DNA from: Thermodesulfovibrionia bacterium
GTDB taxonomy: Bacteria; Nitrospirota; Thermodesulfovibrionia; Thermodesulfovibrionales; SM23-35
Direction of reading: 5' to 3'
Assembly (NCBI GenBank): GCA_041500225.1
Contig: JBGQLV010000004.1
Location: 14,463-78,462 of the forward strand
Length of the DNA stretch: 64,000 nt
The notes under the pieces: model-generated
Told to the model about the DNA's origin: nothing
The model's input: only the letters and a program-made list of their open reading frames with translations
The model's database searches: none
In this document: one piece after another, positions 1-64,000 of the stretch
Position numbering within the stretch: the stretch's first letter is position 1
How the letters are laid out: every line of letters begins with the position of its first letter
Program-made: the position numbers and the translations under genes

Positions 1-1051
1 CTCCATATGCGGTTTCATAAGTAAAAGCAGGCATGAGGATAAGACCTTCGCCGGAAATAAGCTCTTTGAGTACTTTTATCACGGTATCCGCCCCTCCTTC
101 AAGAGACCCGAAGCTGCTCAGGGCGGCATGAACAACCACGGCTTGTCCGCTCCTGATGCCTAATTCGACGAGGGATCCCTTCAATTCATCTCCCCTCAAA
201 AGTCCTCTGGTCTTGAACAGGGTGTTAATAATACGAGAAAAACGCGACTTTTTCTTCCGTTCTAACTTCGCGCTCGAATAGTATGAAGCGGCGCAGTAAC
301 TAAGGGCCGTGAGGGTCTTGTATGAAAAATTATCGAGGATGTTGTTCGTCTCAAGATGCCGTCGACATGTGGCTATGATTCCCGACTTGAAATCATATTC
401 CTCACCGAGGTACTTTTTCCTTGCCGTCCAGCTCATCCCATGTATGTAGTATATATACACCAGATATTTGACATAGATGAACGGACCTTCCATAGCGAGG
501 CGAAGTCTGAGGTCGTAATCTTCAGCCCAGTTTACTTCCGGGTTATATCCTCCTATCGAGTCATAAATACTCTTTCTGATGAGTGCCGCGCCATCCGGCA
601 CAAAATTGGCGTTGAACAAGTCAAACTGATTGAAATCCCTCCCGTAATAAAAAGGCGACCTGATTTTCTTCACCCGCCGGACAACTTTCGTTTTGCCGTA
701 CACAACGCTTGCATCAGGATGAAGTTCAGCCGCTCCAACAAGCGTGCGAAGGCGGTTCGGCAACGCCATATCATCGCTATCCGAGGCAATAATGTAGCGG
801 CCCGAGGCACGGTCTGCAAGGAACTTATAGATAACAGCCGGCTTGCCGGAATTCTTCTCTCTCGTAAAATACTTGATGCGTTTGTCCCCTTCAGCAAAGC
901 TCTTGATGATTCCGAGACTCCCGTCCGACGAGGCGTCGTCGCAAATGAGCAGCTCGAAATCCTGGAACTCCTCCTTAAGGACACTCGATATAGCCATTCT
1001 AAGGAAGTCCTCTCTGTTGTAAACAGGCATCAGGACTGAAACAAGAGGCAT
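1..1051 (-). CDS. Family-2 glycosyltransferase fused in-frame to an AAC(3)/Antibiotic_NAT-like acetyltransferase domain (C-terminus runs off the window)
   Basis: Not in the ORF track because it has no stop in the window. My minus-strand translation from ATG 1051..1049 (GGAGG 7 nt upstream) stays open to base 1. It reads MPLVSVLMPVYNREDFL..LLICDDASSDGS..IASDSDD (GT2 motifs), then LVELGIRSGQAVVVHAALSSFGSLEGGADTVIKVLKELISGEGLILMPAFTYE (AAC(3)-like N-terminal pattern). Confidence 0.75.
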   Translation of the reverse strand, partial: MPLVSVLMPVYNREDFLRMAISSVLKEEFQDFELLICDDASSDGSLGIIKSFAEGDKRIKYFTREKNSGKPAVIYKFLADRASGRYIIASDSDDMALPNRLRTLVGAAELHPDASVVYGKTKVVRRVKKIRSPFYYGRDFNQFDLFNANFVPDGAALIRKSIYDSIGGYNPEVNWAEDYDLRLRLAMEGPFIYVKYLVYIYYIHGMSWTARKKYLGEEYDFKSGIIATCRRHLETNNILDNFSYKTLTALSYCAASYYSSAKLERKKKSRFSRIINTLFKTRGLLRGDELKGSLVELGIRSGQAVVVHAALSSFGSLEGGADTVIKVLKELISGEGLILMPAFTYETAYG

Positions 1052-1110
1052 CTAAACACCTCCTTGGATATGTAATTGATAAAGACAAACTACGAAAACA
1101 TATGGACGAA

Positions 1111-1926
1111 TCATAAATATCTCACCCTTCCATCAACCCATTTCTCTATCAGGGTATGGCCGTGCAGTGTCTTCTCCGATGTCCGCCACCAGAGGTCTTG
1201 AAGCTTGGCGCGCCTTCTCTCCAGAAACCTTTTCCACCAAGTAAGTCTCCATTTTCTGCGGAAATAAGCGCGATTTTCCGCTTCGTATGGCTTCACGTTT
1301 ACTTCCTTACGAATCGAATTTTGAGTGATAGATCCAAAATGATGTATAAATGAACGTCCAGTAGTCCCAAGGGTAAATACGGCAATTCTTGCCCTGCGGA
1401 AGAAGTCAGTGTCTTCTAACTGTCCAATTTTAAAGTTTTCGTCAAACAGGCCGATCTTATCGAATACACGCCGTCGCACCACAAAGCATATCCCCTGTGC
1501 AATGCCCATGCGTGCAACCGAGTACATACGCTGGACATATTCTCTCGAATACTCAGCAATATTATAGTTGTACTCGCCTTCTCGAAAGGCCGGGCTGACA
1601 ATATCCACGTTTTTCTCTCTGGCAAAATCAAGGAGCCCATTAAGCCAGTTTGTTGAAAGGATTATATCGTTGTTAAGAATTGCGATCCATGAGGCATTAG
1701 AAGCCCTAACGCCTTGGTTCCAAGCAACAGCACATCCCAGATTTTCCCCGTTTGTAATGATTCTGATATTTGAGAAGCCTAACAGATATTCAGCAGTCCC
1801 ATCTGAAGAGCCATTATCAATAACTATAATCTCACCATCTCTGAGGGGTGTCGCTTGGAGACTTTCTATGCATATTTTCGTAAAGTGAAGCTGGTTGAAG
1901 ACAGGAATTACTATACTTACGTCCAT
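1111..1926 (-). CDS. Glycosyltransferase family 2
   Basis: 271 aa. VSIVIPVFNQ..IIVIDNGSSDGT and a later DxD-like ED(T)D are typical of the GT2 fold. Confidence 0.85.
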   Translation of the reverse strand: MDVSIVIPVFNQLHFTKICIESLQATPLRDGEIIVIDNGSSDGTAEYLLGFSNIRIITNGENLGCAVAWNQGVRASNASWIAILNNDIILSTNWLNGLLDFAREKNVDIVSPAFREGEYNYNIAEYSREYVQRMYSVARMGIAQGICFVVRRRVFDKIGLFDENFKIGQLEDTDFFRRARIAVFTLGTTGRSFIHHFGSITQNSIRKEVNVKPYEAENRAYFRRKWRLTWWKRFLERRRAKLQDLWWRTSEKTLHGHTLIEKWVDGRVRYL

Positions 1927-2061
1927 TCAAACCTCTTACAACGCCGGCCAGTGATATGTACACAAACTTCTCTTAAAGTCTTAAGCTGTTTTTTAAGAGG
2001 CGCCAGTTTTATAGTATCTGGTCTTGTGCCGAATATAAAAAGAAATCTGTATTTTCGTTTT

Positions 2062-2826
2062 TTAATCTTTGTTTTCCCTCTGGAGTTCGAGGAGTTTTGC
2101 ATATTTAAAAAATGATCCTCCTGCCTTTGTAATCGCAATAATAAAGCCATCAAGTCCGTTCAGAAATCCCAGTTTAAAAATATAGACTTTGATAAACATG
2201 GCAATCCCATGAAAAAATGGCGTAAATACATTCGTCCTATTTCCTGTTTCAAAAAGCTCTCTCGCCATATCGGTCGACCTTGTCTCCAATATGGTAAGCA
2301 TGTCAGAATAACCGGTAAAACTATAGTGATCGATCGGCATATCAACTTTCTCAAGAACGCCGCTCGTCTTCCACCTACCATGCGTTATAGCCTGGAAACG
2401 GCCCGTGCTCTTTCTTACGAGTCTTACTATCCTGTCAGGCCAACACCCGCAGTATCGGATCCACCTGTCATGGAAATAATTTCTCCTTGGAAAGCTATAT
2501 GCATCGGCATTTTTCGGATCACTTATTATCTGCTTAATCTCGCGTGCAGTTTCTTCAGGTATCCTCTCATCAGCGTCTACAACGAGTACCCACTCATACT
2601 TGCATTTGTCGATTGCACTGTTTTTCTGAGGTCCGTCGCCCTTCCAATACTCTACAAAGACTCGGCAGCCAAATTCTTTTGCAATTTCCACGGTTCTATC
2701 TGTGCTGCCTGAATCAACTACAACAATATCATCTGCAAAAGCGACACTTTTCAGGCACTCGGGTAATTGTTTTTCTTCATTTTTTGTAATAACAGCTACT
2801 GATAGAGGGATCTTTTCAGGAAACAT
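2062..2826 (-). CDS. Glycosyltransferase family 2 (LPS-core WaaE/KdtX-like)
   Basis: 254 aa. LSVAVITKNEEKQLPECLKSV..DIVVVDSGSTDRT..VVDADE. Confidence 0.8.
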   Translation of the reverse strand: MFPEKIPLSVAVITKNEEKQLPECLKSVAFADDIVVVDSGSTDRTVEIAKEFGCRVFVEYWKGDGPQKNSAIDKCKYEWVLVVDADERIPEETAREIKQIISDPKNADAYSFPRRNYFHDRWIRYCGCWPDRIVRLVRKSTGRFQAITHGRWKTSGVLEKVDMPIDHYSFTGYSDMLTILETRSTDMARELFETGNRTNVFTPFFHGIAMFIKVYIFKLGFLNGLDGFIIAITKAGGSFFKYAKLLELQRENKD

Positions 2827-4024
2827 CTATTGCCCCGCTAACCCCAGCAAAAAGTGATAATGCAATTGCAGTAGCAAAGGGAAGTACTTGCGTATCTGTA
2901 AGACTTCCTATGATAAAGACTATTGTAAACGCAAAAACGGCGAATCCCAAGGCTGAATTCCGGCCTCTCCATCCTTTCTTCAGCATTACAATCAAGAGCC
3001 AACAAAAGGCAGCAAGGCCGGATATACCGAAACTTATCATCATATAGAGAAAACTGTTATGCGGATGGTCAAAAAAGGGAAGTGACGGATCTTTCTTATA
3101 AACTTCCCACGACTTTTTAAATCCCGCTGTTCCTATGCCTAAAAAAGGATTCTTTTTTATCTCTGATAATGCTATTCCCCACATGTGAAATCTTAACCCT
3201 ATAGATGTATTGATATTTCCCTGTTTATATTGCATTGTGTCTTCCTTTGCCTTTGAAAATCGAGAGCGCACCACGGGAAAGGTAAATAATAAAGAAACTG
3301 CTACGACGCTGATGACAAGTATCTTAAATATATGCCGTTGTCCAATTATGTTATACACGATGAACGGAGACAAAACTATTAATGCTATATATCCACTCCT
3401 TCCCCCTATGAAACTTATAGTGGCAACATATTGAAGCATAATGAAAATATACAATATTCGTTCTCTTTTCGACTGAGCCTTTAAAAAATAAAACGATGAA
3501 ATGAGTATCCCTACCGTAAGTAGCAATGAATATGTGATGTGTGCAGAACTTCCCCCCAGCAAGCCTGTTGTAAGACCATTTTTAAGAGGTACTACACCTG
3601 CAAATTGCAGTATTGAAATAGCGCTATTTAAAGAGAGCCCTGATAGGTACATCTTGATTATTAAGTCGGGCTGTCTCTGCGTATTAAGAATGGATACAAT
3701 TGCCATAGCATATAACCAGTAATGAGTTTTTATGGCTATTCTGAATCCATCAACAGGTACAGGCGAGTAAAGAAGACCAATCCAGGGAAGAATGATAAGG
3801 ATCATTATTGGCAGTTTAATGTCGGATTTCCACCATATGCGGATATCCCGTAGAAACTTGCCAGAAATAATCCAGACACTGAGAACAAAGACCCCACAGA
3901 TCACTGTTGGTGATGTAGCTACAGGTACAGAGAAAAACATCCCAGCATATCCTGTCCATATTAGGATATCCGGATTAATTTTTTTTAAAAATCCCATTTT
4001 TACAATAATACTCCTTTGATGCAA
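2816..4024 (-). CDS. O-antigen ligase/polymerase family (Wzy_C-type) polytopic membrane protein
   Basis: 402 aa and strongly hydrophobic, with an HPHNSFLYMMISFGISG loop motif as in the WaaL/Wzy_C family. The track start at 4024 is TTG. The first ATG is at 3997, so the start is uncertain. Confidence 0.7.
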   Translation of the reverse strand: MHQRSIIVKMGFLKKINPDILIWTGYAGMFFSVPVATSPTVICGVFVLSVWIISGKFLRDIRIWWKSDIKLPIMILIILPWIGLLYSPVPVDGFRIAIKTHYWLYAMAIVSILNTQRQPDLIIKMYLSGLSLNSAISILQFAGVVPLKNGLTTGLLGGSSAHITYSLLLTVGILISSFYFLKAQSKRERILYIFIMLQYVATISFIGGRSGYIALIVLSPFIVYNIIGQRHIFKILVISVVAVSLLFTFPVVRSRFSKAKEDTMQYKQGNINTSIGLRFHMWGIALSEIKKNPFLGIGTAGFKKSWEVYKKDPSLPFFDHPHNSFLYMMISFGISGLAAFCWLLIVMLKKGWRGRNSALGFAVFAFTIVFIIGSLTDTQVLPFATAIALSLFAGVSGAIDVS

Positions 4025-4763
4025 GGGTTGCTAAATGAAGTTGTTTATTCCTGTCGGGTATGATTTTGTTTGTTGGATGCCATAAATGAAAACATATTGC
4101 CATGAAGGGAGGTACTTTTTTTACAAGCCCATATTTAAAAAATCTACATGCAAGTTCAGAATCTTCATTACCCCAGCCCTCAAAATCTTCATTAAATCCA
4201 TTTACGGTTATTATGTCTTTCTTGAAAAAGCCCATATTACATGACTTTATTCCCTTTAGTCTTTTGTTCTTAAATACAAAAATTGTGGGAAGGCGAATCA
4301 AATGATGAACATTAGAAATCTTGCCTGTCAAAGCCATCTTAATCAATGTCATGGCTGAATTAGCATGCTCATGATTAAAGACTGCTTCGACTCCTTTACC
4401 GACGAGTACCCTTTTCCCCTGTGTAAAGTACCCTTTTTCTGCTAACAATAAGTGGTCTGATATAAAATGTCGATTTGCAATACAATCGCCATCTAAAAGT
4501 ATAATATACTCTCCTGATGATTTTTTTATTGCCTCATTACGAATTTTTGCAGCTCTGAATCCTTTATACTCTTGCCACACGTGAACTATCGGAAAGGGAG
4601 TAATCTCGAAGAATTTTTCTACTATATGAAAGGTATCTCTGTCTGAACCATCATCTGCTATAAATACTTCATCAGGTAGCCTGGTCTGGCTCAAAATGCT
4701 CTCAATCACCTTTTTAAGGGCTACTGGATTGTTATGGGTTGTTATTATAAGAGATATTTTCAA
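3975..4763 (-). CDS. Glycosyltransferase family 2
   Basis: 262 aa. KISLIITTHNNP..VFIADDGSDRDT..ILLDGDC. Confidence 0.8.
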   Translation of the reverse strand: MKISLIITTHNNPVALKKVIESILSQTRLPDEVFIADDGSDRDTFHIVEKFFEITPFPIVHVWQEYKGFRAAKIRNEAIKKSSGEYIILLDGDCIANRHFISDHLLLAEKGYFTQGKRVLVGKGVEAVFNHEHANSAMTLIKMALTGKISNVHHLIRLPTIFVFKNKRLKGIKSCNMGFFKKDIITVNGFNEDFEGWGNEDSELACRFFKYGLVKKVPPFMAICFHLWHPTNKIIPDRNKQLHLATLASKEYYCKNGIFKKN

Positions 4764-4782
4764 TAATTTTCACCAAGTGAAT

Positions 4783-6519
4783 TTAGTTCAGCTCCTGTAA
4801 GTCCTGATCGCTAAATTGAAGTTCATAGAGCTTTTTATAAAGTCCTCCACGCTCGTATAGCTCTTTATGAGTGCCTACCTCCAGAATCATGCCTTTATCC
4901 AGTACTATTATCCTGTCCGCTCTTTTTATTGTCGAGAGCCTGTGCGCAATTACAAAGGTGGTCCTGTTTTTCATAAGGTTCTCAAGTGCCCCCTGGACCA
5001 TCATCTCTGATGCGGTATCGAGGGAAGAGGTAGCCTCATCAAGGATAAGTATCGGCGGGTTTTTCAGTATTGCCCTTGCAATCGAAAGTCGCTGCCTTTG
5101 ACCGCCGGAAAGTGTCATGCCCCTCTCACCGATTATTGTGTCATAGTCCTGAGGCAATTCCACGATAAAATCATGTGCATATGCTGCTTTTGATGCCGTT
5201 ATTATCTCTTCTCTGTCCGCTTCGGGTTTACCGTAAGCTATATTTACAGCCACAGTATCATTAAAGAGAATCACTTCCTGAGTTACTATGCCGAACTGAT
5301 TTCTCAAGGACTTAAAGGTGGCGATCGAAATATCCACACCGTCCATATAGATCCGGCCTTCCGCAGGCGTAAAAAACCTTGGGAGCAGATTAACAAGTGT
5401 AGTTTTTCCACCTCCGCTTTTTCCGACTATCGCTATTATTTCACCCTTCTCTACCTCAAGGTTGACGTTTTCCAGCGCCTTTCTTTTTGCAAAAGGATAC
5501 ATAAACGATACGCCATCAAATTTTATCTCTCTGCTGAAAATTTTAAGTTCTTCTGTCCCGTCCACTTCCTTCTGTTCTGACAGCAGATCGTGTATCCTGG
5601 CCAATGGAGCTCTTGCCTGCTGTATACCAATATTTACCCTCGCAAGCCTTTTTGCGGGAGTATATATTAAAAGAATGGCAGTCAGAAAGGAAAAGAAATC
5701 CCCAACTGAAATAACATTTTTTATTACAAGCCATCCTCCATACCACATAACGAACGCTATCCCTATGCCGCTTACAGCCTCCATAATTAGCGACGCAAAC
5801 TCGGAGACCCTTATCGCGCGCATATTCTCTCTATAAAAATCTTTGTTTTTCCTTTTAAAACGCTCGCTCTCATCTGCCTCCTTACGAAAAGCTTTTATAA
5901 TCTTCATGCCCGCAAAACTATCATTAAGAAATTCAGTAATTAAGGATATTTTTTCCTGTGTGCGTTTACTTATGAGTCTTATTCTCTTGCCGAGATGTCC
6001 AACCCCATAAAAAGCAGTTGGTAAAACTACAATTGAAATAAGTGTAAGGTCCCACCTGCGCCATAATGCCACACCTGTAAGTGCGATTACTGTTGAACTT
6101 TCAATAAACAAATCCTTGATTGTTAAAGATACAACTCCCTGGAGAATGGAGGTATCATTTATCATCTTTGAGATGAGTTCACCGCTTGAATTTTTACTGA
6201 AATATCCCATTGGTAACTCCAAAATATGTCTATAAAGTTTATTCCTGAGGTGCGTCACCATTTTCTGGCCAGCGGACCTCATAAGATATTCGTGGAAAAA
6301 AGTAAATATCCCTTTGATTAGAAAAATAAAGAATACGGCTAATGGAAGTAACAATAGCAAATTTATGTCTTTTTTAATAAGTATATCGTCCATCGCCGGC
6401 TTTACAAGCCAGGCAAGGGATGCATTCAGGCCGGAAATGATGAGGCTTATTACGACTGCAACCGTAACCCTGTGCCAGTAGGGTTTAACGAGCTGGAAAA
6501 TTTTTTTTAAGTCTTCCAA
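4783..6519 (-). CDS. msbA: ABC transporter permease/ATPase fusion, MsbA-like lipid A/LPS flippase
   Basis: 578 aa. N-terminal 6-TM domain, Walker A GKSGGGKTT, signature LSGGQRQRLSIARA, Walker B ILILDEATSSLD. It sits within an LPS gene context. Confidence 0.8.
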   Translation of the reverse strand: MEDLKKIFQLVKPYWHRVTVAVVISLIISGLNASLAWLVKPAMDDILIKKDINLLLLLPLAVFFIFLIKGIFTFFHEYLMRSAGQKMVTHLRNKLYRHILELPMGYFSKNSSGELISKMINDTSILQGVVSLTIKDLFIESSTVIALTGVALWRRWDLTLISIVVLPTAFYGVGHLGKRIRLISKRTQEKISLITEFLNDSFAGMKIIKAFRKEADESERFKRKNKDFYRENMRAIRVSEFASLIMEAVSGIGIAFVMWYGGWLVIKNVISVGDFFSFLTAILLIYTPAKRLARVNIGIQQARAPLARIHDLLSEQKEVDGTEELKIFSREIKFDGVSFMYPFAKRKALENVNLEVEKGEIIAIVGKSGGGKTTLVNLLPRFFTPAEGRIYMDGVDISIATFKSLRNQFGIVTQEVILFNDTVAVNIAYGKPEADREEIITASKAAYAHDFIVELPQDYDTIIGERGMTLSGGQRQRLSIARAILKNPPILILDEATSSLDTASEMMVQGALENLMKNRTTFVIAHRLSTIKRADRIIVLDKGMILEVGTHKELYERGGLYKKLYELQFSDQDLQELN

Positions 6520-6799
6520 AATGGAATTTCCCTCCAGGGAGAATCGAAACGAATTTTTATAGTATAACTAATAGTTATATATATAGAAAAGAGGTATAAC
6601 TGGCTGTTAGGTCTATGACAAATATAGAAGGAGAAATTTGGCTTTCTCTTTTTTACGCTGTAATCCTTCTATAATTAAAAATATTTTTTTGACTTCAGAA
6701 TTATCTGAAAAACACGGATTATATATTCATAAAGGTTTTTTGGATCATCTATAATTAATCAATATAACCATCCATTTCTGCTAAAATAGAAAAACTTAC

Positions 6800-9700
6800 A
6801 TGACTATATTACACCTTTATCGAAAACCAGCCCTTTCGCTATCAAAGAGGAATGAACTGTTGTCAGTTGCACAGCAGAAGGTCTCTCCTGATATAAAGGA
6901 CATTGAAACAGAATACTGCTTTAATATCGAGACAATAACTCCTTTTACAGATGAGGAGCTTAATATAGTTCGATGGCTTTTAGCAGAGACATTCGAGCCG
7001 GAGAATTTTTCGGAGAGGAGTTTTTTGACTCGTCACTCGTCACTCGTCACTCGTCACTGTCTTTTGGAGGTTGGCCCGAGGATGAACTTTACAACAGCAT
7101 GGTCAACAAATGCAGTATCGGTATGCCATTCTTGTGGCCTCAAAAAAATTACACGAATAGAGCGTTCAAGAAGATATAAATTAATATTTAATCAGCAAAT
7201 ACCCCCCCTCAATCCCCCCCCTGCTAAGGGGGGGCGAAGGAGGGGTAGTTCATCTTCCCTTCAACCTTCAACCTTCAACCTTCAACTTTTTTTAGAACTT
7301 ATTCATGACCGGATGACAGAGTGTCCCTATCCGGAAAGCCTTACCACTTTTGAGACATGTAAAAAAGCAGAGCCTGTTTACATTGTTCCACTGATTGAAG
7401 AGGGCAAAGAGGCTCTAAAAAAGATAAACATTGAAATGGGACTTGGGTTGGATGACTGGGATATAGATTATTATTACAACCTCTTTGTTAATGGCATAGG
7501 ACGTAATCCTACTAATGTAGAGTGTTTTGATCTCGGTCAATCAAACAGCGAGCATTCAAGACACTGGTTCTTTAAAGGAAGATTAATTATTGATGGGGAG
7601 AAAATGCCCTATACACTGATGGATATAATCAAGCATCCCTTGAAGACTAACCATGGTAACAGTATCATTGCCTTTAAAGATAACTCAAGCGCAATTCATG
7701 GTTATGAGATATTTACCATAATACCTGAGCATCCAGACAGGCCTTCACGTTTCCAAGGTTCAAGACTCGATTATAATATTATCTTTACAGCCGAAACACA
7801 CAATTTCCCTACTGGTGTAGCACCTTTCCCTGGAGCGGAGACAGGCACAGGAGGAAGGATAAGAGATGTTCAGGCCACAGGCAGAGGTAGCTTAGTTATA
7901 GCAGGTACTGCTGCATACTGTGTAGGTAATCTGCGAATACCCGGCTATCCTTTACCATGGGACGATCTGTCATTTGAATATCCACCAAACCTTGCTTCTC
8001 CGCTTCAGATAGAGATAGAGGCAAGCAACGGCGCATCTGATTATGGCAATAAATTTGGTGAGCCAGTAATACAGGGTTTTACAAGGTCTTTTGGTTTGAG
8101 ATTACCGGATGGTGAAAGACGGGAATGGGTTAAGCCAATAATGTTTACTGGCGGTGTAGGACAGATAGATAACAGACATATCGAAAAGGGGAAACCTGAA
8201 AAAGGAATGTTCGTAGTCAAGATTGGCGGTCCTGCATATCGAATTGGCATTGGAGGAGGAGCAGCATCGAGTATGATACAGGGAGAAAACATTGCCGAAC
8301 TTGATTTCAGTGCCGTGCAGCGTGGCGATGCTGAGATGGAACAGAAGGTAAACAGGGTCATCAGGGCGTGCGTAGAAATGAGTGATAAAAATCCTATCAT
8401 TAGCATCCATGATCAGGGCGCTGGCGGAAACTGTAATGTTGTGAAGGAAATCGTTTATCCTGCTGGTGCAAAGATAGAAATAAGAAATATCCAGCTTGGC
8501 GATAACACGCTATCAGTACTTGAGATATGGGGTGCAGAATATCAGGAACAGAATGCATTACTAATACAACCTGACAGGAGTGAAGAATTTTTTGCCCTCT
8601 GTAAAAGGGAGAAAGTTCCTTGTTCCTTTATCGGAGAAATTACAGGCGACGGTTATATCGTGCTTCATGATGAGACAGATGGCAGTACATCTGTAAATCT
8701 TGATCTTTCAAAGGTTCTTGGTGAGATGCCACAGAAAATTTTTCATATTGACCGAATAAAACCTCCTCTTGAGCCCTTAAGATTACCAGAGGGTATAACA
8801 TTAAAAGATGCTCTCGAAAGAGTGCTCCGTCTTATATCAGTAAGCTCTAAAAGATTCCTTACCAATAAAGTAGACAGATCTGTTACCGGTCTAATTGCAC
8901 AGCAGCAATGTGTCGGCCCTCTTCAGCTTACATTATCTAATGCGGCGGTTGTAAGTCAAAGTCATTTTGGATTAACAGGTGCAGCAATAGCTATCGGCGA
9001 ACAACCAATAAAGGGACTGATAAGCCCACAGGCAATGGCTCGAATGAGTGTTGGTGAAGCACTAACAAATATTATGTGGGCAAAAGTGAGCGCCGTCGAA
9101 GATATCAAATGTTCAGGGAACTGGATGTGGGCAGCAAAGCTTCCCGGCGAAGGCGCCAGGCTTTATGACGCGGCTGTTGCTATGAGTGATTTAATGGTTA
9201 AACTCGGCATTGCCGTTGATGGAGGTAAAGACAGCCTCTCGATGGCTGCCATGGTTCCTGGTGCATCAGGCAAGACCGAAATAGTCAAAGCTCCAGGTGC
9301 CCTTGTTATTTCTGCCTATGCCACATGCCCTGATATTACAAAGGTTATCACGCCTGATATAAAAAAGCCAGGTGAAAGCAGGCTGATTTACATTGATCTC
9401 GGCAATGGGAAATATAGAATAGGTGGCACTGCCTTAGCCCATGTCTACGGACAGGTCGGAAATGAATCTCCCGATCTGGATGACCCTCAGCTTCTCAAAC
9501 GCACCTTTAATGCCATACAGAGATTCATTTCAGAGGACCTGATTATTTCAGGTCATGACAGAAGCGATGGCGGGTTAATAACAACTCTACTTGAAATGGC
9601 ATTTGGGGGAAATTGCGGGATTGAGGTAAATATTAAGTCTTCAACACCCCCTCATCCCCTACTTGGTAAAAATCCCCCCATCCCCCCTTTACTAAAGGGG

Positions 9701-10879
9701 GGTGAGGGGGGATTACAGGAAATGATATTTCCTCTGTTATTCTCAGAAGAGCTTGGAATGGTAATTGAATATCTACCTGAAAATGAAAAAGAAATATTAT
9801 CTACATTCTGTAAAGACAATATTCCTTTCCAAATCATTGGTACTACCTCCTCTGAAAAGAGAATAAAAATAAACATCAATAATGAATTAATTCTTGATGA
9901 AGATATGCGTGTTCTCAGGGCTATCTGGGAAGAAACAAGTTATCAGCTTGACAGGCTTCAGGCAAACCCTGAATGTGTTGATGAAGAAAGGATAGTTAAT
10001 TTTAATAGAAAAGGACCACAATATAGACTGACATTTACACCAGAGAAGACACCTCAGAAGATCCTCGAAAACGATATTAACCCAAAGGTTGCAGTGATCC
10101 GTGAAGAGGGTAGTAACGGTGACCGCGAGATGACTTCTGCCTTTTATCAAGCTGGTTTTGAGGTATGGGATATAACGATGACAGACCTCCTTGAGGACAG
10201 AGCAAATCTTGAAGACTTCAGAGGTATTGCCTTTGTAGGTGGATTCAGTTATGCCGATGTCCTTGATTCAGCTAAAGGATGGGCAGGGGTAATCAGGTTT
10301 AATAAAAGACTCTATGAGCAATTCCAGCGGTTCTATGAAAGGCCTGATACCTTCAGCCTCGGTGTCTGTAATGGGTGCCAGCTTATGGCACTTCTTGGCC
10401 GGATTCCATGGAAGGGGATTTCTGACAAGATTCAACCAAGATACATACAGAATAAATCCGGACGGTTTGAATCAAGGTTTTCAACAGTTCATATCCTGCC
10501 GAGTCCTTCTATAATGCTAAGAGGAATGGAAGGTTCTACTCTTGGTGTATGGGTCGCACATGGTGAGGGAAGGCTCTATTTCCCGGATAAAGAAATAATA
10601 CAGGAAGTTTTTGAGAAGGGCCTTGCACCAATAAGATTTGTTGATGACGGTGGAGAAATTACCGAGACGTATCCATTTAATCCAAATGGCTCTCCTTCAG
10701 GCATAACAGCCCTCTGTTCACCTGATGGGAGGCATCTTGCAATGATGCCCCATCCAGAAAGGACATTTCTAAAATGGCAATGGGCATATATGCCAGAGGA
10801 TTGGAAGAAAACCCTCGAAGTTTCTCCATGGTTAAAAATGTTCCGGAATGCGAGGGAATGGTGTGCGGAAGAAAATTAA
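6800..10879 (+). CDS. purL: Phosphoribosylformylglycinamidine (FGAM) synthase, large single-chain type
   Basis: 1359 aa. SNSEHSRHWFF, TAETHNFPT, GAETGTGGRIRD and a C-terminal glutaminase domain (GVCNGCQLM, HGEG, MPHPER). Colinear with E. coli PurL as I recall it, apart from three insertions. Confidence 0.95.
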   Translation: MTILHLYRKPALSLSKRNELLSVAQQKVSPDIKDIETEYCFNIETITPFTDEELNIVRWLLAETFEPENFSERSFLTRHSSLVTRHCLLEVGPRMNFTTAWSTNAVSVCHSCGLKKITRIERSRRYKLIFNQQIPPLNPPPAKGGRRRGSSSSLQPSTFNLQLFLELIHDRMTECPYPESLTTFETCKKAEPVYIVPLIEEGKEALKKINIEMGLGLDDWDIDYYYNLFVNGIGRNPTNVECFDLGQSNSEHSRHWFFKGRLIIDGEKMPYTLMDIIKHPLKTNHGNSIIAFKDNSSAIHGYEIFTIIPEHPDRPSRFQGSRLDYNIIFTAETHNFPTGVAPFPGAETGTGGRIRDVQATGRGSLVIAGTAAYCVGNLRIPGYPLPWDDLSFEYPPNLASPLQIEIEASNGASDYGNKFGEPVIQGFTRSFGLRLPDGERREWVKPIMFTGGVGQIDNRHIEKGKPEKGMFVVKIGGPAYRIGIGGGAASSMIQGENIAELDFSAVQRGDAEMEQKVNRVIRACVEMSDKNPIISIHDQGAGGNCNVVKEIVYPAGAKIEIRNIQLGDNTLSVLEIWGAEYQEQNALLIQPDRSEEFFALCKREKVPCSFIGEITGDGYIVLHDETDGSTSVNLDLSKVLGEMPQKIFHIDRIKPPLEPLRLPEGITLKDALERVLRLISVSSKRFLTNKVDRSVTGLIAQQQCVGPLQLTLSNAAVVSQSHFGLTGAAIAIGEQPIKGLISPQAMARMSVGEALTNIMWAKVSAVEDIKCSGNWMWAAKLPGEGARLYDAAVAMSDLMVKLGIAVDGGKDSLSMAAMVPGASGKTEIVKAPGALVISAYATCPDITKVITPDIKKPGESRLIYIDLGNGKYRIGGTALAHVYGQVGNESPDLDDPQLLKRTFNAIQRFISEDLIISGHDRSDGGLITTLLEMAFGGNCGIEVNIKSSTPPHPLLGKNPPIPPLLKGGEGGLQEMIFPLLFSEELGMVIEYLPENEKEILSTFCKDNIPFQIIGTTSSEKRIKININNELILDEDMRVLRAIWEETSYQLDRLQANPECVDEERIVNFNRKGPQYRLTFTPEKTPQKILENDINPKVAVIREEGSNGDREMTSAFYQAGFEVWDITMTDLLEDRANLEDFRGIAFVGGFSYADVLDSAKGWAGVIRFNKRLYEQFQRFYERPDTFSLGVCNGCQLMALLGRIPWKGISDKIQPRYIQNKSGRFESRFSTVHILPSPSIMLRGMEGSTLGVWVAHGEGRLYFPDKEIIQEVFEKGLAPIRFVDDGGEITETYPFNPNGSPSGITALCSPDGRHLAMMPHPERTFLKWQWAYMPEDWKKTLEVSPWLKMFRNAREWCAEEN
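7028..7061. repeat. Heptanucleotide tandem repeat (actcgtc x4 plus a degenerate fifth copy) inside purL
   Basis: Direct read: actcgtc actcgtc actcgtc actcgtc actgtc, translated as TRHSSLVTRH. Confidence 0.9.
7202..7285. repeat. GC-rich imperfect palindrome followed by heptamer tandem repeat (ccttcaa x4), in-frame inside purL
   Basis: ccccccctcaatcccccccc tgctaa gggggggcgaaggagggg, then ccttcaa x4. Encodes PPLNPPPAKGGRRRGSSSSLQPSTFNLQ. Confidence 0.85.
9645..9713. repeat. GC-rich palindromic element in-frame inside purL
   Basis: acaccccctcatcccc ... aatcccccccatcccccc tttactaaa ggggggtgagggggg att. Encodes TPPHPLLGKNPPIPPLLKGGEGG. Confidence 0.85.
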
Positions 10880-10882
10880 TTA

Positions 10883-12049
10883 TCAACTTGCCCATAACGC
10901 TTCCACGATATTCATGCGCGACGCCCTGATAGCAGGGAGCACACCCCCGATTAATCCCATTATCAGCGAGAAGGCCAGGGCTTGATAAATGATTTTAAAG
11001 GTTAGAGAAAAGGTAAAGGCAAGTTCGGAAAAAGTCTGAAAGTTTAGTGTTGATACGGTAAATAATTGCAGAAAAGAGGCAAAAAACAAACCAACAGCAC
11101 CTCCAATAAAACTGAGAATCAACGATTCTATGAGAAAAGCTGCTAAAATACTCCTCCTTTGAAAGCCGAGGGCACGCATTGTACCTATTTCGAAAACACG
11201 GTTGGCTACAGCAGAGTACATAGTTATCATGGCGCCTATGATTGCACCGAGAGAGAATATTATTGTGAGGGTCAAGCCGAGGATGCGGAGAAATTTAGCC
11301 ATCATCTCCGACTGTTTTCTGTAATATTCAGGTTCCCTCATTGCTTCCTGTGTCAGACGTGGATCATTCTCTATTCTTGACTTAACCTTTTCAAGTTCAG
11401 ATGGCTCGCGCATTCGAAAGATTACAGACGAATATGCAGGTCTTCTGAAGGCCTGCATCAACTGGTCTACATCTCCCCATATCTCTGAGTTGAAGCTGGT
11501 ATTTCCTGCATCAAACACGCCCACAACAGTCCAGTCTCTCATGGCAAAGCGAAGGGTTTCTCCGAAACCTCCTCCCTGAAACCTTTTCGCAATGCTTGAT
11601 CCTGCAATAATTTCAGATGAACCGGGTCTCGGCATACGTCCCTCAACGAGTTTAACCTGTGGACGGAGATTCATTGAATGTTCCTCAATCCCTCGAATAA
11701 CTACATTGGAAGGTTTATTTGTTCCACGTTTAGGAAGTGCAAATAGAACCACTAATTCTTTTGCAATTAGTCGTTTCCCGTCAGTACCTATGGCGATCTC
11801 GGGCTGTGTTTCGATTATCGAGGCCTGGAGCCTGTCAACTCCGCTCTGTACTTCTGAACCAGCGGCTTTTCTTATTGCGACCACATTCTCATATGATCCG
11901 GTTTCGACAAGTGTCTTCTGCAGCCCCTCAGCAAGCATCAGGACAGCAGCAAACACAAAAACTACCAGCGCCATGCCGGAGGCAGTGAGAAAAGTCGTAA
12001 GCCTGCGTGTAAAGAGATTACGCAGGCTGTATGTGAATGGTATTTTCAT
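10883..12049 (-). CDS. MacB/FtsX-family ABC transporter permease
   Basis: 388 aa. N-terminal TM, a large periplasmic domain, and a C-terminal FtsX-type 3-TM bundle. Confidence 0.8.
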   Translation of the reverse strand: MKIPFTYSLRNLFTRRLTTFLTASGMALVVFVFAAVLMLAEGLQKTLVETGSYENVVAIRKAAGSEVQSGVDRLQASIIETQPEIAIGTDGKRLIAKELVVLFALPKRGTNKPSNVVIRGIEEHSMNLRPQVKLVEGRMPRPGSSEIIAGSSIAKRFQGGGFGETLRFAMRDWTVVGVFDAGNTSFNSEIWGDVDQLMQAFRRPAYSSVIFRMREPSELEKVKSRIENDPRLTQEAMREPEYYRKQSEMMAKFLRILGLTLTIIFSLGAIIGAMITMYSAVANRVFEIGTMRALGFQRRSILAAFLIESLILSFIGGAVGLFFASFLQLFTVSTLNFQTFSELAFTFSLTFKIIYQALAFSLIMGLIGGVLPAIRASRMNIVEALWAS

Positions 12050-13207
12050 TTACCCTATTCTCCTGAGTCCATCAGCAATACGAATCTTAATGGATCGCCA
12101 GGTTGGAAAAATTGCCGCAACGAACGCCACAATGAGTGCAGCAATAATATCAAGGTAAATGGTTTCGCGTTCTACATTGAATACAGGGAAAAAGGTACTC
12201 AGTTCTTTACTGAAGATTTTGGCTGCCGGGAATGTCAAAAAAATACCGAGGGCAGCACCTGTCATTGTGATGATTAAGGACTCGCCGAATATCAGGCCGG
12301 AAATATGAAAAGCACCAAATCCAAGTGTCTTGAAAATTGCATATTCACCGATTCGCTCGCGGACAGTCATAGCCATGGTATTTGCTACAACAGCCATAAT
12401 AATAAAAATAATTACAAATGAGACAAGTTGTATCGCAATAACAATCGCTTCTGTCATGGAAATGAAGCTTAACTGGAAGGCCTTTTCGGTCTCTGTCAAT
12501 GTTTCTGCAAGGGAATTCTTAAAGGTTTTATCAATCCTGAGAGAGACATCTGCTGCGATATTCGGGTTGTTTATTTCGATCATATACCAGCCGACTTGGC
12601 CAGCCCATGACCGTCCGGCCTTTTTCAATGCCTCGTTAAGATAATCCCAGTGAAAGAAAAAAGCGGTTTCATCCACTGTTTCATCTCTTCCCTTATAAAT
12701 AGCACGCAATACAAAATCCCAGTTGCCAGGGAAAATAGTCCCTTTTAATGTAATGGTATCGCCAATCTTCCAGCCGAACCTTTTAGCAAGTTTTCGTCCT
12801 GCAGTTGCAGCCTTACGGTCGCGGAGAACTGCTGCCATCTGGTCGGGCGGAATTATGATCTCAGGATACATTTGAAGATATGTTTTTGGTTCAACTGCGT
12901 AGTTTGCAAAGAAATTTTTTTCATCAATATAAATACCGCCGAACCATGTGCCGTAAGAAACCCTCTTCACACCTTCAACCTGCCTGATCTTTTCCTTATA
13001 AGAAAGAGGAAGCGGAAAAACAAGAGATACAGCATTTCTTGTTACGAGACGGCTTGCAGAAGATGCTTCTACCCCTGCATACCATGCGCTGATCACTGTT
13101 CTCAGAAGTCCGAATGCAAGTATAGCAATAGTAACACCTAAAATAGTAAGGAATGTCCGTAGCTTATGACGGAATGCATTTTTAAAAATCAGTTTGAGGA
13201 TGTGCAT
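12050..13207 (-). CDS. MacB/FtsX-family ABC transporter permease
   Basis: 385 aa. Same architecture as its neighbour and directly abutting it. Confidence 0.8.
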   Translation of the reverse strand: MHILKLIFKNAFRHKLRTFLTILGVTIAILAFGLLRTVISAWYAGVEASSASRLVTRNAVSLVFPLPLSYKEKIRQVEGVKRVSYGTWFGGIYIDEKNFFANYAVEPKTYLQMYPEIIIPPDQMAAVLRDRKAATAGRKLAKRFGWKIGDTITLKGTIFPGNWDFVLRAIYKGRDETVDETAFFFHWDYLNEALKKAGRSWAGQVGWYMIEINNPNIAADVSLRIDKTFKNSLAETLTETEKAFQLSFISMTEAIVIAIQLVSFVIIFIIMAVVANTMAMTVRERIGEYAIFKTLGFGAFHISGLIFGESLIITMTGAALGIFLTFPAAKIFSKELSTFFPVFNVERETIYLDIIAALIVAFVAAIFPTWRSIKIRIADGLRRIG

Positions 13208-13883
13208 TCAAAACGCCTTTGTCGAGATGTTTGATAACATGAGCCTTTTTTGCAGCCCGTGGGTCATGTGTCACCATAATAATGGTCTTCCCGAGTTCAT
13301 GAACGAGTCGCTCCATGAGCTCCAGCACATCATTTGCAGAAACCCTGTCAAGATCACCAGTCGGCTCATCCGCCACCAGTATTGTTGGATCGGTAACAAC
13401 AGCACGGGCAATGGCAACACGCTGCTGTTGGCCGCCAGAGAGCTGTCCAGGGTAATGATCCATTCGATCCTCAAGGTTTACAACTCTAAGGGCCATCTCC
13501 ACATGGGATCTGCGCTCTCTTTTTGATAGTCCTGACAGGAGCAGAGGGAGTTTAACATTTTCAAAAGCCGTAAGCACAGGAATCAGGTTGTAAAACTGGA
13601 AAATAAAGCCTACATTGTTGGCACGCCACTCAGCGAGCCCGGTTTCAGTGAGAGAAGTAATTTCTACGTTGCCGATTTTGATTGTACCGCTGTCTGTCTT
13701 ATCAATACCTGCGATAAGGTTTAACAGAGTAGTTTTACCTGAGCCCGAAGGGCCCATCAGTGCAAGAAATTCCCCTTCTTCAATATCTAAAGATATATTA
13801 TTCAAAACAGGTAGAATCTGGTTACCCCTGCGGTAAGACTTATACAGGTTCCTTATCTCGACAATATGAGGTTTATTGGCCAT
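13182..13883 (-). CDS. ABC transporter ATP-binding protein (MacB/LolD-like)
   Basis: 233 aa. [38 protein letters not shown]. Confidence 0.9.
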
Positions 13884-15101
13884 CTATTTTTCGGCGACTT
13901 TGATCCTTGAACCATTCTTTATTTTCTCGAGGGGTTTCAATACAACTCTGTCCCCTGCCTTCACACCATTTAAGACTTCGATCATATCGCCGAGTTTTGT
14001 GCCCACAGTTATTGGTGTTTCTACGGCCCTGTTTTCTTTTATTAGAAAGACAATATTTTTCCCGTCACGTGTAACCAAAGCTGTTTGGTAGATTGCAGTA
14101 CGCGGTTTCTGCTCATGACTTTTAACTTCCCTTGACAGGAAAGCCACTTTTACGCTCATCTCAGGTAATATTCGGCTGTCTTTATCAATAATCCGCACCT
14201 TTACCATTACTGTTGCTTTGGTTCTGTCTGCTGTAGGTACAATCATGTGAACTTCTCCCCTAAAACGCGAATCAGGCAATGCATCGAGTTGAATCTCACA
14301 GGGTTGTCCTATCTTAGCTAAATGGATATTCGATTCTGAAACATCCACTTCTGCCTGGAGGGAGTTCATATCTGCAATAGTAACCACAGCCGCCTTTGCA
14401 TTAGCAGCAGCTCCTATCGGGGTGACAATGTCACCAATATCGGCATTTTTTGTCAACACTACAGCATCGAAAGGGGCTTGGATCAAGGTATATCCCAGAG
14501 CTACTTTGGCTCCCTGAAGTGCAGCTGAAGCAGCTTTAACCGCTGCTTCAGCTGCTTCAGCTGCTGCAATTGCCTTCTTGTAACGTGCTTCTGAGGTATC
14601 ATATTCTGCCTGTGCTACAAACCCCTGTGTCAGTAAATCTTTATTACGATTAAAAGAAAGGGTGGCATCATGTAATTCAGCTTTCGCCTGTTCCATGTTG
14701 TAATGGGCTGCTTTTAAGTTAGCTTCTGCCTGATCCTTGGAAGCTGCAACATCCTCGCTTTCCAGTTTGGCAATCACCTGTCCTGCTTTCACCTTACTCC
14801 CCTCTTCAACTGATAGTGATACGAGGCGGCCGGTGACCTTTGAAGCCACTGCGGCCTTACGCTGGGCTACAACATAGCCGCTTGCGTTCAATAAAGTAAA
14901 AGTCTGTGATGGATATAATTGTGTGACACTGGCAACCTCAACCTCAACTGCAGGCGTTAAAACCCCTTTAACGTAAAGGAATCCCATTAATAAAATAAAA
15001 AAAATCGCCCCCACCATGTAACCCAATTTCCTTCGCCTTAATGGGCTATAAGTTGATTCAGATTTTTCTATCTTTAATCTCGAAAGATCTTCGTTCGCCA
15101 T
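13884..15101 (-). CDS. Efflux transporter periplasmic adaptor (HlyD/MacA membrane-fusion family)
   Basis: 405 aa. N-terminal TM, a long Ala-rich coiled-coil hairpin, and barrel-sandwich motifs. First gene of a 4-gene efflux operon. Confidence 0.8.
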   Translation of the reverse strand: MANEDLSRLKIEKSESTYSPLRRRKLGYMVGAIFFILLMGFLYVKGVLTPAVEVEVASVTQLYPSQTFTLLNASGYVVAQRKAAVASKVTGRLVSLSVEEGSKVKAGQVIAKLESEDVAASKDQAEANLKAAHYNMEQAKAELHDATLSFNRNKDLLTQGFVAQAEYDTSEARYKKAIAAAEAAEAAVKAASAALQGAKVALGYTLIQAPFDAVVLTKNADIGDIVTPIGAAANAKAAVVTIADMNSLQAEVDVSESNIHLAKIGQPCEIQLDALPDSRFRGEVHMIVPTADRTKATVMVKVRIIDKDSRILPEMSVKVAFLSREVKSHEQKPRTAIYQTALVTRDGKNIVFLIKENRAVETPITVGTKLGDMIEVLNGVKAGDRVVLKPLEKIKNGSRIKVAEK

Positions 15102-15306
15102 TTATATAAGCTCCTTATTCCAGATGGATTCGCAACTTAAATAGATAATATTTTATCAAATCCTTAATTTATTAGCTTTAATTAAAAAGGCACAAATTTA
15201 CCACGACGGTAACTTGTGGGTAAAGTCACAATAAATTTGCAGGCATTGCAGGGATTTAAACCCCGGCTGGATTAAGATATTTCAGAATGCAATAATGTAG
15301 TATGTT

Positions 15307-16632
15307 TTATGTTGACCTTCTGCGGTCAACAACATATAGGCTCTTCGCAAATGTCTTCGCATATTGTTTTAATTCTGCCACCTTCTCTGCTACATCCTTT
15401 GGGTCTCTGATAACAGTTCTGTCGGTATTAACAACAGCTACAGATATAGTCATTATAGGGAATATTGCAGGTTTATCTTTTCTGTCTATAGATACTATGT
15501 AGCCTCTTTCCAGGTCCTCAGGTTCATAATGCTTTACTATGCCTTTATCGAATTTATCTATAATCATTTTACAGATAGATTCCATTCTCTCAGGAGCACA
15601 GATAATCACAAAGTCATCACCACCGATATGACCCAGGAAATCTTCGTCTGTCCCTGCAGTTTTCACTATTTCCAGGAGAATATCTCCAACCCATTTTAAT
15701 ACATCACTTCCTTTTGCAAAACCATACCTATCGCTAAATGCCTTAAAGTTGTCGAGATCAATAAGACAGAATGAAAAATTTTCATTCTCATTTAATCTTG
15801 TGAGAAGCTCTTTCTCTATAGCCAGATTCCCGGGAAGTTTTGTTAAAGGATTTGCATCCAGATTCGTAGCCTCAAGTTCCTTAAGCCTTGCTGACATCTC
15901 TTTGAAGGAAATGGCCAGATCAGCAAGCTCGTCAGCGCCTTTGATCTCGGGCATGGTGTCAAAATTACCACTCTTAATGGAATAGGTGGCATCCTTCAAT
16001 GTTTCTATAGAGGCGCTCAGGTTGTTTGTTATCAGATATGCAAACAGTGCACCGAACAGAATAGATACTATGTTAAGGGTTATAGTTATTATAAATGCCC
16101 TTTCACCAAGTATGTTTGATTTACTTATATGTTGTGTCTGCTGGGCCTTGAGTTTAATTTCGAGTTCTTTAAGTAATGAAAGAATCTTATCCAGATTATT
16201 TTTCAACTCTGTAGATGACAGATTCTCTGCCTCCCTAACGTTGTTATTTTTAATAAGGTATGTCTCTTTTTTAAACAGTTCATTATAGCCTTCATGGGAT
16301 ACTGATATGTCATTGAGAAGGTTCTGGAATGAGGGATAGATTTTTTTAATCTCTGCGATCTGAGACTTAAACTCGCTGCTGCGATTCCGGAAGTTATCAT
16401 CGGCATTAATATCCTTAAAGACGAGATATCTTTTTTCATACAGATCCTGAGCAAGGATGTTATCATTAAGTTTTGCCAGCTTCTCCTGTGCAGCGACATC
16501 GTCATAGATAACAGTAGTAGTAATTTTATTGAGTGTATTAAGGCTCCATGTGGCATATAATCCTACGATGATGGTAAAGGATATCATTACTGCATATCCG
16601 AGGAATATCTTCTGTCTTAATGTTAAGCTCAT
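15307..16632 (-). CDS. Membrane sensor with HAMP and GGDEF-type cyclase domain (motif GGDDF)
   Basis: 441 aa. Two TM segments flank a helical sensor region, followed by a HAMP segment (ADELADLAISFKEMSARL). Then LIDLDNFKAFSDRYGFAKGSDVL .. GHIGGDDFVII. Confidence 0.8.
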   Translation of the reverse strand: MSLTLRQKIFLGYAVMISFTIIVGLYATWSLNTLNKITTTVIYDDVAAQEKLAKLNDNILAQDLYEKRYLVFKDINADDNFRNRSSEFKSQIAEIKKIYPSFQNLLNDISVSHEGYNELFKKETYLIKNNNVREAENLSSTELKNNLDKILSLLKELEIKLKAQQTQHISKSNILGERAFIITITLNIVSILFGALFAYLITNNLSASIETLKDATYSIKSGNFDTMPEIKGADELADLAISFKEMSARLKELEATNLDANPLTKLPGNLAIEKELLTRLNENENFSFCLIDLDNFKAFSDRYGFAKGSDVLKWVGDILLEIVKTAGTDEDFLGHIGGDDFVIICAPERMESICKMIIDKFDKGIVKHYEPEDLERGYIVSIDRKDKPAIFPIMTISVAVVNTDRTVIRDPKDVAEKVAELKQYAKTFAKSLYVVDRRRST

Positions 16633-16674
16633 CTCAATTCTTTATTTAATACTCATTTTGAAAACTGGAATGAT

Positions 16675-16854
16675 TCATATATAGTTACCATATTTCTGCC
16701 TGATTTTTTTGGTATAGTTTTTTTCTGCCTCTATCTTTTCCATTCTCTCCCAGTAACCACCTCTCTTTTTTCCTGAGAGGAAGGCTATGATAGCGATTAA
16801 AGCTGCTATCACAATCAGTATTGCTAAGGGTATTATAAAGCCAGCTATCTCCAT
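16675..16854 (-). CDS. Candidate 59-aa single-TM small protein
   Basis: My translation is MEIAGFIIPLAILIVIAALIAIIAFLSGKKRGGYWERMEKIEAEKNYTKKIRQKYGNYI. It falls below the track cutoff and has no clear SD. Confidence 0.3.
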   Translation of the reverse strand: MEIAGFIIPLAILIVIAALIAIIAFLSGKKRGGYWERMEKIEAEKNYTKKIRQKYGNYI

Positions 16855-17149
16855 ATTATATCTTAAGATAATTATATCTCAAATCCAAAGTAAAAGCTTT
16901 AACCCGAAAAATGCAGTTGACATCAGTCATATATGCAGAAAAACCTTTACAAATCGCAATTTGGTTTTAAATGAAATCAGTATGTTATGCATGAAAACGT
17001 GGAGGTTCAACCGTGTTTGAATAGTCCTACAAAGGTAGCGATGGTAAAACTTTTTCTGCACATATGCCTGCTTCATTTTTTACTAATTGCATTTTTCGGG
17101 TTAAGTAGGCAGGGCAGTAAATATGAAGTTATGCAGAGAATATAAGTTT

Positions 17150-17226
17150 TGGTGGCGGTGCAGGGATTTGAACCCCGGACACTGCGGATATGAGCCGCAT
17201 GCTCTAACCAACTGAGCTACACCGCC
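17150..17226 (-). tRNA. tRNA with CAU anticodon (elongator Met or lysidine-Ile type, not initiator-like)
   Basis: The reverse complement folds as a cloverleaf: GGCGGTG TA GCTC AGTTGGTTA GAGC A TGCGG CTCATAT CCGCA GTGTC CGGGG TTCAAAT CCCTG CACCGCC ACCA. CCA is encoded. The anticodon stem lacks the three G:C pairs of initiator tRNAs. Confidence 0.9.
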
Positions 17227-17287
17227 GTAAAAAAGTAAGCAGTAAATAATTTTAAAATAGAAACAAATTATAACAGAAGACAAAACT

Positions 17288-18409
17288 TTAGTGAAAGAGT
17301 TCAAACCTTCGTGTCCTGATGTTGATGAGTACTCCCACCGAAAGGAGATTTGAGAGGAGCGCAGTGCCGCCGTAACTCATGAACGGTAAGGGTATTCCGA
17401 CTACAGGCATTATACCCAGCGTCATGCCGACATTGACGAAGAAATAGATCAGGAACATGAAAGTTATTCCGAGCGCAAGTAGTCTTCCAAAGTCATCCTT
17501 TGCCTTCCTCGCTGTATCAAGCCCTCTTAGTATTAAGACAAGGTAGAGAAATAAGAGCAATAGGCTCCCAAGGAATCCCCATTCTTCGGCAAAGACCGCG
17601 AAAATAAAGTCGGTATGCTTTTCGGGGAGGAACCTGAACGGTCCCTGTGTGCCATGCATATAGCCCTTTCCGAAGAACTTACCTGATCCTACTGTAATCT
17701 TTGACTGATTTAAGTGATATCCTATTCCTGCTGGATCTGCTTCTGGTTCTATAAAGGCAACAATCCTGCTTTTCTGATAGTCCTTGAGTCCTCCCCACAG
17801 TATATTGCCGAGGAAAGGCAGGGATATCAAACCTATAATAATAAATAGCATGGCAACTTTTTTCTGAAGCCCTTTTGTGAGTATTAAAGAAATAAAGATC
17901 AGCAGGATTATTAATGATGTCCCGAGATCAGGCTGTTTAATGAGAAGGATAAATGGGAGAAATACGATTAAAAAGAATATACGAAAAATTTTAGCTGTAC
18001 TGATTGGGCTATCCATTGCGCTTAATTGTTGTGAGAGCATTATTATGTATATAAGCTTGAAAGATTCAGATGGTTGAAAAGAAATGACGCCAAAACTTAA
18101 CCACCTTTGTGCCCCCATACCTGTCTTCCCGAAAATAAAAACAGATATTAAAAGAACAATGCCTGTGATATAAAGATGAAGTGATAATCTGCTGAGCCAT
18201 ACATAGTTAAAGCTGACAATCAGGAATAAAGCAATAATTCCGAGTATGAGCCAGGAGGCCTGTTTTATATAGAATCCTGAATGCTCTTCTGTTGCAAGCG
18301 GGCGTGTAGCACTGTATATTGTCATAATTCCAATGAGGGCTATTAATATGGCAATCGAAAGAGTTACCCAATCAAAATTTTTGATAAATCTACGATCTAT
18401 TCGCAGCAT
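17288..18409 (-). CDS. rodA: SEDS-family rod shape protein RodA
   Basis: 373 aa, polytopic. QPSESFKL, HTDFIFAVFAEEWG, SYGGTALL. Lies in an mrd/mre context. Confidence 0.9.
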   Translation of the reverse strand: MLRIDRRFIKNFDWVTLSIAILIALIGIMTIYSATRPLATEEHSGFYIKQASWLILGIIALFLIVSFNYVWLSRLSLHLYITGIVLLISVFIFGKTGMGAQRWLSFGVISFQPSESFKLIYIIMLSQQLSAMDSPISTAKIFRIFFLIVFLPFILLIKQPDLGTSLIILLIFISLILTKGLQKKVAMLFIIIGLISLPFLGNILWGGLKDYQKSRIVAFIEPEADPAGIGYHLNQSKITVGSGKFFGKGYMHGTQGPFRFLPEKHTDFIFAVFAEEWGFLGSLLLLFLYLVLILRGLDTARKAKDDFGRLLALGITFMFLIYFFVNVGMTLGIMPVVGIPLPFMSYGGTALLSNLLSVGVLINIRTRRFELFH

Positions 18410-18522
18410 CTTTTAATTTACCAGAAAAAAGACAGGTAAAGGTATAGGTACAGTAACGGGGAATTTAATATGGAAGAAGATAATTACTTTTCTTTACCTT
18501 TGCCTGTGCCTTTAGCTTTCTT

Positions 18523-19431
18523 CTAAGGTGGACACTTGGCGCATACGGATGTAAAAAGGGAAGTAGACAGATACCTGTCTCCCCTGTCCGGGAAGATAAC
18601 GACTATGACACCTTCTTTGAGCTCGCTGGATTTCCTGATGGCTATGTACATTGCAGCACCGCTCGACATACCTGCAAATATTCCTTCCTTCACTGCCAGC
18701 ATCCTTGTAGTGTCAAATGCCTCTTCATCATTCACTGTATATCGTTCATCGAGCTTTTGAGGATTAAATATCTTTGGTACGATGGACTCTGACATATTCT
18801 TAAGGCCTTGTATCCTGTGGTTTAAAGCGGGCTCCACTCCTATTATCTTTATATCTTTGTTGAACTCCTTGAGTCTTTTCCCTGTGCCCATGAGCGTACC
18901 CGTAGTACCCATGCCTGCTACAAAGTGGGTTATGCTTCCGCCTGTCTGTTCTATTATTTCTTTTCCTGTGGTTTCGTAGTGCGCTAAGATGTTGGCCTCG
19001 TTGTCAAACTGGTTCGGCATGAAGTACGTTTCAGTCTCCTCAGAAAGTATCCTTTGTGCTGATCTTATTGCCCCGTCAGTCCCTTCTTCGGATGGACTCA
19101 GTATTAGCTCGGCTCCGAAGGCCTCAAGGATTCTTCTCCTTTCAATGCTGACGCATGCAGGCATGGTAAGCTTTACCCTGTATTTCTTGGCTGTGGCAAC
19201 CATGGCAAGCCCGATTCCCGTGTTTCCCGATGTAGCCTCAAGTATTATCTTATCTCTCGTGAGCTTTCCGTCTCTCTCTGCTGCCTCTATCATATAAAGG
19301 GCAATTCGGTCTTTAACAGAGCCTCCGGGATTGTTGCCTTCAAGTTTTGCGAAGACTTTTACCCTTGGATTGGGGTTTATGCCGTCTATTCTGACAAGCG
19401 GTGTATTCCCTATGCATTGAAGAATTCCCAT
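18523..19431 (-). CDS. cysK: PLP-dependent cysteine synthase (CysK/CysM family)
   Basis: 302 aa. GNTPLVRI, NPGGSVKDRIA (PLP lysine), SGNTGIGLA, GTTGTLMG. Confidence 0.85.
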   Translation of the reverse strand: MGILQCIGNTPLVRIDGINPNPRVKVFAKLEGNNPGGSVKDRIALYMIEAAERDGKLTRDKIILEATSGNTGIGLAMVATAKKYRVKLTMPACVSIERRRILEAFGAELILSPSEEGTDGAIRSAQRILSEETETYFMPNQFDNEANILAHYETTGKEIIEQTGGSITHFVAGMGTTGTLMGTGKRLKEFNKDIKIIGVEPALNHRIQGLKNMSESIVPKIFNPQKLDERYTVNDEEAFDTTRMLAVKEGIFAGMSSGAAMYIAIRKSSELKEGVIVVIFPDRGDRYLSTSLFTSVCAKCPP

Positions 19432-19489
19432 AATTTTTATTATAAAGATGCTTTCAATAGATGGTCAAGTAGCATTAAAGGTTAATAAA

Positions 19490-21262
19490 TTAAGGTTGAG
19501 ATGAGATGAACTCTGGGTTTTTGTTTTTAGAGTTCATATATCCTTCTATTGCTCTCTTTGCAATTGGTGCCGCAGCCCCTCCACCATGCCCACCGTGTTC
19601 TACTAATATCGCAAGTGCTATCTCTGGTTTTTCAACAGGGGCAAAGGCAACAAACCATGCGTGGTCCCTGAACTTCTCAGGGAGGTATTGAGAGTCTCTT
19701 TTTATTGCCACAACCTGGGCTGTACCTGTCTTGCCGCCGATACTCATTAACTGTGATTTTGCAGCCCATCCAGTACCTCCTGGCTCATTTACAACGCCAA
19801 AAAGTCCACTTTTAACTATTTCAAGGGTATCAGATCTTATCTTCACCTTTCCTGAAATTATTGGTTGGGCGCCCTTGATTAGTGTTGGCCTGTATAGATT
19901 CCCACCGTTTGCTATTATGCTTGTCATGACTGCCAACTGTATGGGAGTTACAGCAACATATCCCTGACCTATTGCTGCATTAAAGGTTTCGCCGAGAAAC
20001 CAGGGCTGTTTTTTGTTTTTTAGCTTCCATTTTGTGTTTGGTATCAGTCCCTGCTTTTCTCTTCCGAGTTCAATCCCTGTTTTTTTCCCGAGACCAAGAT
20101 TTGTGGCATAATCATAAATTTTATCTATGCCGAGACGTTTGCCAGCCTCATAAAAATATGTGTCACATGATTCCACTATTGCCCTATGCAGAGAAACCAC
20201 GCCGTGACCTTGTTTGCGCCAGCAGCCAAAGTGCCACCTGCCATAGTCTATTCCGCCTCTGCAATCTACCTTGGTCTCAGGGGAAATAATTCCTTCCTCA
20301 AGTGCAGCGATTGCAGTAACAATCTTGAATGTCGAGCCAGGTGGATACTGGCTTTGCAGTGCCCTGTTAAGCATAGGATTTTTTTTATCCTGAGTAAAGG
20401 CTATCCATTTGTCATAGCTTATACCCTTTGCGAAAAGGTTTGGGTCAAAAGAAGGTTTACTTACCATGCCGAGTATCTCTCCTGTGTCTGGTTTAATCGC
20501 AACAAGGGCGCCTGCCTTTTCTCCAAATGCCTTCTCAGCCTCTTCCTGAAGATTAATGTCTATACTCAATGTAATATCTTTCCCTTTTATCGGTGGTTTT
20601 TCCTGAAGCAGTCTTATTTCCCTGCCGAGCGCATCGACCTCAATAACCCTCTTGCCAAGTGTACCCCTGAGTGATTTATCAAAGAGTAATTCAACGCCCC
20701 ACTGCCCGATAAACGTATCTGGTGGTATCTCTTTTAATGCAGGGTCTTTTGATTGAGACGGGTTAAGCTTTCCAAGATAACCTATGAGATGTGAACCAAC
20801 ATCGCCATAGATATATTCTCTGCTGACCTCTACCTCGATGATAAGGCCGCGGAAGTCAGATCGTCTCGATTCGATGTATGCAACCTCACCAAAAGGCAGC
20901 CCCTCTTTTAATCTTATAGGGACAAAAGGGCTTGGGCTATTTTTATTTATCTTTTCGATTATTTCTTCAGCTGGTATATTGAGGAGCTTTGAAAGTGAAT
21001 CAACTTTGCTTTTGTCGAATTCCTTGGTGATTAAAGATGCATAGTAATAAGGAGAATTTTTTACAAGCTGGATTCCATTTCTGTCAAAAATTATTCCACG
21101 TGGAGCTGGTATGCTTATTATCCTCAGCCTGTTATCCTCAGAGAGTTTTCTGTATTCGCTACCCTGTAGAATTTGTAACTGCCACAGCCTCATGACAAGC
21201 AGAAGAAAGGCTACAATTACCGTGTAGGTTATTATTAAGATTTTTTCAGATTTTTCCTTCAC
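19490..21262 (-). CDS. mrdA: Penicillin-binding protein 2 (elongasome transpeptidase)
   Basis: 590 aa. N-terminal TM, STFK, SCD (the SxD variant typical of PBP2), KTGTA. Confidence 0.9.
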   Translation of the reverse strand: MKEKSEKILIITYTVIVAFLLLVMRLWQLQILQGSEYRKLSEDNRLRIISIPAPRGIIFDRNGIQLVKNSPYYYASLITKEFDKSKVDSLSKLLNIPAEEIIEKINKNSPSPFVPIRLKEGLPFGEVAYIESRRSDFRGLIIEVEVSREYIYGDVGSHLIGYLGKLNPSQSKDPALKEIPPDTFIGQWGVELLFDKSLRGTLGKRVIEVDALGREIRLLQEKPPIKGKDITLSIDINLQEEAEKAFGEKAGALVAIKPDTGEILGMVSKPSFDPNLFAKGISYDKWIAFTQDKKNPMLNRALQSQYPPGSTFKIVTAIAALEEGIISPETKVDCRGGIDYGRWHFGCWRKQGHGVVSLHRAIVESCDTYFYEAGKRLGIDKIYDYATNLGLGKKTGIELGREKQGLIPNTKWKLKNKKQPWFLGETFNAAIGQGYVAVTPIQLAVMTSIIANGGNLYRPTLIKGAQPIISGKVKIRSDTLEIVKSGLFGVVNEPGGTGWAAKSQLMSIGGKTGTAQVVAIKRDSQYLPEKFRDHAWFVAFAPVEKPEIALAILVEHGGHGGGAAAPIAKRAIEGYMNSKNKNPEFISSQP

Positions 21263-21282
21263 TTTTATTTGATCTTTTCTTT

Positions 21283-21735
21283 TTACTGTATATTCTTCGG
21301 TCTCAAAAATATCCCCAAAGGGGCATTTGATAAAGACTGTATGGCGATTATAAAGACAGCTGCCCCAATACTAACCGGCATTTTATTAAAGATGCTTCGT
21401 GACATAAAAACAACAGAGCTGTCTATTAAAGTAAGGACTGAAATGCTGATAATACCTAAAAGAGGGGTCCATATAAAAAATCTACTATATATGAAGGAAG
21501 AAAGATAACCTACAAGACTTTTGCTCAGGAGGTTAGGGCCGAGAAATGCACCTGAAAGGCTGTCTTCGATTATTCCAATCAGAGATCCAAAAAACATCCC
21601 CTTGACCTCTCTTTTTCTTATGCCTGCGTAGCAGGCTAAAACAACCGTAAGGTTTGGGGTGACATCAAATAATGATACGCTCCCCTGTATGATAAGCGTT
21701 AAAAAGATTATGGCTGCCCATAGGAGGTATATCAT
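21283..21735 (-). CDS. mreD: Rod shape-determining protein MreD
   Basis: 150 aa hydrophobic protein directly after mreC, with a 4-nt overlap. Confidence 0.75.
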   Translation of the reverse strand: MIYLLWAAIIFLTLIIQGSVSLFDVTPNLTVVLACYAGIRKREVKGMFFGSLIGIIEDSLSGAFLGPNLLSKSLVGYLSSFIYSRFFIWTPLLGIISISVLTLIDSSVVFMSRSIFNKMPVSIGAAVFIIAIQSLSNAPLGIFLRPKNIQ

Positions 21736-22513
21736 CCTTTTTTTATTATTACCACTACCTCAATCTTTGCATTGTCCTGAAATGGAAGGACTTCTATGTC
21801 CTGGAAAACCCCCATGCCTTTTTTATTAACGTTTGATACATATCCGACAGGTATCCCCTGTGGGAATAGTGAATCAAGTCCAGATGTTATTACAATATTA
21901 CCTTTCTCCACCTTTTCTTCATAAGGAATATATTTCAACTGGCATTTTCTGAAGCCTGTACCCGAGATTATGCCCTCTGTTCTGCTTTCCTGAAGCCTTG
22001 TTGCTGCTGAAAAATTTATATCGGTAAGAAGAAGCAGGGATGAGTAAGAATCAGATACACCTGAAATTTTTCCTGCCAGGCCTCTATGTGTTATAGCTAT
22101 CATGTCTTTAGTGATACCATCTAAGAGACCTTTGTCGAGGACAAATGTATTTGACCACTGGTCTGTACTCCTTCCAATAACACGTGCTGCAGTAACATAT
22201 CTATGCTCCTGTTCCTTAAGTGCAAGGAGTTCCTTGAGTCTTTTATTTTCAAGAAGGGCTTCCCGATACTCCTGTTGTTCTTTGAGCATCTTTGTAAGCT
22301 CTGCTTTTAGTCTTATGTTTTCTTCTTCCCTGAGAAACATTCTTTTGAAAGGGGCTGTAATATAGTCCTTTACAGAACTTTTTATATCGTGGAATCTATT
22401 AAGTGTATTATTCAGGGATTTAAGCGGCAATAAGTGTTCCCTGTTACTCTGGTAAGTCATCAAACCTAAGGATATAATGATAAATAGAAAAAGCAGGAGC
22501 CTCTTCTTAGGCA

Positions 22514-22514
<1 letters not shown>
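21732..22514 (-). CDS. mreC: Rod shape-determining protein MreC
   Basis: 260 aa. N-terminal TM, a coiled coil (ENKRLKELLALKEQ), and beta-barrel domains. Positioned after mreB. Confidence 0.85.
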
Positions 22515-23973
<1,459 letters not shown>

Positions 23974-24020
23974 TTATAAATCTTAACAGAAGATTCCTTA
24001 ATTTTTCAAGGTTACTTAAG

Positions 24021-24056
24021 TTTCTACAGTTTCTTGTGTTTCTACAGTTTCTTGTG
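24021..24056. repeat. Perfect 18-nt tandem duplication (tttctacagtttcttgtg x2) in the divergent intergenic region
   Basis: Direct read. It is followed by aactcaatg/aactcaata at 24070-24087. Confidence 0.9.
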
Positions 24057-24094
24057 TTATAACTCCATAAACTCAATGAACTCAATAAACTAAC

Positions 24095-24700
24095 ATGGAT
24101 ATAGTTCTTGCCACGAGAAATAAAAAGAAAATTGAAGAAATAAAAAGGATTACATCTGGCATGGCAATCTCAATTTATATGCTTGATGACTTTCCAGGAT
24201 GTCCCGAGGTAGAGGAGGACGGAGTTACATTTGAGGAGAATGCGATTAAGAAGGCTGTAACTGTTGCAAGATATACAGGGAAACCGGCGCTTGCTGATGA
24301 CTCTGGTCTTGAGGTGTACGAGTTGAACGGTGCTCCGGGCACATTATCTGCAAGGTATGCTGGTGAGGGCGCAGATGACAGAAAAAATATCGAAAAATTG
24401 TTATATAAGATGCGCTCAATCGTTGAAGAGAAGAGGAAGGCAAGGTTTGTATGCTGTATAGCCATAGCATTACCTGATGGTAATATAAATATATTTTATG
24501 GATATTCTGAGGGCAGGATAGGCACCGAGCCGAAAGGCCTTAGCGGCTTCGGATACGACCCGATATTTTATCCCGAAAGCCACAGCAGGACATTTGCTGA
24601 GATGAGTGATGGGGAAAAGGATGCTATCAGCCACAGGGGGATGGCGCTGAGTAAGGTTCGGGGGTATCTTAGAAAAAAGATAGATTTTTCGATGGCTTAA
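24095..24700 (+). CDS. rdgB: Non-canonical purine NTP pyrophosphatase (RdgB/HAM1)
   Basis: 201 aa. LATRNKKKIEEI, DDSGLEV, GAPG..SARYAG, FGYDPIF, SHRG. Confidence 0.9.
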   Translation: MDIVLATRNKKKIEEIKRITSGMAISIYMLDDFPGCPEVEEDGVTFEENAIKKAVTVARYTGKPALADDSGLEVYELNGAPGTLSARYAGEGADDRKNIEKLLYKMRSIVEEKRKARFVCCIAIALPDGNINIFYGYSEGRIGTEPKGLSGFGYDPIFYPESHSRTFAEMSDGEKDAISHRGMALSKVRGYLRKKIDFSMA

Positions 24701-24762
24701 TAGCTTAAAAGCAAGTAATAAAGGTAATAAGTAAATCTTATCGATTTATCAAAAATATGAAT

Positions 24763-24791
24763 TTGACTTAAAACATTGCAGAGCATATATT
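24763..24791 (+). promoter_or_regulatory. Candidate sigma70-type promoter upstream of adk-sat
   Basis: TTGACT (24763-68), 17 nt, TATATT (24786-91). Pattern match only. Confidence 0.35.
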
Positions 24792-24958
24792 ATGTGTGAT
24801 TTTTTTGGTTTCTAAAAAATCACACTGCCGCGTAACTTAAATTTGAAACTAAAATCACGCTTATTTTTTAAGTGATTGCGATATAATTTTGTCTGTAACA
24901 GTCGTTACTTATAAATTTTAGTTAGTTGTCATTAAAAATAATTATGGGGGTATAGTTT

Positions 24959-25606
24959 ATGAGACTTGTATTGCTTGGCGCACCAGGGGCTGGGAAAGGG
25001 ACTCAGGCGAAGATGCTGATAGAAAAATATAAGATTCCTCAGATTTCTACAGGTGATATCCTGAGGAAAGCTGTAGCTGACAGCACACCGCTTGGAAAAG
25101 AGGCAAAAGTAATTATGGATAAGGGTGAACTCGTTCCTGACAAGATAGTTTTGGGTCTTGTTGAGGAAAGAGTCAAGCAGGATGACTGTAAAAAAGGTTT
25201 TATACTTGATGGGTTCCCGAGGAATACTGCACAGGCAGAAGCACTTGATAAGATGCTAAATGCCATGAGGTTGCCGATTGATTCTGCCTTGAGTGTTGAT
25301 GTCCCAAAGAATGACCTTATGAAGAGACTAACAGGAAGGAGGACATGTAAAAATTGTCAGCAGATGTACAACGTATATTATTCGCCGCCAAAGAAGGATG
25401 CTTTATGTGATAAATGTGGTGGCGAGCTTTTTCAGAGGGGTGACGACAAAGAGGATACGATCAAGAAAAGGCTTGATGTATATGATGCGCAAACAGCACC
25501 TCTTATAGATTATTACAAAAAGAAAGGAATACTTAAGTCCGTAATGGGTGTTGGCAATATTGATGAGATATTCAATAAGGTTTGCGCTTTATTGGAAGGT
25601 AAGTAG
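24959..25606 (+). CDS. adk: Adenylate kinase (Zn-lid type)
   Basis: 215 aa. GAPGAGKGTQA, and a lid CKNC..CDKCGGEL. Confidence 0.95.
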   Translation: MRLVLLGAPGAGKGTQAKMLIEKYKIPQISTGDILRKAVADSTPLGKEAKVIMDKGELVPDKIVLGLVEERVKQDDCKKGFILDGFPRNTAQAEALDKMLNAMRLPIDSALSVDVPKNDLMKRLTGRRTCKNCQQMYNVYYSPPKKDALCDKCGGELFQRGDDKEDTIKKRLDVYDAQTAPLIDYYKKKGILKSVMGVGNIDEIFNKVCALLEGK

Positions 25607-25640
25607 GCAGTACCTATTAACTTAGATAAAGGAGGAAAAG

Positions 25641-26915
25641 ATGGAAAACATTGGTCACGGCGGCAAACCAGTCATTGAGCGGGTTATGCCGAAAGAAGTA
25701 GCGATTAAGAGGCTGGCAGAACTGAAAGCAGCAAAGGCAAAAGAGTACGATGTACGTTTGCAGATTGCGACAGAGATTCTTGACATTGCATACGGCTTTT
25801 TCACACCCATTGAAGGGTTTATGACAAAGGCGGACGTGGATGCTGTTTGCGATAAAATGACATTGGCAGATGGGACTGTATGGAGCATCCCGATTGTATT
25901 TGACATTTCTGAAGAGGAGTTAAAGTCAACAGGGATAAAGAAGGATGATACAGTAATTCTTACTTATACTGGCAATCCTTTAGCTATTTTTGACATTACA
26001 GACGTATTTACAATTGACAAGAAAGATCTTGCCCTGAAGGTCTATGGTACTACAGAAGAGAAACATCCGGGTGTAAAGAGGACGTATCAATATAAGGATA
26101 AATTCCTTGGCGGAAAGATTACACTCCTCAACCCTCCGAAAATAAACGAGCCTTTCACAAGATTCTGGCTTACACCACTACAGATGAGGGAAAGATTCAA
26201 GGAAAAAGGCTGGGAGATGATCATCAACCATCAGACAAGAAACGTTCCACATACGGGTCATGAATGGCTTATGAAAGGTGCATACTTAGGAGCCTATGGT
26301 TCTATGATGGTAGATAAACCTCGTGGCGGTATACTGGTCAATGCGATTATCGGTTCGAAGAGACCAGGTGACTATATTGATGAAGCTATTATCCTTTGCC
26401 AGGAAGCTCAGGGGAAATATGGATATTTCAGGGACGATATCTTTTTAACAACATGCAGCCTCTGGGATATGCGTTATGCAGGACCAAGAGAAGCAGTATT
26501 CCATGCATGCCTGAGGACAAATCTTGGTTGCACACACCATATGTTTGGAAGAGATCACGCCGGTGTTGGAAGTTATTATGATCCGTATGATGCTCACAGG
26601 ATTTTCACTAAACTGCCCAAAGGTTCTCTTGGGATAACACCTATCTTTAACCTTGACTGGTGGTTCTGTCCAGTTTGCGATGAGGTTACTTACATGGGTT
26701 TTTGCGGGCACAAGGATAAAAAGGCATCATTCAGCGGTACATTAATCAGAAGTATCATTCAGGATGGTGTGAAGCCGCCGCGTAGAATCTTCAGACCCGA
26801 GGTCTTCGATATCATTATGGAATGTGCAGAAAAGTACGGCTTTGGCTCTGCGTTTGTTAATGAGGATTACTTAAAGAACAGGCAACCGGTATTTACGATA
26901 GGACCATTGAAATAA
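25641..26915 (+). CDS. sat: Sulfate adenylyltransferase (ATP sulfurylase)
   Basis: 424 aa. QTRNVPHTGHEWL and HHMFGRDHAGVG motifs. Strong SD AAAGGAGG. Confidence 0.9.
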   Translation: MENIGHGGKPVIERVMPKEVAIKRLAELKAAKAKEYDVRLQIATEILDIAYGFFTPIEGFMTKADVDAVCDKMTLADGTVWSIPIVFDISEEELKSTGIKKDDTVILTYTGNPLAIFDITDVFTIDKKDLALKVYGTTEEKHPGVKRTYQYKDKFLGGKITLLNPPKINEPFTRFWLTPLQMRERFKEKGWEMIINHQTRNVPHTGHEWLMKGAYLGAYGSMMVDKPRGGILVNAIIGSKRPGDYIDEAIILCQEAQGKYGYFRDDIFLTTCSLWDMRYAGPREAVFHACLRTNLGCTHHMFGRDHAGVGSYYDPYDAHRIFTKLPKGSLGITPIFNLDWWFCPVCDEVTYMGFCGHKDKKASFSGTLIRSIIQDGVKPPRRIFRPEVFDIIMECAEKYGFGSAFVNEDYLKNRQPVFTIGPLK

Positions 26916-26944
26916 ATATTGAAATAAAAAAAGGAGGGATAAAT

Positions 26945-27250
26945 ATGGCAGAAGAGACTTATCCAATCAATTTATGGATTAATGAGGAACGGCTTGAAAA
27001 ACTTCAGGCAGCCGGTCTTGCAGGTATGTGTAAAGAAGTATTGGCAGGGTTAAAGGTTGTAGCTGTACCTAACACAGCAGAACAGAGAGACAAGATACTA
27101 AAAATATTCCCTGTGGCAAAATATGATACCGCTACGACAAAAAGCATTGAGAATCTTCCACGGCAAATAAAAGACCAGATATTTGACCTTGTCGTCAAGA
27201 AAAAGTCGTTGGATGTTATGGGTGATTTCATTAAATCTCAGGAGAAATAA
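26945..27250 (+). CDS. Hypothetical 101-aa soluble protein between sat and aprB
   Basis: Strong SD (AAGGAGGG, 6 nt before the ATG). No TM segment or Cys motif. I recognise no family. Confidence 0.65.
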   Translation: MAEETYPINLWINEERLEKLQAAGLAGMCKEVLAGLKVVAVPNTAEQRDKILKIFPVAKYDTATTKSIENLPRQIKDQIFDLVVKKKSLDVMGDFIKSQEK

Positions 27251-27341
27251 TCAAGGAAAGGGGGTGGAAAGCCTTTTAAGATTTTGGTCTGTTTTTACTT
27301 TTTTACGTTAATTTATAAACTATAGTAAGGAGGTGTTTTAA

Positions 27342-27785
27342 ATGCCAAGTTTTGTAATTACAGAAAAGTGTGATGGCTGCAAAGGGCAGGATAAGACAGC
27401 ATGTATGTATATCTGTCCCAATGACCTCATGGTTCTGGACAAGGAGAGGATGAAGGCATACAATCAGGAGCCTACTTATTGCTGGGAGTGCTACTGTTGT
27501 GTAAAGATATGTCCACAGCAGGCTATGGATGTCAGGGGATATGCAGACTTTATGCCCCTTGGTGCTGCATCAACTCCACTGAGAGGAACTGAGGACATCA
27601 TGTGGACCATCACATTCAGGGATGGAAGAATCAAGAGGTTTAAGTATGCAACGAGAACTACACCAGAGGGTTCGATAAAGGCACTGGAGGGATTTCCCGA
27701 GGCAAAGGCAGCAGATTTGGCCAACCAGTTATTGCTTGGAGAGCCTGACATAATGGGAGTAAAAGAGCTCCCGACAAAGAAATAA
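27342..27785 (+). CDS. aprB: Adenylylsulfate (APS) reductase beta subunit
   Basis: 147 aa. PSFVITEKCDGCKG..TACMYICPNDLM and CWECYCCVKICPQQA (two [4Fe-4S] sites), plus a C-terminal tail. Confidence 0.9.
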   Translation: MPSFVITEKCDGCKGQDKTACMYICPNDLMVLDKERMKAYNQEPTYCWECYCCVKICPQQAMDVRGYADFMPLGAASTPLRGTEDIMWTITFRDGRIKRFKYATRTTPEGSIKALEGFPEAKAADLANQLLLGEPDIMGVKELPTKK

Positions 27786-27801
27786 GAAAGGAGGGATGAC
27801 C

Positions 27802-29718
27802 ATGAGAGAAATTGCAACAGAAGTTGTTGAAACCGATATTTTGATACTCGGTGGAGGAATGGCCGGCTGTGGTGCTGCAGTAGAGGCTGCATACTGGGCA
27901 AAGCCACTGGGTTTAAAGGTAACACTTGTAGACAAGGCTGCCATTGACAGAAGTGGTCCTGTAGCGATGGGCCTTTCTGCCATTAATACATATATGGGAA
28001 TGGATGGAAAGGTAACTATGAATTCCCGTATGCCGGAAAGGTATGCTGAGTATGTGACGAATGACCAGATGGGTTTAGCAAGGCAGGACCTCGTCTTTGA
28101 TATTGGAAGACATGTGGATTCGTCAGTCAGACTCTTTGAGAAATGGGGACTTCCTATATGGAAGGATGATGCAGGGAATTTTAAAAAATCAGGTGAATGG
28201 CAGGTGATGATATCCGGCGAGAGTTACAAGATCATCGTGGCAGAGGCAGCAAAAAACGCTATAGGTACCCTTGGTGATAAAGGCCAGATAATTGAGAGGG
28301 TCTACATAACACACCTTCTGAAAGATGAGAAAGAGCCTGACAGGGTATGTGGTGCAGTCGGTTTTAGCGTCAGGGAAAACAAATTCTATGCCTTTAAGGC
28401 AAAGGTAGTTGTCTGTATATTGGGTGGTGCAGTCCATGTATTCAGGCCAAGGTCTCAGGGTGAAGGCTTTGGGAGGTCCTGGATGCCGCCATTTTTAGGA
28501 GGAACGACTTATGCCCTCACTCTCCAGGCTGGGGGTGAGCTTACTCAGATGGATGTGACCTTTGTCCCGCCAAGGTTCAAAGACTCATATGGTCCTGTTG
28601 GCACATTCTTCCTGCTCTTTAAGACACCGGCAACAAATGCCTATGACGGGCCATACGTTGGTGCGTATGGGTCCGAGACAGACAAGTGGGCGCCATATGC
28701 AAAGGCAAAGCCCTGTCCAACTCCTGTGAGAAACTATGAGATGATACTCTGCACGAAGGAAGGCAAAACTCCGTTTCTCATGCACACAAACAGGGTGGTA
28801 GAAAGGTATCAGAAGGAGATAACAGATCCAAAGGAGCTGAAGAAGAAGATAAAAGAGTATGAAAGCGAAGCCTGGGAGGACTTTCTCGACATGACAATCG
28901 CAGGTGCCACAAACTGGGCTGCCCATAATATTGACCCTATGGAAAAACCGATGGAGCTTCAGTTGTCAGATCCTTGCTTCATAGGTTCACATGCCTCCTC
29001 TGTTGGTGCATGGTGCTGTGGCGCTGAAGACCTTATGCCAGCAGAATACAAAGCAGACTTCCCTGCCCAGTATAACTGCATGACTACTGTTATGGGTCTA
29101 TTCACGGCAGGTTGCGGGGTAGGGGCAAGTGCCCATAAGTTCTCAAGTGGCGCCCATGTACAGGGAAGGATTGCAGCAAAGTCAGCGATTAGGTTTGCCA
29201 ATGATAAGAAGGACTACAAACCAACTGTATCTGATGATACGATAAACAAACTCAAGGAAATAGTATATAGGCCATTTGCCCTCTATGATGAGAAGAGCAC
29301 GTATACAACGATGCCTGATGTGAATCCTAACTATATCTCCCCGCACAGTTTCCTATTCAGAGTACAGAAGATAATGGGAGAATATGCAGGTAGCTGGGAG
29401 ACATTGTATGGAACATCTGACAAGATGCTCGAGACCGCCCTCTGGAAGTTATCATTCTGCGTAGAGGATGCAGAGAAGATTGCTGCCAAGGACCTTCATG
29501 AGCTACTGAGAGGATGGGAGGCAATACACAGATTGTGGGTTGCCGAGGCATGTGTAAGGACAAGGCTGGCGAGGAAGGAGTCAAGATGGCCCGGGTATTA
29601 CTATAAGTACGATTACCTTAAACTGGATGAAGGACAGAAGCATTTTGTAAACGTGAAGTATGATGTGGGTAAGAAGGAATGGAAGGTCATTGAAAGGCCA
29701 ATGATCCCTATTATTTAG
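27802..29718 (+). CDS. aprA: Adenylylsulfate (APS) reductase alpha subunit (FAD)
   Basis: The track ORF starts at 27796 (MTMRE). The ATG at 27802 has better spacing from AAGGAGGG. DILILGGGMAGCGAA FAD fold, AprA-length, directly after aprB. Confidence 0.9.
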   Translation: MREIATEVVETDILILGGGMAGCGAAVEAAYWAKPLGLKVTLVDKAAIDRSGPVAMGLSAINTYMGMDGKVTMNSRMPERYAEYVTNDQMGLARQDLVFDIGRHVDSSVRLFEKWGLPIWKDDAGNFKKSGEWQVMISGESYKIIVAEAAKNAIGTLGDKGQIIERVYITHLLKDEKEPDRVCGAVGFSVRENKFYAFKAKVVVCILGGAVHVFRPRSQGEGFGRSWMPPFLGGTTYALTLQAGGELTQMDVTFVPPRFKDSYGPVGTFFLLFKTPATNAYDGPYVGAYGSETDKWAPYAKAKPCPTPVRNYEMILCTKEGKTPFLMHTNRVVERYQKEITDPKELKKKIKEYESEAWEDFLDMTIAGATNWAAHNIDPMEKPMELQLSDPCFIGSHASSVGAWCCGAEDLMPAEYKADFPAQYNCMTTVMGLFTAGCGVGASAHKFSSGAHVQGRIAAKSAIRFANDKKDYKPTVSDDTINKLKEIVYRPFALYDEKSTYTTMPDVNPNYISPHSFLFRVQKIMGEYAGSWETLYGTSDKMLETALWKLSFCVEDAEKIAAKDLHELLRGWEAIHRLWVAEACVRTRLARKESRWPGYYYKYDYLKLDEGQKHFVNVKYDVGKKEWKVIERPMIPII

Positions 29719-29749
29719 TTGAGCCAGTAGGTTCTTAGAGTATCTATGA

Positions 29750-29781
29750 GGGGGCGACCTTTCAGGTCGCCCCCAAAATTT
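29750..29781 (+). terminator. GC-rich hairpin after aprA (candidate terminator)
   Basis: gggggcgacc tttca ggtcgccccc, a perfect 10-bp stem. The downstream tract is aaaattt, so the U-tract is weak. Confidence 0.45.
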
Positions 29782-29801
29782 AGGGCCAGTTCTCTTTTAC
29801 C

Positions 29802-29866
29802 GTCATTCCGCACTTGATGCGGAATCCAGTATTAAAAGTATGGATTCCTGCTTCCGCAGGAATGAC
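29802..29866. repeat. Nested palindromic element (two hairpins within an outer inverted repeat)
   Basis: gtcattccgca cttga tgcggaatcc ... ggattcctgc ttcc gcaggaatgac. The outer ends gtcattcc/ggaatgac are complementary. Confidence 0.85.
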
Positions 29867-29919
29867 AAAGGTCAGGTGAAATAAACTCATTCTTTGAAAT
29901 GAGAGATAGAGAATAATAT

Positions 29920-30702
29920 ATGAATGAAGAATATACCGAAAAACACCAGAGACTCTCTTTAGAGGATAGATTCAAATTCTCATGCCATAAAGGGCTTCCC
30001 TGTTTTAACACCTGCTGTAATGATATAAATATCTTTCTTACACCTTACGATGTCCTGAGGATGAGAAGGTCGATTGAAATATCTTCTGGTGAGTTCTTAA
30101 AGAGATATACCGTCGCACTATTAGGAGATGAAGGGTTACCTTTGGTGGTGCTTAAGATGCTGGAGGATGAAAATAAAAGCTGCCCTTTTGTCTTGTCAGA
30201 TGGGTGCGGGATATACCAGGACAGGCCATGGTCATGCAGGATGTATCCCATATTCCCGGCTTCCTCGAAGGAAGAAGAGTTTTGGATAGAGGAAAAGCCC
30301 TCATGCCTTGGATCTAAAGAGGAAAAACAATGGACAATAGAAGAGTGGAAGAAGGCTCAGGGGATTGATATCTATGATAAAATGAATGAATCTTATAAGG
30401 TGATCACCTTTCATGATTATTTCCAGAAGGGGAATAAGCTTGATTCAGGAAAAGCGAAGATGCTTTATAAGGCCTGTTACGACATGGATGAGTTCAAGAG
30501 ATTCATCTTTGAAACCAGGTTTTTTGATATCTATGATATCGAGAAAGAGGGTATCGAAAAGATAAAAGAAGATGAAGAAGAACTCTTAAACTTTGGCTAT
30601 AGATGGGTAAGATCCAATCTATTTGGGGAAGATACCTTGAAACTCAAAGACAAGGAAATGGATAAGCTCCTGAAGGCCAAGAAGGAAGAATATTTAACCT
30701 AA
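29920..30702 (+). CDS. YkgJ/UPF0153 (COG0727) CxxCxxCC-type Cys-cluster protein, paralog 1
   Basis: 260 aa. RFKFSCHKGLPCFNTCCNDINIFLTPYDVLRM .. CPFVLSDGCGIYQDRPWSCRMYP. Confidence 0.75.
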   Translation: MNEEYTEKHQRLSLEDRFKFSCHKGLPCFNTCCNDINIFLTPYDVLRMRRSIEISSGEFLKRYTVALLGDEGLPLVVLKMLEDENKSCPFVLSDGCGIYQDRPWSCRMYPIFPASSKEEEFWIEEKPSCLGSKEEKQWTIEEWKKAQGIDIYDKMNESYKVITFHDYFQKGNKLDSGKAKMLYKACYDMDEFKRFIFETRFFDIYDIEKEGIEKIKEDEEELLNFGYRWVRSNLFGEDTLKLKDKEMDKLLKAKKEEYLT

Positions 30703-31217
30703 AGTAAGCCCCTGCCTTTTAATCCTTTTTTAATATGTTGCTCAAGCATAAAAAGGGTATTAAGTTCCTCACCTGCGATCTTTTGCAGGTGGATGAGTTT
30801 CTCTTTCTGAATACTTCTATGTATTCTCTGGCAGAGATAATTAACGCAGATTACCTCACGAGCCCTGAGGAGACATCCATTCTCTCCAAGGAAGTAACAA
30901 GAAGTGGTGTCATATGCCTGGCTGGGAAGGGTTCTCCCTAACAGGAGGTTTATCAATAAGAGCACCTCGTCATAGCTATTCTCCATGCCTGAGCCACAAC
31001 AACTGCCCTCTTTAATTGCACAATCTCTGCATTCTCTCACTATCCCGATGGAGACCATCTCCTTCCATGTCGCCTCAATATTCTGATCCAGATGGAGTAG
31101 CCGACTCCGGATCTCATTATCCTGAAGCAAGTCGTAACCAAAATTCGCTTGAAGATGATAGGTCAATGCGATTTTGTACTCAATCGAACTCTTGAAGTGC
31201 ATGACTAAATTTAGCAC
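30699..31217 (-). CDS. Divergent Cys-cluster protein (distant YkgJ-like)
   Basis: 172 aa. CRDCAIKEGSCCGSG .. CYFLGENGCLLRAREVICVNYLC. GTG start at 31217 with GAGG 5 nt upstream. The alternative ATG is at 31202. Confidence 0.55.
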   Translation of the reverse strand: MLNLVMHFKSSIEYKIALTYHLQANFGYDLLQDNEIRSRLLHLDQNIEATWKEMVSIGIVRECRDCAIKEGSCCGSGMENSYDEVLLLINLLLGRTLPSQAYDTTSCYFLGENGCLLRAREVICVNYLCQRIHRSIQKEKLIHLQKIAGEELNTLFMLEQHIKKGLKGRGLL

Positions 31218-31286
31218 ACTTTACCTCAGCTAATAAATATATCTTTTTGCTTGTAATTAATCCCATATGGTTGCCCTCCTTATAAG

Positions 31287-31439
31287 ACCTAAATTAAGCG
31301 ATTTTTTATGGTAAATGTCCTGTAGTTGCCATTGCGAGCTGCAGGCGAAGCAATCTCTTAAGTGAATCAGATTGCTTCGTCGTCCGTCTTTGGCAGACTC
31401 CTCGCAATGACATTTGAAAAAGAATCGTTCAATTTAGGT
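31287..31439. repeat. ~150-bp MITE-like nested palindromic element
   Basis: Outer arms acctaaattaagcgatt / aatcgttcaatttaggt. Middle arms cattgcgag / ctcgcaatg. Inner arms cgaagcaatc / gattgcttcg. Confidence 0.85.
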
Positions 31440-31720
31440 AAGAGTTAGTCCTCTTTAGAGGCAACCAAGATTTTTAGATGAGGCAATGATCCAATTTCGT
31501 GTAGATTTTTGATGAGGCAATTCGAAGACTTGAAAAAGAAGAGCAAGAACACTATAATGTCTTTGTAATACCTATTTCTTTCTCTCAGATGCAGGAAGTT
31601 GGTTTATGTGGGAAGAGCACAGCATAGTTGATGGAGGTACTCCCTGGGCATAACACAGTTAAAAGTTCTAAAAACATTTAACTGTTAACCTTATCCATTA
31701 TTCATTAAAGGAGGTCTCTT

Positions 31721-31999
31721 ATGGGTTATACAATGAATGATCTGAAAAATAAGATCCTCGAGATGTATCCTGAAATTTCAAGATATGCTATCGATGTCAG
31801 TCTTGAGTTCAGTGATCCGAAGAATGCCTATATTGTACATTTCAAGCATGAGAGAGGCAAGGATAAACATGAGCTTACGACACATCTCGAAAAGAAGGAT
31901 GCCGATGATTGCATGAATAATATCAAATGCGTTTATCTCGGTGTTCAGGTTGCCCAATTCATAAAGAATTTTGAACTTCAGGAGAAAGAGCTGCAATAA
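31721..31999 (+). CDS. Hypothetical 92-aa protein
   Basis: Strong SD AAAGGAGG. Charged soluble protein with two Cys (DDCMNNIKC). I recognise no family. Confidence 0.6.
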   Translation: MGYTMNDLKNKILEMYPEISRYAIDVSLEFSDPKNAYIVHFKHERGKDKHELTTHLEKKDADDCMNNIKCVYLGVQVAQFIKNFELQEKELQ

Positions 32000-32630
32000 T
32001 AAAGTAGGCGTGCTTTAAAGCACCCTTATCTCATTATATTCATGAATAACTAATAACTCATGAGATTTAGCAGAGCTGCCTACAGTCGTAGTAACCATCT
32101 TTGATAACACATTTAAGCTTATTTAATCCAGAGAGAGTCATTAAGATCTTTATAGGAAAAAAGAAAATTTTTGGAAGCTCAGAATTTTCAATAAAACCAA
32201 TAATGCCCCTTATAGCCAATTTCGTGTATCTTTTTCCCAGTTAACGAAATTTTGATTCATGGAAATCTTATAAGATAAATACCTACAAGCAAAGTATCAA
32301 AATCCTACAAAAAAATCAGAATTTTACCGATATTTTTTAATCATTCTCTGTTGTATAATACAATAAAACATTTAAAGGAGGTTAAGAAATAGTAAGGGAG
32401 GTGAGAAGAAAGATTACTTCGGTTTTAGTTTGTACTTTTAAAAAATTTTAACATAATGAAGAAGACTCTCGATGAAATTGAAATATTTTTACATCCTTAA
32501 GGTGGAATTTTCAGACGATGCAATCACTGAAAGAGAGATAGCGTATTTTTGAAAATAAGATTCTCTTTTATGACTTCCCGGTGAAAAAGGTTGTCAATCT
32601 TAAAAATGAACGGGCAAAGACTTTTAGCCC

Positions 32631-33659
32631 CTATATCTTATGAGCATATTTGATGGCTCTGTCCTTATCATGATATGCAATATGAGGCATCCCATCTGTA
32701 TCTATGGTAAGGGAAGTATACTGTACTGTGGTAGCATCAGAGTCAACGAGTTCAAAGCTCCAGATACCTTGGATATTCTTTGCTACTTTCAGTCTCCTCC
32801 CGGCCGAATAACTTATGTAGATATTGGAATGTGGATCTACCCCTATGGAATTAAACTGCCCTACAATATCTGCAGTCTCAACGATTTCGACTTTCCATTC
32901 ACCTCCAACCTTTTTCGCAAGCCAAAGGTCAGGTTTAGTTAGTTTTTTATCAATTGTATAACTTATGTAAGGATTCCCCTCTTTATCAAGGGAAAGGGAG
33001 GTGAAGTCGCTCACATATCCATTGTCATCTACAACTTCGATCTTCCAGTTATCACTTTCTTTAATTGCATATTTTAAGAAACCGTTATCACTGTCTATGT
33101 AACTGATTTGAATACGACCGCCGGAATCCACCTTGACAGAAGAAAATCCTCCGACAGCATTCGATTGATTCTGTCCGTCATCTACTATCTCTATTTTCCA
33201 TTGATCCCTATCCTTAACAGCAAGCTTAAGATAACCTTTATTAAAATTATAATAGCTGATATAGACCCTTTCCAGACTATCAACAAATATTGAGGTATCA
33301 ATACTTGCGAATGGCTCGTTATCTACTACATCAATTGTCCATCTGCTTCCATCAAATACTGCCATTTTTAATTGATTTTTCCCCTGATCCCTGTAGCTGA
33401 TATAAATTTTTCCTCCTTCACATTTTGCTAATGATAGAAATTGACCTACATTTCCTTCCTGATCTACCGTTTCTATAATCCAGCCTTTAGGGCCGCTTCT
33501 TGCATGTTTTAGATCGCCATTGAGATAATCATAGTAGGCTATATGAACCTTCTCTTTTGACTCAAGAACAAGGGATACATATTTTCCAACATCCCCTTTC
33601 TCCACCGTTTCAATGATCCATTTATCCTTAGATCCTGTATCATTCGTTGAGAAATCCAT
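32631..33659 (-). CDS. Seven-repeat (~47 aa) predicted beta-propeller protein with no signal peptide
   Basis: 342 aa. Seven repeats of the pattern W-x-[IV]-E-x-V-D..G.VG...S[LI]..D..G...I[SA]Y.D...G.LK.A. The N-terminus MDFSTNDTGSKDKW is hydrophilic. Confidence 0.7.
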   Translation of the reverse strand: MDFSTNDTGSKDKWIIETVEKGDVGKYVSLVLESKEKVHIAYYDYLNGDLKHARSGPKGWIIETVDQEGNVGQFLSLAKCEGGKIYISYRDQGKNQLKMAVFDGSRWTIDVVDNEPFASIDTSIFVDSLERVYISYYNFNKGYLKLAVKDRDQWKIEIVDDGQNQSNAVGGFSSVKVDSGGRIQISYIDSDNGFLKYAIKESDNWKIEVVDDNGYVSDFTSLSLDKEGNPYISYTIDKKLTKPDLWLAKKVGGEWKVEIVETADIVGQFNSIGVDPHSNIYISYSAGRRLKVAKNIQGIWSFELVDSDATTVQYTSLTIDTDGMPHIAYHDKDRAIKYAHKI

Positions 33660-33984
33660 TGTTTCAACCCCCTATCCTTCTATTTCATCATTTTCGTCTA
33701 TTCTGATATTATTAACAAATATCTTCGCCCTTTCTATAGTATTTTACGTCAATTAAAGACATAGACCATTTTATGAAGATTTTCTTAGTGGTCAACATTT
33801 AGAGAGAAGGTTTACTTTTTTCTTTTTTCATCTGGCTGTCTTTGGGAATAGAATCGTATCTGGAAAAGCGTCTTTAAATTGTTATTATGAACATTTAATG
33901 TTTATATGTTATATTAGTATAGAAATTTAAGTTGCTGATTTTACATTCAATAACTTTAAAGATTAAGACAGAAAGGATTAAACC

Positions 33985-34794
33985 ATGTTACTGGGTACAA
34001 AGTTTGTAGAACCTATTGAGCGCACATTGGATTCTAAATTCAAGTTCAGGTGTCATAAAGATATCAGTTGCTTTAATAAATGCTGTAAACTTACAAATAT
34101 ACTCCTTACCCCTTATGACATCCTAAGGATGAAAAAGAGGCTGGGAATTTCTTCAGGAGAGTTCCTTGAGAAATTCGCTTACACTCACATTGATGAGAAG
34201 TCCTCACATCCTTATGCAGTGCTTAAGATGATGGATGATAGTGAAAGGAAATGTCTTTTTGTGACACCTGAGGGCTGCAGTATTTATGAAGACCGGCCTA
34301 CTAACTGTCGATATTATCCTGTCGGTCAAGGGCTCATGGTAAAGCAATCAGAGAAAGGGCAAGTAAATGAGGGATTCTACTTCTTTATCAGGGAACCGAA
34401 TTGTCTCGGCTTTCAGGAAGACAAAGAGTGGACCATTGAGACATGGAGGATTGACCAGGGAGTTGACCTCTATGATGAAATGAACAGAGAGTGGAAGGAG
34501 ATTCAGTTGAGGAGGGACAATCCGGGTCAACCCAAGCTCGACGAGAAGAAGCAGTCCCTGATGTATATGGCAAGTTATGATTTAGACAAATTTAGAATAT
34601 TTGTTTCGGAAAGCAAATTTCTCGATATCCTCGATATTGATAAGGAAGAAGTCGAGAAGATAAAGGCTGACGAGATTGCGCTGATGAAGTTCGGATTCAA
34701 ATACTTAAAGTATGTTCTGATGCTTGAGGAAACATTGAAGGTGAAGGAAGAATATAGAAAGGGAAAGCATCCGCCCGAGGCGGAAGGTTCTTAG
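33985..34794 (+). CDS. YkgJ/UPF0153 (COG0727) CxxCxxCC-type Cys-cluster protein, paralog 2
   Basis: 269 aa. KFKFRCHKDISCFNKCCKLTNILLTPYDILRM .. CLFVTPEGCSIYEDRPTNCRYYP. Colinear with the 29920 product along its whole length. Confidence 0.75.
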   Translation: MLLGTKFVEPIERTLDSKFKFRCHKDISCFNKCCKLTNILLTPYDILRMKKRLGISSGEFLEKFAYTHIDEKSSHPYAVLKMMDDSERKCLFVTPEGCSIYEDRPTNCRYYPVGQGLMVKQSEKGQVNEGFYFFIREPNCLGFQEDKEWTIETWRIDQGVDLYDEMNREWKEIQLRRDNPGQPKLDEKKQSLMYMASYDLDKFRIFVSESKFLDILDIDKEEVEKIKADEIALMKFGFKYLKYVLMLEETLKVKEEYRKGKHPPEAEGS

Positions 34795-34823
34795 AGTTAA
34801 TTTATATTCGACGGAGGCATCAG

Positions 34824-35366
34824 ATGGCTGAGAGATGTGTAATTGGAACTGAGGAAAGAATTATTGACTTTATAACCGGGCAGCTATTCATTGATACTGA
34901 TGATGAAAGGATCAGACAGAAGATAGAGCGGCTTCTAATTGAAGAGAAAGGTTATTCAAAAAAGGATATTGAAGTTGACAGGGAATTCGAGATTGTTATA
35001 GGTGAAGAAATAAACAGATCAAAGGTTGACCTTATTGTAAGTGTTGAAGAAAAAATTTTCATGATTATAAAATGTGCTCGTGGTTCATTGATCTCGAGGG
35101 AGAGGGAGGTTCTGTCTTGTGCAAGGATCCTTGATACTTATATAATCCCTTTTGCTGTTGTCACCAATGGAGAGGATGCCGAAGTTCTGGACACTATATC
35201 TGGTGAAGTAATTAGCTGTGGTTTAGGAGCGATACCCTCAAAGAATCAAGTATTAGAAGCCCTCGGAAGAATTGAATTCAAGAGACTTCCAGAAAAAAGG
35301 ATTGAGAAGGAAAAGAGAATCTTTTTAGCATTTGATGCATTCAAATGTCCCTCAGAATGTGATTAG
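34824..35366 (+). CDS. Stand-alone HsdR_N-like (PD-(D/E)xK fold) domain protein
   Basis: 180 aa. ..KVDLIVSVEEKIFMIIKCARGS..PFAVVTNGEDAEVLD resembles the type I restriction HsdR N-terminal domain family. SD GGAGG. No hsdM or hsdS in the window. Confidence 0.5.
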   Translation: MAERCVIGTEERIIDFITGQLFIDTDDERIRQKIERLLIEEKGYSKKDIEVDREFEIVIGEEINRSKVDLIVSVEEKIFMIIKCARGSLISREREVLSCARILDTYIIPFAVVTNGEDAEVLDTISGEVISCGLGAIPSKNQVLEALGRIEFKRLPEKRIEKEKRIFLAFDAFKCPSECD

Positions 35367-35587
35367 GGGTGTTTTATTTTAGGCCCTTCTGGTTGTAAGC
35401 ACTTATTCATCTTCTTCCCGCAATGTGGACAATCGGGTATATCTTTACTATTGCTTTCCATATCCGACCTTCTGAGATCGATTTAAAGTGATTTGATACA
35501 ATTTTTTTTAAAATACATGGAAAGTTTACAATATAAAATATATTATTTATAACTCAAAAATCAAGATTCCCTATATAATTTATTTTA

Positions 35588-35730
35588 CTATTGAGGTTCT
35601 TGCAAAAGTCTCAAATGGGCACCCTCCCCAACCCCTCCCGTCAAGGGAGGGGCTTATTTATCAACCCTTTCCCCTGGTGGGAGAGGGCAAGGGTGAGGGG
35701 GTTGATGGAGTTTTGCAAGAGCCTCTATTA
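35588..35730. repeat. ~140-bp MITE-like element with GC-rich hairpin core
   Basis: Arms ctattgaggttcttgcaaaagtc / gagttttgcaagagcctctatta. Core cccctccc gtcaa gggagggg and ccctttcccctggtgggagagggcaagggtgaggggg. Confidence 0.8.
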
Positions 35731-35923
35731 ATATATTTTATTAATATATTTTATGGCTCTATTTTTTATTGACAAAAACATATGTTTTGTATTTAACTAA
35801 TACGCCTGAATATCTTCACAGAATATAAATGAACGTGCAATTAAATTATGCTATAACGTCATTTGGGATGTTCGAAATTTTTTTATATGCCTTGAGCATA
35901 TAACCATTATATGGAGGGATACT

Positions 35924-37177
35924 ATGGCAGCGGAGAAAACAAAAAGTATATTAGTTGTAGGCGGTGGAATCAGTGGAATAACCGCCGCAGTGGAGGCAGC
36001 CGAGGTAGGGTATGAAGTCACCCTTATCGAGAAGAATCCATACCTTGGTGGAAGGGTAACCCAGCTCAACAAATACTTCCCAAAGTTATGCCCACCAAAT
36101 TGCGGGCTTGAGATTAATTTCAGAAGGATTAAAAATAATCCGAGAGTAAAAATTTACACCTTAGCAGAGGTAGAAAAGATCTCTGGCTCCGAGGGTGACT
36201 TTGATGTAACGGTAAAACTGAATCCCCGCTATGTAAACGAAAATTGTACAGCCTGTAAAGCCTGCGTCGAGGTATGCCCGGTTGAGAGGCCAAACGATTT
36301 CAATTTCGGTATGGATAAAACAAAAGCCATTTATCTTCCTCAAGACTTTGCCTTTCCATTGAGATATGTTATTGACGATAAGTACTGCAAGAAAGCAGAA
36401 TGTGCTAAGTGTGTAGAGGCTTGCACATATAAGGCTATTGACCTCAATATGAAGGCTCAGAGCCTTTCATTAAAGGTAGGCTCTATTGTTTGGGCTACGG
36501 GTTGGAACCCTTATGATGCCACGAAAATTGATAATCTTGGATTTGGGAAGTATCAAAACGTCATAACAAATATGATGATGGAGAGGCTTGCCTCTCAAAA
36601 TGGCCCTACTAAAGGTAAAATCCTTCGTCCCTCTGATGGAAAAGAGCCCTCAAGGATAGTCTTTGTCCAGTGTGCCGGCTCCAGAGATGAAAATCACCTT
36701 TCATACTGCTCCTATGTGTGCTGCCTTGCCTCTATGAAACAGGCTACCTACATACGGGAGCAATATCCTGAGGCAGAGATATTCGTATTTTATATAGATA
36801 TTCGTACACCAGCAAGGGCTGAAAGGGTCTACCTCAGGGCACAGAAGGATGAAAAGATAAAGTTTATTAAAGGTAAGGTTGCCAAGATAGAGGAAGATCC
36901 TGCCACAAAGGACCTTACAGTTACCGCAGAGGATACCCTAACATTACAGAAGATTCATGAGAAGGTTAATCTTGTTGTCCTTGCCACTGGTATGGCTCCC
37001 ACCACTCAACAATGGAAAGTTCCTGCAAACATATCCTATGATTCAGACGGTTTTATTTTATCTAATGCTGGTATGTATGCTGCTGGTTGTGCCTTAAAGC
37101 CTATAGATGTCTACTCATCTGTCCAGACTGCTACAGCGGCAGCCCTTAAGACTATTCAATCTTTGGTGAGGAGGTAA
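35924..37177 (+). CDS. qmoA: Quinone-interacting membrane-bound oxidoreductase subunit A (HdrA-like flavoprotein)
   Basis: 417 aa. ILVVGGGISGITAA FAD fold and Cys clusters (CTACKACVEVCP). Positioned ahead of qmoBC. Confidence 0.85.
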   Translation: MAAEKTKSILVVGGGISGITAAVEAAEVGYEVTLIEKNPYLGGRVTQLNKYFPKLCPPNCGLEINFRRIKNNPRVKIYTLAEVEKISGSEGDFDVTVKLNPRYVNENCTACKACVEVCPVERPNDFNFGMDKTKAIYLPQDFAFPLRYVIDDKYCKKAECAKCVEACTYKAIDLNMKAQSLSLKVGSIVWATGWNPYDATKIDNLGFGKYQNVITNMMMERLASQNGPTKGKILRPSDGKEPSRIVFVQCAGSRDENHLSYCSYVCCLASMKQATYIREQYPEAEIFVFYIDIRTPARAERVYLRAQKDEKIKFIKGKVAKIEEDPATKDLTVTAEDTLTLQKIHEKVNLVVLATGMAPTTQQWKVPANISYDSDGFILSNAGMYAAGCALKPIDVYSSVQTATAAALKTIQSLVRR

Positions 37178-37180
37178 ATC

Positions 37181-39385
37181 ATGGAGAAAAAGATAGGAGT
37201 TTATATCTGCACAGATTGCGAGATCGGGAAGGCTCTCGATATAGAACAATTAGGGAAGGTTGCTACCAAGATGAAGGCCCCTGTTGTCAAGACCCATCCA
37301 TCTCTATGTCAGAAAGAAGGTGTCGATTTCATCAAAAAGGACATGGCTACAGAGGGCGTAAATGCAGTTATAATTGCTGCCTGCTCACCACGTGTAAATT
37401 ACGATGTCTTTGATCTGGGTATACCACTTGTGGAAAGGGTAAACCTGAGGGAGGGAGTTGTCTGGTCACATCCACCAAACGATGAAGACACTCAGATGAT
37501 GGCAGAAGACTATGTAAGGATGGGAATCCTGAAAATGCAGAAGATGGAGGCCCCAGAACCTTACAAGGTAGAGGATCTCTGCAAAAACGTGCTGGTTGTT
37601 GGCGGTGGCCTTGCCGGGATTACCGCTGCCAATGAGGCAGCCAAGGCAGGTTATGATGTCTACCTGGTGGAAAAGGGTGATTCCCTCGGAGGATGGATGT
37701 CCAAGCTTTATAAGCAGACACCAACAAAACCTCCTTATACAGACCTTGAAGAGCCATTAATTAATAACTTGATAAAAGAGATTCAACAAAATCCAAAGAT
37801 TAAGATTTACACCTCATCATTAATTGAGAAGATAGATGGTGCCCCGGGTTTGTATGATGTCACTATCAAACAAAATGGTAATCTCGAGACTTTTAGGGCT
37901 GGTGCTATAGTTTCAGCTTCTGGCACCATACCATATGATGCAACAAAGATTGATCATCTCGGTTTTGGAAAATATCCCAATGTAATAACCAACTATATGA
38001 TGGAGGAATTGGCCTCAAAGGGAACAATCGTTCGCCCCTCTGATGGTAAACCCGTGGCAAGCGTTGCCTTCGTGCTATGTGCAGGACAAAGGGATGAGAA
38101 TTATCTGCCTTATTGTTCAGCAACCTGCTGCATGGAGTCTCTAAAACAGGCGAAATATGTAAGGAATCAAGACCCTGAAGCAAAGGTTTATATATTCTAT
38201 AGAGACATGAGGACCCCCGGACATTATGAGTACTTCTACAAGAGTATGCAGAATGATCCAGGGGTATTTTTGACAAAAGGTGATGTTAAAGGTGTCTCGG
38301 AGGATGGAAATAAAAATCTCATAGTTGATGCGGAAAATACCCTGATAGGTGAAAAGATCCAGGTGAATGCTGACCTTGTTGTCTTGGCAACAGGCATGGT
38401 CCCAGTATCTGCGCTCGGTGAGGAAATACTGCCACCAGGGGTAAAACCAGGAGACGAATTTATTCCTTATGTTATGATCGAAACAGATATACTAAACCTT
38501 GGGTACAGGCAGGGAGGGGAGCTACCTTCTTTGGCTTACGGATACCCTGACTCCAACTTTATCTGTTTCCCATATGAAACTCGAAGAACAGGTGTTTACG
38601 CTGCTGGTCCTGGGAGGGCGCCTATGGATATACCTTCTATTATTGAAGATGCCACTGGGGCAGCCCTTAAGGCAATTCAGTGTATTGAGATGACAGGCAG
38701 GGGGGAGGCAGTGCATCCAAGGGCTGGAGATATATCTTATGCAGACTTCTTTATGCAAAAATGTACCCAGTGCAAGAGATGTACAGAGGAGTGTCCATTC
38801 GGCGCTATCAATGAAGATGAAAAGGGAAACCCACTTTACAATCCAACCCGCTGCAGAAGATGTGCAGTCTGTCTGGGTGCATGTCCAGAGAGGATTATCA
38901 GCTTTAAGAACTACTCTGTTGACATGATAGGTAATATGGTCAAGAATATTGAGGTCCCTGAAGAAGAAGAAGAGAAGCCGAGGGCTATAGTCTTCGCCTG
39001 TGAGAATGATGCCTATCCAGCGCTGGATATGGCTGGAATCAGCCGCCTTCAGTATACCCCATTTGTAAGGGTTGTTCCTTTGAGATGTATAGGTTCAATG
39101 AACCTGGTATGGGTGGCAGATGCCCTTTCAAAGGGTATTGACGGGATACTCCTCCTTGGATGTCAATATGGCGAGGATTACCAGTGCCATATGGCAACAG
39201 GAAGCCACCTTGCTAAAATCAGATTGTCAAAGGTCGCCGAAACACTGGACAGGTTAAAGCTTGAGTCTGGAAGGGTTCAAATGGAACAGATATCTATCTC
39301 AGAATATTACAAAGTACCAGAGGTATTAGACAGCTTTTTGGAAAAATTGAAGGGGTTCGGTCCTAACCCATATAAAGGATACTAA
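37181..39385 (+). CDS. qmoB: Qmo subunit B (HdrA-like with two [4Fe-4S] motifs and an MvhD-like C-terminus)
   Basis: 734 aa. VLVVGGGLAGITAA, CTQCKRCTEECP, CRRCAVCLGACP. The C-terminal FACENDAYP..LRCIGS region is MvhD-like. Confidence 0.85.
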   Translation: MEKKIGVYICTDCEIGKALDIEQLGKVATKMKAPVVKTHPSLCQKEGVDFIKKDMATEGVNAVIIAACSPRVNYDVFDLGIPLVERVNLREGVVWSHPPNDEDTQMMAEDYVRMGILKMQKMEAPEPYKVEDLCKNVLVVGGGLAGITAANEAAKAGYDVYLVEKGDSLGGWMSKLYKQTPTKPPYTDLEEPLINNLIKEIQQNPKIKIYTSSLIEKIDGAPGLYDVTIKQNGNLETFRAGAIVSASGTIPYDATKIDHLGFGKYPNVITNYMMEELASKGTIVRPSDGKPVASVAFVLCAGQRDENYLPYCSATCCMESLKQAKYVRNQDPEAKVYIFYRDMRTPGHYEYFYKSMQNDPGVFLTKGDVKGVSEDGNKNLIVDAENTLIGEKIQVNADLVVLATGMVPVSALGEEILPPGVKPGDEFIPYVMIETDILNLGYRQGGELPSLAYGYPDSNFICFPYETRRTGVYAAGPGRAPMDIPSIIEDATGAALKAIQCIEMTGRGEAVHPRAGDISYADFFMQKCTQCKRCTEECPFGAINEDEKGNPLYNPTRCRRCAVCLGACPERIISFKNYSVDMIGNMVKNIEVPEEEEEKPRAIVFACENDAYPALDMAGISRLQYTPFVRVVPLRCIGSMNLVWVADALSKGIDGILLLGCQYGEDYQCHMATGSHLAKIRLSKVAETLDRLKLESGRVQMEQISISEYYKVPEVLDSFLEKLKGFGPNPYKGY

Positions 39386-39426
39386 AAGAGTGTCAGTGAT
39401 CACTAATGAATTTAGGAGGTAAAAGG

Positions 39427-40590
39427 ATGGCAGAGCAAATAAGTCCTGATTTAGGCTTTGTAAAGGATGTTATTGCAGGAGGAGGTGAATCCCTGAAAAA
39501 ATGTTTCCAGTGTGCAACATGCTCTGTTGTATGCAATTTAACCCCTGATGATAAACCATTCCCAAGAAAAGAAATGTTATATGCTCAATGGGGTTTGAAG
39601 GATAAGCTCTTCCCTAATCCTGATGTCTGGCTCTGCCATCAATGCAGTGATTGTACTGCTTATTGTCCGAGAGGGGCAAAGCCAGGAGAAGTCCTCAATG
39701 CAGTAAGAAAAATGTCTATCGAGCATTATTCAGTCCCCCGGTTTTTGGGAAAACTGGTCGGTAACCCCGGCGCCCTTGTCCTCCTCCTTGCCATACCTAC
39801 TGCTATCTTTCTGGCTATCCTTGCAGGCTTAGGCCATCTGAATCTGGAAAGCATCAGGAATGAAGCAGGGAAGATCGCATACTCGGCATTATTGCCTTCG
39901 TATTTTATCGATGGTGTTTTTGTCCCGATATTCCTCTTTGCTGTTGTTTCACTGGCCATAGGTGTCTCACGGTACTGGAAAGATATGGTGCGTGCTACCG
40001 GCGTTAACCCCAAGGGCAGTATTGTAAACGCTCTTACTGAGACTATCAGTGAAATTTTGTCACATAAACGATTTGATAAATGTAATGTAACCTATGATCG
40101 AAAGTTAGCTCACGTGTTAGTATTTTTCAGTTTTATTGGACTTGCAATAACAACAGCATGGGCAGTTTTATATTTGTATGGATACGAGATAATGGAAGCG
40201 ATGGGGAAAACGCCTTACCCCTGGATGCTCGGCAAATCACCATATCCGTTGACGGATCCGGTAAAGATACTTGGGAACGTAAGCGCAGCAGCCCTGATCA
40301 TTGGTATTACATTAGTTATGATGAACAGGTCAAGAAATAAGGAAAAGGCGGGGTCAGGTGGTTATTATGACTGGCTTTTCATCAGCATAGTCAGCGCTAT
40401 TGCAGTAACAGGTATACTATCTGAGATATTGAGATTAGCAAATATAGCAATCCTGGCTTATACGATATATTTTTTCCACCTTGTTGTTGTTTTCTTCCTG
40501 TTCGCCTATGCTCCTTTTTCAAAAATGGCACACATGGTTTACAGAGCAACAGCAATGGTTTTTGCAAGGTATTCAGAGAGGGAAACTTAG
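39427..40590 (+). CDS. qmoC: Qmo subunit C (HdrC-like FeS domain fused to an HdrE-like membrane cytochrome b domain)
   Basis: The track start is 39406, but the ATG at 39427 follows GGAGG by 7 nt. CFQCATCSVVC and CHQCSDCTAYCP, followed by about 6 TM helices. Confidence 0.85.
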   Translation: MAEQISPDLGFVKDVIAGGGESLKKCFQCATCSVVCNLTPDDKPFPRKEMLYAQWGLKDKLFPNPDVWLCHQCSDCTAYCPRGAKPGEVLNAVRKMSIEHYSVPRFLGKLVGNPGALVLLLAIPTAIFLAILAGLGHLNLESIRNEAGKIAYSALLPSYFIDGVFVPIFLFAVVSLAIGVSRYWKDMVRATGVNPKGSIVNALTETISEILSHKRFDKCNVTYDRKLAHVLVFFSFIGLAITTAWAVLYLYGYEIMEAMGKTPYPWMLGKSPYPLTDPVKILGNVSAAALIIGITLVMMNRSRNKEKAGSGGYYDWLFISIVSAIAVTGILSEILRLANIAILAYTIYFFHLVVVFFLFAYAPFSKMAHMVYRATAMVFARYSERET

Positions 40591-40746
40591 CCTGTTAAAT
40601 ATCAAGAAATATTTTAGAGAAGGAGGTGAAGAGAGAAGGGTTAATAATAAGTAACAACTTAAAAGTTGTGGAAGGTTCATGATTATTATAATTCTTAATT
40701 CTCGACTTCTAAATTGTAATCTCTTAAGTAACTAAGGAGGGGCTAA

Positions 40747-42822
40747 ATGACTAATGTTATTTTATTTGCTTTAATGTGCGGAGTTCTTGGCGTTATATAT
40801 GCTGCGATGACCGCAGTGTGGGTATCAAAGCAGGACGCTGGTACTACCAAGATGCAGGAGATTTCGAATGCGGTCAAAGAGGGCGCATATGCTTTTCTTG
40901 CACGTGAATACAAAACTGTTGCAATCGTAGCTGTTGTCATGGTTATTTTGATTGCTGCTGTTGGACTCGGAATTTGGACGAGTATCGGTTTTCTTATCGG
41001 CACCGTCGGTTCCGCACTTGCCGGCTTTGTCGGCATGTGGGTTACAGTTCGGGCCAATGTACGCACCACACAGGCCGCGCACAAGGGGCTTAAGGCTGCA
41101 CTCGGCCTTGCATTCAAGGGCGGTTCGGTCACAGGCGTTATGGTTGTCGGTCTTGGAATTATAGGCCTTGCGGGTTTTTATTTTATAGCAAAGCAGGCAG
41201 CCCCTGAGATGGCATTCCATGCACTCGTGGGACTCGGCTTCGGCTGCTCACTTATGAGCGTGTTTGCCCGTATCGCAGGTGGTATCTACACAAAGGCTGC
41301 TGACGTTGGCGCAGACCTCGTTGGTAAGGTTGAGGCAGGAATACCTGAGGATGATCCGAGAAACCCCGCCGTTATCGCAGATAACGTTGGCGACAATGTC
41401 GGTGACTGTGCAGGGATGGCAGCCGACCTTTATGAGACATACACGGTTACGCTCGTTGCAGCAATGCTCCTTGCAAAGACGGTTTTCGGAGCTGACAGCG
41501 CATGGGTGGAATTCCCGATGCTCCTCGGCGGAATATCGATCATTGCTTCCATTATTGGGACATTTGCAGTAAGGCTCGGTAAAAGCCAGTATATCATGGG
41601 CGCCCTCTATAAGGGGCTTGCCGTTGCAGGCGGTCTTGCGGCAATAACATTTTATTTCGTGACAGGCGAGTTCCTGAAAGACGCATCAACACAGGCTTCA
41701 CTGATTGCTCATCCGTCATTTACACAGATGAACGTTTTTCTCATGGCAGTTATCGGCCTCGCATTGACAGGCCTGATCGTGGTTATAACTGAGTACTTCA
41801 CTGCTGGGAAGTATCCCCCGGTGAAACACATTGCAAAGGCCAGCCTGACCGGTCACGGCACAAACGTGATCGCCGGCCTCGCGGTCAGCATGAAGTCAAC
41901 CGCAGCGCCTGTTATCGTTATCGTTGCCTCAATTCTGGGCGCTTATTCATTAGGCGGCGGATTTAATGGCGATGCGGCGGGCGGTCTTTTTGCTATCGCC
42001 CTGTCAGCGGTTTCGATGCTTTCCATGACAGGTATCGTTGTTGCGATTGACTCGTATGGTCCTATTACGGACAATGCAGGCGGTATTGCAGAAATGTCAG
42101 GACTTCCTGAAGCGATCCGTAACATAACAGACCCGCTTGATGCGGTCGGCAACACAACAAAGGCTGTTACAAAGGGATATGCTATCGGTTCAGCAGGTCT
42201 CGCTGCTCTGGTTCTCTTTGCAGAGTATTCAAGGTCATTCAGCACACAGCTTTATTTTGATCTTTCGAACCCCATGGTTCTGGCTGGTCTCTTCATCGGC
42301 GGCTTGCTTCCTTACTATTACGGCTCACTCCTTATGGAGGCTGTTGGAAAGGCAGCCGGCAGCATTGTTGAGGAAGTCAGAAGACAGTTCAGGGAGATCC
42401 CCGGCATTATGGAATACAAGGCTAAGCCTGAGTACGGCAAGTGTGTTGACATTGTCACAAAAGGCGCTATCAAGCAGATGATGGTTCCAGCCCTTATCCC
42501 TGTTGTAGTACCTATAGTAGTAGGTCTTCTCCTTGGCAGGGAAGCTCTCGGAGGCGTTCTTATCGGAAGTATCCTGACTGGACTATTCCAGGCGATCGCC
42601 ATGACAAGCGGCGGCGGCGCATGGGACAACGCCAAGAAATCCTTTGAAGATGGCGTTACCGACGACAAAGGCGTCGTGCACAAGAAGGGGAGCGATGGAC
42701 ATAAAGCCTCTGTCACAGGCGACACAGTCGGCGACCCGTATAAGGATACAGCAGGCCCGGCTATCAACCCGATGATCAAGGTTATCAATATCGTTGCATT
42801 GCTGATCGTTCCACTTATTTAG
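40747..42822 (+). CDS. hppA: Membrane-integral proton-translocating pyrophosphatase, K+-independent type
   Basis: 691 aa. DNVGDNVGD, and [16 protein letters not shown] (Lys rather than Ala in GNTT[K/A]A). Confidence 0.9.
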
Positions 42823-42838
42823 GTTTATATAGCTTAAA

Positions 42839-42874
42839 AGGCCGGCAGGATACTCTGTCGGCCTTTTTATTTTT
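42839..42874 (+). terminator. Rho-independent terminator after hppA
   Basis: aggccggca ggatactc tgtcggcct (9-bp stem including one G:U pair) followed by ttttatttt. Confidence 0.65.
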
Positions 42875-42902
42875 AAAACTTATAGGAAAGGATTAAATTA
42901 AG

Positions 42903-43007
42903 ATGCCATTACCAAGTATGAAAGATGTGGAACCAACACAACTAACCCTGGAATCAAGATTTAAATTCAAGTGCCATAAAAGCGTTAAGTGTTTTACGAA
43001 ATGCTAA
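42903..43007 (+). pseudogene. Truncated remnant (34 codons) of a third YkgJ-like paralog
   Basis: MPLPSMKDVEPTQLTLESRFKFKCHKSVKCFTKC*. It matches the RFKF.CHK...CFN.CC N-termini of the 29920 and 33985 products and stops inside the CC motif, immediately before the purH SD. Confidence 0.6.
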
Positions 43008-43022
43008 GGAGGGGGTTCTTTT

Positions 43023-44315
43023 ATGCCAGATATTAAGAAGATGTACCGTACTATCATGGATGATCATTTTCCTGATAAGATGACAATTAAATTTGGGGAC
43101 CAGACTTTAATATACAAGAAAAGAACATGGAAGATACCTGATGATAAAACAGGGGAAATAATAGAAAAAGGCCTTCGCTATGGTGAAAATCCAGGCCAGG
43201 AAGCAGCGCTTTATGAATTAATTAATGGTAATCTGACCCTCGGAGCCTGCCAGTTTATACAGCCAGAGAATGGCCTCGTTAGCAGCATTACAGAAAAGGA
43301 TATGATCCAGGTAGGTAAACACCCTGGTAAAACAAACCTTACAGACCTCGATAATGGCTTGAACATTATTAAATATCTCATGGATAAGCCTGCGGCAGTG
43401 ATCTTAAAACATAATAATCCCTGCGGCGCTGCATACGGAAAGACATTGGCTGATGCCTATGAAAAGGCTAATATGGCAGACAGGATAGCAGCATTTGGTG
43501 GATGTCTTGTTGTGAACAGGGCGATGGATAAGGAAACAGCAGAGATAATCAGCATTAACTACCTCGAGGTTGTAGCCGCACCTGAATTTGAAGAAGGAAC
43601 GATAGATGTTTTATCTAAAAGAAAGAATCTAAGGATTATCAGAATAAGCAGTATTAAAGAGTTAGAAAAATATAAGACACTGCGCTTTGTAGACTTCAAA
43701 TCATTAATTGACGGCGGCATTATAGTCCAGCAATCTCCGATAAACAGAATTAAATCAAAGGAAGACTTCCTACCGGCAAAGGCAACTTATCAGGGGAGAG
43801 AATATGTTATAGAAAGAGTGCCAACTGACAGGGAATATAACGATATGCTTTTCGGGTGGAACATAGAACAGGGAATTACATCGAACTCAGTGATCTATGT
43901 AAGAGATGGTGTGACAGTTGGTGTTGGAGCAGGTGAGCAGGACAGGGTAGGTGTGGCTGAGATAGCAGTCTTCAAGGTATATCAGAAATATGCTGACGCC
44001 TTATGCTTTAAGAAACATGGTATCCCTTATAAAACATTTGAGCTCGATGTCAAAAATGGCAAAAGGGATAGGGTCGCGCTGCTTGAAATAGACGAGGAAA
44101 TGAAAAAGAATAAAGGCGGACTTATAGGGTCTGTAATGGTCTCTGATGCATTCTTTCCCTTCAGGGACGGTGTTGATGTTGGTATCAAAGAGGGTGTTTC
44201 AGCAATAGTACAGCCAGGGGGATCTGAAAGGGATTTTGAAGTCATAACCGCCTGCAATGAAGCAAATCCAAAGGTAGCGATGGTCTTCACAGGCCAAAGG
44301 GCATTTAAACACTGA
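43023..44315 (+). CDS. purH: AICAR formyltransferase-domain protein (PurH-like, lacking the N-terminal IMP cyclohydrolase/MGS domain)
   Basis: 430 aa. LRYGENPGQEAALY, KHNNPCGAA, and the C-terminal VQPGGSERD..TGQRAFKH. Only about 50 aa precede the AICARFT motifs. Confidence 0.8.
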   Translation: MPDIKKMYRTIMDDHFPDKMTIKFGDQTLIYKKRTWKIPDDKTGEIIEKGLRYGENPGQEAALYELINGNLTLGACQFIQPENGLVSSITEKDMIQVGKHPGKTNLTDLDNGLNIIKYLMDKPAAVILKHNNPCGAAYGKTLADAYEKANMADRIAAFGGCLVVNRAMDKETAEIISINYLEVVAAPEFEEGTIDVLSKRKNLRIIRISSIKELEKYKTLRFVDFKSLIDGGIIVQQSPINRIKSKEDFLPAKATYQGREYVIERVPTDREYNDMLFGWNIEQGITSNSVIYVRDGVTVGVGAGEQDRVGVAEIAVFKVYQKYADALCFKKHGIPYKTFELDVKNGKRDRVALLEIDEEMKKNKGGLIGSVMVSDAFFPFRDGVDVGIKEGVSAIVQPGGSERDFEVITACNEANPKVAMVFTGQRAFKH

Positions 44316-45954
44316 GGTCTTCTTCGAGACGTTTTTTGCCCATCTTCATTGGAATGAAGAAAGCAAGACTATTCAGTGTGATAATTAAGATACCAGCCGT
44401 AACTAACTGGCCTATTTGCATATAGCTTGTTGCCGAACCTGATAATACCGCTTTTTTGTAAGAATAAAAGGACCAGGCCTCGAGAGAAACTGTCAGGAGC
44501 ACTACTGAAAAAGCAAAAAGCATAAAGAGCATACCGCCGGGGCTTGTCGAGATTGAGGCTATATTTTCATATCTGAATCTTGGATACATGGCACCCATGC
44601 CTGTGCCGAGTCCGCTTATAGAGATGCACAGAATAAAAATAGTAACCCCGGAGAGAAGCATTAACAGGTGGTCTGTGCCCATTGCTATATTAGTAATAAA
44701 AACTACGGCTAACAAAATGACTGTTACAGGAATAAAGCCGTATAAGAATTTTGACCGGAGTAATTTTTTTACTGTCACAGGTGATGTCCTTATAATCCAG
44801 AAGGCCATGCCTTCGAGGCTTATCGAGGAATAAAGAAACCTTGCAGAGACAGCAGAAAGGACAAGGCCTGCCATGAGCATATTTATAAGTACCATGAATT
44901 CTTTCATAAAAGGAAATATTTCAGAGAGGGTTTTTAGAGGTAGGGTTCTGAAATTATAGATATAGATGAATATGAGTGCACTTATAATAAAAAGCTGTGA
45001 CCACTGGCCAGCATCCCTGAAAAAGGTCTTTACATCCTTCCATAAAAATGCCATTTTATCGCCAGGATAAAATCCTTCTGTACCTGCTTTTATTCCATGT
45101 TTTATAGATGGTTGGATCCTCTCGATATTATTACTGTATAGCCTGTTACCAATTAAACCGGATAGTATGAGCATAAACACTCCACCACAAAGGATCAACA
45201 ATAGATAAGAGGTATCCGGTGTTTGTCTTTTAAGGAATGGCATAACAGACTCTGTTATCCAGAAACTCGGCATGAGAGGTGAGTCTGTCTTTATGTTAAG
45301 CATTGCATTAAAAAATCTTTCAGGACTTTCAGGACTGATAGACCACTGAGACCTGACCAGAAGATACAAGGATAGAAAAAGGAAAAGTCCTGTGGCAAGC
45401 AGTGATAACCGTAATTTTTTTATAGAAAATATCCTTGTAAGCAAATGTGCCGCAGTTATTCCAATCCCGCCTGCTATAAGTAAGAATGGGATAAAGGTCA
45501 GAATGAGCATAAGATAAAAACGAAGCGGGGCATTATAGCTTACGCCATAGGCAATAAAAAAAGGCGGTATAAAGGATATCACCATCCACGATGAACTTGA
45601 TATTGTCTCAATTGTCTTCAGTCTCAGGATTTCCTTTATCTTTATAGGTTTTGACATTAGGAAAGGAATATCCTTCGACATATAAAAAGAAGATAATGCA
45701 GTGATGATATTGCTGAGAATTAGAAAGATGCTAAGACTGAAAAAGGTTATGGAGAGGAGTTTTTTAGAGAGGATTTCTCCGAAAAATCCCATGCCCCGGA
45801 TAAAGTTCAAAACCTTGTATGTGCCTGAATAAAACAATACCCAGAAGATAAGACCGATGAATATGAAAGGGAATCTTTTCAAAAAGGCCTTCAGGGTAAT
45901 AGAGTTTTTTATGGATATGATCTTCGGGGTGAGTAATAAAAGGGTTGTTTTCAT
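44305..45954 (-). CDS. Polytopic membrane protein, putative ABC exporter permease
   Basis: 549 aa with at least 10 hydrophobic segments. Its start overlaps the stop of the upstream ABC ATPase by 4 nt. Confidence 0.6.
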   Translation of the reverse strand: MKTTLLLLTPKIISIKNSITLKAFLKRFPFIFIGLIFWVLFYSGTYKVLNFIRGMGFFGEILSKKLLSITFFSLSIFLILSNIITALSSFYMSKDIPFLMSKPIKIKEILRLKTIETISSSSWMVISFIPPFFIAYGVSYNAPLRFYLMLILTFIPFLLIAGGIGITAAHLLTRIFSIKKLRLSLLATGLFLFLSLYLLVRSQWSISPESPERFFNAMLNIKTDSPLMPSFWITESVMPFLKRQTPDTSYLLLILCGGVFMLILSGLIGNRLYSNNIERIQPSIKHGIKAGTEGFYPGDKMAFLWKDVKTFFRDAGQWSQLFIISALIFIYIYNFRTLPLKTLSEIFPFMKEFMVLINMLMAGLVLSAVSARFLYSSISLEGMAFWIIRTSPVTVKKLLRSKFLYGFIPVTVILLAVVFITNIAMGTDHLLMLLSGVTIFILCISISGLGTGMGAMYPRFRYENIASISTSPGGMLFMLFAFSVVLLTVSLEAWSFYSYKKAVLSGSATSYMQIGQLVTAGILIITLNSLAFFIPMKMGKKRLEEDLSV

Positions 45955-46655
45955 GAGTTTATTTTTAAGAATAACTTTTCAAGTCCACCTTCTGTAGTAA
46001 TCTCTTCCTTGTTCTTTATGCTGATGAGAGAGCCTTTGCTGATAAGACCAACTCTTTCACATAGTTCTTCAGCAATGTGGAGGCTGTGCGTTGCAAGAAA
46101 GATCGTGACCTCTTCTAATCTCAATCTTCTTATCATATCTTTTATCATCATTACTCCGAAAGGGTCAAGTCCCACGAATGGTTCGTCAATAAGAAGGACT
46201 TGAGGATTATGTATCAGGGCAGATAGAAATAACAGCCTCTGCCTCATACCCTGTGAATAACTTTCTATTAATTCTTCCTCTATCTCTTTTATGCCGAATA
46301 GTTCGAGCAGCTCATCAATCCTCTTAATAGCTGTGGATTTTTCGATGCCGTGAATAGATGCTACAAACTTCAGAAACTCACGGCCTTTAAGTTTTTCGTA
46401 TAGAAACGCCTTGTCAGGCACATAACCGAAAATGGATTTTGCTTTTATAGGCTCCTTAACGATATCATAACCACCTATCAGTATCTTCCCCTCGGTTGGC
46501 CTGAGAAGGCCTGTCATCATCCTTATGGTCGTAGTCTTTCCGGCAGCATTTGGGCCAAGAAGCCCAAAGACCTCACCTTTATCAACACGAAGATCAAGCC
46601 TCTTTACAGCCCATTTACCATTAAAGGATTTACTGACCTTGTCAAGGATTATCAT
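45951..46655 (-). CDS. ABC transporter ATP-binding protein (ABC-2/DrrA-like)
   Basis: 234 aa. GPNAAGKTTT, YSQGMRQRLLFLSA, LLIDEPFVGLD. Confidence 0.9.
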   Translation of the reverse strand: MIILDKVSKSFNGKWAVKRLDLRVDKGEVFGLLGPNAAGKTTTIRMMTGLLRPTEGKILIGGYDIVKEPIKAKSIFGYVPDKAFLYEKLKGREFLKFVASIHGIEKSTAIKRIDELLELFGIKEIEEELIESYSQGMRQRLLFLSALIHNPQVLLIDEPFVGLDPFGVMMIKDMIRRLRLEEVTIFLATHSLHIAEELCERVGLISKGSLISIKNKEEITTEGGLEKLFLKINS

Positions 46656-46871
46656 GATAGTTTTATTTTACAATTTTGTCTGACTGTTCGGAAAGGAAAG
46701 TAGATGACCTTTTGGGTTAGGTTCTTTTTAATTATAAAATTATAATGGAGGATGCAAAAGCAAAAAACACACCACTTAAATAGAGCAAGAATAACTCTAT
46801 CTTATAAAGTAAGCTGTTAATAACTAAATCATCCTCTAAGATTTTTCTTGAGGACGGTTTTTAAACTACAG

Positions 46872-46982
46872 CTATTTTTTCTTGTGAGTTGCGCAGAATT
46901 TCGATTTTCCAGTTGCGGTATTCTTACATGCTGTTCCCGCAGTGGTTTTTGCTGCGCATTTTACCTTTTTTACTGTTGCCAT
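46872..46982 (-). CDS. Candidate 36-aa basic Cys3-His small protein
   Basis: My translation is MATVKKVKCAAKTTAGTACKNTATGKSKFCATHKKK. SD GAGGAGG lies 5 nt before the ATG. Below the track cutoff. Confidence 0.4.
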   Translation of the reverse strand: MATVKKVKCAAKTTAGTACKNTATGKSKFCATHKKK

Positions 46983-47274
46983 GTTTCCTCCTCGTTTTAT
47001 TTAATAAATTAAATCTGTTTTTTAGTATAGCATAAACTCATTTATATTAATTGCCTGAAGTCGCAATTTTTCAACAACTCTCTTTTTTATACTACTCTAT
47101 TGGGGAAAGAGCTTTTTTATGTGACAGCATGGTATAAATTTGAGAATACATTTAAGGATTAATTATAGGACTTTTAAAGATTAGATAAAAAAGTTAAAAT
47201 GAGATGTAATAACACGGCTTACTAACACTATTGACAGACAGGTTTTTAAAGGAAAATAAAAAGGTAATGGGTGA

Positions 47275-47511
47275 ATGAGCGAAGAATGGGTTGAGGTTCT
47301 TATTACTTATGACCGTCTTGAGGCTGAGATTATAAAAGACCTGCTGGAAAGCGGCGGAATCCCGGTAGTTTTAAGGTCATCAAAAATGATTCCCTTTCCT
47401 GTAAATGTAGGTAAAATAGGGGAGATAAAAATTTTAGTAAAAAAGGGAGATAAAGAGACAGCAGAAAAGGTAATAAAGATAGGTAATGATTGTAATCCCA
47501 TGACTGAATAA
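47275..47511 (+). CDS. DUF2007-like small protein
   Basis: 78 aa. WVEVLITYDRLEAEIIKDLLESGGIPVVL matches the DUF2007 pattern as I recall it. Confidence 0.6.
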   Translation: MSEEWVEVLITYDRLEAEIIKDLLESGGIPVVLRSSKMIPFPVNVGKIGEIKILVKKGDKETAEKVIKIGNDCNPMTE

Positions 47512-47561
47512 TGCTATTGATATCCAGAATTTTAAAGGATTAGTATACCCATTAGTTGCAT

Positions 47562-47734
47562 AAAAAAGGAGGCAGACATGCTGAAAAACCCCTGCAAAGC
47601 AACAAAATATAATTATGTTACACATAAATGCAAATTTAACGCTAGGTGCATTTTGCAAAAAGGCTGGCTGGCCAGGCTTGAGGGCTCTAAGGTGTCGCTG
47701 GCAGGCCTTTTTCAGCACATCTGCCTCCTTTTTT
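47562..47734. repeat. 173-bp element bounded by 27-bp imperfect inverted repeats that contain SD-like AAGGAGG
   Basis: Left arm aaaaaaggaggcagacatgctgaaaaa. Right arm tttttcagcacatctgcctcctttttt. 25 of 27 positions are complementary. Confidence 0.8.
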
Positions 47735-47993
47735 AATAAAACTTTTTGCAACGTTTAGGTATAGTAGTGATAAAGGGAGTATAAGAAGGAAAATATAAAG
47801 GTGGCAAGATGAAGATTTTGAAGAGGTTAATTTTAATATCAGGTGCGGTTGCACGCTCTATCATTGGGATAGGGGCGACTGTATTACTCTTTTTTGCTTT
47901 GAAAAAGAAAAAAGGGAAACAATTATGAGATGTAAGATAAATCTTTGGTATTTTTATTATTTTATAGTATTATGGTTATATATCTGATTTTAA

Positions 47994-48251
47994 ATGGAGG
48001 AAGATATGAACGAAGTATTGGACGAAATTGTAAAACTTGGTTCCAAGATGAAGAGAATGTATAAAAAGAGAACTGCTGCTAAAGAGGAACTTCCCAGAAT
48101 GGCGGCAGAACTCGGAATATTTCTTGTTGCCAGTTCAAAGAAAATAGCACGTCTTAAAGGCGAGCAACTTAGAACTGAACTTGATAAGGTTCAAAAAAAG
48201 GTGGATAATTTCAGGAAATTTATCTTCAAGAAAAAGGCTGAGAAACTCTAA
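47994..48251 (+). CDS. Hypothetical 85-aa (or 81-aa) charged helical protein
   Basis: The ORF is in the track. The alternative ATG at 48006 has GGAGG 5 nt upstream. I recognise no family. Confidence 0.45.
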   Translation: MEEDMNEVLDEIVKLGSKMKRMYKKRTAAKEELPRMAAELGIFLVASSKKIARLKGEQLRTELDKVQKKVDNFRKFIFKKKAEKL

Positions 48252-48296
48252 GTCTTTAGTGGTGAATTGTTTGGAAAATGAAGCAGGAACCTTGAA

Positions 48297-49010
48297 ATGA
48301 AAAAAACAACTGCATGGCTGATAGTTTTCATGTGGGCAGTTTCGTTACCTTTTTTTCAGGGTTGTACTACAGATAAGCCTTTTATAAAGAAAGACGTGGC
48401 ATCTCTTACACCCTTAAAGGTTATACGATATGAAACACCCGGCATTCTGAGAAGTACTATGGCTGAAACATTATTTCTTACGACTGTTGCAGTGGCATTG
48501 CCTGGAGGGTCTGCGTTGATCTTATTAAATGATGGATACTGTAAAACAAGAGGCGAAACGATGCAAACTAAGATACCCGATTTTGGATATATTGTAATGA
48601 ACAGATTTGTTGAGAAAATGAACCAGGAAGCATCCAAGTGGCCCTTATTAGCTGTTAGATCTGAGCCGGTAGGAGAGGATTATGCTGAACCATGCACATT
48701 GATAGAATTTAAGGTAAAAAGACTTGCTTATGGCTATCTTGATTTCGTCAGAGGTGGTGGTAATGGTTTTTTAAGTAAAACGGTTGTAACAATGAAAGAT
48801 CCTAATGGCGAAATACTCTGGCAAAAAAGCTTCACTTATTTATCGAAAGATTTTAAAAGGGATAAGAATATAGACGAATTTGAGGCTGATGATGGGAAGC
48901 TTTTGAAAGAGGAAATGGAATTTGCAGCGGAAAAAACCGTATCAGACTTTATTGCTCACTTAAACGGAGAAAATTTACAAGAATACGTCAAGCAAGAATC
49001 TTCCAATTAG
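48297..49010 (+). CDS. Putative lipoprotein
   Basis: 237 aa. Signal peptide with a lipobox-like FFQGC (MKKTTAWLIVFMWAVSLPFFQGCTT). Confidence 0.65.
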   Translation: MKKTTAWLIVFMWAVSLPFFQGCTTDKPFIKKDVASLTPLKVIRYETPGILRSTMAETLFLTTVAVALPGGSALILLNDGYCKTRGETMQTKIPDFGYIVMNRFVEKMNQEASKWPLLAVRSEPVGEDYAEPCTLIEFKVKRLAYGYLDFVRGGGNGFLSKTVVTMKDPNGEILWQKSFTYLSKDFKRDKNIDEFEADDGKLLKEEMEFAAEKTVSDFIAHLNGENLQEYVKQESSN

Positions 49011-49151
49011 AGTACATCTCAGTTATATAAGAAAAATAAAGATTTCTAACTTTAGGTAATTAATTAGTTTGACTTTACCTCTCTGGTATTTTATTCTTTT
49101 TCAAAAGCTACGAGAATCAGAAATGATAATCTGGAGTGATAAATAAATAAT

Positions 49152-51482
49152 ATGGAAAATGGTGTGCAATTTACAGATGAACTAATCGGTGAGCTATCTG
49201 AACTGTGCGGGATACTTTTAGAATACTGGGATATTTTTGGTAAAAAGCATATAACTTCTGTTGAGACCAAAAAGGCGATACTCAGTGCGATGAAACTGAA
49301 GATTAATTCAGCCGGGGATATAATTAAAGAAATTAATGAACGAAAGTGGAAACCATGGAAAAACTTTATCGAACCTGTGCATGTCATATCAGTAAATGAC
49401 CAGCCTGTGACAGTCCCTGTTTATATACCCATCAAAAAGGATGAAGAAGCTAAACTTATAATTTCTTGGTCTATAGAAGATGAAAATGAGCAAAAAGCTG
49501 AGTTTATACTTGCATGGAACGCCATAACAATCTCGGAAATACAATGGATAGATGGGATAAGATTTATAAAGATAAACCTCTCGGATGCGGTATGCCGAGC
49601 TATTGGTTATTATGTAATTCATGTAGAGTGCAAACATCCTGAAAACATCTTTCCAGGCGGAGTAAACCTTTTACAAAAAACATCTAAGGTTATATTAACT
49701 CCTGATACCTGTTATTTACCACCTGAACTACAGAAAGGAAGGACATGGGGCCTTTCCGTTAATCTTTACTCAATCTGTTCGGCACGAAACTGGGGCGTTG
49801 GTGATTTTACTGACCTTAAGAAAATTGCCAGGTGGGTTGCTGATTTGAAGGGTGGCTTTATAGGAATCAATCCGCTACATGCAATTCCAAACACAAAACC
49901 CTTCGGGATCAGTCCGTATTCTCCTGTAAGCAGGCTTTATAAAAATTTTATTTACCTTGATGTAGAAAGCATACCTGAAGTAGCAGAATCAGAAGATGTC
50001 AGGGCAATCATGACATCTGAAGATTTTAATAAAGAATTGAATAAACTCAGAAAAGGAAACTTAGTTGATTACGAAAAGGTTGCATTAGTGAAAGAAAGAA
50101 TTCTAAGGAATGCTTTTGTTCTCTTTTATAAAAAACACTTCACACGAAATACTCGTCGTAGCAGGAATTTTAAGAAATACATATCAGAAGAAGGTACTGC
50201 CCTCGAATATTTTGCAATATATATGGCACTTGCATCACGATACGGGGTAACAGGGATGCGGAGATACAGAGAAACAGAAAAACAGAACAGTTGTGAGATC
50301 CCCGAATCTCCGAATCTACGGGTTTCCCTTTTACTGAATTGGCAGGAGTGGCCTGAAGAATATCGCAAATTATCAGGTAAAGCGGTTCAGATATTCAAGA
50401 AAGCAAATAAAAAGGAAGTACTCTTTTATAAATATATCCAGTGGCTTATTGATAATCAACTCAAGGAAGTTTCCGAAGAGGCCATAAATCACGGAATGGC
50501 TGTAGGGCTTTACCATGACCTTGCTATTGGTTCTCTTGGGGGGGGAAGCGATGCCTGGAGTTATCAGGATGTCATTGCAAGAGAAGTAGATGTTGGAGCC
50601 CCTCCTGACGATTTTAGTCCGCATGGCCAGAACTGGGGATTCCCTCCACTGATTCCGGAGAAATTGGAGGAGACAGGATATGAATTGTTTATCCAGACAA
50701 TAAGAAAAAATATGAAATACGGTGGTGCCCTTAGGATAGACCACGCCCTCGGCATGTTCAGGCTTTTCTGGATACCCCATGGCATGTTCCCCAAAGAAGG
50801 TGCTTATATAAGCTATCCATCAGAGGATCTTCTCAGAATTATTGCTTTGGAAAGTATTCGGAACAGAACTATAGTGATTGCTGAAGATCTGGGCACGATC
50901 GGTGAAAATGTTAGAGAAACGCTTCAGAGATTTCATATGCTTTCTTACAAGCTTTTTTATTTTGAGAGGAATTATCCTGACCCGTCATTTGTTCCACCTG
51001 ATAAGTACCCTGATAAGGCTTTGTGTGCCTTAACAACTCACGACCTGCCAACAATATACGGTTACTGGGCAGAGCAAGATTTAGAGATAAAAAAACAACT
51101 CGGTATATATTGTGACGACACTCTATGGCAGGAACAGGTCAATGAAAGAGAAAGGGACAAGAGACTTATTCTCTCTGCCCTTAAGTCTCTGGGAATTATC
51201 TCTGATGAGTACCTGTCAGAGCCGAAAATGATTCCTAAGATGACACCTGAACTATGCCTTGCTATATACCATTATCTTGCACTTACACCTTGTAAACTGT
51301 TGCTGGTCAGCCTCGATGATATCATTGGTACACTGAATCAGCAAAACATGCCCGGCACAGTCGGTTCATATCCCAATTGGCTGCAAAAAACACCGCTCAC
51401 TCTTGAGGGAATGGTTTCAGACAAACGATTTATTACTCTTTCTGAGATGTTTAAAAATATTTACAAAGGAGTTCATAAGTAA
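49152..51482 (+). CDS. malQ: 4-alpha-glucanotransferase (GH77 amylomaltase) with N-terminal extension
   Basis: 776 aa. GVGDFTDL, NPLH, GISPYSP, LRIDHALG, AEDLG, THD. These are GH77 catalytic blocks. Confidence 0.9.
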   Translation: MENGVQFTDELIGELSELCGILLEYWDIFGKKHITSVETKKAILSAMKLKINSAGDIIKEINERKWKPWKNFIEPVHVISVNDQPVTVPVYIPIKKDEEAKLIISWSIEDENEQKAEFILAWNAITISEIQWIDGIRFIKINLSDAVCRAIGYYVIHVECKHPENIFPGGVNLLQKTSKVILTPDTCYLPPELQKGRTWGLSVNLYSICSARNWGVGDFTDLKKIARWVADLKGGFIGINPLHAIPNTKPFGISPYSPVSRLYKNFIYLDVESIPEVAESEDVRAIMTSEDFNKELNKLRKGNLVDYEKVALVKERILRNAFVLFYKKHFTRNTRRSRNFKKYISEEGTALEYFAIYMALASRYGVTGMRRYRETEKQNSCEIPESPNLRVSLLLNWQEWPEEYRKLSGKAVQIFKKANKKEVLFYKYIQWLIDNQLKEVSEEAINHGMAVGLYHDLAIGSLGGGSDAWSYQDVIAREVDVGAPPDDFSPHGQNWGFPPLIPEKLEETGYELFIQTIRKNMKYGGALRIDHALGMFRLFWIPHGMFPKEGAYISYPSEDLLRIIALESIRNRTIVIAEDLGTIGENVRETLQRFHMLSYKLFYFERNYPDPSFVPPDKYPDKALCALTTHDLPTIYGYWAEQDLEIKKQLGIYCDDTLWQEQVNERERDKRLILSALKSLGIISDEYLSEPKMIPKMTPELCLAIYHYLALTPCKLLLVSLDDIIGTLNQQNMPGTVGSYPNWLQKTPLTLEGMVSDKRFITLSEMFKNIYKGVHK

Positions 51483-51487
51483 GGCGT

Positions 51488-51661
51488 CATTATTGAAAAA
51501 TCTCCCCTCGCCCCTCTCGGTTGCGAGTCGTACCGACTTTGCTAAAGAGGGGTAAATTCCCTCCCTTTGGTAAAGGGAGGTGAGGAGGGATTTTATAATC
51601 AATGTCTTCATACTTATGAGCTTATTAGTAACTTGTAATTCCCTGTGGTCTTGCCGCAGGG
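51488..51661. repeat. GC-rich palindromic repeat cluster between malQ and glgC
   Basis: agtcg tac cgact; cctcccttt ggta aagggagg tgaggaggg; and ccctgtgg tcttg ccgcaggg (51641-51661). Confidence 0.75.
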
Positions 51662-51739
51662 AGGTTCATTGAATCAGGAAATTTTATTATGTAAAATGTA
51701 TTATATAAACTAAGATACATAAATCTTCATGGAGGCGCA

Positions 51740-52963
51740 ATGGCACATCCAAAGGTTCTTGCATTTGTTCTTGCAGGAGGCAAGGGCGAGAGACTTTTTC
51801 CGTTGACGGCATTTCGTTCAAAACCGTCAGTCCCATTTGGCGGCAGGTACAGGATAGTGGATTTTGTCCTGAGCAATCTTGTGAATTCACACATTTATTC
51901 TATTTATCTTCTTGTGCAATACAAGTCCCAGTCACTTATTGAGCATGTGAGAAAGAACTGGGTTTTATCTTCTATTATCAAAGACCATTTTGTGGCTGTG
52001 GTTCCACCACAGATGCGGATGGGGCCCGAATGGTTTCAGGGCACGGCTGATGCGATTTTTCAGAATGTTAACCTCATCCGCCAGCACAATCCAAAGCTTG
52101 TTATAATTTTCGGAGCAGATCATATATATAGAATGGATATTCGTCAAATGATAGATTTCCATCTTGAAAATGATGCCTTTGTTACTGTTGCTGCAAGACC
52201 TGTTCCCATCGAGCAGGCATCTTCTTTTGGAGTTATTATGACAGACAGCGAAAAACGAATTGTCGGATTTCAGGAAAAACCAAAAAAGCCTACCTCGAGA
52301 CCTGATGACCCAGGTCGTGCGTATGTTTCCATGGGGAATTATATATTTAACAGAGATGTGCTTCTGGGAGCACTGGCAAAGGCACAAAGAAAAAAACAGC
52401 ATGATTTTGGTGCTCATGTAATACCAGATCTGGTTGAAACAGGTAAGGTATTTGCCTATGATTTTGCAACAAATATCATCCCCGGGACCATGCCTTATGA
52501 GGAGGGAGGTTACTGGAGAGATGTAGGTACAATATCTGCCTTTTTTGAGGCCCATATGGACATGTTAGGTTATTCACCTCTATTTGAACTTGACAACAAA
52601 TTGTGGCCTATCCATCCATCCGGTTATGAGGGATCCGCTACAAAGATATTGAGAGGCGATATAAGAAACAGTATAATTGCTGAAGGAACGGTTCTTCATA
52701 AGGCAAAGATACGCAATTCTATAATCCGTAGTGGTGTGACAATTGAGGACGATGTCAGTGTGGAAGACTGTATAATTATGGATGACGTATTGATTAAAAA
52801 AGGGTGTAGATTAAAAAGGGTAATTGTGGATAAGCTGAATGTGATAGATGAAGGCGAACAGATTGGTATTGACCCTGAAAAAGACCGTTTCCGTTGTCAC
52901 ATAGACTCCTCAGGAATTGCTATAATTCCGAGAGGTGGCAAGCTGGTAAGGACCTCAAGATAA
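51740..52963 (+). CDS. glgC: Glucose-1-phosphate adenylyltransferase
   Basis: 407 aa. LAGGKGERLFPLT..RSKPSVPFGGRYRIVDF, and a C-terminal left-handed beta-helix region. Confidence 0.9.
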   Translation: MAHPKVLAFVLAGGKGERLFPLTAFRSKPSVPFGGRYRIVDFVLSNLVNSHIYSIYLLVQYKSQSLIEHVRKNWVLSSIIKDHFVAVVPPQMRMGPEWFQGTADAIFQNVNLIRQHNPKLVIIFGADHIYRMDIRQMIDFHLENDAFVTVAARPVPIEQASSFGVIMTDSEKRIVGFQEKPKKPTSRPDDPGRAYVSMGNYIFNRDVLLGALAKAQRKKQHDFGAHVIPDLVETGKVFAYDFATNIIPGTMPYEEGGYWRDVGTISAFFEAHMDMLGYSPLFELDNKLWPIHPSGYEGSATKILRGDIRNSIIAEGTVLHKAKIRNSIIRSGVTIEDDVSVEDCIIMDDVLIKKGCRLKRVIVDKLNVIDEGEQIGIDPEKDRFRCHIDSSGIAIIPRGGKLVRTSR

Positions 52964-53132
52964 CCTGAATAAGGCAGGAATGACTTTCGCTACAAATCCC
53001 GGAACTACTGGCAGGACTGAGGCCGACACAAAGGGAAGTCTTGTCCCCGTGATATATGATTTGTTTCTTGAAATAGCCTCTGGTTCCATTTTAAAACAGG
53101 GAGTATTAAAGCTTTTCGGATTAAAAAAACTT

Positions 53133-54560
53133 TTAAAACCCTTTTATTGCTGCCTTGGCAAGATCAAGGAGGAATGATGGGAATACGCCTATTACAAGCA
53201 CAGCTATTGTTGTCACTATAAGTGCAAGGCCGGTTGCCGGAGATGTAGTAAGGCTGACAACTTCCTTCGGCTCTTTCATATACATGTACATGACTATCCT
53301 CAGATAGAAATATGCAGATATTGCACTGAAGATTACAGCTACGACAACAAGCCATGTATATCCAGCATTTATCGCACTCATAAATATATACAACTTACCT
53401 ATAAACCCTGCGGTAGGTGGAATACCAGTAAGTGAAAACATAAATATAAGCATAAGAGCTGCTGATAATGGATGGGTTTTAGCAAGGCCTTCATAGTCAG
53501 TTATATCCTCACCCCTGAATCCTTCACTCCTGAGCATGATTATAACTGCAAAGGCCCCGATATTCATAAATGCATATATCATCAGATAATTCATCACGCT
53601 GGCAAGCCCTTCATTGTTCGCAGCAATTATACCTAAAAGGGCGTATCCTGCATGGGCAATTGATGAGTAGGCAAGCATCCTTTTGATATTTGTCTGGGAT
53701 AATGCAACTATATTACCAACACCCATTGTGAGTATTGATACAGGAATCAGTATTGCTGCCCAGTCAACCTTGGCGGATGCAAATGCTACCATAAATACCC
53801 TTCCTAAAACTGCAAACCCTGCTGCCTTTGGACCGACTGACATAAAGGCTGTTATAGATGTTGGGGCGCCTTCATATACATCAGGTGCCCACATATGGAA
53901 TGGTGCAGCAGCAATTTTGAATCCAAATGCAACAGTAAAGAGTATAACAGACAGCAGGAGTGAGAGGTTCCCTGTAAGACCCTTTTCGCTGATATAAAGT
54001 GCGATTGCGTTAAGATTTGTTGTGCCTGTCAGGCCATAAATCATTGATGTCCCGTAAAGCAGGAATGCAGAAGAAAAGGCACCCAAGAGGAAATACTTCA
54101 GTGCCGCCTCATTTGATTTAATATCATGTCTGATAAAACCTGCAAGCACATAAGTGCTCAGGGCCATAAGTTCAAGGCCGAGATAAAGCACTATAAGGTC
54201 AGCAGCGGAGGCCATAATCATCATGCCGATAGTTGAAAACAGTATTAGAGCATAATACTCCCCGAAATTGATCTTTTCTATGACGATATACTTAATAGAT
54301 ATCAAAACAGACAGGATGACATTAACAAAAAAAATGAGTTTAAAGAATGTACTGTAACCATCAGAGATGAACATTCCTCCGAATGTAATTCCAGAGGAAC
54401 CGATCAGGGTATATGCCACAGCAACTATACCCGCAATACTAAATAGTGCAAGTACTTCCTTTTTCTTTATTAAAAGGTCTGCTAATAAAACTATCAGAGC
54501 AATGGCAGTCAAAGTAATCTCAGGTATTACAGGGCCGATGTCAGGAAGCTGGAAATTCAT
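53133..54560 (-). CDS. nuoN: NADH-quinone oxidoreductase-type complex, subunit N
   Basis: 475 aa antiporter-like polytopic protein, last gene of the nuo operon. Confidence 0.85.
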   Translation of the reverse strand: MNFQLPDIGPVIPEITLTAIALIVLLADLLIKKKEVLALFSIAGIVAVAYTLIGSSGITFGGMFISDGYSTFFKLIFFVNVILSVLISIKYIVIEKINFGEYYALILFSTIGMMIMASAADLIVLYLGLELMALSTYVLAGFIRHDIKSNEAALKYFLLGAFSSAFLLYGTSMIYGLTGTTNLNAIALYISEKGLTGNLSLLLSVILFTVAFGFKIAAAPFHMWAPDVYEGAPTSITAFMSVGPKAAGFAVLGRVFMVAFASAKVDWAAILIPVSILTMGVGNIVALSQTNIKRMLAYSSIAHAGYALLGIIAANNEGLASVMNYLMIYAFMNIGAFAVIIMLRSEGFRGEDITDYEGLAKTHPLSAALMLIFMFSLTGIPPTAGFIGKLYIFMSAINAGYTWLVVVAVIFSAISAYFYLRIVMYMYMKEPKEVVSLTTSPATGLALIVTTIAVLVIGVFPSFLLDLAKAAIKGF

Positions 54561-56098
54561 CTGACTACCTCCATAAGGGTTTTTGCTATGTTTGCCTCTT
54601 GCATACCGCCAGGCATATTGACTCTCTCTATGAGATGTTGGACCGAGGCATGCATAAAGCTGAGAAATGAGTTTGGATAAACGCCTATCCAGAACACAAG
54701 GAAAAGCAGAGGGAGGAGTGCTATTGTTTCCCTGATATCCATGTCTGGTAAACCAACAACCTTTTTATTGACTTCCATAAAGAATACCTTTTGATAAAGC
54801 CAGAGCATATAGCCAGCGCCTATGATCACTCCTGTTAATGCGAGTACTCCTGCCAATTTATTTGCAGTAAAACCACCGAGGATAATCAGGAATTCACCAA
54901 TAAATCCGTTCGTAGCTGGAAGCCCTATTGCTGATAGAGTAAATACCATGAAAAAGGCTGCATATATAGGCATGTGCGTTGCGAGACCTCCATAATCTGC
55001 AATCTGCCTCGAATGAGTCCTGTCATATACTATCCCTACAGACAAGAAGAGCGCCCCTGTCACAACACCGTGGTTAAGCATTTGTAGTATACCGCCTTCG
55101 AGTCCCTGAGTGTTAAGGGCGAAGATTCCGAGGGTTACGAAACCCATGTGACTCACAGAACTATAGGCAATAAGCCTCTTTAAGTCTGTCTGGGCAAGGC
55201 ATATGACCGCTCCATATATAATGGCAATAACTGAAAGGGTCAACATTGTAGGCGTCATTGCCGTTGCTGCATCCGGGAAAAGAGGGATAGAAAACCTCAG
55301 GAAGCCGTATGCACCCATCTTGATAAGTATGGCTGCAAGGATCACGCTGCCTGCTGTGGGGGCTTCTGTGTGTGCATCCGGAAGCCATGTGTGAACAGGA
55401 AACATTGGAACCTTTACCGCAAATGCTGAAAAGAATGCCCAGAAAAGCCATACCTGCATTGTGTAAGGATATGTCTTTGTCGTTAATTCAAGGATATCAA
55501 AGGTCTTGCCTGCATAGAGGTACAGAACGATTATCCCGACAAGCATCAGGACACTGCCAATCAGTGTGAATAAGAAGAACTTTATAGCTGCGTAAATCCT
55601 GTTCGGCCCTCCCCATACCCCTACTATGAGAAACATGGGTATAAGCATAGCCTCCCAAAAGAGGTAAAAGAGGAAAAAGTCTAAGGAACAGAAGACACCT
55701 ATCATAAACGATGTAGTTAGTAATATAGATATATAAAACTCTTTTACCTTCGTCTTTATTGCATTCCATGATATAAGAACGCAGAGGATTGCTATTAATG
55801 TAGAAAGAAGAACGAATAAGATGCTTATACCGTCAATGCCGATATAATAATTTACATTCCAGTCCGGGATCCAGCTGAATCTTTCGACAAACTGCATCTT
55901 ATAGGTTGACTTGTCAAAGTTTATAAATAGGGGTATTGATAAGAGAAATGTTGCAATGCTTGTTGTCAGGGCAAGCCATTTTGTAAGTAATTCCCATGAC
56001 CTTCTCATAAAAAGAAGCAAAAGCGCACCAAAAACAGGCAGAAATATAACTGTGCTAAGGATCGGATAACTCAATTGATTCATTATTACCTGTTCCAT
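54557..56098 (-). CDS. nuoM: Complex I-type subunit M
   Basis: 513 aa antiporter-like. WLPDAHTEAPTAGSV motif. Confidence 0.85.
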   Translation of the reverse strand: MEQVIMNQLSYPILSTVIFLPVFGALLLLFMRRSWELLTKWLALTTSIATFLLSIPLFINFDKSTYKMQFVERFSWIPDWNVNYYIGIDGISILFVLLSTLIAILCVLISWNAIKTKVKEFYISILLTTSFMIGVFCSLDFFLFYLFWEAMLIPMFLIVGVWGGPNRIYAAIKFFLFTLIGSVLMLVGIIVLYLYAGKTFDILELTTKTYPYTMQVWLFWAFFSAFAVKVPMFPVHTWLPDAHTEAPTAGSVILAAILIKMGAYGFLRFSIPLFPDAATAMTPTMLTLSVIAIIYGAVICLAQTDLKRLIAYSSVSHMGFVTLGIFALNTQGLEGGILQMLNHGVVTGALFLSVGIVYDRTHSRQIADYGGLATHMPIYAAFFMVFTLSAIGLPATNGFIGEFLIILGGFTANKLAGVLALTGVIIGAGYMLWLYQKVFFMEVNKKVVGLPDMDIRETIALLPLLFLVFWIGVYPNSFLSFMHASVQHLIERVNMPGGMQEANIAKTLMEVVR

Positions 56099-56137
56099 TT
56101 TTCTCCTCTATGAGTTGTAAACTCTATAAGTCATAAA

Positions 56138-58057
56138 CTATCGTAATAACATTGCCAATGCGATTATAAAGAATGCCCCGGCAGCCATTATGATTGCATA
56201 GTGATGTACAAGTCCTGTCTGTACCTTCCTCAAAATACCGCTGAAAATACCTATTGACCTTGGGACACCATTAACTATTCCCTCTATTATCTTTGCATCA
56301 GTAAAACCTACAAGGATGTTTTTTGCTATCCAGAGTGTAGGCCTCACAATTGTAAAACTATACAATTCGTCAACATAATATTTATTAAAGAGTATCCTGT
56401 AAATACTGCTAAAGTTCTTTGCGAGTCTAACAGGTATCTCTGTCTTCACAAGATAAAAAACTGCAGCGATTACGAGTCCGGAAAGAGCTATAGTTGTCGA
56501 AAGACCCATTATTCCCCATTCCTGTGCGTGTGTGCCATGGAACTCGGGATGCCCGACTACAGGCTTTAAAAACTCAGTAAAATGCGCACCTCCTCCCAGT
56601 AACGGGGTTATGCCTACCCACCCTACAGCCACTGCCCCTGCTGCAAGTATCATTAGAGGAATGGTCATAACATTAGGCGACTCATGAAGGTGATGCTCCT
56701 GCTTATGTGTTCCGCGGAATTTTCCGTGGAATGTAAGGAATATCATCCTGAATGAATAAAATGGAGTAAAAAATGCAACGCAAGTTACCATAATCCATAC
56801 AAATGTTCCAACATTAGTGCCGGACGCAAAGGCAGACCAGATTATCTCATCCTTGCTGAAAAACCCTGCTAAGCCGGGGACTCCGCCGGCGCTTAATGCT
56901 GCAATGAACATTGTAATGTATGTAAGCGGCATATATTTTTTTAAACCGCCCATCCCCTGGATGTCATTAGAATGAACGGCATGAATTACACTTCCAGCAC
57001 ATAAGAAGAGCAGCGCCTTGAAAAACGCATGGGTATAAAGGTGAAAAACCCCTGCAGCATATGCACCAACCCCGCACGCCACAAACATCATTCCAAGGTG
57101 GCTTAAAGTAGAGTAAGCGATTATCCTCTTGATATCATTCTGGACAACGGCTATCGTAGCAGCAAACAGGGACGTGACTGCCCCAATAATGGCTACCACA
57201 TTCATTGCTACAGGCGACAGACTAAATATGGAATTGCATCTTGCTACCATAAATACGCCTGCTGTAACCATTGTTGCAGCATGGATGAGTGCGCTGACAG
57301 GTGTTGGGCCTTCCATTGCATCAGGAAGCCAGACATGCAATGGAATCTGGGCAGATTTACCGACTGCGCCGCAGAAGAGAAGCAGGGCTATCAATGTAAT
57401 TAAGTCAACCTCGTATCCGAGGAAATTAACTGTGTGGCCAACAAAGTTTTTTATCCCGGCAAATACAGGGACATAGTGAAGCGTCCCAAAGGTGAGGAAT
57501 ATCATGAATATGCCGAGGGCAAATCCAAAGTCGCCAAATCTGTTTACTATAAATGCCTTCTTGCCTGCATCGGCTGCCGACTTCTTCTCAAACCAGAAAC
57601 CTATCAGGAAATATGAACAAAGACCAACGCCCTCCCAACCAAGATAAAGCTGGAGGAAGTTATTTGCCGTGACGAGCATGAGCATGAAGAATACGAAGAG
57701 GCTTAAGTAGGAGAAGAACCTGTAATATCCCTTATCGCCATGCATATAACCTATGGCATAGATATGTATAAGAGAGCCCACACCTGTTACAACTATAAGC
57801 ATTACAGCAGTTAATTGGTCAATAAGGAAACCGAAAGAGACCTTGAAGTTACCAGACACTATCCATGTGTATAAATCTTCATTGATTATCTTCCCATGAA
57901 TAACATCAAAGAGGGTCATTACAGATATAACAAAAGAACCTATAATTGCGAGGCAAGAAGGCCAATGTGCCTTATCTCTTAAAGCCTCTTTCCCGAGCAG
58001 GATATTAATTAGAAACGCTGCGAGTGGTAAAAATGGTATTAAAAGATAATATTTCAT
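56138..58057 (-). CDS. nuoL: Complex I-type subunit L
   Basis: 639 aa. WLPDAMEGPTPVSALIHAATMV and a C-terminal extension consistent with the lateral helix. Confidence 0.85.
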   Translation of the reverse strand: MKYYLLIPFLPLAAFLINILLGKEALRDKAHWPSCLAIIGSFVISVMTLFDVIHGKIINEDLYTWIVSGNFKVSFGFLIDQLTAVMLIVVTGVGSLIHIYAIGYMHGDKGYYRFFSYLSLFVFFMLMLVTANNFLQLYLGWEGVGLCSYFLIGFWFEKKSAADAGKKAFIVNRFGDFGFALGIFMIFLTFGTLHYVPVFAGIKNFVGHTVNFLGYEVDLITLIALLLFCGAVGKSAQIPLHVWLPDAMEGPTPVSALIHAATMVTAGVFMVARCNSIFSLSPVAMNVVAIIGAVTSLFAATIAVVQNDIKRIIAYSTLSHLGMMFVACGVGAYAAGVFHLYTHAFFKALLFLCAGSVIHAVHSNDIQGMGGLKKYMPLTYITMFIAALSAGGVPGLAGFFSKDEIIWSAFASGTNVGTFVWIMVTCVAFFTPFYSFRMIFLTFHGKFRGTHKQEHHLHESPNVMTIPLMILAAGAVAVGWVGITPLLGGGAHFTEFLKPVVGHPEFHGTHAQEWGIMGLSTTIALSGLVIAAVFYLVKTEIPVRLAKNFSSIYRILFNKYYVDELYSFTIVRPTLWIAKNILVGFTDAKIIEGIVNGVPRSIGIFSGILRKVQTGLVHHYAIIMAAGAFFIIALAMLLR

Positions 58058-58092
58058 ATTCTCAGTCCTCTAACTCCAACTTTTTAATTTCA

Positions 58093-58395
58093 TCATCCGT
58101 GCATCTCATGTATATCGTCCACGTGTGCAGTGGCCTTGTTTCTGAATAAGGCTATGACTATTGCAAGCCCTATTGCTGCCTCAGAAGCTGCGACAGCAAT
58201 TACGAAGAAGGCAAGTATCTGTCCCCTCATGTCCTGAAGGTAGTGGCTGAATGAAATTAGACTGATATTTACAGCATTAAGCATCAGCTCTATAGACATG
58301 AACATGATAATGATATTCCTTCTGGAAAGGAATCCGAAGACTCCTATCGTGAAGACCACTGCACTGAGCAATATATACCAGTTTAATGGAACCAT
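58093..58395 (-). CDS. nuoK: Complex I-type subunit K
   Basis: 100 aa with 3 TM segments. SEAAIGLAI motif. Confidence 0.85.
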
Positions 58396-58398
58396 TGT

Positions 58399-58911
58399 TT
58401 AACTTTTAACCCTCTTTTTTGCAAGGACTATTGCACCAACTATTGCCACAAGGAGTATAAGTGATGCCACCTCAAATGGAAATAAGAAATCTGTGTACAA
58501 TAATTTCCCTAAAACCTTTATATTCGATTCCTTCTTTATAAGATCCACTGTGTATTTGCCTTGCGGCCCGGCTACGAATGATCTGACCGACATAGTGATG
58601 ACTACTAAAAGACCAACTGCAAAGGTAAAACCTGTTGGCCATGCACCAATAAATTTATTTATCCTTAATTCTTCCCTGATATTCATCAGCAGCACGACAA
58701 ATAAAAACAATACGAGTATTCCACCTGCATATACGATGATCTGTATTGCAGCCATAAATTCAGCATTCAAGAACAGATATAAACTTGCAATATGGAAAAA
58801 TAGCAGAAGCATCCAGAGAACACTATGAACAGGGTTCTTCCTTGTTATTACAAGCACTGAAAGTAAAACTATAGCAAATGCAAAATATGCAAAGAATAAT
58901 TGAGAAATCAT
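58399..58911 (-). CDS. nuoJ: Complex I-type subunit J
   Basis: 170 aa hydrophobic protein in the operon position between nuoI and nuoK. Confidence 0.8.
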   Translation of the reverse strand: MISQLFFAYFAFAIVLLSVLVITRKNPVHSVLWMLLLFFHIASLYLFLNAEFMAAIQIIVYAGGILVLFLFVVLLMNIREELRINKFIGAWPTGFTFAVGLLVVITMSVRSFVAGPQGKYTVDLIKKESNIKVLGKLLYTDFLFPFEVASLILLVAIVGAIVLAKKRVKS

Positions 58912-59438
58912 TACTTTCTCCCTCTAAATACAGCCTGACCTTCAGGGGTTCCGAAATCCTCAGACATAGGTCGCCAGAATTTCTTGAAATACTCCTCGCC
59001 TTTTTTGCCAGGCATATATTTATCCCAGTTCGATAAGAGCTTGTCTTTTTTCATATATATGTTTTCTTTCTTATAATCAGAGTATTCATAATTTTCTGTT
59101 AATACAATTGCACCATAAGGACATGCTTCAACACAGAAACCGCAGTAAATGCATCTCAGGATATCTATCTCGTATTTTTCGACCTTTCCCTGCGCCCTTG
59201 AAATATGAATGCATTGTGATGGGCAAATGGTAGCACAGAGTCCGCAGCCGACACATTTTGCTTTACCTTCTGGATTTTTTGCAAGGGCATGCTGTCCCCT
59301 GAAACCCGGCGCTATGTGCCGTCTTTCCTTGGGATATTGAATAGTAACTGCGTGTGAGAACATTTTTCTCAAAGTAAGGGCCATGCCCTGGAATATTTCT
59401 ATAAAGGTGAATCTTTTTACAATTTCCCTTACAGTCAC
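58911..59438 (-). CDS. nuoI: Complex I-type subunit I (2x[4Fe-4S])
   Basis: 175 aa. CVGCGLCATICP and CIYCGFCVEACP. GTG start with AAGGGAG upstream. Confidence 0.9.
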   Translation of the reverse strand: MTVREIVKRFTFIEIFQGMALTLRKMFSHAVTIQYPKERRHIAPGFRGQHALAKNPEGKAKCVGCGLCATICPSQCIHISRAQGKVEKYEIDILRCIYCGFCVEACPYGAIVLTENYEYSDYKKENIYMKKDKLLSNWDKYMPGKKGEEYFKKFWRPMSEDFGTPEGQAVFRGRK

Positions 59439-59439
59439 G

Positions 59440-60546
59440 CTATGCTCCCTTTAAAGTAGTAATGATAATTTTTACCAAACCCGTTACCAATATATTTGCC
59501 AGTGCAATCGGAATGAGTATCTTCCATCCAATTGCCATAAGCTGGTCATACCTGTACCTTGGTACCGTTGCCCTTATCCAGTAATAGAAGAATATGAATG
59601 CATAGACTTTCATGAGGAACCATACGATACCGGGAACTAATGTTATGAACGGCACAAATTTTGTAATATACCACGGCAATGTCCACCCGCCGAGGAAACA
59701 TACTGTTGCCATTGATGCCATAATAAACATTGCTATATATTCACCAAGGAAGAAGAGTGCAAACCTGAATCCGCTGTACTCGGTAAAATATCCGGCAACA
59801 AGCTCGCTTTCTGCCTCAGGCATGTCAAACGGAGTCCTGTTCACCTCGGCTACCGCTGCGATCGTAAAGACCACAAAACCGACTATCTGAGGGATCGCGA
59901 ACATGCCAAAGATGGATTCTTCCTGTGCGCGAACGATATCTGTAAGGTTCAGTGAACCTGCCATGATCATGACACCCACAAGGCTCAGCCCCAAGGCAAT
60001 CTCGTAACTGATAACCTGAGCAGCTGACCTGAGACCTCCGATAAATGCGTATTTGGAGTTCGATGCCCATCCTGATATAAATATGCCATAGACACCGATA
60101 CCTGCCATGGCAAAGACGAATAACAGTCCTATATTGATGTTTGCAATTACAAAATTAAGAGAGAAAGGTATATTTGCAATTACAAAATCATAAGAACTAT
60201 AAGAGAAAGGTATAAATGAAAGGTTTATCATAGCCGAAGCCATAAAGATGAGAGGGGCAAGATAGAAGACGGGTTTATCCGCCTTGTCAGGTATGATATC
60301 TTCTTTAAAGAATAATTTCAGACCATCTGCGAACGGCTGTAAAAGTCCATGTGGCCCTACCCTCATGGGGCCAAGTCTCACCTGCATATGTCCGATGACT
60401 TTACGTTCAAAATATGTCGCATATGCGACATGAAGTAATCCGATGCCAAGAACGACTGCGATCTTGATTATGATAATTAATACATTAATCCCGAATTTGA
60501 TTAAAGCATCGAGTTGTTCAGGTGTTATGATATTCGAGATATTCAT
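59440..60546 (-). CDS. nuoH: Complex I-type subunit H
   Basis: 368 aa polytopic. RVGPHGLLQPFADGLKLF, and NRTPFDMPEAESELVAGY. Confidence 0.9.
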   Translation of the reverse strand: MNISNIITPEQLDALIKFGINVLIIIIKIAVVLGIGLLHVAYATYFERKVIGHMQVRLGPMRVGPHGLLQPFADGLKLFFKEDIIPDKADKPVFYLAPLIFMASAMINLSFIPFSYSSYDFVIANIPFSLNFVIANINIGLLFVFAMAGIGVYGIFISGWASNSKYAFIGGLRSAAQVISYEIALGLSLVGVMIMAGSLNLTDIVRAQEESIFGMFAIPQIVGFVVFTIAAVAEVNRTPFDMPEAESELVAGYFTEYSGFRFALFFLGEYIAMFIMASMATVCFLGGWTLPWYITKFVPFITLVPGIVWFLMKVYAFIFFYYWIRATVPRYRYDQLMAIGWKILIPIALANILVTGLVKIIITTLKGA

Positions 60547-60548
60547 AG

Positions 60549-62009
60549 CTATCTATCACACTCTCCAAGCACGATATCGATCGTACCGATGGCTGCGATA
60601 ACGTCAGCAACCAGATGCCCGACACAGAGTCTCGGTAAACAGCCGGCATGGATAAACGATGGAGCCCTTAGCCTCATCCTGTAAGGTTTTCCGGAACCGT
60701 CGCTCACAAAATAAAAACCGAGTTCACCCTTCGGAACTTCTGTCGCAACATAGAGCTCTCCCTCAGGTGCCCTTGGCCCCCTTTTAACAAAAGTGAAGTG
60801 CTCAACAAGATGTGCTGTAGCTTTTGTGATTTCTTCTGGTAAAGGAGCTGCAGCTAATTCTTTAAGTTTGTCCTCGCTGAGGCCCTTACCACCAGGTACT
60901 ATTTTTAATCCCTTGAATTTGCATACCGCTAAACAGTTAGCACATTGTAAGCAGATTGCCTGGTCTATCTTGTGTGGCTTTTTCTTTTCTCCTGTAATAG
61001 CTTTCGCAGGGCATGCCCTCATGCACATGCCACATCCTTTACAGACCTTTTCTTCAATATAATATGCATGTTGTTTTGTAGGATGTGTAACAGGAAACAT
61101 TGCATCCTTCGGTTGAAGTGTAAATTTCGGGGCATCGGCCATAACAGGTCCTGGGGGCAACTTTTCGATACACTGTCTGATGATATTATTTGACTGCCTC
61201 ATCTCCAGCATCCTGCAGCGGTATCTGTCATATGTATCGCCTTCTGTCCCGATAGGCACATCAAACTCGACCTTATCATATGCATCATAAGGGGCGTGTT
61301 TCCTAATGTCATAAGGAACTCCGGACCCCCTTAATGTTGGGCCTGTCATTCCCCAGCTTACTGCCTCCTCTGCTGAGATTACGCCAATGCCTTTTGTCCT
61401 CTTGAGCCATATCCTGTTCTGGTCGATCAGCGTCTCATATTCCAGAATCCTTGAAGGGAACTCATCCGTAAATTTCCAGAGGCTGTCGAGAAATTCCTGT
61501 GGGACATCGTTTCTTACGCCGCCTACCCTTGGATAGGTCACGGTGAGACGTGCACCGCAGATCATCTCATACAGGTCAAGAATCCATTCCCTTTCACGGA
61601 AGCAGTAGAGAAACACGGTCATTGCACCAATATCAAGGGCATGGGTTGCAAGCCAGAGCAGATGGTTCGCTATCCTCGACATCTCACCAACAATTGTTCT
61701 TATAAACTTTGCCCTTTCAGGAGCCTCTATTCCAAACAGTTTTTCGACTGCAATTACGTAGCCAATATTATTTGACATTGCTGAGACATAATCCATCCTG
61801 TCAGTCAGCGGCAGGGCCTGGAAATAACTCAAGCTTTCACCGAGTTTCTCAATACCCCTGTGAAGATAGCCTACATGAGGTGTTACCTTAACAATTGTTT
61901 CACCGTCTATATCAAGAACGAGTCTCAGAACACCGTGCGTAGCAGGGTGCTGCGGCCCCATGTTTACATTGAGCTCTCTTGTTTCAAATATCTTCTCTAA
62001 CTGTTCCAT
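60549..62009 (-). CDS. nuoD: Complex I-type subunit D with an internal 2x[4Fe-4S] ferredoxin-domain insertion
   Basis: The track start at 62027 is TTG. The ATG at 62009 lies 1 nt after the nuoC stop, with GGAAGGA upstream. [15 protein letters not shown], then the C-terminal [36 protein letters not shown]. The insert [12 protein letters not shown] .. [11 protein letters not shown] is at 60828-61067. Confidence 0.9.
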
Positions 62010-62010
62010 C

Positions 62011-62601
62011 CTATCCTTCCCACTCAAACTCTTTTAATTCTTTTGACCTATTGAGCACTTCAATAAAACCAGGCCAATCATTTTCAGGTCCGGGTCCCTT
62101 TAAAGGGTAGTCCTTTCTTAAGGGATGGCCTTCCCAGTCTTCCGGCAGAAGGATTCTCCTGAGGTCAGGGTGGCCAGTGAATACAATACCGAACATATCA
62201 AAGCATTCCCTTTCATGCCAGTTTGCACCGGCCCATACCGGAACTACCGAATTGATCTTAGGGTTTGGTTCAGGAACCTGTGCCCTGATACGAATCTTAT
62301 GACGATATTTTATGGAATAAAGGTTATAAACAACCTCGAATCTGACGTCTTTTTTACCGCTGTAATCAACAGCGGTGAGGTCCTGGAGGTGGTCTAAACT
62401 TAAAAGAGGGTCGTCATGGAGATATTTACAGATCGGAACTACCTGATCCTTCTTTACAATAACTGAAACCTGATCTCTGAACTCTGCAACATCAATTACC
62501 TGATCGGGAAATTTTTCCTTTATCTTTTCTGCTATCTCTTTTGCTTCCAGTCCCTTAGGGGGTAACGACAATCTTACTTCTATTACCGCCATGGACTCCA
62601 C
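62011..62601 (-). CDS. nuoC: Complex I-type subunit C
   Basis: 196 aa. [26 protein letters not shown]. The track start is GTG. The alternative ATG is at 62592. Confidence 0.9.
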
Positions 62602-63104
62602 CTCGCGTGTTCTTTTCTTATCTTTTCCTGAAGCATCATCATGCCCTCGAGCAATGTTTCAGGTCTCGGTGGACAACCAGGAACATAGACATCAACGGGA
62701 AGGAATGTATCACATCCCTGTACTGTACTGTACGTCCTGAACACTCCACCTGTGCATGCACAACTTCCCATTGCAACCACATACCTCGGTTCAGGAATCT
62801 GGTCGTACACCCTTCTGACAACTGGGGCCATCTTCTTTGTAACTGTACCGGCAACGATCACACAATCTGCCTGCCTTGGTGAGCCCCTGAATATAATGCC
62901 GAACCTGTCAAAGTCATAGTGGGCTGCGCCTGCGGCCATCATTTCAATTGCGCAACATGCGAGTCCGAAGGTTGTAGGCCAGATTGAGGATAACCTTCCC
63001 CAATTAACAATTTTATCCAGAGAGGTGATGATCAAATTCGGGGGTAAAATCTTAGTCCCGTCATCTAACGTAACAAGCCCAGTTGCTGATGTGTCTATTA
63101 ACAT
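62583..63104 (-). CDS. nuoB: Complex I-type subunit B (N2 cluster)
   Basis: 173 aa. [26 protein letters not shown]. Confidence 0.9.
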
Positions 63105-63135
63105 CTCTTACCTCTAACTATCTTATTAATCCTGA

Positions 63136-63507
63136 TTAATCCCACTGAAATGCCTCTTTTTTCCAGGCATAAATATAACCGATTAAAAGTATCGCAATAA
63201 ATATAACCATTTCTATAAAGGCGTAAATCCCGATTTTGTCGAATACCACAGCCCAGGGATAAATGAAAACGGCCTCAACGTCGAATACTACAAAAAGCAT
63301 GGCTATGATATAAAATCTGATAGTAAACCTGGTGCGCGGTTCGCCTGTTGGAGTGATACCTGATTCATAAGGCATAAGTTTTTCATAATATGGCTTCTTT
63401 AATCTGAAGATTGTACCGATTAATAAAGCGCCCAAGCCAAAAGCCACGGCGATTATAATGAATATAAGAACCGGTAAATATTCTGATGGAATATACGTTC
63501 CAGGCAT
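63136..63507 (-). CDS. nuoA: Complex I-type subunit A
   Basis: 123 aa with 3 TM segments. YESGI..P motif. First gene of the operon. Confidence 0.85.
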   Translation of the reverse strand: MPGTYIPSEYLPVLIFIIIAVAFGLGALLIGTIFRLKKPYYEKLMPYESGITPTGEPRTRFTIRFYIIAMLFVVFDVEAVFIYPWAVVFDKIGIYAFIEMVIFIAILLIGYIYAWKKEAFQWD

Positions 63508-63633
63508 AAACGGTTATGTTATACTTAAAAGCGTTAATTCTTGTCAAGTAAAAAATTTAAGATGTAAAATGATTATTAAAATTTCAAATAGGTATTTAAA
63601 AAAAGTTAAAGTTTTTTAAAAAGGGGGATTTTA

Positions 63634-64000
63634 ATGTTTAAAATATTAAAAAAGGAAGAACTGTCGGATTTAGTGACCTTATTCGAGATTGATGCAAAAG
63701 ATATTGCGAGGAAGGCAAAGCCAGGCAATTTTTTTGTCCTTAGAATCAATGAACAAGGAGAGAGGATACCTTTAACTATTGCTGATTTTGATAGGGGAAA
63801 GGGAATCTTAACTACAGTCTTCCAGAAGGTTGGAAAGACAACCCATCTTTTGGGGTCATTAAATGCAGGTGATTTCATATCTGATATTATCGGCCCACTT
63901 GGTAAACATTCCCCTATAGAAAAATTTGGAAAGATCGTTTGTGTAGGCGGTGGTGTTGGGATAGCGCCTATCTATCCAATAGCAAGGGCATTAAAAGAGG
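63634..64000 (+). CDS. NfnA / sulfide-dehydrogenase-like FAD/NAD(P)-binding subunit (partial, 3' end beyond window)
   Basis: Not in the track because it is open at the window end. My translation is MFKILKKEELSDLVTLFEIDAKDIARKAKPGNFFVLRINEQGERIPLTIADFD..IVCVGGGVGIAPIYPIARALKE, typical of the PyrK/NfnA family. Confidence 0.7.
   Translation, partial: MFKILKKEELSDLVTLFEIDAKDIARKAKPGNFFVLRINEQGERIPLTIADFDRGKGILTTVFQKVGKTTHLLGSLNAGDFISDIIGPLGKHSPIEKFGKIVCVGGGVGIAPIYPIARALKE

Follow-up and report, generated by a model that had tools for sequence, protein, structure and literature searches.

A hairpin repeat and a heptanucleotide array probably incorporated into the purL coding sequence of a Thermodesulfovibrionia bacterium

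Rickettsia palindromic elements (RPEs), as described by Ogata et al. (2000) and summarised in PMC10969869, are palindromic repeats found in frame in unrelated housekeeping genes and also in intergenic DNA. According to the same summary, they are about 100-150 bp long, are restricted to Rickettsia and have a conserved peptide in each family (PMC10969869). REPs and REPINs are GC-rich imperfect palindromes of 20-40 bp with a conserved bulge and are mobilised by RAYT tyrosine transposases; some REPs are intragenic and add 20-30 residues, and dimers and clusters occur (PMC3733652, PMC3116915). Correia, ERIC and Coxiella QMITE are bacterial MITEs that make in-frame fusions (PMC10969869).

The window analysed here is a stretch of 64,000 nucleotides from a bacterium of the Nitrospirota (Thermodesulfovibrionia), and it contains an intact purL ORF with several repeats (Table 1). 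Positions 7200-7286, referred to as site 2, are probably repeat DNA incorporated into the PurL coding sequence, consisting of a hairpin copy and a heptamer array and tolerated as a disordered loop. In our comparison with known systems, selfish DNA resembling RPEs or intragenic REPs was the best reading. As in RPEs, the palindromes are read through in frame as extra peptide compatible with function, and there are intergenic copies too. The Rickettsia elements invoked in the first-pass annotation are the closest analogy, but the purL element does not belong to the RPE family: its core, built from C6/G6 blocks, is about 44-50 nt against 100-150 nt, and it occurs in another phylum, in free-living uncultured Nitrospirota and in many metagenomic contigs. 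The likeness to REPs lies in a small GC-rich imperfect palindrome with a bulge, partly intragenic. However, the GTAG/CGTC head of REPs is absent, and the copies end in (A/T)AAT...ATT(T/A), as estimated from an alignment of 21 copies and the flank statistics of 85. The genic fraction is also far higher than in REPs in the purL-centred sample, where 66 of 73 copies lie within ORFs; among 85 metagenome copies examined, 28 (about a third) are in frame in ORFs of at least 200 aa. No RAYT adjoined the copies in the small sample examined (L109 and L127), and no mobilising enzyme was found there in the ORFs between paired copies, which code for a tRNA methyltransferase, a lipid-kinase-like protein and unknowns, with no Y1 transposase domain. 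The family resembles MITEs in being non-autonomous, hairpin-forming and nested. For its C-type palindromes, comparison of a filled with an empty site shows flanking direct repeats, and one intergenic copy has terminal inverted repeats. Types A and B, on the other hand, are shorter than typical MITEs, and neither a parent IS nor a clean target-site duplication could be defined for them, their flanks being only A/T-biased. Among the papers searched, none connects Nitrospirota with such repeats and none has the motif peptides.

Both site-2 repeats are in frame in the 1359-aa ORF. The best PDB matches of the protein were human PFAS 9n9w (1450 bits) and Salmonella 1t3t (906 bits), and Pfam on the identical PurL protein gave FGAR-AT_N, linker, AIRS_C and GATase_5. 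The site-2 sequence recurs at 99-100% identity in the independent assemblies P0001, P0002 and P0003, each coding for a protein of 1359 aa, and also in L081, whose DNA is 98-99% identical to the window. Because independent assemblies carry the same sequence, an assembly artefact is excluded for site 2. The palindrome and the heptamers read in the sequence and by TRF as they were first described. The palindrome codes for PPLNPPPAKGGRRRG; the inverted-repeat finder gave arms at 7205-7221 and 7229-7245 with 82% complementarity, indicating an imperfect palindrome, and the RNA fold reached -34.3 kcal/mol (z = -3.2). Local GC was 0.65 versus 0.41 window-wide. The pattern C6-N1-5-C6-N4-10-G6 was found three times in the window, always in purL, versus 0.00 times in 100 dinucleotide-preserving shuffles. 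An Rfam search over purL with E up to 1 returned nothing but a chance snoRNA match elsewhere in the gene, and no terminator-like site was found, so a known RNA family or a terminator was dropped as a reading.

In this PurL, residues 131-167 (37 aa) separate F130 of the RYKLIF strand from I168 and HDRM. In the Salmonella 1t3t alignment, RYK falls at about 121 and HDRM at about 139-142; in human 9n9w, RRY occupies 123-125 and LHDRM starts from 145. These positions indicate that the spacing of about 36 versus 16 residues, given in the first-pass annotation, was essentially right. The RYK-to-HDRM segment spans about 37-40 aa here versus about 17-21 in Salmonella, human and distant orthologues, which lack the extra residues (baseline loops include those of L039, L041, L045, L070 and L078), and about 21 residues are added at site 2 (IPPLNPPPAKGGRRRGSSSSLQP...). 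In the AF2 model, residues 117-130 form a strand, 131-160 a coil and 161-168 a helix, with pLDDT <50 for 138-157; a fold search with this model returned PurL structures only. The low-confidence coil, together with published domain descriptions of Salmonella PurL, predicts that the insert forms a disordered inter-domain loop. Conservation of the frame suggests that the insert is translated. An example peptide spanning the predicted loop residues 131-160 is GSSSSLQPSTFNLQLFLELIHDR.

Table 1. Repeat features and host gene in the window (positions of the 64,000-nt stretch).
Feature	Position	Strand	Evidence or note
purL, single-chain FGAM synthase (FGAR amidotransferase), 1359 aa	6800-10879	+	ORF list, translation, PDB and Pfam matches
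Site 1 heptanucleotide array, ACTCGTC x4.4 (TRHSSLVTRH), N-terminal-domain loop	7028-7058	+	TRF, 100% matches
Site 2 decayed B-type GC-rich palindromic repeat	7200-7245	+	Inverted-repeat finder, RNA fold, nhmmer E = 2.3e-5
Site 2 palindrome, left arm CCCCCCCTCAATCCCCCCCC	7202-7221
Site 2 palindrome, loop TGCTAA	7222-7227
Site 2 palindrome, right arm GGGGGGGCGAAGGAGGGG	7228-7245
Site 2 spacer, 12 nt, TAGTTCATCTTC	7246-7257	+	Between site-2 palindrome and heptamer array
Site 2 heptanucleotide array, CCTTCAA x4.1	7258-7286	+	TRF, 100% matches, score 58
Site 3 intact A-type palindrome with stray left arm of another copy	9645-9716	+	nhmmer E = 9.7e-15
Site 3, stray left arm	9645-9667
Site 3, intact palindrome AATCCCCCCATCCCCCCTTTACTAAAGGGGGGTGAGGGGGGATT	9668-9716
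Intergenic MITE-like element, terminal inverted repeats CTTGCAAAAGTCTC ... GGAGTTTTGCAAG	35598-35718	n/a	Sequence
Intergenic decayed A-like palindromic element, apparently nested	51493-51597	n/a	nhmmer 51559-51594, E = 2.3e-3

In many bacteria, heptamers are the most frequent class of long simple repeat, and cyanobacterial heptanucleotide tandem repeats (STRR/SDR) were reportedly described by Elhai et al. in 2008. The TAACTGA repeats of Beggiatoaceae carry stop codons in each forward frame (PMC4679880). The purL arrays resemble these repeats in being short 7-nt arrays, with many unit families per genome, tied to small hairpin elements, and they consist of head-to-tail 7-nt units in at least 3 copies (x4.1 and x4.4). 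However, the known repeats are overwhelmingly intergenic, whereas the purL arrays lie within the reading frame of essential genes, contain no stop codons, have a fixed length and keep their DNA sequence across deep lineages. Successive units of the site-2 array fall in all three frames, giving LQPSTFNLQ, and the array extends into the predicted helix residues 161-168. Palindrome and array had been proposed to be inserted together; the palindrome stands as an insertion, but the array is a separate and more widely distributed component that cannot simply be called inserted: CCTTCAA arrays occur at site 2 also in palindrome-free lineages and code for the predicted native helix start. The copy number at site 2 was 4 in the window, L081, L064 and L003, which also have the 12-nt spacer in common (identity 6-10/12 between lineages), and L001 has a 4-unit variant array. 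The site-1 segment was 39 nt long in 9/9 extracted lineages, with 87-97% identity among five, and homogenised variant units were seen in other lineages; L081 has 3 fewer units there plus a C-type palindrome. Among the perfect heptamer arrays in the loci, 40/51 lie in purL and 8/11 of the others in long ORFs; the density is 121 arrays per Mb in purL versus 9.9 in the flanks.

The hairpins form a repeat family with a core of about 44 nt (C6-7, short spacer, C6-7, TT(T)NNN(A)AA, G6-7, spacer, G6-7), in which asymmetric 2+3-nt spacers make a bulge in the stem-loop. A search of 81 related purL loci (1.44 Mb) by nhmmer gave 73 copies, 54 of them in purL. Twelve in-frame copies outside purL were found in HemC (three), LpxB, RnfC, CysS, Tgt, methyltransferases and a TPR protein, and HemC showed the same pattern as the PurL loops. 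The site-2 palindrome belongs to this dispersed family, which has many other copies. Hairpins reached 164 per Mb in purL, about 10-fold the roughly 17 per Mb of the flanking DNA. The purL enrichment of hairpins and heptamer arrays is not accounted for by tolerance alone. An unbiased metagenome scan gave at least 120 matching stretches on contigs with a GC of 0.38-0.71, and the core was 43-45 nt long in 85/85 copies. The 57 of these 85 copies outside long ORFs comprised 45 in short ORFs and 12 with no ORF. Of 20 metagenome host ORFs with in-frame copies examined by Pfam, 15 matched known families, including MetH-like, GH57, TatD, MurD, EngA, FabF, AroC, TsaD and RtcA. Stop codons are absent from all six frames of the conserved hairpin portion, which codes for a Pro-rich and then a Gly-rich stretch in either orientation; such peptides are typical loop material. 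Three views of the family were rejected. A purL-specific element was suggested by 19/21 strict matches in purL, but 0/85 metagenome copies lie in a real purL. A coding-only element was ruled out by intergenic copies in the window and in metagenomes. For viral spread, the A-type pattern was found in 4 of 2.9 million viral contigs and the B-type pattern in none.

The site-3 palindrome codes for TPPHPLLGKNPPIPPLLKGGEGG and folds at -33.6 kcal/mol; L081 lacks it and has an AAAAGTC heptamer array at that place. The likeness of site 2 to intergenic elements in the window, pointed out earlier, was borne out by the decayed A-like element, which is a relative and lies between the same-strand ORFs 49152-51482 and 51740-52963, while the MITE-like element is of a different type and carries C-type GC-rich palindromes (PSPSRGEGKGGGE-coding type). 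The same C-type core is also inserted in L081 purL, at site 1 and in the linker near window position 10041, and the site-1 insert is flanked, relative to the window, by a 10-nt direct repeat (AGTTTTTTGA). Nested copies, with one element within the loop of another, were found in L005, L057 and hemC of L003. The presence or absence of sister elements thus differs even between genomes with 98-99% identity (window and L081). The insertion hot spots are located at domain junctions, and three PurL loops in the clade have been colonised repeatedly by different repeat families.

The age of the site-2 insert was estimated from orthologous loci. The segment has the same 126-nt layout in the window, L081, L064 and L003. 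The L064 copy is a perfect palindrome (CCCCCCCTCAATCCCCCCCTTAGTAAGGGGGGGATTGAGGGGGG) with a perfect 18-bp stem, while the outer stems are decayed in the window and L003 with zero compensatory changes. Orthologous copies are thus present at varied states of decay. The insertion is an old one, present in at least four lineages and decaying without compensation in the window, and not a fresh event. Between the window and L081, loop 2 has 4 nonsynonymous and 0 synonymous changes, compared with a dN/dS of about 0.17 for the PurL core, indicating that short-term constraint on the loop is probably relaxed. On the other hand, the CCTTCAA array is 28/28 identical among the window, L064 and L003, whereas identity at third-codon positions in the flanks is 44-57%. 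Conservation extends to the inner C7/G7 stem, with CCC/GGG codons retained despite the 41% GC genome. For the arrays and the inner stem it greatly exceeds what neutrality predicts; junk under no selection would be expected to have decayed, so this conservation counts against tolerated junk as the whole explanation. Recent recombinational import of loop 2 would account for the conservation but was unsupported, since flanking third-codon positions are already saturated within 150 nt.

Under the favoured reading of tolerated repeat DNA, a hairpin copy of about 44 nt would have entered the connector from the N-terminal PurS-like domain to the linker domain in an ancestor of several Thermodesulfovibrionia lineages. 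The adjacent CCTTCAA x4 array would be older; replication slippage most plausibly generated it and homogenised its units. Both components would be transcribed and translated as a loop that leaves the enzyme undisturbed, and only frame-keeping, stop-free insertions would survive. Spread may have occurred by non-autonomous, hairpin-recognising transposition or by copy-paste through some enzyme, and the added peptide is presumed to be neutral.

Selection on the nucleic acid itself was considered as an alternative, in which the hairpin and/or the array would serve in ribosome pausing that aids co-translational folding where the N-terminal domain meets the linker domain, in mRNA stability or as a protein-binding heptad site. 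We regard this as unlikely. It would fit the retained array and inner stem beside saturated synonymous sites and the hot spots at domain junctions. It would also fit the strong hairpin formation of most expanded site-2 segments whatever their family, as 20/33 segments of at least 90 nt in the clade had z < -2 versus 3/20 unexpanded ones, and the recurrence of heptamers as neighbours of hairpins (9/85 versus 26/1505 control positions, about six-fold above chance). However, the outer stem decays uncompensated in the window and L003, site 2 in many lineages is empty or holds an insert without structure, and unrelated repeat families replace each other there across the clade. Moreover, the closest relative carries the 4 nonsynonymous loop changes, and the same elements occur in unrelated genes and intergenic DNA. 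Concerted evolution plus selection on the protein could produce the same conservation, since a change at any heptamer position alters the amino acid in some copy. A related proposal, which we hold to be likewise unlikely, is that hairpin and heptamers form a recurrent, maintained module, with the in-frame arrays at domain junctions as preferred landing sites for targeted insertion or the pair selected as a nucleic-acid signal, e.g., an inter-domain translational pause. Such a module would account for arrays and an inner stem frozen in DNA sequence where synonymous sites are saturated, the six-fold co-occurrence and the repeated use of PurL and HemC loops.

Slippage could in principle make site 2 a contingency locus. 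Units of 7 nt and homopolymer runs of 7-8 nt are classic slippage substrates. Both are present in this coding region, and a change of one heptamer unit or within the C7/C8/G7 runs would switch purL off and on by frameshift. Between the window and L081, site 1 shows a length difference of exactly three units, and the purL frame of L023 is broken at nested palindromes. However, the three-unit change is the sole length change seen and preserves the frame, and L023 is likely a long-read metagenome assembly, judging from its contig naming, in which homopolymer errors are expected. The site-2 copy number is constant, purL stays in frame through the repeats in 80/81 orthologous loci, and P0001-P0003 do not differ in protein length. 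With no obvious benefit of switching a housekeeping gene, this alternative is very unlikely. An ordinary lineage-specific loop that is merely repeat-like is hardly credible: PurL loop lengths vary by taxon and the heptamer-encoded peptide partly aligns with the native helix start, but the palindrome matches the family HMM, has near-identical copies in other genes and metagenomes, follows a pattern whose chance expectation in the window is 0.00, and has a perfect 18-bp stem at the orthologous L064 site.

Tolerated repeat DNA at site 2 would carry the known cases of in-gene selfish DNA (Rickettsia RPEs, intragenic REPs) over to uncultured anaerobes that are free-living, and to a much smaller element. 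For annotation, such repeats inflate and fragment gene calls and yield spurious 'PPxPPxxKGGxGG' hypothetical proteins, and their homopolymer runs are likely frameshift traps in long-read assemblies. The clade offers a natural experiment, with dozens of independent in-frame insertions of at least five repeat families in the same three loops of a single essential enzyme. Close relatives differ in whether a site is filled or empty, which makes it possible to ask how repeat DNA builds loops and what makes loops permissive, and the concerted evolution of in-frame heptamer arrays under triple-frame constraint is open to study. Site 2 would then be one case of a habit of the clade, in which repeat DNA is packed into tolerant loops of housekeeping enzymes.

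The purL gene of the window (41% GC) was compared with 80 orthologous loci from species-representative genomes and with that of a close relative, L081 (91% identity). The nearest proteins came from Nitrospirota/Thermodesulfovibrionales MAGs, with identities of 100%, 99%, 91%, then 72–82%. This bacterial PurL scored far higher against human PFAS (9n9w, 1450 bits) than against Salmonella PurL (1t3t, 906 bits). In an alignment of the 81 proteins, length varied mainly at three hot spots (window residues ~78–90, ~131–158 and ~949–975), with rarer ones at ~662–668, ~823–828 and in the linker (~1085–1108). The repeats found in three purL loops (sites 1–3) and in intergenic DNA are listed in the table.

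Repeat-bearing features of the window
Feature	Position	Strand	Details
purL	6800-10879	+	single-chain PurL (FGAM synthase), 1359 aa
Site 1, ACTCGTC x4.4 array, N-domain loop	7028-7058	+	in frame, encodes TRHSSLVTRH
Site 2, imperfect GC-rich palindrome, decayed B copy	7202-7245	+	arms 82% complementary; family profile E = 2.3e-5
Site 2, 12-nt spacer between palindrome and array	7246-7257	+	from the sequence
Site 2, CCTTCAA x4.1 array	7258-7286	+	TRF, 100% matches
Site 3, orphan left arm of another copy, directly before the palindrome	9645-9667	+	
Site 3, intact A-type palindrome	9668-9716	+	AATCCCCCCATCCCCCCTTTACTAAAGGGGGGTGAGGGGGGATT
MITE-like intergenic element, 121 nt	35598-35718		terminal inverted repeats CTTGCAAAAGTCTC / GGAGTTTTGCAAG; two GC-rich C-type palindromes
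A-like palindromic element, decayed, apparently nested, intergenic	51493-51597		starts ~10 nt past stop codon of ORF 49152-51482

The first-pass annotation had described site 2 as an in-frame palindrome and heptamer insertion. Both components were present, and the reading frame was open across the segment and throughout the gene. The lengthened gap was also borne out: the RYKLIF strand and IHDRM are separated by residues 131–167, versus about 17–19 residues in Salmonella and human PurL. Distant, higher-GC orthologues carry a plain 17-residue segment of the form R(I/L)ESxxxLDxExLxxF, indicating that the extra residues are lineage-specific; the result that the first-pass annotation had named as refuting an insertion, the same residues in orthologues free of such repeats, was thus not seen. 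As RNA, the segment folded at -34.3 kcal/mol (z = -3.2); strong hairpins (z below -2) were found in 20 of 33 site-2 segments of at least 90 nt and in 3 of 20 unexpanded ones. The C6..C6..G6 pattern occurred three times in the window, always within purL, and never in 100 shuffles. An AlphaFold model of residues 1–330 gave a confident N-terminal domain (pLDDT 70–89), with a strand at 117–130, coil at 131–160 (138–157 with pLDDT below 50) and a helix at 161–168, so that in this model the final CCTTCAA codons encode the start of the predicted native helix. The gene is under purifying selection, with the site-2 loop relaxed over the short term: between the window and L081, the core showed 16 nonsynonymous and 30 synonymous changes (dN/dS about 0.17), and loop 2 showed 4 and 0.

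In orthologues, the same loops (sites 1–3) contained peptides corresponding to translated repeat DNA. The fillers were C6/G6 hairpins (NPPxPPxxKGGxGG), a second GC-rich palindrome, C-type (PPTHPSPSRGEGKGGGE), inverted arrays of 7- or 8-nt units (RVQGFKDSRVQ...SLESLNPRxLE; KKIRSSE...LLNFSTSQ), a sequence coding VIARSETTKQS...IASPSARND, and simple heptamer arrays (HSSLVTRH, LQPSTFN, SEVRSQK). The orphan arm before the intact palindrome at site 3 suggests that elements there were nested or have been deleted in part.

The history of the site 2 copy was followed across lineages. The RY-to-HDRM DNA was exactly 126 nt in the window, L081 and two further loci (L064, L003), all with palindrome, 12 nt and CCTTCAA x4. 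The palindrome was perfect in L064 (18-bp stem, -49.5 kcal/mol, z = -6.5), and its outer stem was mutated in the window and L003 with no compensating changes. The site-2 copy is a single old insertion, decaying in the window lineage, and not a recent one. In three loci (L006, L009, L057) the CCTTCAA array was decayed and preceded by an A-type copy, two (L037, L056) had the array without a palindrome, and further lineages had other repeat families, indicating that palindrome and array are separable components. The wider spread of the array suggests that it is the older.

Turnover was visible between close relatives. The purL DNA of the window and L081 was mostly 98–99% identical and differed in three places. 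At site 1, the L081 array was three ACTCGTC units shorter, and a C-type palindrome with the direct repeat AGTTTTTTGA on its flanks was present; the L081 linker had a 66-nt C-type insertion near window position 10041; and at site 3 an AAAAGTC heptamer array replaced the A-type copy. Nested copies, one element within the loop of another, were found in L005, L057, L021 and the hemC gene of L003. These differences and nested copies point to ongoing mobility. Site 3 sits within a more divergent tract of ~500 nt (9590–10123; 24–39 mismatches per 150 nt, versus 0–7 in the rest of the gene), which suggests recombination there and a mosaic with a repeat hot spot at either edge.

A profile of the C6/G6 hairpin family, derived from 21 copies, was searched against 1.44 Mb of loci and found 73 copies. 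Of these, 54 were in purL, another 12 lay within different long ORFs, in frame, and 7 were in no ORF or at contig ends. Non-purL hosts by Pfam were HemC (3 loci), LpxB, RnfC, CysS, Tgt, Eco57I-like methyltransferases and a TPR protein. Subtype A reads AAT-C6-N2-3-C6-TTTNNNAAA-G6-N2-3-G6-ATT and subtype B C7-TCAAT-C7-TTNNNAA-G7-ATTGA-G6; B-like copies also occurred in hemC, lpxB, cysS and a methyltransferase gene. The strict A pattern gave at least 120 stretches in metagenome contigs. Among the matches listed, 85 copies were examined (contig GC 0.38–0.71): 28 were in frame in ORFs of at least 200 aa, 45 in short, probably spurious ORFs and 12 in no ORF. Of 20 long host ORFs among these matches, 15 matched Pfam families, and hosts included MetH-like, GH57, TatD, MurD, EngA, FabF (2 copies), AroC, TsaD, RtcA and molybdopterin oxidoreductase. 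A purL-specific element was ruled out, as none of the 85 listed copies lay in a real purL. In 2.9 million IMG/VR viral contigs, the strict A pattern was found in only 4 (L203–L206) and the B pattern in none. The resemblance to intergenic palindromes of the window, also proposed at first pass, held: the element at 51493 matched the family, and the C-type core of the MITE-like element equals the core inserted in frame in L081 purL. Together, the metagenome and intergenic copies show a widespread family, genic and intergenic.

Hairpin density was about ten-fold higher in purL than in the flanks (164/Mb vs about 17/Mb). Perfect heptamer arrays (at least 3 copies) were twelve-fold denser, with 40 in purL (121/Mb) and 11 outside (9.9/Mb), 8 of the latter within long ORFs. 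In the metagenome sample, which is not biased towards purL, a heptamer array lay within 60 nt of 9 of the 85 A copies examined, versus 26 of 1505 random control positions, indicating that the palindrome-plus-heptamer architecture noticed at first pass is recurrent. A second hot spot was hemC, ~6 kb upstream of purL, where the porphobilinogen deaminase loop after REDPRDA held heptamer arrays in L004 and L008, an A-type copy in L014, nested A and B copies in L003 (3861–4994) and a short native loop in L023. Two adjoining short tandem repeats, 18-nt GTTTCTACAGTTTCTTGT x2.2 and 9-nt AACTCAATA x3.4, were seen at window 24019–24091.

The conservation of array and stem is a modest part left over by tolerated insertion. 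The CCTTCAA array was identical (28/28) among the window, L064 and L003, with flanking third-codon positions 44–57% identical; the palindrome was 80–89% identical between lineages, its inner C7/G7 stem intact in all four. The site-1 array segment was 39 nt in 9 of 9 extracted lineages and 87–97% identical among five, with flanking third-codon positions only 42–55% identical. Homogenised variant units in other lineages (ACGCATC, ACCCATC) are a hallmark of arrays evolving in concert. Plausibly, three-unit slippage would homogenise the arrays and protein-level selection would freeze the unit, every position of which is codon position 1 or 2 in some copy. Nucleic-acid function may instead underlie this conservation; an intragenic element that functions as RNA or DNA, such as a pause site, is an unlikely account. 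A phase-variable switch is very improbable, given unchanging copy numbers and an intact frame in 80 of 81 purL genes. The exception, L023 (9986–10531 / 10410–14270), is split by a frameshift directly behind nested palindromes that contain C7/G7 runs; if the contig comes from a long-read metagenome assembly, as its naming suggests, the break is probably a homopolymer sequencing error, although it may be a pseudogene or slippage variant. An ordinary native loop is scarcely credible.

Neither an Rfam family nor a terminator was found, and no transposase neighboured the copies examined. In the literature searched, of incomplete coverage, neither the hairpin family nor repeats of this kind from Nitrospirota were described. 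The suggested likeness to Rickettsia palindromic elements holds for the way of working, but size and host set the family outside them (PMC10969869); intragenic REPs (Di Nocera et al., PMC3733652) also work alike, but the GTAG/CGTC head is missing. The heptamers resemble the STRR repeats of cyanobacteria and the TAACTGA repeats of Beggiatoaceae (PMC4679880), from which they differ in their in-frame position and fixed length. The site 2 feature is real and was rightly spotted, and its first reading was largely correct. By sequence, the conserved hairpin core is stop-free in all frames and reads alike in both orientations. We consider it likely that hairpin repeats of a non-autonomous kind and heptamer arrays born of slippage are tolerated in frame: they would build up where stop-free insertion is harmless and then be translated as a disordered, Pro/Gly-rich loop.

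Follow-up and report, generated by a model that had tools for sequence, protein, structure and literature searches.

Short palindromic repeats of a dispersed family in frame within a hypervariable loop of purL in the Thermodesulfovibrionales

A complete palindromic element, preceded by half of a related unit, lies in frame and free of stop codons within the purL gene of a 64,000-nucleotide stretch of DNA (the window), whose host is assigned to the order Thermodesulfovibrionales (Nitrospirota) from its PurL relatives. The element belongs to a dispersed repeat family, is absent from other PurL enzymes and occupies a loop that is hypervariable among close orthologues. It is probably a selfish palindromic repeat resembling REPs and Rickettsia palindromic elements (RPEs), present as one full and one half copy, which is translated and tolerated in a permissive loop of PurL. 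Selfish palindromes that lie in frame in housekeeping genes have been described above all in Rickettsia, with a few cases among REPs. New here is the same behaviour in free-living Nitrospirota, with a far smaller unit, no known REP tag and many sister repeat families.

Host gene and architecture of the insert

The purL product aligns over its full length with human PFAS (9N9W, E = 0) and Salmonella PurL (1T3T, E = 2e-271). Pfam assigns FGAR-AT_N (residues 38–177), the linker (206–255), AIRS_C (468–623), a PurM_N-like domain (683–841) and GATase_5 (1095–1355), and the chain thus displays the large-PurL architecture of N-terminal domain, linker, two PurM-like AIRS modules and triad glutaminase domain in a single polypeptide.

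Nucleotides 9645–9713 encode the peptide TPPHPLLGKNPPIPPLLKGGEGG in frame in purL. Sequence and peptide are as given in a preliminary description of this DNA, apart from the outer left arm of the palindrome, which had been transcribed with seven C and actually reads AATCCCCCC, with six. The spacing between the GNCG and LFSEEL motifs amounts to 39 residues, compared with about 15–16 in the Salmonella and human enzymes, and the insert at 9645–9714 accordingly adds about 24 residues to a loop that follows residue 919 in 1T3T and has 4–6 residues in solved PurL structures. The variable portion of the loop (site 3) spans 5 to 50 aa, with a median of 20, among 120 orthologues and carries several unrelated repeat-derived peptides; the loop is stop-free and in frame in 84 of 84 purL genes checked. 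Since the solved Salmonella and human enzymes lack the segment and close orthologues differ in it, it is extra DNA relative to other PurL, as had been proposed, and not a conserved feature of unrelated PurL proteins. In an AlphaFold model of a fragment, poor overall (mean 54.9) and used only locally, the insert is predicted as coil of pLDDT below 50, flanked on either side by confidently modelled elements. The best reading of the insert-bearing segment is a permissive, putative surface loop.

As judged from its sequence, the insert is a composite in which half of a TACC/CACC-type unit is fused to one full AATC-type unit (Table 1). The left side of the full unit consists of AATCCCCCC (9671–9679), AT (9680–9681) and CCCCCCTTT (9682–9690), followed by the loop ACT (9691–9693) and the right side AAAGGGGGG (9694–9702), TGA (9703–9705) and GGGGGGATT (9706–9714). 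The stem is formed by pairing of AATCCCCCC with GGGGGGATT and of CCCCCCTTT with AAAGGGGGG. Folding confirmed the hairpin that had been suspected: as DNA the unit reaches -19.7 kcal/mol (z = -3.7), with none of 200 shuffles as stable, and the RNA fold of the longer stretch 9640–9745 gives -40.2 kcal/mol (z = -2.5). The arm of the half copy complements the G arm (9697–9711), and in this longer RNA the upstream arm 9647–9660 pairs preferentially with the G arm. Direct reading of the window copy finds stops in two of the three frames, the remaining open frame being the one used.

The same architecture of one and a half units is present in L083, whose PurL protein is 81–84% identical, and a full hairpin of the TACC/CACC-type unit is found at the same place in L081 (PurL protein 91% identical). 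The sequence of the small AT-rich palindrome directly 3' of the element also follows it in L083 and L002, and LQE(M/I)IFP recurs in the orthologues P0006, P0028 and P0051. Relatives share this palindrome, and it is probably one of the older components of the loop.

Table 1. Coordinates of purL and of the repeats discussed, as positions in the window.
Feature	Position	Strand	Remarks
purL, large FGAM synthetase (host gene)	6800–10879	+	1359 aa, intact ORF
Perfect heptamer array ACTCGTC x4.4, purL hot spot 1	7028–7058	+	TRF
Family copy in frame at purL hot spot 2; TACC subtype with degenerate right arm	7198–7249		R1 35.7 bits, E 7e-8; encodes IPPLNPPPAKGGRRRG
Perfect heptamer array CCTTCAA x4.1, just 3' of hot-spot-2 palindrome	7258–7286	+	TRF
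Half copy (left arm and loop, CACCCCCTCATCCCCTACTTGGTAAA) of related TACC/CACC-type palindrome	9645–9670	+	Encodes TPPHPLLGK
Complete AATC-type palindromic element	9671–9714		R1 covariance model, DNA fold, consensus match; encodes NPPIPPLLKGGEGG
Small AT-rich palindrome AGGAAAT-GAT-ATTTCCT	9717–9733	+	Directly 3' of element; encodes (L)QEMIFP; second helix in RNA fold
Intergenic degenerate family copy without one C block	51552–51595		R1 31 bits, E 2e-6

A dispersed family of bipartite palindromes

A covariance model, R1, was built from 16 copies of other genomes with the window left out. On both strands it matches positions 9667–9717 (68.4 and 65.7 bits, E 3e-17), and over the whole window the only other significant sites are the hot-spot-2 copy in purL and an intergenic copy 70 nt downstream of the ORF at 49152–51482. 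Kinship of the insert with sites near 7202 and 51561 had been proposed earlier; since R1 is significant at all three sites, the copies are related on formal alignment. The core CCCCCCTTTNNNAAAGGGGGG, allowing up to three mismatches, matches the same three sites in the window and none in 100 shuffles. C-type palindromes at 35627–35706 did not reach significance in the R1 search (E about 0.5). A generic repeat finder run on the whole window did not bring the family to the surface, in contrast to a purpose-built hairpin scan and the covariance model.

The element matches the consensus of 56 copies from the hairpin scan of purL-centred loci and of 85 metagenome copies. This consensus, AATC6-N2-4-C6TTT-N3-AAAG6-N2-4-G6ATT, describes a bipartite palindrome of 43–48 bp (about 45), with flanks that are random beyond A at -1 and T at +1. 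At least 120 metagenome stretches contain the strict pattern, and context was analysed for 85 copies on the 80 loci listed among them. Of these copies 46 lie in non-coding-like DNA and 16 at ORF edges, so that 62 of 85 are outside long ORFs or at their edges and the family is mostly extragenic, the copy studied here being itself intragenic. The remaining 23 lie deep inside long ORFs, a count that is not independent evidence against removal or bypass, as the scan is blind to frame-breaking copies. About a quarter of the copies are thus in frame within unrelated housekeeping genes, the hosts including CarA, MetH-like, HisA/F, AroC, MurD, MnmE, Der, RibD and RtcA proteins among others, often between Pfam domains. 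Contigs of 39–71% G+C carry the same stems, with spacers and loops tracking the composition of the host; CarB on the high-GC contigs is 75–78% identical to proteins of many phyla. Complementarity between the internal spacers (8 pairs, against 6.2 expected from shuffles) is not significant. No Rfam family matches the element, and the literature searched contained neither the family itself nor a description of comparable elements from Nitrospirota or Thermodesulfovibrio.

Insertion, turnover and concentration in purL

Two observations bear on the mobility of the family. The mnmE gene of L131 and its 79%-identical orthologue in L209 form one filled/empty pair that differs by exactly the 45-nt element, in frame and without target-site duplication. 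In addition, a 51-nt unit in L005 and L021 is nested within a copy that is present alone in L010 and L083; the inner copy of L021 is intact and the outer one decayed. Anchored and free searches for a target-site duplication were no different from the control and flank-repeat lengths equalled those of shuffled sequences, a single 10-bp flank repeat in L090 being an outlier. For the window copy no clean empty site was found because the loop is too variable: purL hot spot 3 and site 3 are too divergent, and only mnmE yielded such a site. When the 1420 open frames of 90 codons or more on the 80 element-bearing loci were clustered, no transposase emerged near the copies; the recurrent families there are common ones, for example ABC ATPases and histidine kinases.

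In the Thermodesulfovibrionales sample, 46 of 60 copies are situated in purL, which makes up 23.6% of the sampled DNA, corresponding to a density about ten times that of the surroundings. Simple random insertion does not account for this concentration. The purL copies fall at five loop hot spots, with the frame kept in all 46. Even near-identical strains differ in these loops: across purL the window, L081 and L082 share 94–96% DNA identity, yet their inserts are entirely different at three of the hot spots. Around the HS5 insert of L082, substitutions are clustered. At hot spot 2, L064 holds a perfect 20-bp palindrome of the unit that is degenerate in the window, and LQPSTFNLQ is kept after this palindrome in many orthologues. 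Heptamer arrays form a companion repeat class at the same purL loops; GACGAGT, the reverse complement of the hot-spot-1 heptamer, flanks an intragenic element copy in L087.

The stems in the window, L083 and L018 are identical at 36 of 36 positions, although only 48–69% of purL third codon positions agree. Invariant stems amid scrambled synonymous sites are not expected of a passenger that is strictly neutral and inherited vertically, and re-insertion, gene conversion or selection is needed. Conservation of the stems far exceeds that of the host gene.

Origin of the insert and relation to known repeats

Copy lengths are multiples of three, and one frame is free of stops. If the insert is a tolerated selfish repeat, the copies would therefore be read through by the ribosome and translated. 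The resulting loop would be proline-rich and then glycine-rich, with CCN codons from the left arm, GGN codons from the right arm and Leu/Phe-x-Lys at the tip, and PurL would stay intact as an enzyme. Translation without harm is what we infer. The element may have arrived by a hairpin-recognising, duplication-free route, in which, for example, an HUH/Y1-type transposase might act in trans as has been suggested for REPs, or through homologous recombination, which would bring in loop 'cassettes' from diverged alleles.

Alternatively, the hairpin could be under selection for a function of the DNA or mRNA in purL, such as pausing and co-translational folding at a subdomain boundary, mRNA stability or protein binding, the peptide being incidental. 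Stems that are fully conserved where synonymous sites of orthologues are largely randomised point in this direction, as do their constancy across host compositions, the roughly ten-fold density above the flanks and the several hot spots, together with many intragenic copies at Pfam domain boundaries. This explanation is unlikely, given that the element is missing here in most orthologues, that strains with 94–96% identity hold unrelated sequences at the site, that the family is mostly extragenic, that spacer complementarity stays at shuffle level and that Rfam contains no match. A related and rather improbable reading takes the two-block C6/G6 hairpin as a nucleotide-level signal, which would be actively maintained in coding sequence by selection, gene conversion or re-insertion and recognised by a factor common to distant bacterial lineages, and which in purL would mark loop 'cassette' sites at which strains exchange whole inserts or translation pauses between subdomains. 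The invariant stems, their occurrence on contigs of such different G+C content, the density in purL and the wholesale replacement of loops are compatible with it.

It is very improbable that the loop is a local low-complexity expansion, made in place by slippage or foldback synthesis, with convergent likeness to other sites and no dispersed family. The slippage-type heptamer arrays occur in the same loops and the one-and-a-half-unit arrangement can be read as a partial tandem duplication, but the same 45-nt consensus with AAT/ATT ends and random flanks recurs both between genes and inside dozens of unrelated ones, model E-values range from 1e-6 to 1e-17, and the mnmE pair differs by exactly one element. 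GC-rich bypass elements ('byp') exist in some yeast mitochondria, and the insert is likewise a stable GC-rich hairpin amid AT-rich coding DNA. An intervening sequence that is cut out of the RNA or skipped by the ribosome, and so never reaches the protein, is nevertheless extremely improbable. Neither process would exert pressure to keep the frame and avoid stops, yet the frame is kept in 84 of 84 site-3 loops and in each of the 46 purL copies, the nested unit and the mnmE insert measure 51 and 45 nt, and the single open frame of the window copy is the one in use. Intron, intein and bypass readings were therefore rejected on frame conservation and size.

Among known systems, the tolerated selfish repeat is closest in behaviour to RPEs, which are summarised in PMC10969869 (after Ogata et al. 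2000, 2002) as palindromes in frame in many unrelated housekeeping genes, with the ORF preserved, translated as an extra peptide at a tolerated position, also present as non-coding copies and read as selfish DNA. By that summary, hairpin-forming palindromes, non-coding copies and in-frame copies with the ORF kept (intact purL, the 23 of 85 copies deep in ORFs, the 45 nt in mnmE) are common to both. On the same description the present family is set apart by its unit of about 45 bp with a two-block C6/G6 hairpin, against about 100–150 bp in RPEs, and by a free-living host instead of the obligate intracellular Rickettsia.

REPs of the GTAG and CGTC superfamilies are short imperfect palindromes present in many copies. 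Most are extragenic, often lying a short way downstream of a gene; a smaller share sits inside ORFs, encoding 20–30 aa when grouped, and target duplication is absent (Di Nocera et al. 2013, PMC3733652). The family described here is likewise mostly extragenic, near gene ends and without target-site duplication. It differs in having neither the GTAG nor the CGTC tag at its ends (the 85 copies show no GTAG and no CTAC within 10 nt of an end, and CGTC or GACG five times in total), in a longer, bipartite stem of 18 bp in two blocks, in having no gene like RAYT, the dedicated Y1 transposase of REPs, near the copies on the 80 element-bearing loci, and in exact copies on contigs of very different composition, REP families usually being lineage-specific. 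MITEs, which depend on a DDE transposase, have terminal inverted repeats and target-site duplications and usually measure 100–400 bp; the family does not fit this class, as the unit is about 45 bp, forms one hairpin as a whole and shows no duplication. Small dispersed repeats of cyanobacteria, reportedly 21–27 nt long, precisely inserted, nested and adjoined by heptameric STRR arrays, resemble the family in being tiny hairpins with precise insertion, nesting and heptamer tandem neighbours. They differ in sequence and phylum, and frequent in-frame residence in enzymes is not among their reported features. Yeast mitochondrial GC clusters are likewise GC-rich palindromes, which spread through an AT-rich genome and sometimes sit in frame within a coding gene; they are organellar and of other sequence and mechanism.

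With purL as a natural hot-spot gene, the family offers a tractable system for how proteins gain loop segments from repeats and for what propagates duplication-free hairpin repeats. In practice, when conserved marker proteins of these MAGs are aligned, such inserts inflate and fragment the alignment, and they give rise to spurious hypothetical ORFs of the 'PPLxKGG' type.

The insert in the fourth variable loop of PurL

The PurL protein of the window matches the structure of human PFAS (1450 bits) much more strongly than that of Salmonella PurL (906 bits). Between its GNCG and LFSEEL motifs lie 39 residues, versus about 15-16 in Salmonella PurL (1T3T) and human PFAS (9N9W), where the variable stretch of this loop comprises just 4-6 residues. 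An alignment of the best 120 PurL relatives, Thermodesulfovibrionales/Nitrospirota MAG proteins of 1248-1423 aa with 72-100% identity, displays five loops of variable length (reference residues 78-87, 132-166, 663-667, 947-976 and 1081-1094), termed hot spots 1-5. The segment 9645-9713 (site 3), which encodes TPPHPLLGKNPPIPPLLKGGEGG, is the insert in the fourth loop, whose length ranges from 5 to 50 aa among the relatives. By Pfam placement, site 3 is situated within the second AIRS_C-type module, and hot spots 3 and 5 fall between domains. In an AlphaFold model of residues 641-1077, which is poor overall (mean pLDDT 54.9), the insert forms a coil with local pLDDT <50, neighboured by a confident strand on one side and a helix on the other.

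The sequence of 9645-9713 in the preliminary description agrees with the window, save for one C too many in its transcript. The proposed hairpin-forming palindrome was confirmed: as DNA, 9671-9714 folds with -19.7 kcal/mol (z = -3.7; 0 of 200 shuffles as good). In the RNA fold of a longer stretch, an upstream C arm at 9647-9660 is the preferred partner of the G arm. Comparison with close relatives divides site 3 into two parts, a partial TACC/CACC-type and a full AATC-type unit. The former is complete in L081 (PurL protein 91% identical). In L083 (81-84%) both the 1.5-unit architecture and the 3' tail are as in the window, L002 (79-81%) has the AATC unit with the left arm deleted, and L082 (91%) contains an unrelated heptamer-type insert instead.

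Variable loops of different PurL orthologues are occupied by several unrelated repeat-derived peptides, namely PPxPPLxKGGxGG, the type present in the window insert, NAECRLQNAEYSEIRNPKSA, MQDAGYRMQD..., KKIRSSEDKKSKLHNLSTSQL, ERVRGFEDSRGR...SLEPLTPRILE, TRHSSLVTRHC and LQPSTFNLQ. The underlying DNA consists of GC-rich palindromes, or of heptamer tandem arrays followed by their own reverse complement.

Coordinates of purL, its repeats and related copies (window positions unless prefixed by a comparison locus)
Feature	Position	Strand	Details
purL	6800-10879	+	1359 aa ORF
Heptamer array	7028-7058		perfect, ACTCGTC x4.4; hot spot 1
R1 match	7198-7249		E 7e-8
Heptamer array	7258-7286		perfect, CCTTCAA x4.1; hot spot 2
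Left arm and loop, TACC/CACC-type unit	9645-9670		
R1 match	9667-9717		68.4 bits, E 3e-17
Full AATC-type unit, two-block hairpin	9671-9714		AATCCCCCC-AT-CCCCCCTTT, loop ACT, AAAGGGGGG-TGA-GGGGGGATT
R1 match	51552-51595		E 2e-6; in gap after 49152-51482 ORF
purL loops replaced wholesale vs L081/L082	7010-7061, 9611-9752, 10007-10091		
Nested insertion	L005:2890-3075, L021:11909-12094		hot spot 3
Outer copy alone	L010:11918-12052, L083:5492-5626		hot spot 3

Definition and distribution of the palindrome family

With up to 3 mismatches, the core motif has three matches in the window versus none in 100 shuffles, and these are exactly the sites singled out previously (7202, 9645-9713 and 51561-51590). 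Their proposed membership of one family is formally supported, since R1, a covariance model of the palindrome trained on 16 copies, all from other genomes, is significant at all three; it has no further significant match in the window. Scanning the window and 80 purL-centred loci for hairpins yielded 93 of C-first/G-last type versus 25 of opposite polarity. The consensus aligned from these hits reads (A/T)AATCCCCCC-N2-4-CCCCCCTTT-N3-AAAGGGGGG-N2-4-GGGGGGATT(T/A), and TACCCCCCC...GGGGGGGTG is a sister subtype. An Rfam search revealed no family matching the palindrome.

Across 83 purL-centred loci (80 plus L081-L083; 1.42 Mb in total), R1 detected 60 distinct sites, 46 of them in purL, where they gather at the five hot spots. 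With purL accounting for 23.6% of the bases, elements are about 10.7 times as dense there as in the rest of the DNA; a further nine sites fall within other long ORFs, and five are non-coding. A strict-pattern search of metagenome contigs, not centred on purL, matched at least 120 stretches. The matches listed include 85 copies on 80 loci (23 deep in long ORFs, 16 at ORF edges, 46 in non-coding-like DNA), none located in purL. Hosts include CarA, a MetH-like protein, HisA/F, GH57 branching enzyme, TatD, chorismate synthase, NuoG-like, RtcA, RibD, MurD, MnmE, Der, DNA methylase, PilM and DAG kinase, the intragenic elements often being positioned between Pfam domains.

Flanks of these listed copies are random past A(-1)/T(+1), and their ends carry neither a GTAG nor a CGTC tag. 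Target duplication around copies is absent, and no recurrent transposase-like neighbour was found at the metagenome loci. Contigs L084-L163, which bear exact full-length copies, have G+C contents of 39-71%; spacers and loops follow host composition (TCG/CGA and GGC in high-GC hosts, AT-rich in low-GC hosts) with the stems unchanged. The nearest named relatives of the MnmE host are Syntrophales/Deltaproteobacteria (53-58% identity), CarB of high-GC contigs matches many phyla at 75-78% identity, and the family probably spans several phyla. Exact full-length copies also occur on five contigs of the IMG/VR viral collection (L204-L208).

Turnover and interpretation

Evidence of movement comes from mnmE: relative to its orthologue in L209 (79% identical), the gene of L131 contains an addition that is precisely the 45-nt element, which keeps the frame and shows no duplication. 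At hot spot 3 of purL in L005 and L021, a 51-nt unit interrupts an older copy where its left arm meets the loop, and this older copy stands alone in L010 and L083; in L021 the inner copy is intact and the outer one decayed. The purL DNA of the window, L081 and L082 is 94-96% identical, yet at hot spots 1, 4 and 5 their inserts differ entirely. Clustered substitutions surround the hot-spot-5 insert of L082, which suggests that it may have been imported by recombination.

The best reading, which we consider likely, is a selfish palindrome resembling RPEs (Rickettsia palindromic elements) and REPs, tolerated and, by prediction, translated in a permissive loop of PurL. The site-3 stems, read from the sequences, match at all 36 positions among the window (9671-9714), L083:6464-6513 and L018:7193-7243, with differences only in spacers and loop. 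In these genomes, third codon positions of purL are 48-69% identical, and those at conserved Pro/Gly codons 43-60%. Stem identity despite diverged third positions therefore calls for re-insertion, gene conversion or nucleotide-level selection. The last of these would correspond to a DNA or RNA signal under selection, an unlikely explanation; spacer complementarity within the element is not above chance.

Local slippage is a very improbable origin of the insert. Heptamer arrays are present in loops of the same gene. In all 84 purL genes examined, the site-3 loop is in frame and without stops, and a non-translated intervening sequence is the least probable account. For the selfish palindrome several analogues are known, among them the small dispersed repeats of cyanobacteria and the GC clusters of yeast mitochondria. 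Intragenic REPs (PMC3733652) and RPEs (PMC10969869) are further analogues. The purL palindrome departs from the RPE-defining features in length and host, and it is missing the tag which defines GTAG/CGTC REPs. Among the papers searched, none describes elements of this kind in Nitrospirota. Set apart by its length, its host and the missing tag, the family is therefore a new one, an analogue rather than a member of RPEs or REPs.

Further repeats in the window

Perfect heptamer tandem arrays with at least four copies occur in the 64-kb window only at 7028-7058 and 7258-7286; as seven is not divisible by three, adding or removing a single unit would cause a frameshift. In the metagenome contigs L087 and L098, these heptamers also flank intragenic element copies. 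Just upstream of the intergenic 51552 copy, a second degenerate unit, CCCCTCGCCCCTCT ... CTTTGCTAAAGAGGGG, is found at 51505-51550, apparently split by about 20 nt (cggttgcgagtcgtaccga); the gap thus holds two decayed copies. Another subtype, not significant under R1, is represented by two C-first/G-last palindromes (CCCTCCCC..GGGAGGGG and CCCTTTCCC..GGGAGAGGG) at 35627-35706, in the intergenic gap 35366-35924; it is the 'PSPSRGEGEG' type known from purL hot spot 1 of relatives. The longest inverted repeat of the window (47561-47595 / 47701-47735) consists of 35-nt arms with 89% complementarity, separated by 105 nt, and is resembled by a 27-nt pair at 16924-16950 / 17044-17070.

What the first reader, a model, noticed from the sequence alone, without database searches (positions are those of the whole stretch)
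60828..61067. NuoD carries an in-frame 2x[4Fe-4S] ferredoxin domain insertion
The NuoD ORF is 486-492 aa, whereas the NuoD/Nqo4/49-kDa proteins I know are roughly 380-420 aa. The conserved NuoD blocks are intact on both sides: [15 protein letters not shown] near the N-terminus, and [55 protein letters not shown] at the C-terminus. About 80 extra residues sit between PVTHPTKQH and [11 protein letters not shown]. They read [60 protein letters not shown]... and contain two complete CxxCxxCxxxC(P) motifs spaced as in bacterial 2[4Fe-4S] ferredoxins. The insertion is in frame with no stop, and the operon lacks the NADH-input genes. An extra pair of clusters grafted onto the Q-module subunit could be an alternative electron entry or relay site, for example for ferredoxin or another low-potential donor. 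I do not know of a described complex I with this architecture.
Basis: partly seen in the sequence, partly recalled or inferred. Interest (0 to 1): 0.8.

Follow-up and report, generated by a model that had tools for sequence, protein, structure and literature searches.

The report
Ferredoxin domain inserted in complex I NuoD
A group of uncultured sulfate-reducing Nitrospirota carries a respiratory complex I that lacks its NADH-oxidising module and has instead a two-cluster iron-sulfur (ferredoxin-like) domain spliced into the normally cofactor-free subunit NuoD, probably as a built-in port for low-potential electrons.

Summary
nuoD (60549-62027, minus strand) encodes a 486-492 aa protein. Its NuoD core is intact, but about 90 extra residues (aa 311-401) are spliced into a surface loop. 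They carry two CxxCxxCxxxC motifs, and no solved complex I has this segment.

It is not an assembly artefact. The same insert occurs in at least 69 protein clusters and 23 species-level genomes, all Nitrospirota/Thermodesulfovibrionales. All eight cysteines are invariant and dN/dS is about 0.09.

In an exhaustive scan of 1.84 billion representatives, only one 50%-identity cluster spans the insert. Relatives 84-93% identical lack it.

Three new results:
- The insert is 55% identical to the C-terminal ferredoxin-like domain of NuoF/HydB-type (BfuB) flavoproteins encoded beside nuo operons in the same order. In Bfu enzymes that domain is where ferredoxin is reduced.
- Every insert-bearing operon has a shortened, more basic NuoI hairpin (20/20 versus 0/46).
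- The NuoD helix after the insert is altered. In cyanobacterial NDH-1, that hairpin and that NuoD segment form the ferredoxin pocket next to cluster N6a.

Best reading: a hard-wired ferredoxin-facing relay on an 11-subunit complex I. This is inferred, not shown. I found no published description. It is a new variant of a known kind.

The parts
60549..62027 (-). nuoD, complex I subunit D, carrying an internal ferredoxin-like domain. It is 492 aa from the TTG start; the probable true start is the ATG at 62009, giving 486 aa.
   Evidence: ORF. TIGR01962 scores 556 bits and PF00346 scores 383 bits in two stretches. The quinone-site residues H31, Y80 and D132 (Nqo4 H38, Y87, D139) are present by the offset and are invariant in the alignment. 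The AF2 core has pLDDT above 90 and TMt up to 0.92 to solved NDUFS2/Nad7 chains.
60825..61097 (-). The whole insertion, aa 311-401. It consists of a short N-linker, the 2x[4Fe-4S] ferredoxin-like core, and an acidic C-linker containing a helix.
   Evidence: The segment is absent from insert-less relatives that are 84-93% identical and from all PDB NuoD chains. dN/dS is about 0.09, compared with 0.03-0.05 in the core.
60903..61067 (-). Ferredoxin-like core, aa 321-375, homologous to the C-terminal B3/B4 domain of BfuB/HydB/NuoF-like flavoproteins.
   Evidence: Fer4 Pfam hits exceed their cutoffs. PDB HoxF/HydB/NfnB C-terminal domains match at E = 4e-14 to 3e-10. The core is 55% identical (46 of 84 residues, E = 8e-24) to the C-terminus of the 620-aa NuoF-like protein of L060. 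Net charge of the core plus the conserved GGKG that follows it (aa 321-382) is +7 to +9 in 23 sequences.
61008..61043 (-). First cluster motif, C329-x2-C332-x2-C335-x3-C339-P340.
   Evidence: Read directly from the sequence. Invariant in 23 of 23 insert-bearing genomes.
60921..60953 (-). Second cluster motif, C359-x2-C362-x2-C365-x3-C369. It is followed by KFK rather than Pro, as in the related BfuB domains.
60771..60821 (-). NuoD helix and loop immediately after the insert (aa 403-419). Together with residue 310, these are the only core positions that differ systematically between insert-bearing and insert-less proteins: 403, 404, 409, 412, 415 and 419. R419 aligns with NdhH K321, a ferredoxin contact in NDH-1L.
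   Evidence: Discriminating columns. Mapping of NdhH 321-394 to residues 419-492. NdhH K315 and K321 contact ferredoxin (PMC7021789, PMC6992706).
58911..59438 (-). nuoI, the subunit carrying clusters N6a and N6b, 175 aa, with a Lys-rich C-terminal extension.
59154..59219 (-). NuoI hairpin between the two cluster motifs (aa 74-95). It is 22 aa here. Compared with insert-less relatives it carries a 5-6 aa deletion plus the changes T81R and E85K/Q/R.
   Evidence: The loop is 22 aa in 20 of 20 insert-bearing operons and 26-28 aa in 46 of 46 insert-less relatives. It corresponds to the NdhI hairpin with K86, K89 and K91 that binds ferredoxin.
53133..63507 (-). The 11-gene operon nuoA-B-C-D-H-I-J-K-L-M-N, with no nuoE, nuoF or nuoG. 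Coordinates: nuoA 63136-63507, nuoB 62583-63104, nuoC 62011-62601, nuoH 59440-60546, nuoJ 58399-58911, nuoK 58093-58395, nuoL 56138-58057, nuoM 54557-56098, nuoN 53133-54560.
   Evidence: ORFs. The same gene order appears in L001 and L002. tblastn finds no NuoE/F/G-like sequence anywhere in the 64-kb window.
63634..64000 (+). 5' part of an nfnA-like gene (the FAD/NAD-binding small subunit of the ferredoxin-dependent NfnAB transhydrogenase type). It is divergent from nuoA and runs off the end of the window.
   Evidence: Translation. NCBIfam PRK06222 at E = 1.7e-47. NfnA and NfnB sit in this position in 13 other insert-bearing loci.

Best explanation
This is an 11-subunit complex I (nuoABCDHIJKLMN, no NuoEFG) from a sulfate-reducing member of the Thermodesulfovibrionales. 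Its NuoD has captured a two-[4Fe-4S] ferredoxin-like domain. The domain derives from the C-terminal B3/B4 domain of a NuoF/HydB-type (BfuB) flavoprotein. In Bfu enzymes that domain hands low-potential electrons to ferredoxin.

[quoted passage not shown] That is the place where soluble ferredoxin docks on cyanobacterial NDH-1 and where NuoG sits in canonical complex I. There it would act as a hard-wired relay and docking module: acidic ferredoxin (or a ferredoxin-reducing partner) to the two insert clusters, then N6a, N6b, N2 and menaquinone, with proton pumping by the unchanged membrane arm. The menaquinol would then serve QmoABC-AprBA, which are encoded in the same window. The same wire could run in reverse, driven by the proton-motive force, to make reduced ferredoxin.

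What is shown:
- the insertion itself and its boundaries;
- conservation of the cysteine ligands and purifying selection on the insert;
- its restriction to one narrow clade;
- its homology to BfuB C-terminal domains;
- the strictly linked remodelling of the NuoI hairpin and the following NuoD helix.

What is inferred:
- that clusters are actually bound;
- the position of the domain relative to N6a;
- the donor;
- the direction of electron flow.
For: 1. The architecture is real and recurrent.
2. All eight cysteines are invariant in 23 genomes. dN/dS is 0.08-0.13 in the insert, compared with 0.03-0.05 in the core.
3. The closest solved relatives of the insert are the C-terminal 2[4Fe-4S] domains of HoxF, HydB and NfnB. 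The closest sequences found are the C-termini of NuoF-like proteins encoded next to nuo operons in the same order. They are 54-62% identical and share the unusual signature GEKKxPHKIxQ..C..C..C...CKFK.
4. In Bfu enzymes that domain carries clusters B3 and B4, and ferredoxin is reduced there (PMC12018979).
5. In two cryo-EM structures of the ferredoxin-NDH-1L complex, the ferredoxin pocket beside N6a is formed by the NdhI hairpin (K86, K89, K91) and a C-terminal fragment of NdhH (K315, K321). Those two segments map to NuoI aa 79-85 and NuoD aa 413-419.
6. Those two segments are the ones that change with the insert. The NuoI hairpin is 22 aa in 20 of 20 insert-bearing operons and 26-28 aa in 46 of 46 others, and it also carries T81R and E85K. 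NuoD differs at 310, 403, 404, 409, 412, 415 and 419. NuoA, NuoB, NuoC and NuoH have no discriminating column.
7. The link between insert and hairpin holds even though insert-bearing and insert-less operons are interleaved in trees of the other subunits.
8. The ferredoxin-like core is strongly basic, +7 to +9. That suits binding of an acidic ferredoxin.
9. The context is ferredoxin-linked. There is no nuoEFG. nfnAB lies divergent from nuoA in 14 insert-bearing loci, counting this window. aprBA and qmoABC are in the window.
10. Cultured Thermodesulfovibrio have NuoEFG-less Nuo complexes for which ferredoxin has been proposed as donor (PMC5165239).
Against: - No distance between the insert clusters and N6a could be obtained. 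Model coordinates are not exposed, only single chains can be modelled, and the insert has low confidence in the better model.
- The insertion point is about 18 residues, roughly one 19-residue helix, upstream of the residue that aligns with the NdhH ferredoxin contact. Proximity to N6a therefore rests on co-variation, not on geometry.
- Sister lineages 84-93% identical have the same 11-gene operon without the insert. The insert is therefore not required for the basic function of this complex.
- The nfnAB neighbourhood is also found beside two insert-less operons (L029, L030), so it is not specific to the insert.
- Both the remodelled NuoI hairpin and the insert are basic. Their contact, if there is one, is not a simple charge match.
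- Three insert-bearing genomes (L001, L010, L017) encode NuoE-like, NuoF-like and NuoG-like proteins divergently next to the operon. Some of these complexes may therefore still take NAD(P)H-derived electrons.
Confidence: 0.5

Rival explanations
1. The domain is a docking and wiring adaptor for one specific soluble partner enzyme, not for free ferredoxin. Candidates are the divergently encoded NfnAB, or a Bfu-type NuoE/NuoF/NuoG-like module as in L001, L010 and L017. The tethered domain would play the part of that enzyme's ferredoxin substrate. This would rebuild an NAD(P)H-linked input module on an 11-subunit core.
For: nfnA and nfnB lie divergent from nuoA in the window and in 13 other insert-bearing loci. 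L001, L010 and L017 carry genes for NuoE-like, NuoF-like (in L001 and L017 a 1061-aa NuoF-GltD fusion) and NuoG/Fdh-like proteins in that position. The insert derives from a domain that normally belongs to such modules.
Against: At least five insert-bearing loci with 3-8.5 kb of upstream sequence have neither gene set (L007, L009, L019, L026, L027). The insert-less operons L029 and L030 also have nfnAB nearby. A domain with net charge +8 is an unlikely mimic of the acidic ferredoxins that NfnAB and Bfu enzymes reduce.
Confidence: 0.2
2. The clusters are off-pathway, like N7 of NuoG. [quoted passage not shown] Alternatively it could act as a redox sensor or an electron reservoir. Electrons would enter N6a directly from ferredoxin, as in the insert-less sister complexes.
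For: Insert-less sister operons evidently work without it. dN/dS in the insert is two to three times that of the core. No geometry is available.
Against: All eight cysteine ligands and several non-ligand signature residues are invariant. The co-ordinated changes affect exactly the elements that form the ferredoxin/N6a pocket. The donor domain is an electron-transfer module in every known context.
Confidence: 0.15
3. It is an artefact: a misassembly or frameshift has fused a small ferredoxin gene into nuoD, or the contig is chimeric.
For: One related MAG (L027) has a frameshift in the linker. One insert-less contig (L029) changes its affinity exactly at the insertion site.
Against: The same in-frame architecture, with conserved boundaries, occurs in 69 or more protein clusters from JGI, ENA, NCBI and Logan assemblies and in 23 species-level genomes. 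These include contigs of 3.58 Mb and 891 kb. Purifying selection acts across the insert. There is no stop codon, start codon or repeat at the junctions.
Confidence: 0.01

Closest known systems
Canonical NuoD / Nqo4 / NDUFS2 (49-kDa subunit) of respiratory complex I
   Same: It matches the family over its full length above the curated cutoffs. The quinone-site His, Tyr and Asp are conserved. It lacks the NiFe cysteine motifs. It has the same operon position. The predicted core fold has TMt up to 0.92 to solved chains.
   Different: Canonical NuoD carries no cofactor. Here about 90 residues with two 4Fe-4S motifs replace the short loop that corresponds to Nqo4 316-322. No solved NuoD has this, and among the other representatives ranked in the top 150 of the 1.84-billion-protein scan none spans the insert.
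C-terminal ferredoxin-like domain (clusters B3/B4) of BfuB-type subunits: HydB of HydABC, NfnB of NfnABC, HoxF
   Same: It is homologous in sequence: E = 4e-14 to PDB HoxF, and 55% identity to a Thermodesulfovibrionales NuoF-like protein. It has two Cx2Cx2Cx3C motifs with the same spacing. In Bfu enzymes this domain is the ferredoxin-facing low-potential end.
   Different: The domain is not at the C-terminus of a flavoprotein. It is inserted inside a complex I Q-module subunit. It has no adjacent FMN or NADH site and no BfuC partner.
Ferredoxin-dependent 11-subunit complex I relatives: cyanobacterial/chloroplast NDH-1 and the NuoEFG-less Nuo complexes of anaerobes
   Same: It has the same 11 core genes and no N-module. 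The NuoI hairpin and the C-terminal NuoD segment that form the ferredoxin pocket in NDH-1L are the elements remodelled here.
   Different: NDH-1 recruits soluble ferredoxin with extra small subunits (NdhS, NdhV, NdhO) and adds no clusters. Here two extra clusters are covalently built into NuoD. No NdhS/V/O-like genes are evident in the operon.
Campylobacter/Helicobacter-type complex I, with NuoE and NuoF replaced by other proteins (from my own knowledge, not tested here)
   Same: It is another case in which the electron-input end of complex I has been exchanged for a non-NADH donor.
   Different: In that case separate genes replace nuoE and nuoF, and nuoG is kept. Here the input element is a domain inside nuoD, and the operon has no nuoE, nuoF or nuoG.

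Membership tests
NuoD/Nqo4/49-kDa subunit of complex I (PF00346, TIGR01962) | Scores above the curated family cutoffs over the whole NuoD length | tested here: met
   TIGR01962 scores 556.2 bits against a cutoff of 459.35. PF00346 scores 382.6 bits against a cutoff of 24, in two stretches either side of the insert.
NuoD/Nqo4/49-kDa subunit of complex I (PF00346, TIGR01962) | Quinone-site residues (Nqo4 H38, Y87, D139) present, and the NiFe-binding cysteine pairs of group-4 hydrogenase large subunits absent | tested here: met
   By the offset, Nqo4 residues 38, 87 and 139 correspond to H31, Y80 and D132. All three are present and invariant. The N-terminal motif reads HRGIEKL, with no Cys-x2-Cys. 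The C-terminus is GECDR, with a single cysteine.
NuoD/Nqo4/49-kDa subunit of complex I (PF00346, TIGR01962) | Encoded between nuoC and the following nuo genes in a nuo operon | tested here: met
   The gene order nuoA-B-C-D-H-I-J-K-L-M-N is contiguous on the minus strand. The same order is seen in relatives.
NuoD/Nqo4/49-kDa subunit of complex I (PF00346, TIGR01962) | NuoD fold | tested here: met
   The AF2 model built from the diverse MSA has core pLDDT above 90. Foldseek gives TMt of 0.81-0.92 to solved NDUFS2, NUCM and Nad7 chains.
Bacterial-type 2x[4Fe-4S] ferredoxin domain (Fer4 clan) | Two CxxCxxCxxxC(P) motifs with ferredoxin-like spacing, and HMM scores above cutoff | tested here: met
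   The cysteines are C329, C332, C335, C339(P) and C359, C362, C365, C369, with 19 residues between the motifs. Scores against cutoffs: PF00037 30.8 vs 21.1; PF12837 31.2 vs 25; PF12838 30.8 vs 27; PF13237 28.5 vs 25.5.
Bacterial-type 2x[4Fe-4S] ferredoxin domain (Fer4 clan) | Ligand cysteines conserved in orthologues | tested here: met
   All eight cysteines are invariant in 23 of 23 insert-bearing genomes and in 10 of 10 metagenome proteins.
Bacterial-type 2x[4Fe-4S] ferredoxin domain (Fer4 clan) | Actually binds two cubane clusters | not testable with these tools
   This needs EPR, UV-vis or iron analysis of the expressed domain or complex.
BfuB (HydB/NfnB/HoxF) C-terminal B3/B4 ferredoxin-like domain | Sequence homology to that domain | tested here: met
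   PDB HoxF 8oh5_B residues 515-579 match at E = 4.2e-14; HydB 7p5h_B residues 566-626 match at E = 4.5e-13. BLASTP against L060 NuoF-like residues 542-620 gives 55% identity at E = 8e-24.
BfuB (HydB/NfnB/HoxF) C-terminal B3/B4 ferredoxin-like domain | Located at the C-terminus of an FMN/NADH-binding NuoF-like subunit | tested here: not met
   The host protein is NuoD. It has no Complex1_51K or NADH_4Fe-4S domain. The segment is therefore a relative of the domain, not a BfuB subunit.
BfuB (HydB/NfnB/HoxF) C-terminal B3/B4 ferredoxin-like domain | Exchanges electrons with ferredoxin | not testable with these tools
   This is known for Tsi NfnABC (PMC12018979). Here it is only inferred.
Ferredoxin-dependent 11-subunit complex I-like enzymes (NDH-1 / NuoEFG-less Nuo) | Eleven core genes with no nuoE, nuoF or nuoG in the operon | tested here: met
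   Whether nuoEFG exist elsewhere in the genome cannot be seen from a 64-kb window.
Ferredoxin-dependent 11-subunit complex I-like enzymes (NDH-1 / NuoEFG-less Nuo) | Ferredoxin pocket formed by the NuoI/NdhI hairpin and a C-terminal NuoD/NdhH segment next to N6a | tested here: inconclusive
   The homologous segments exist and are specifically remodelled in insert-bearing operons. Neither ferredoxin binding nor the position of the insert could be computed.
Ferredoxin-dependent 11-subunit complex I-like enzymes (NDH-1 / NuoEFG-less Nuo) | Ferredoxin:quinone oxidoreductase activity | not testable with these tools
   This needs an enzyme assay on membranes or purified complex.

The most novel reading that the evidence does not exclude
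The inserted B3/B4-type domain would be a functional replacement for the whole N-module. It would be a covalently tethered, possibly mobile, two-cluster arm on NuoD that collects low-potential electrons from ferredoxin or directly from soluble ferredoxin-reducing enzymes and injects them into N6a. This would define a previously unrecognised class of ferredoxin:menaquinone-coupled complex I, created by capture of a domain from a neighbouring bifurcating-enzyme gene. The two co-adapted forms, insert with short NuoI hairpin and no insert with long hairpin, would be maintained side by side and exchanged by recombination among related lineages.
Probability: 0.35. Interest if true: 0.8.

Novelty: new variant of a known kind. 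Interest (0 to 1): 0.68.

Why it matters
How complex I enzymes that lack the NADH-oxidising NuoEFG module obtain their electrons is a long-standing open question. A survey of 11-subunit enzymes found no dedicated electron-delivery partner for them (PMC3144371). Such enzymes are widespread in anaerobes, including sulfate reducers.

Here nature has marked the input site. A ferredoxin-interacting cluster domain has been welded onto the normally cofactor-free subunit D. At the same time the two surface elements that bind ferredoxin in photosynthetic NDH-1 were reshaped.

This gives a concrete, testable model for electron entry. It also provides a natural pair of near-identical enzymes, with and without the module, for comparison. 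It is a clear example of respiratory-chain innovation by domain capture from a neighbouring gene.

It also adds two redox centres to the known cofactor inventory of complex I-type enzymes. That matters for annotation: these proteins are currently named plain NuoD. It also matters for energy-budget models of subsurface sulfate reducers.

Tried and rejected
- **Artefact or chimera.** Rejected because the architecture recurs in many independent assemblies and is under purifying selection. There are no repeats at the junctions.
- **Wider distribution.** The exhaustive scan of 1.84 billion representatives, using aa 250-492 as query, found only one cluster that spans the insert. Odd-length NuoD representatives turned out to be NuoCD or NuoD-NuoE fusions or N-terminal extensions, not Fer4 inserts.
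- **Word-index search with the insert alone.** It returned one fragment and was uninformative, so that search was wasted.
- **Single gain and clean monophyly.** A first NJ tree suggested this. Bootstrapped trees of the NuoD core, NuoA+B+C and NuoH do not support it: 13%, 0% and 0%. I therefore do not claim a single clean origin.
- **nfnAB linkage as a specific partner.** Weakened, because two insert-less operons share it and several insert-bearing ones lack it.
- **Structure-based distances.** The first AF2 model, from a shallow MSA, had a poor core (pLDDT 62) but a confident insert. The second, from a diverse MSA, had a good core (pLDDT 80.8) but a low-confidence insert. Coordinates are not exposed and multimers are not possible, so no cluster distances were obtained.
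- **Literature.** Three full-text searches found no description of a ferredoxin domain in NuoD. The E. coli complex I paper gave no information on the loop concerned.
- **Intein or mobile element.** Not supported. The segment is a plain Fer4 domain with no splicing motifs and no flanking repeats.
Full report
**1. The observation**

The minus-strand ORF at 60549..62027 encodes 492 aa from a TTG start. An ATG at 62009, one base after the nuoC stop, gives 486 aa, which is the length of many homologues. The finding's coordinates 60828-61067 are exactly residues 321-400.

The Pfam NuoD model PF00346 matches in two pieces, separated by Fer4-family hits at aa 322-371. NCBIfam TIGR01962 (NuoD) scores 556 bits against a cutoff of 459.

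Every solved NuoD, NDUFS2, Nqo4 and NdhH chain aligns to aa 12-310 and to about aa 397/406-492. None covers the stretch between. Relative to T. thermophilus Nqo4, residues 316-322 are replaced. Relative to the closest insert-less homologues, the tripeptide YIL between PPKD and KDMEHLIHQF is replaced by about 91 residues.

The eight cysteines are C329, C332, C335, C339(P) and C359, C362, C365, C369.

The operon reads nuoA-B-C-D-H-I-J-K-L-M-N, and nuoH starts two bases after the nuoD stop. No NuoE-, NuoF- or NuoG-like sequence occurs anywhere in the 64-kb window.

**2. It is not an artefact, and it is narrowly distributed**

A search of 5.8 billion protein clusters returned at least 69 full-length clusters, 82-92% identical and 486-505 aa long, with the same PF00346 plus Fer4 architecture. 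They come from JGI, ENA, NCBI and Logan assemblies. The named ones are Nitrospirota/Thermodesulfovibrionales MAGs, and one lies on a 3.58-Mb contig.

The GTDB species-representative genomes contain 23 loci with the insert, L005 to L027. The nearest is MAG DeMMO4_11, at 95-96% identity.

Proteins 84-93% identical over the NuoD core but only 396-398 aa long lack the insert.

An exhaustive HMMER scan of 1.84 billion 50%-identity representatives, using aa 250-492 as query, found a single representative that spans the insert (454 bits, one stretch). The next hit scores 162 bits and matches the flanks only. Other NuoD representatives of unusual length are fusions or extensions without Fer4.

Across 23 genomes all eight cysteines are invariant. 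So are GEKKxPH, CKFK and (in all but two genomes) PGGKG. Nei-Gojobori dN/dS is 0.08 for the ferredoxin core and 0.13 for the linker, compared with 0.03-0.05 for the NuoD core. dS is about 1.6 and therefore saturated, so these ratios are rough.

AlphaFold2 with a diverse alignment gives a confident NuoD core (pLDDT above 90, pTM 0.77). That core superposes on solved NDUFS2/Nad7 chains with TMt up to 0.92, and TMq is about 0.74 because roughly 100 residues are extra. A model built from the shallow, insert-rich alignment gave the insert a pLDDT of about 80, with beta-alpha elements typical of a ferredoxin fold.

**3. Where the domain came from**

Among solved structures, the insert matches the C-terminal two-cluster domains of HoxF, HydB and NfnB (E = 4e-14 to 3e-10). 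These are the NuoF-like subunits of the bifurcating Bfu-type enzymes.

tblastn of the insert against the fetched loci found segments 54-62% identical at the C-terminal end of NuoF-like genes. These genes lie beside nuo operons of insert-less relatives in the same order, in most of them divergently upstream of nuoA. They share the unusual signature GEKKxPHKIxQ..C..C..C...CKFKSIKIxP.

The L060 example is a 620-aa protein with five elements: a thioredoxin-like [2Fe-2S] domain, an FMN domain, SLBB, NADH_4Fe-4S, and C-terminal Fer4 at aa 543-592. BLASTP against the window's NuoD gives 46 identities in 84 residues, E = 8e-24.

In Bfu enzymes this domain carries clusters B3 and B4 and is where ferredoxin is reduced (PMC12018979).

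The insert is therefore best described as a captured BfuB C-terminal domain. I could not run a second exhaustive search to prove that no closer relative exists elsewhere.

**4. Where the domain probably sits**

Two independent cryo-EM structures of ferredoxin bound to cyanobacterial NDH-1L show the same pocket. It is formed by the NdhI hairpin (K86, K89, K91) and a C-terminal fragment of NdhH (K315, K321). It places the ferredoxin cluster 9.6 A from N6a.

NdhH 321-394 aligns with NuoD 419-492, so K321 corresponds to R419, about 18 residues after the end of the insert. NdhI 21-134 aligns with NuoI 15-127. This puts the three NdhI lysines at NuoI aa 79-85, in the hairpin between the two cluster motifs.

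I compared insert-bearing operons with their nearest insert-less relatives column by column:
- NuoA, NuoB, NuoC and NuoH have no discriminating column.
- NuoD has only 310, 403, 404, 409, 412 (V/I to T/E/D), 415 (T to K/R) and 419 (A/T/V to K/R). Apart from residue 310, which abuts the insert on its N-terminal side, these lie on the helix and loop that follow the insert.
- NuoI has A53, K54, position 60, T81R and E85K/Q/R, plus a five-to-six-residue deletion in the hairpin.

The hairpin is 22 aa in 20 of 20 insert-bearing operons and 26-28 aa in 46 of 46 insert-less relatives, near and far. The short form is therefore derived.

DNA identity between insert-bearing and insert-less operons dips from about 80% to 62-68% precisely over the 5' half of nuoI.

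So the two surface elements that make the ferredoxin/N6a pocket in NDH-1 are exactly the elements that changed together with the insertion. [quoted passage not shown] It is an inference from co-variation, not a measured distance.

**5. Evolutionary pattern**

The near clade, insert-bearing operons plus L002 and L028 to L031, has 99-100% bootstrap support. Monophyly of the insert-bearing operons has only 13% support from the NuoD core, 0% from NuoA+B+C and 0% from NuoH. L011 (insert) pairs with L029 (no insert) at 80-96%.

L011 and L029 are 93-98% identical at the DNA level in the 300 nt just 5' of the insertion site, but only 65-79% identical 3' of it. L029 continues with nuoE, so it is a 14-gene type. 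That is either a recombination breakpoint at the insertion site or a chimeric contig.

The insert/hairpin combination stays perfectly linked even though the rest of the operon does not sort by insert state. This argues for functional coupling of the two features. The physical closeness of nuoD and nuoI, about 1.1 kb apart, also helps keep them together.

More distant relatives, 68-77% identical, include both canonical 14-gene operons with nuoEFG between nuoD and nuoH and other 11-gene operons.

**6. Physiological context**

The window also encodes AprBA (27342-29718), QmoABC (35924-40590) and an H+-pyrophosphatase (40747-42822). This is the machinery of dissimilatory sulfate reduction that draws on the menaquinol pool.

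Divergent from nuoA, the window ends in an nfnA-like gene starting at 63634. NfnA plus NfnB occupy that position in 13 other insert-bearing loci. However, they also lie near two insert-less operons and are absent from several insert-bearing loci.

Three insert-bearing loci instead carry genes for NuoE-like, NuoF-like (in two of them a 1061-aa NuoF-GltD fusion) and NuoG/Fdh-like proteins, followed by NfnAB.

Cultured Thermodesulfovibrio have two NuoEFG-less Nuo complexes, one of them next to pyruvate:ferredoxin oxidoreductase, and ferredoxin has been proposed as their donor (PMC5165239).

The ferredoxin-like core of the insert is strongly basic, +7 to +9. Its C-linker is acidic, -2 to -5.

**7. 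Mechanism**

I commit to the following, at about 50% confidence. The domain is a hard-wired, ferredoxin-facing relay and docking module at the apex of an 11-subunit complex I. Electrons pass from acidic ferredoxin (or a ferredoxin-reducing partner), through the two insert clusters, to N6a, N6b, N2 and menaquinone. The reverse direction is possible.

The rivals are a specific docking adaptor for NfnAB or a Bfu module (0.2), off-pathway structural or reservoir clusters (0.15), and an artefact (0.01).

The chief weaknesses are three. There is no geometry. The insert-less sister enzymes show that the module is not indispensable. The gene-neighbourhood signal is not specific to the insert.

**8. 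Comparison with what is known, and novelty**

The protein is a bona fide NuoD; every family test was met. The inserted segment is a bona fide Fer4 two-cluster domain related to BfuB B3/B4, but it is not a BfuB subunit, because the host-protein test is not met.

The enzyme belongs with the NuoEFG-less, presumably ferredoxin-dependent complex I relatives. It differs from NDH-1, which adds small subunits and no clusters, and from canonical complex I, in which NuoD has no cofactor.

Three full-text literature searches found no description of a cluster-bearing NuoD. Public records call these proteins simply NuoD.

I rate it a new variant of a known kind, with interest 0.68. It is a real, conserved and previously undescribed cofactor addition to a core complex I subunit. 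It bears directly on the unresolved question of electron input into 11-subunit complex I. It is limited by its narrow, uncultured distribution and by the absence of structural or biochemical proof.

Noticed in passing
window 27342-29718 (+), 35924-40590 (+), 40747-42822 (+): aprB and aprA (adenylyl-sulfate reductase), qmoA, qmoB and qmoC, and a membrane H+-pyrophosphatase are encoded in the same window. The organism therefore has the dissimilatory sulfate-reduction (or reverse) pathway, which is linked to menaquinol.
   Followed up: partly
window 63634-64000 (+); L025 6108-8389 (-): An nfnA-like gene lies divergent from nuoA and is cut by the end of the window. nfnA plus nfnB occupy this position in 13 other insert-bearing loci, but also lie near the insert-less operons L029 and L030.
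   Followed up: partly
L029 7776-12193 compared with L011 3261 onward: L029 (no insert, nuoD followed by nuoE) and L011 (insert, 11-gene operon) are 93-98% identical in DNA just 5' of the insertion site and only 65-79% identical 3' of it. This is either a recombination breakpoint at the insertion site or a chimeric MAG contig.
   Followed up: partly
L027 about 11160-11180: In one MAG (MFD00709.bin.1.4), nuoD has a single +1 frameshift inside the acidic linker after the ferredoxin core. This is probably a sequencing indel. If real, it would split NuoD into two polypeptides.
   Followed up: partly
L001 1-8278 (-), also L010 and L017: Three insert-bearing loci have a gene set divergent from nuoA. 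In L001 and L017 it comprises a NuoE-like protein (173 aa), a 1061-aa NuoF-GltD fusion, an 860-aa NuoG/formate-dehydrogenase-like protein, and NfnA/NfnB-like genes. In L010 the NuoF-like protein instead keeps its own C-terminal ferredoxin-like domain. This could be an unusual soluble or attachable NAD(P)H module.
   Followed up: no
L060 1839-8153 (-): The Bfu-like cluster that carries the closest relative of the insert also encodes a 313-aa fusion of a response-regulator receiver domain with a NuoE-like sequence, two more receiver-domain proteins and a histidine kinase.
   Followed up: no
window 58911-59040 (-), NuoI aa 134-175: NuoI has a Lys-rich C-terminal extension of about 40 residues (KKENIYMKKDKLL...KKGEEYFKKFWRP...). 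It is present in both insert-bearing and insert-less members of the near clade. Its role is unknown.
   Followed up: no
L002 323-6052 (+): In the insert-less sister operon L002/L003, the genes upstream of nuoA are rnfCDGEAB (with a 397-aa polyferredoxin-type RnfB) and a GAF-GGDEF protein. This is a different ferredoxin-linked neighbour.
   Followed up: no
P0203 (representative library): A 504-aa protein from the representative library appears to fuse NuoD with the N-terminal part of NuoE (PF00346 followed by 2Fe-2S_thioredx). It is unrelated to the insert studied here.
   Followed up: no
window 62009-62027 (-): The listed TTG start of nuoD overlaps the end of nuoC by 17 nt. The ATG at 62009 lies one base after the nuoC stop and matches the 486-aa length shared by many homologues. 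It is the more likely start.
   Followed up: partly
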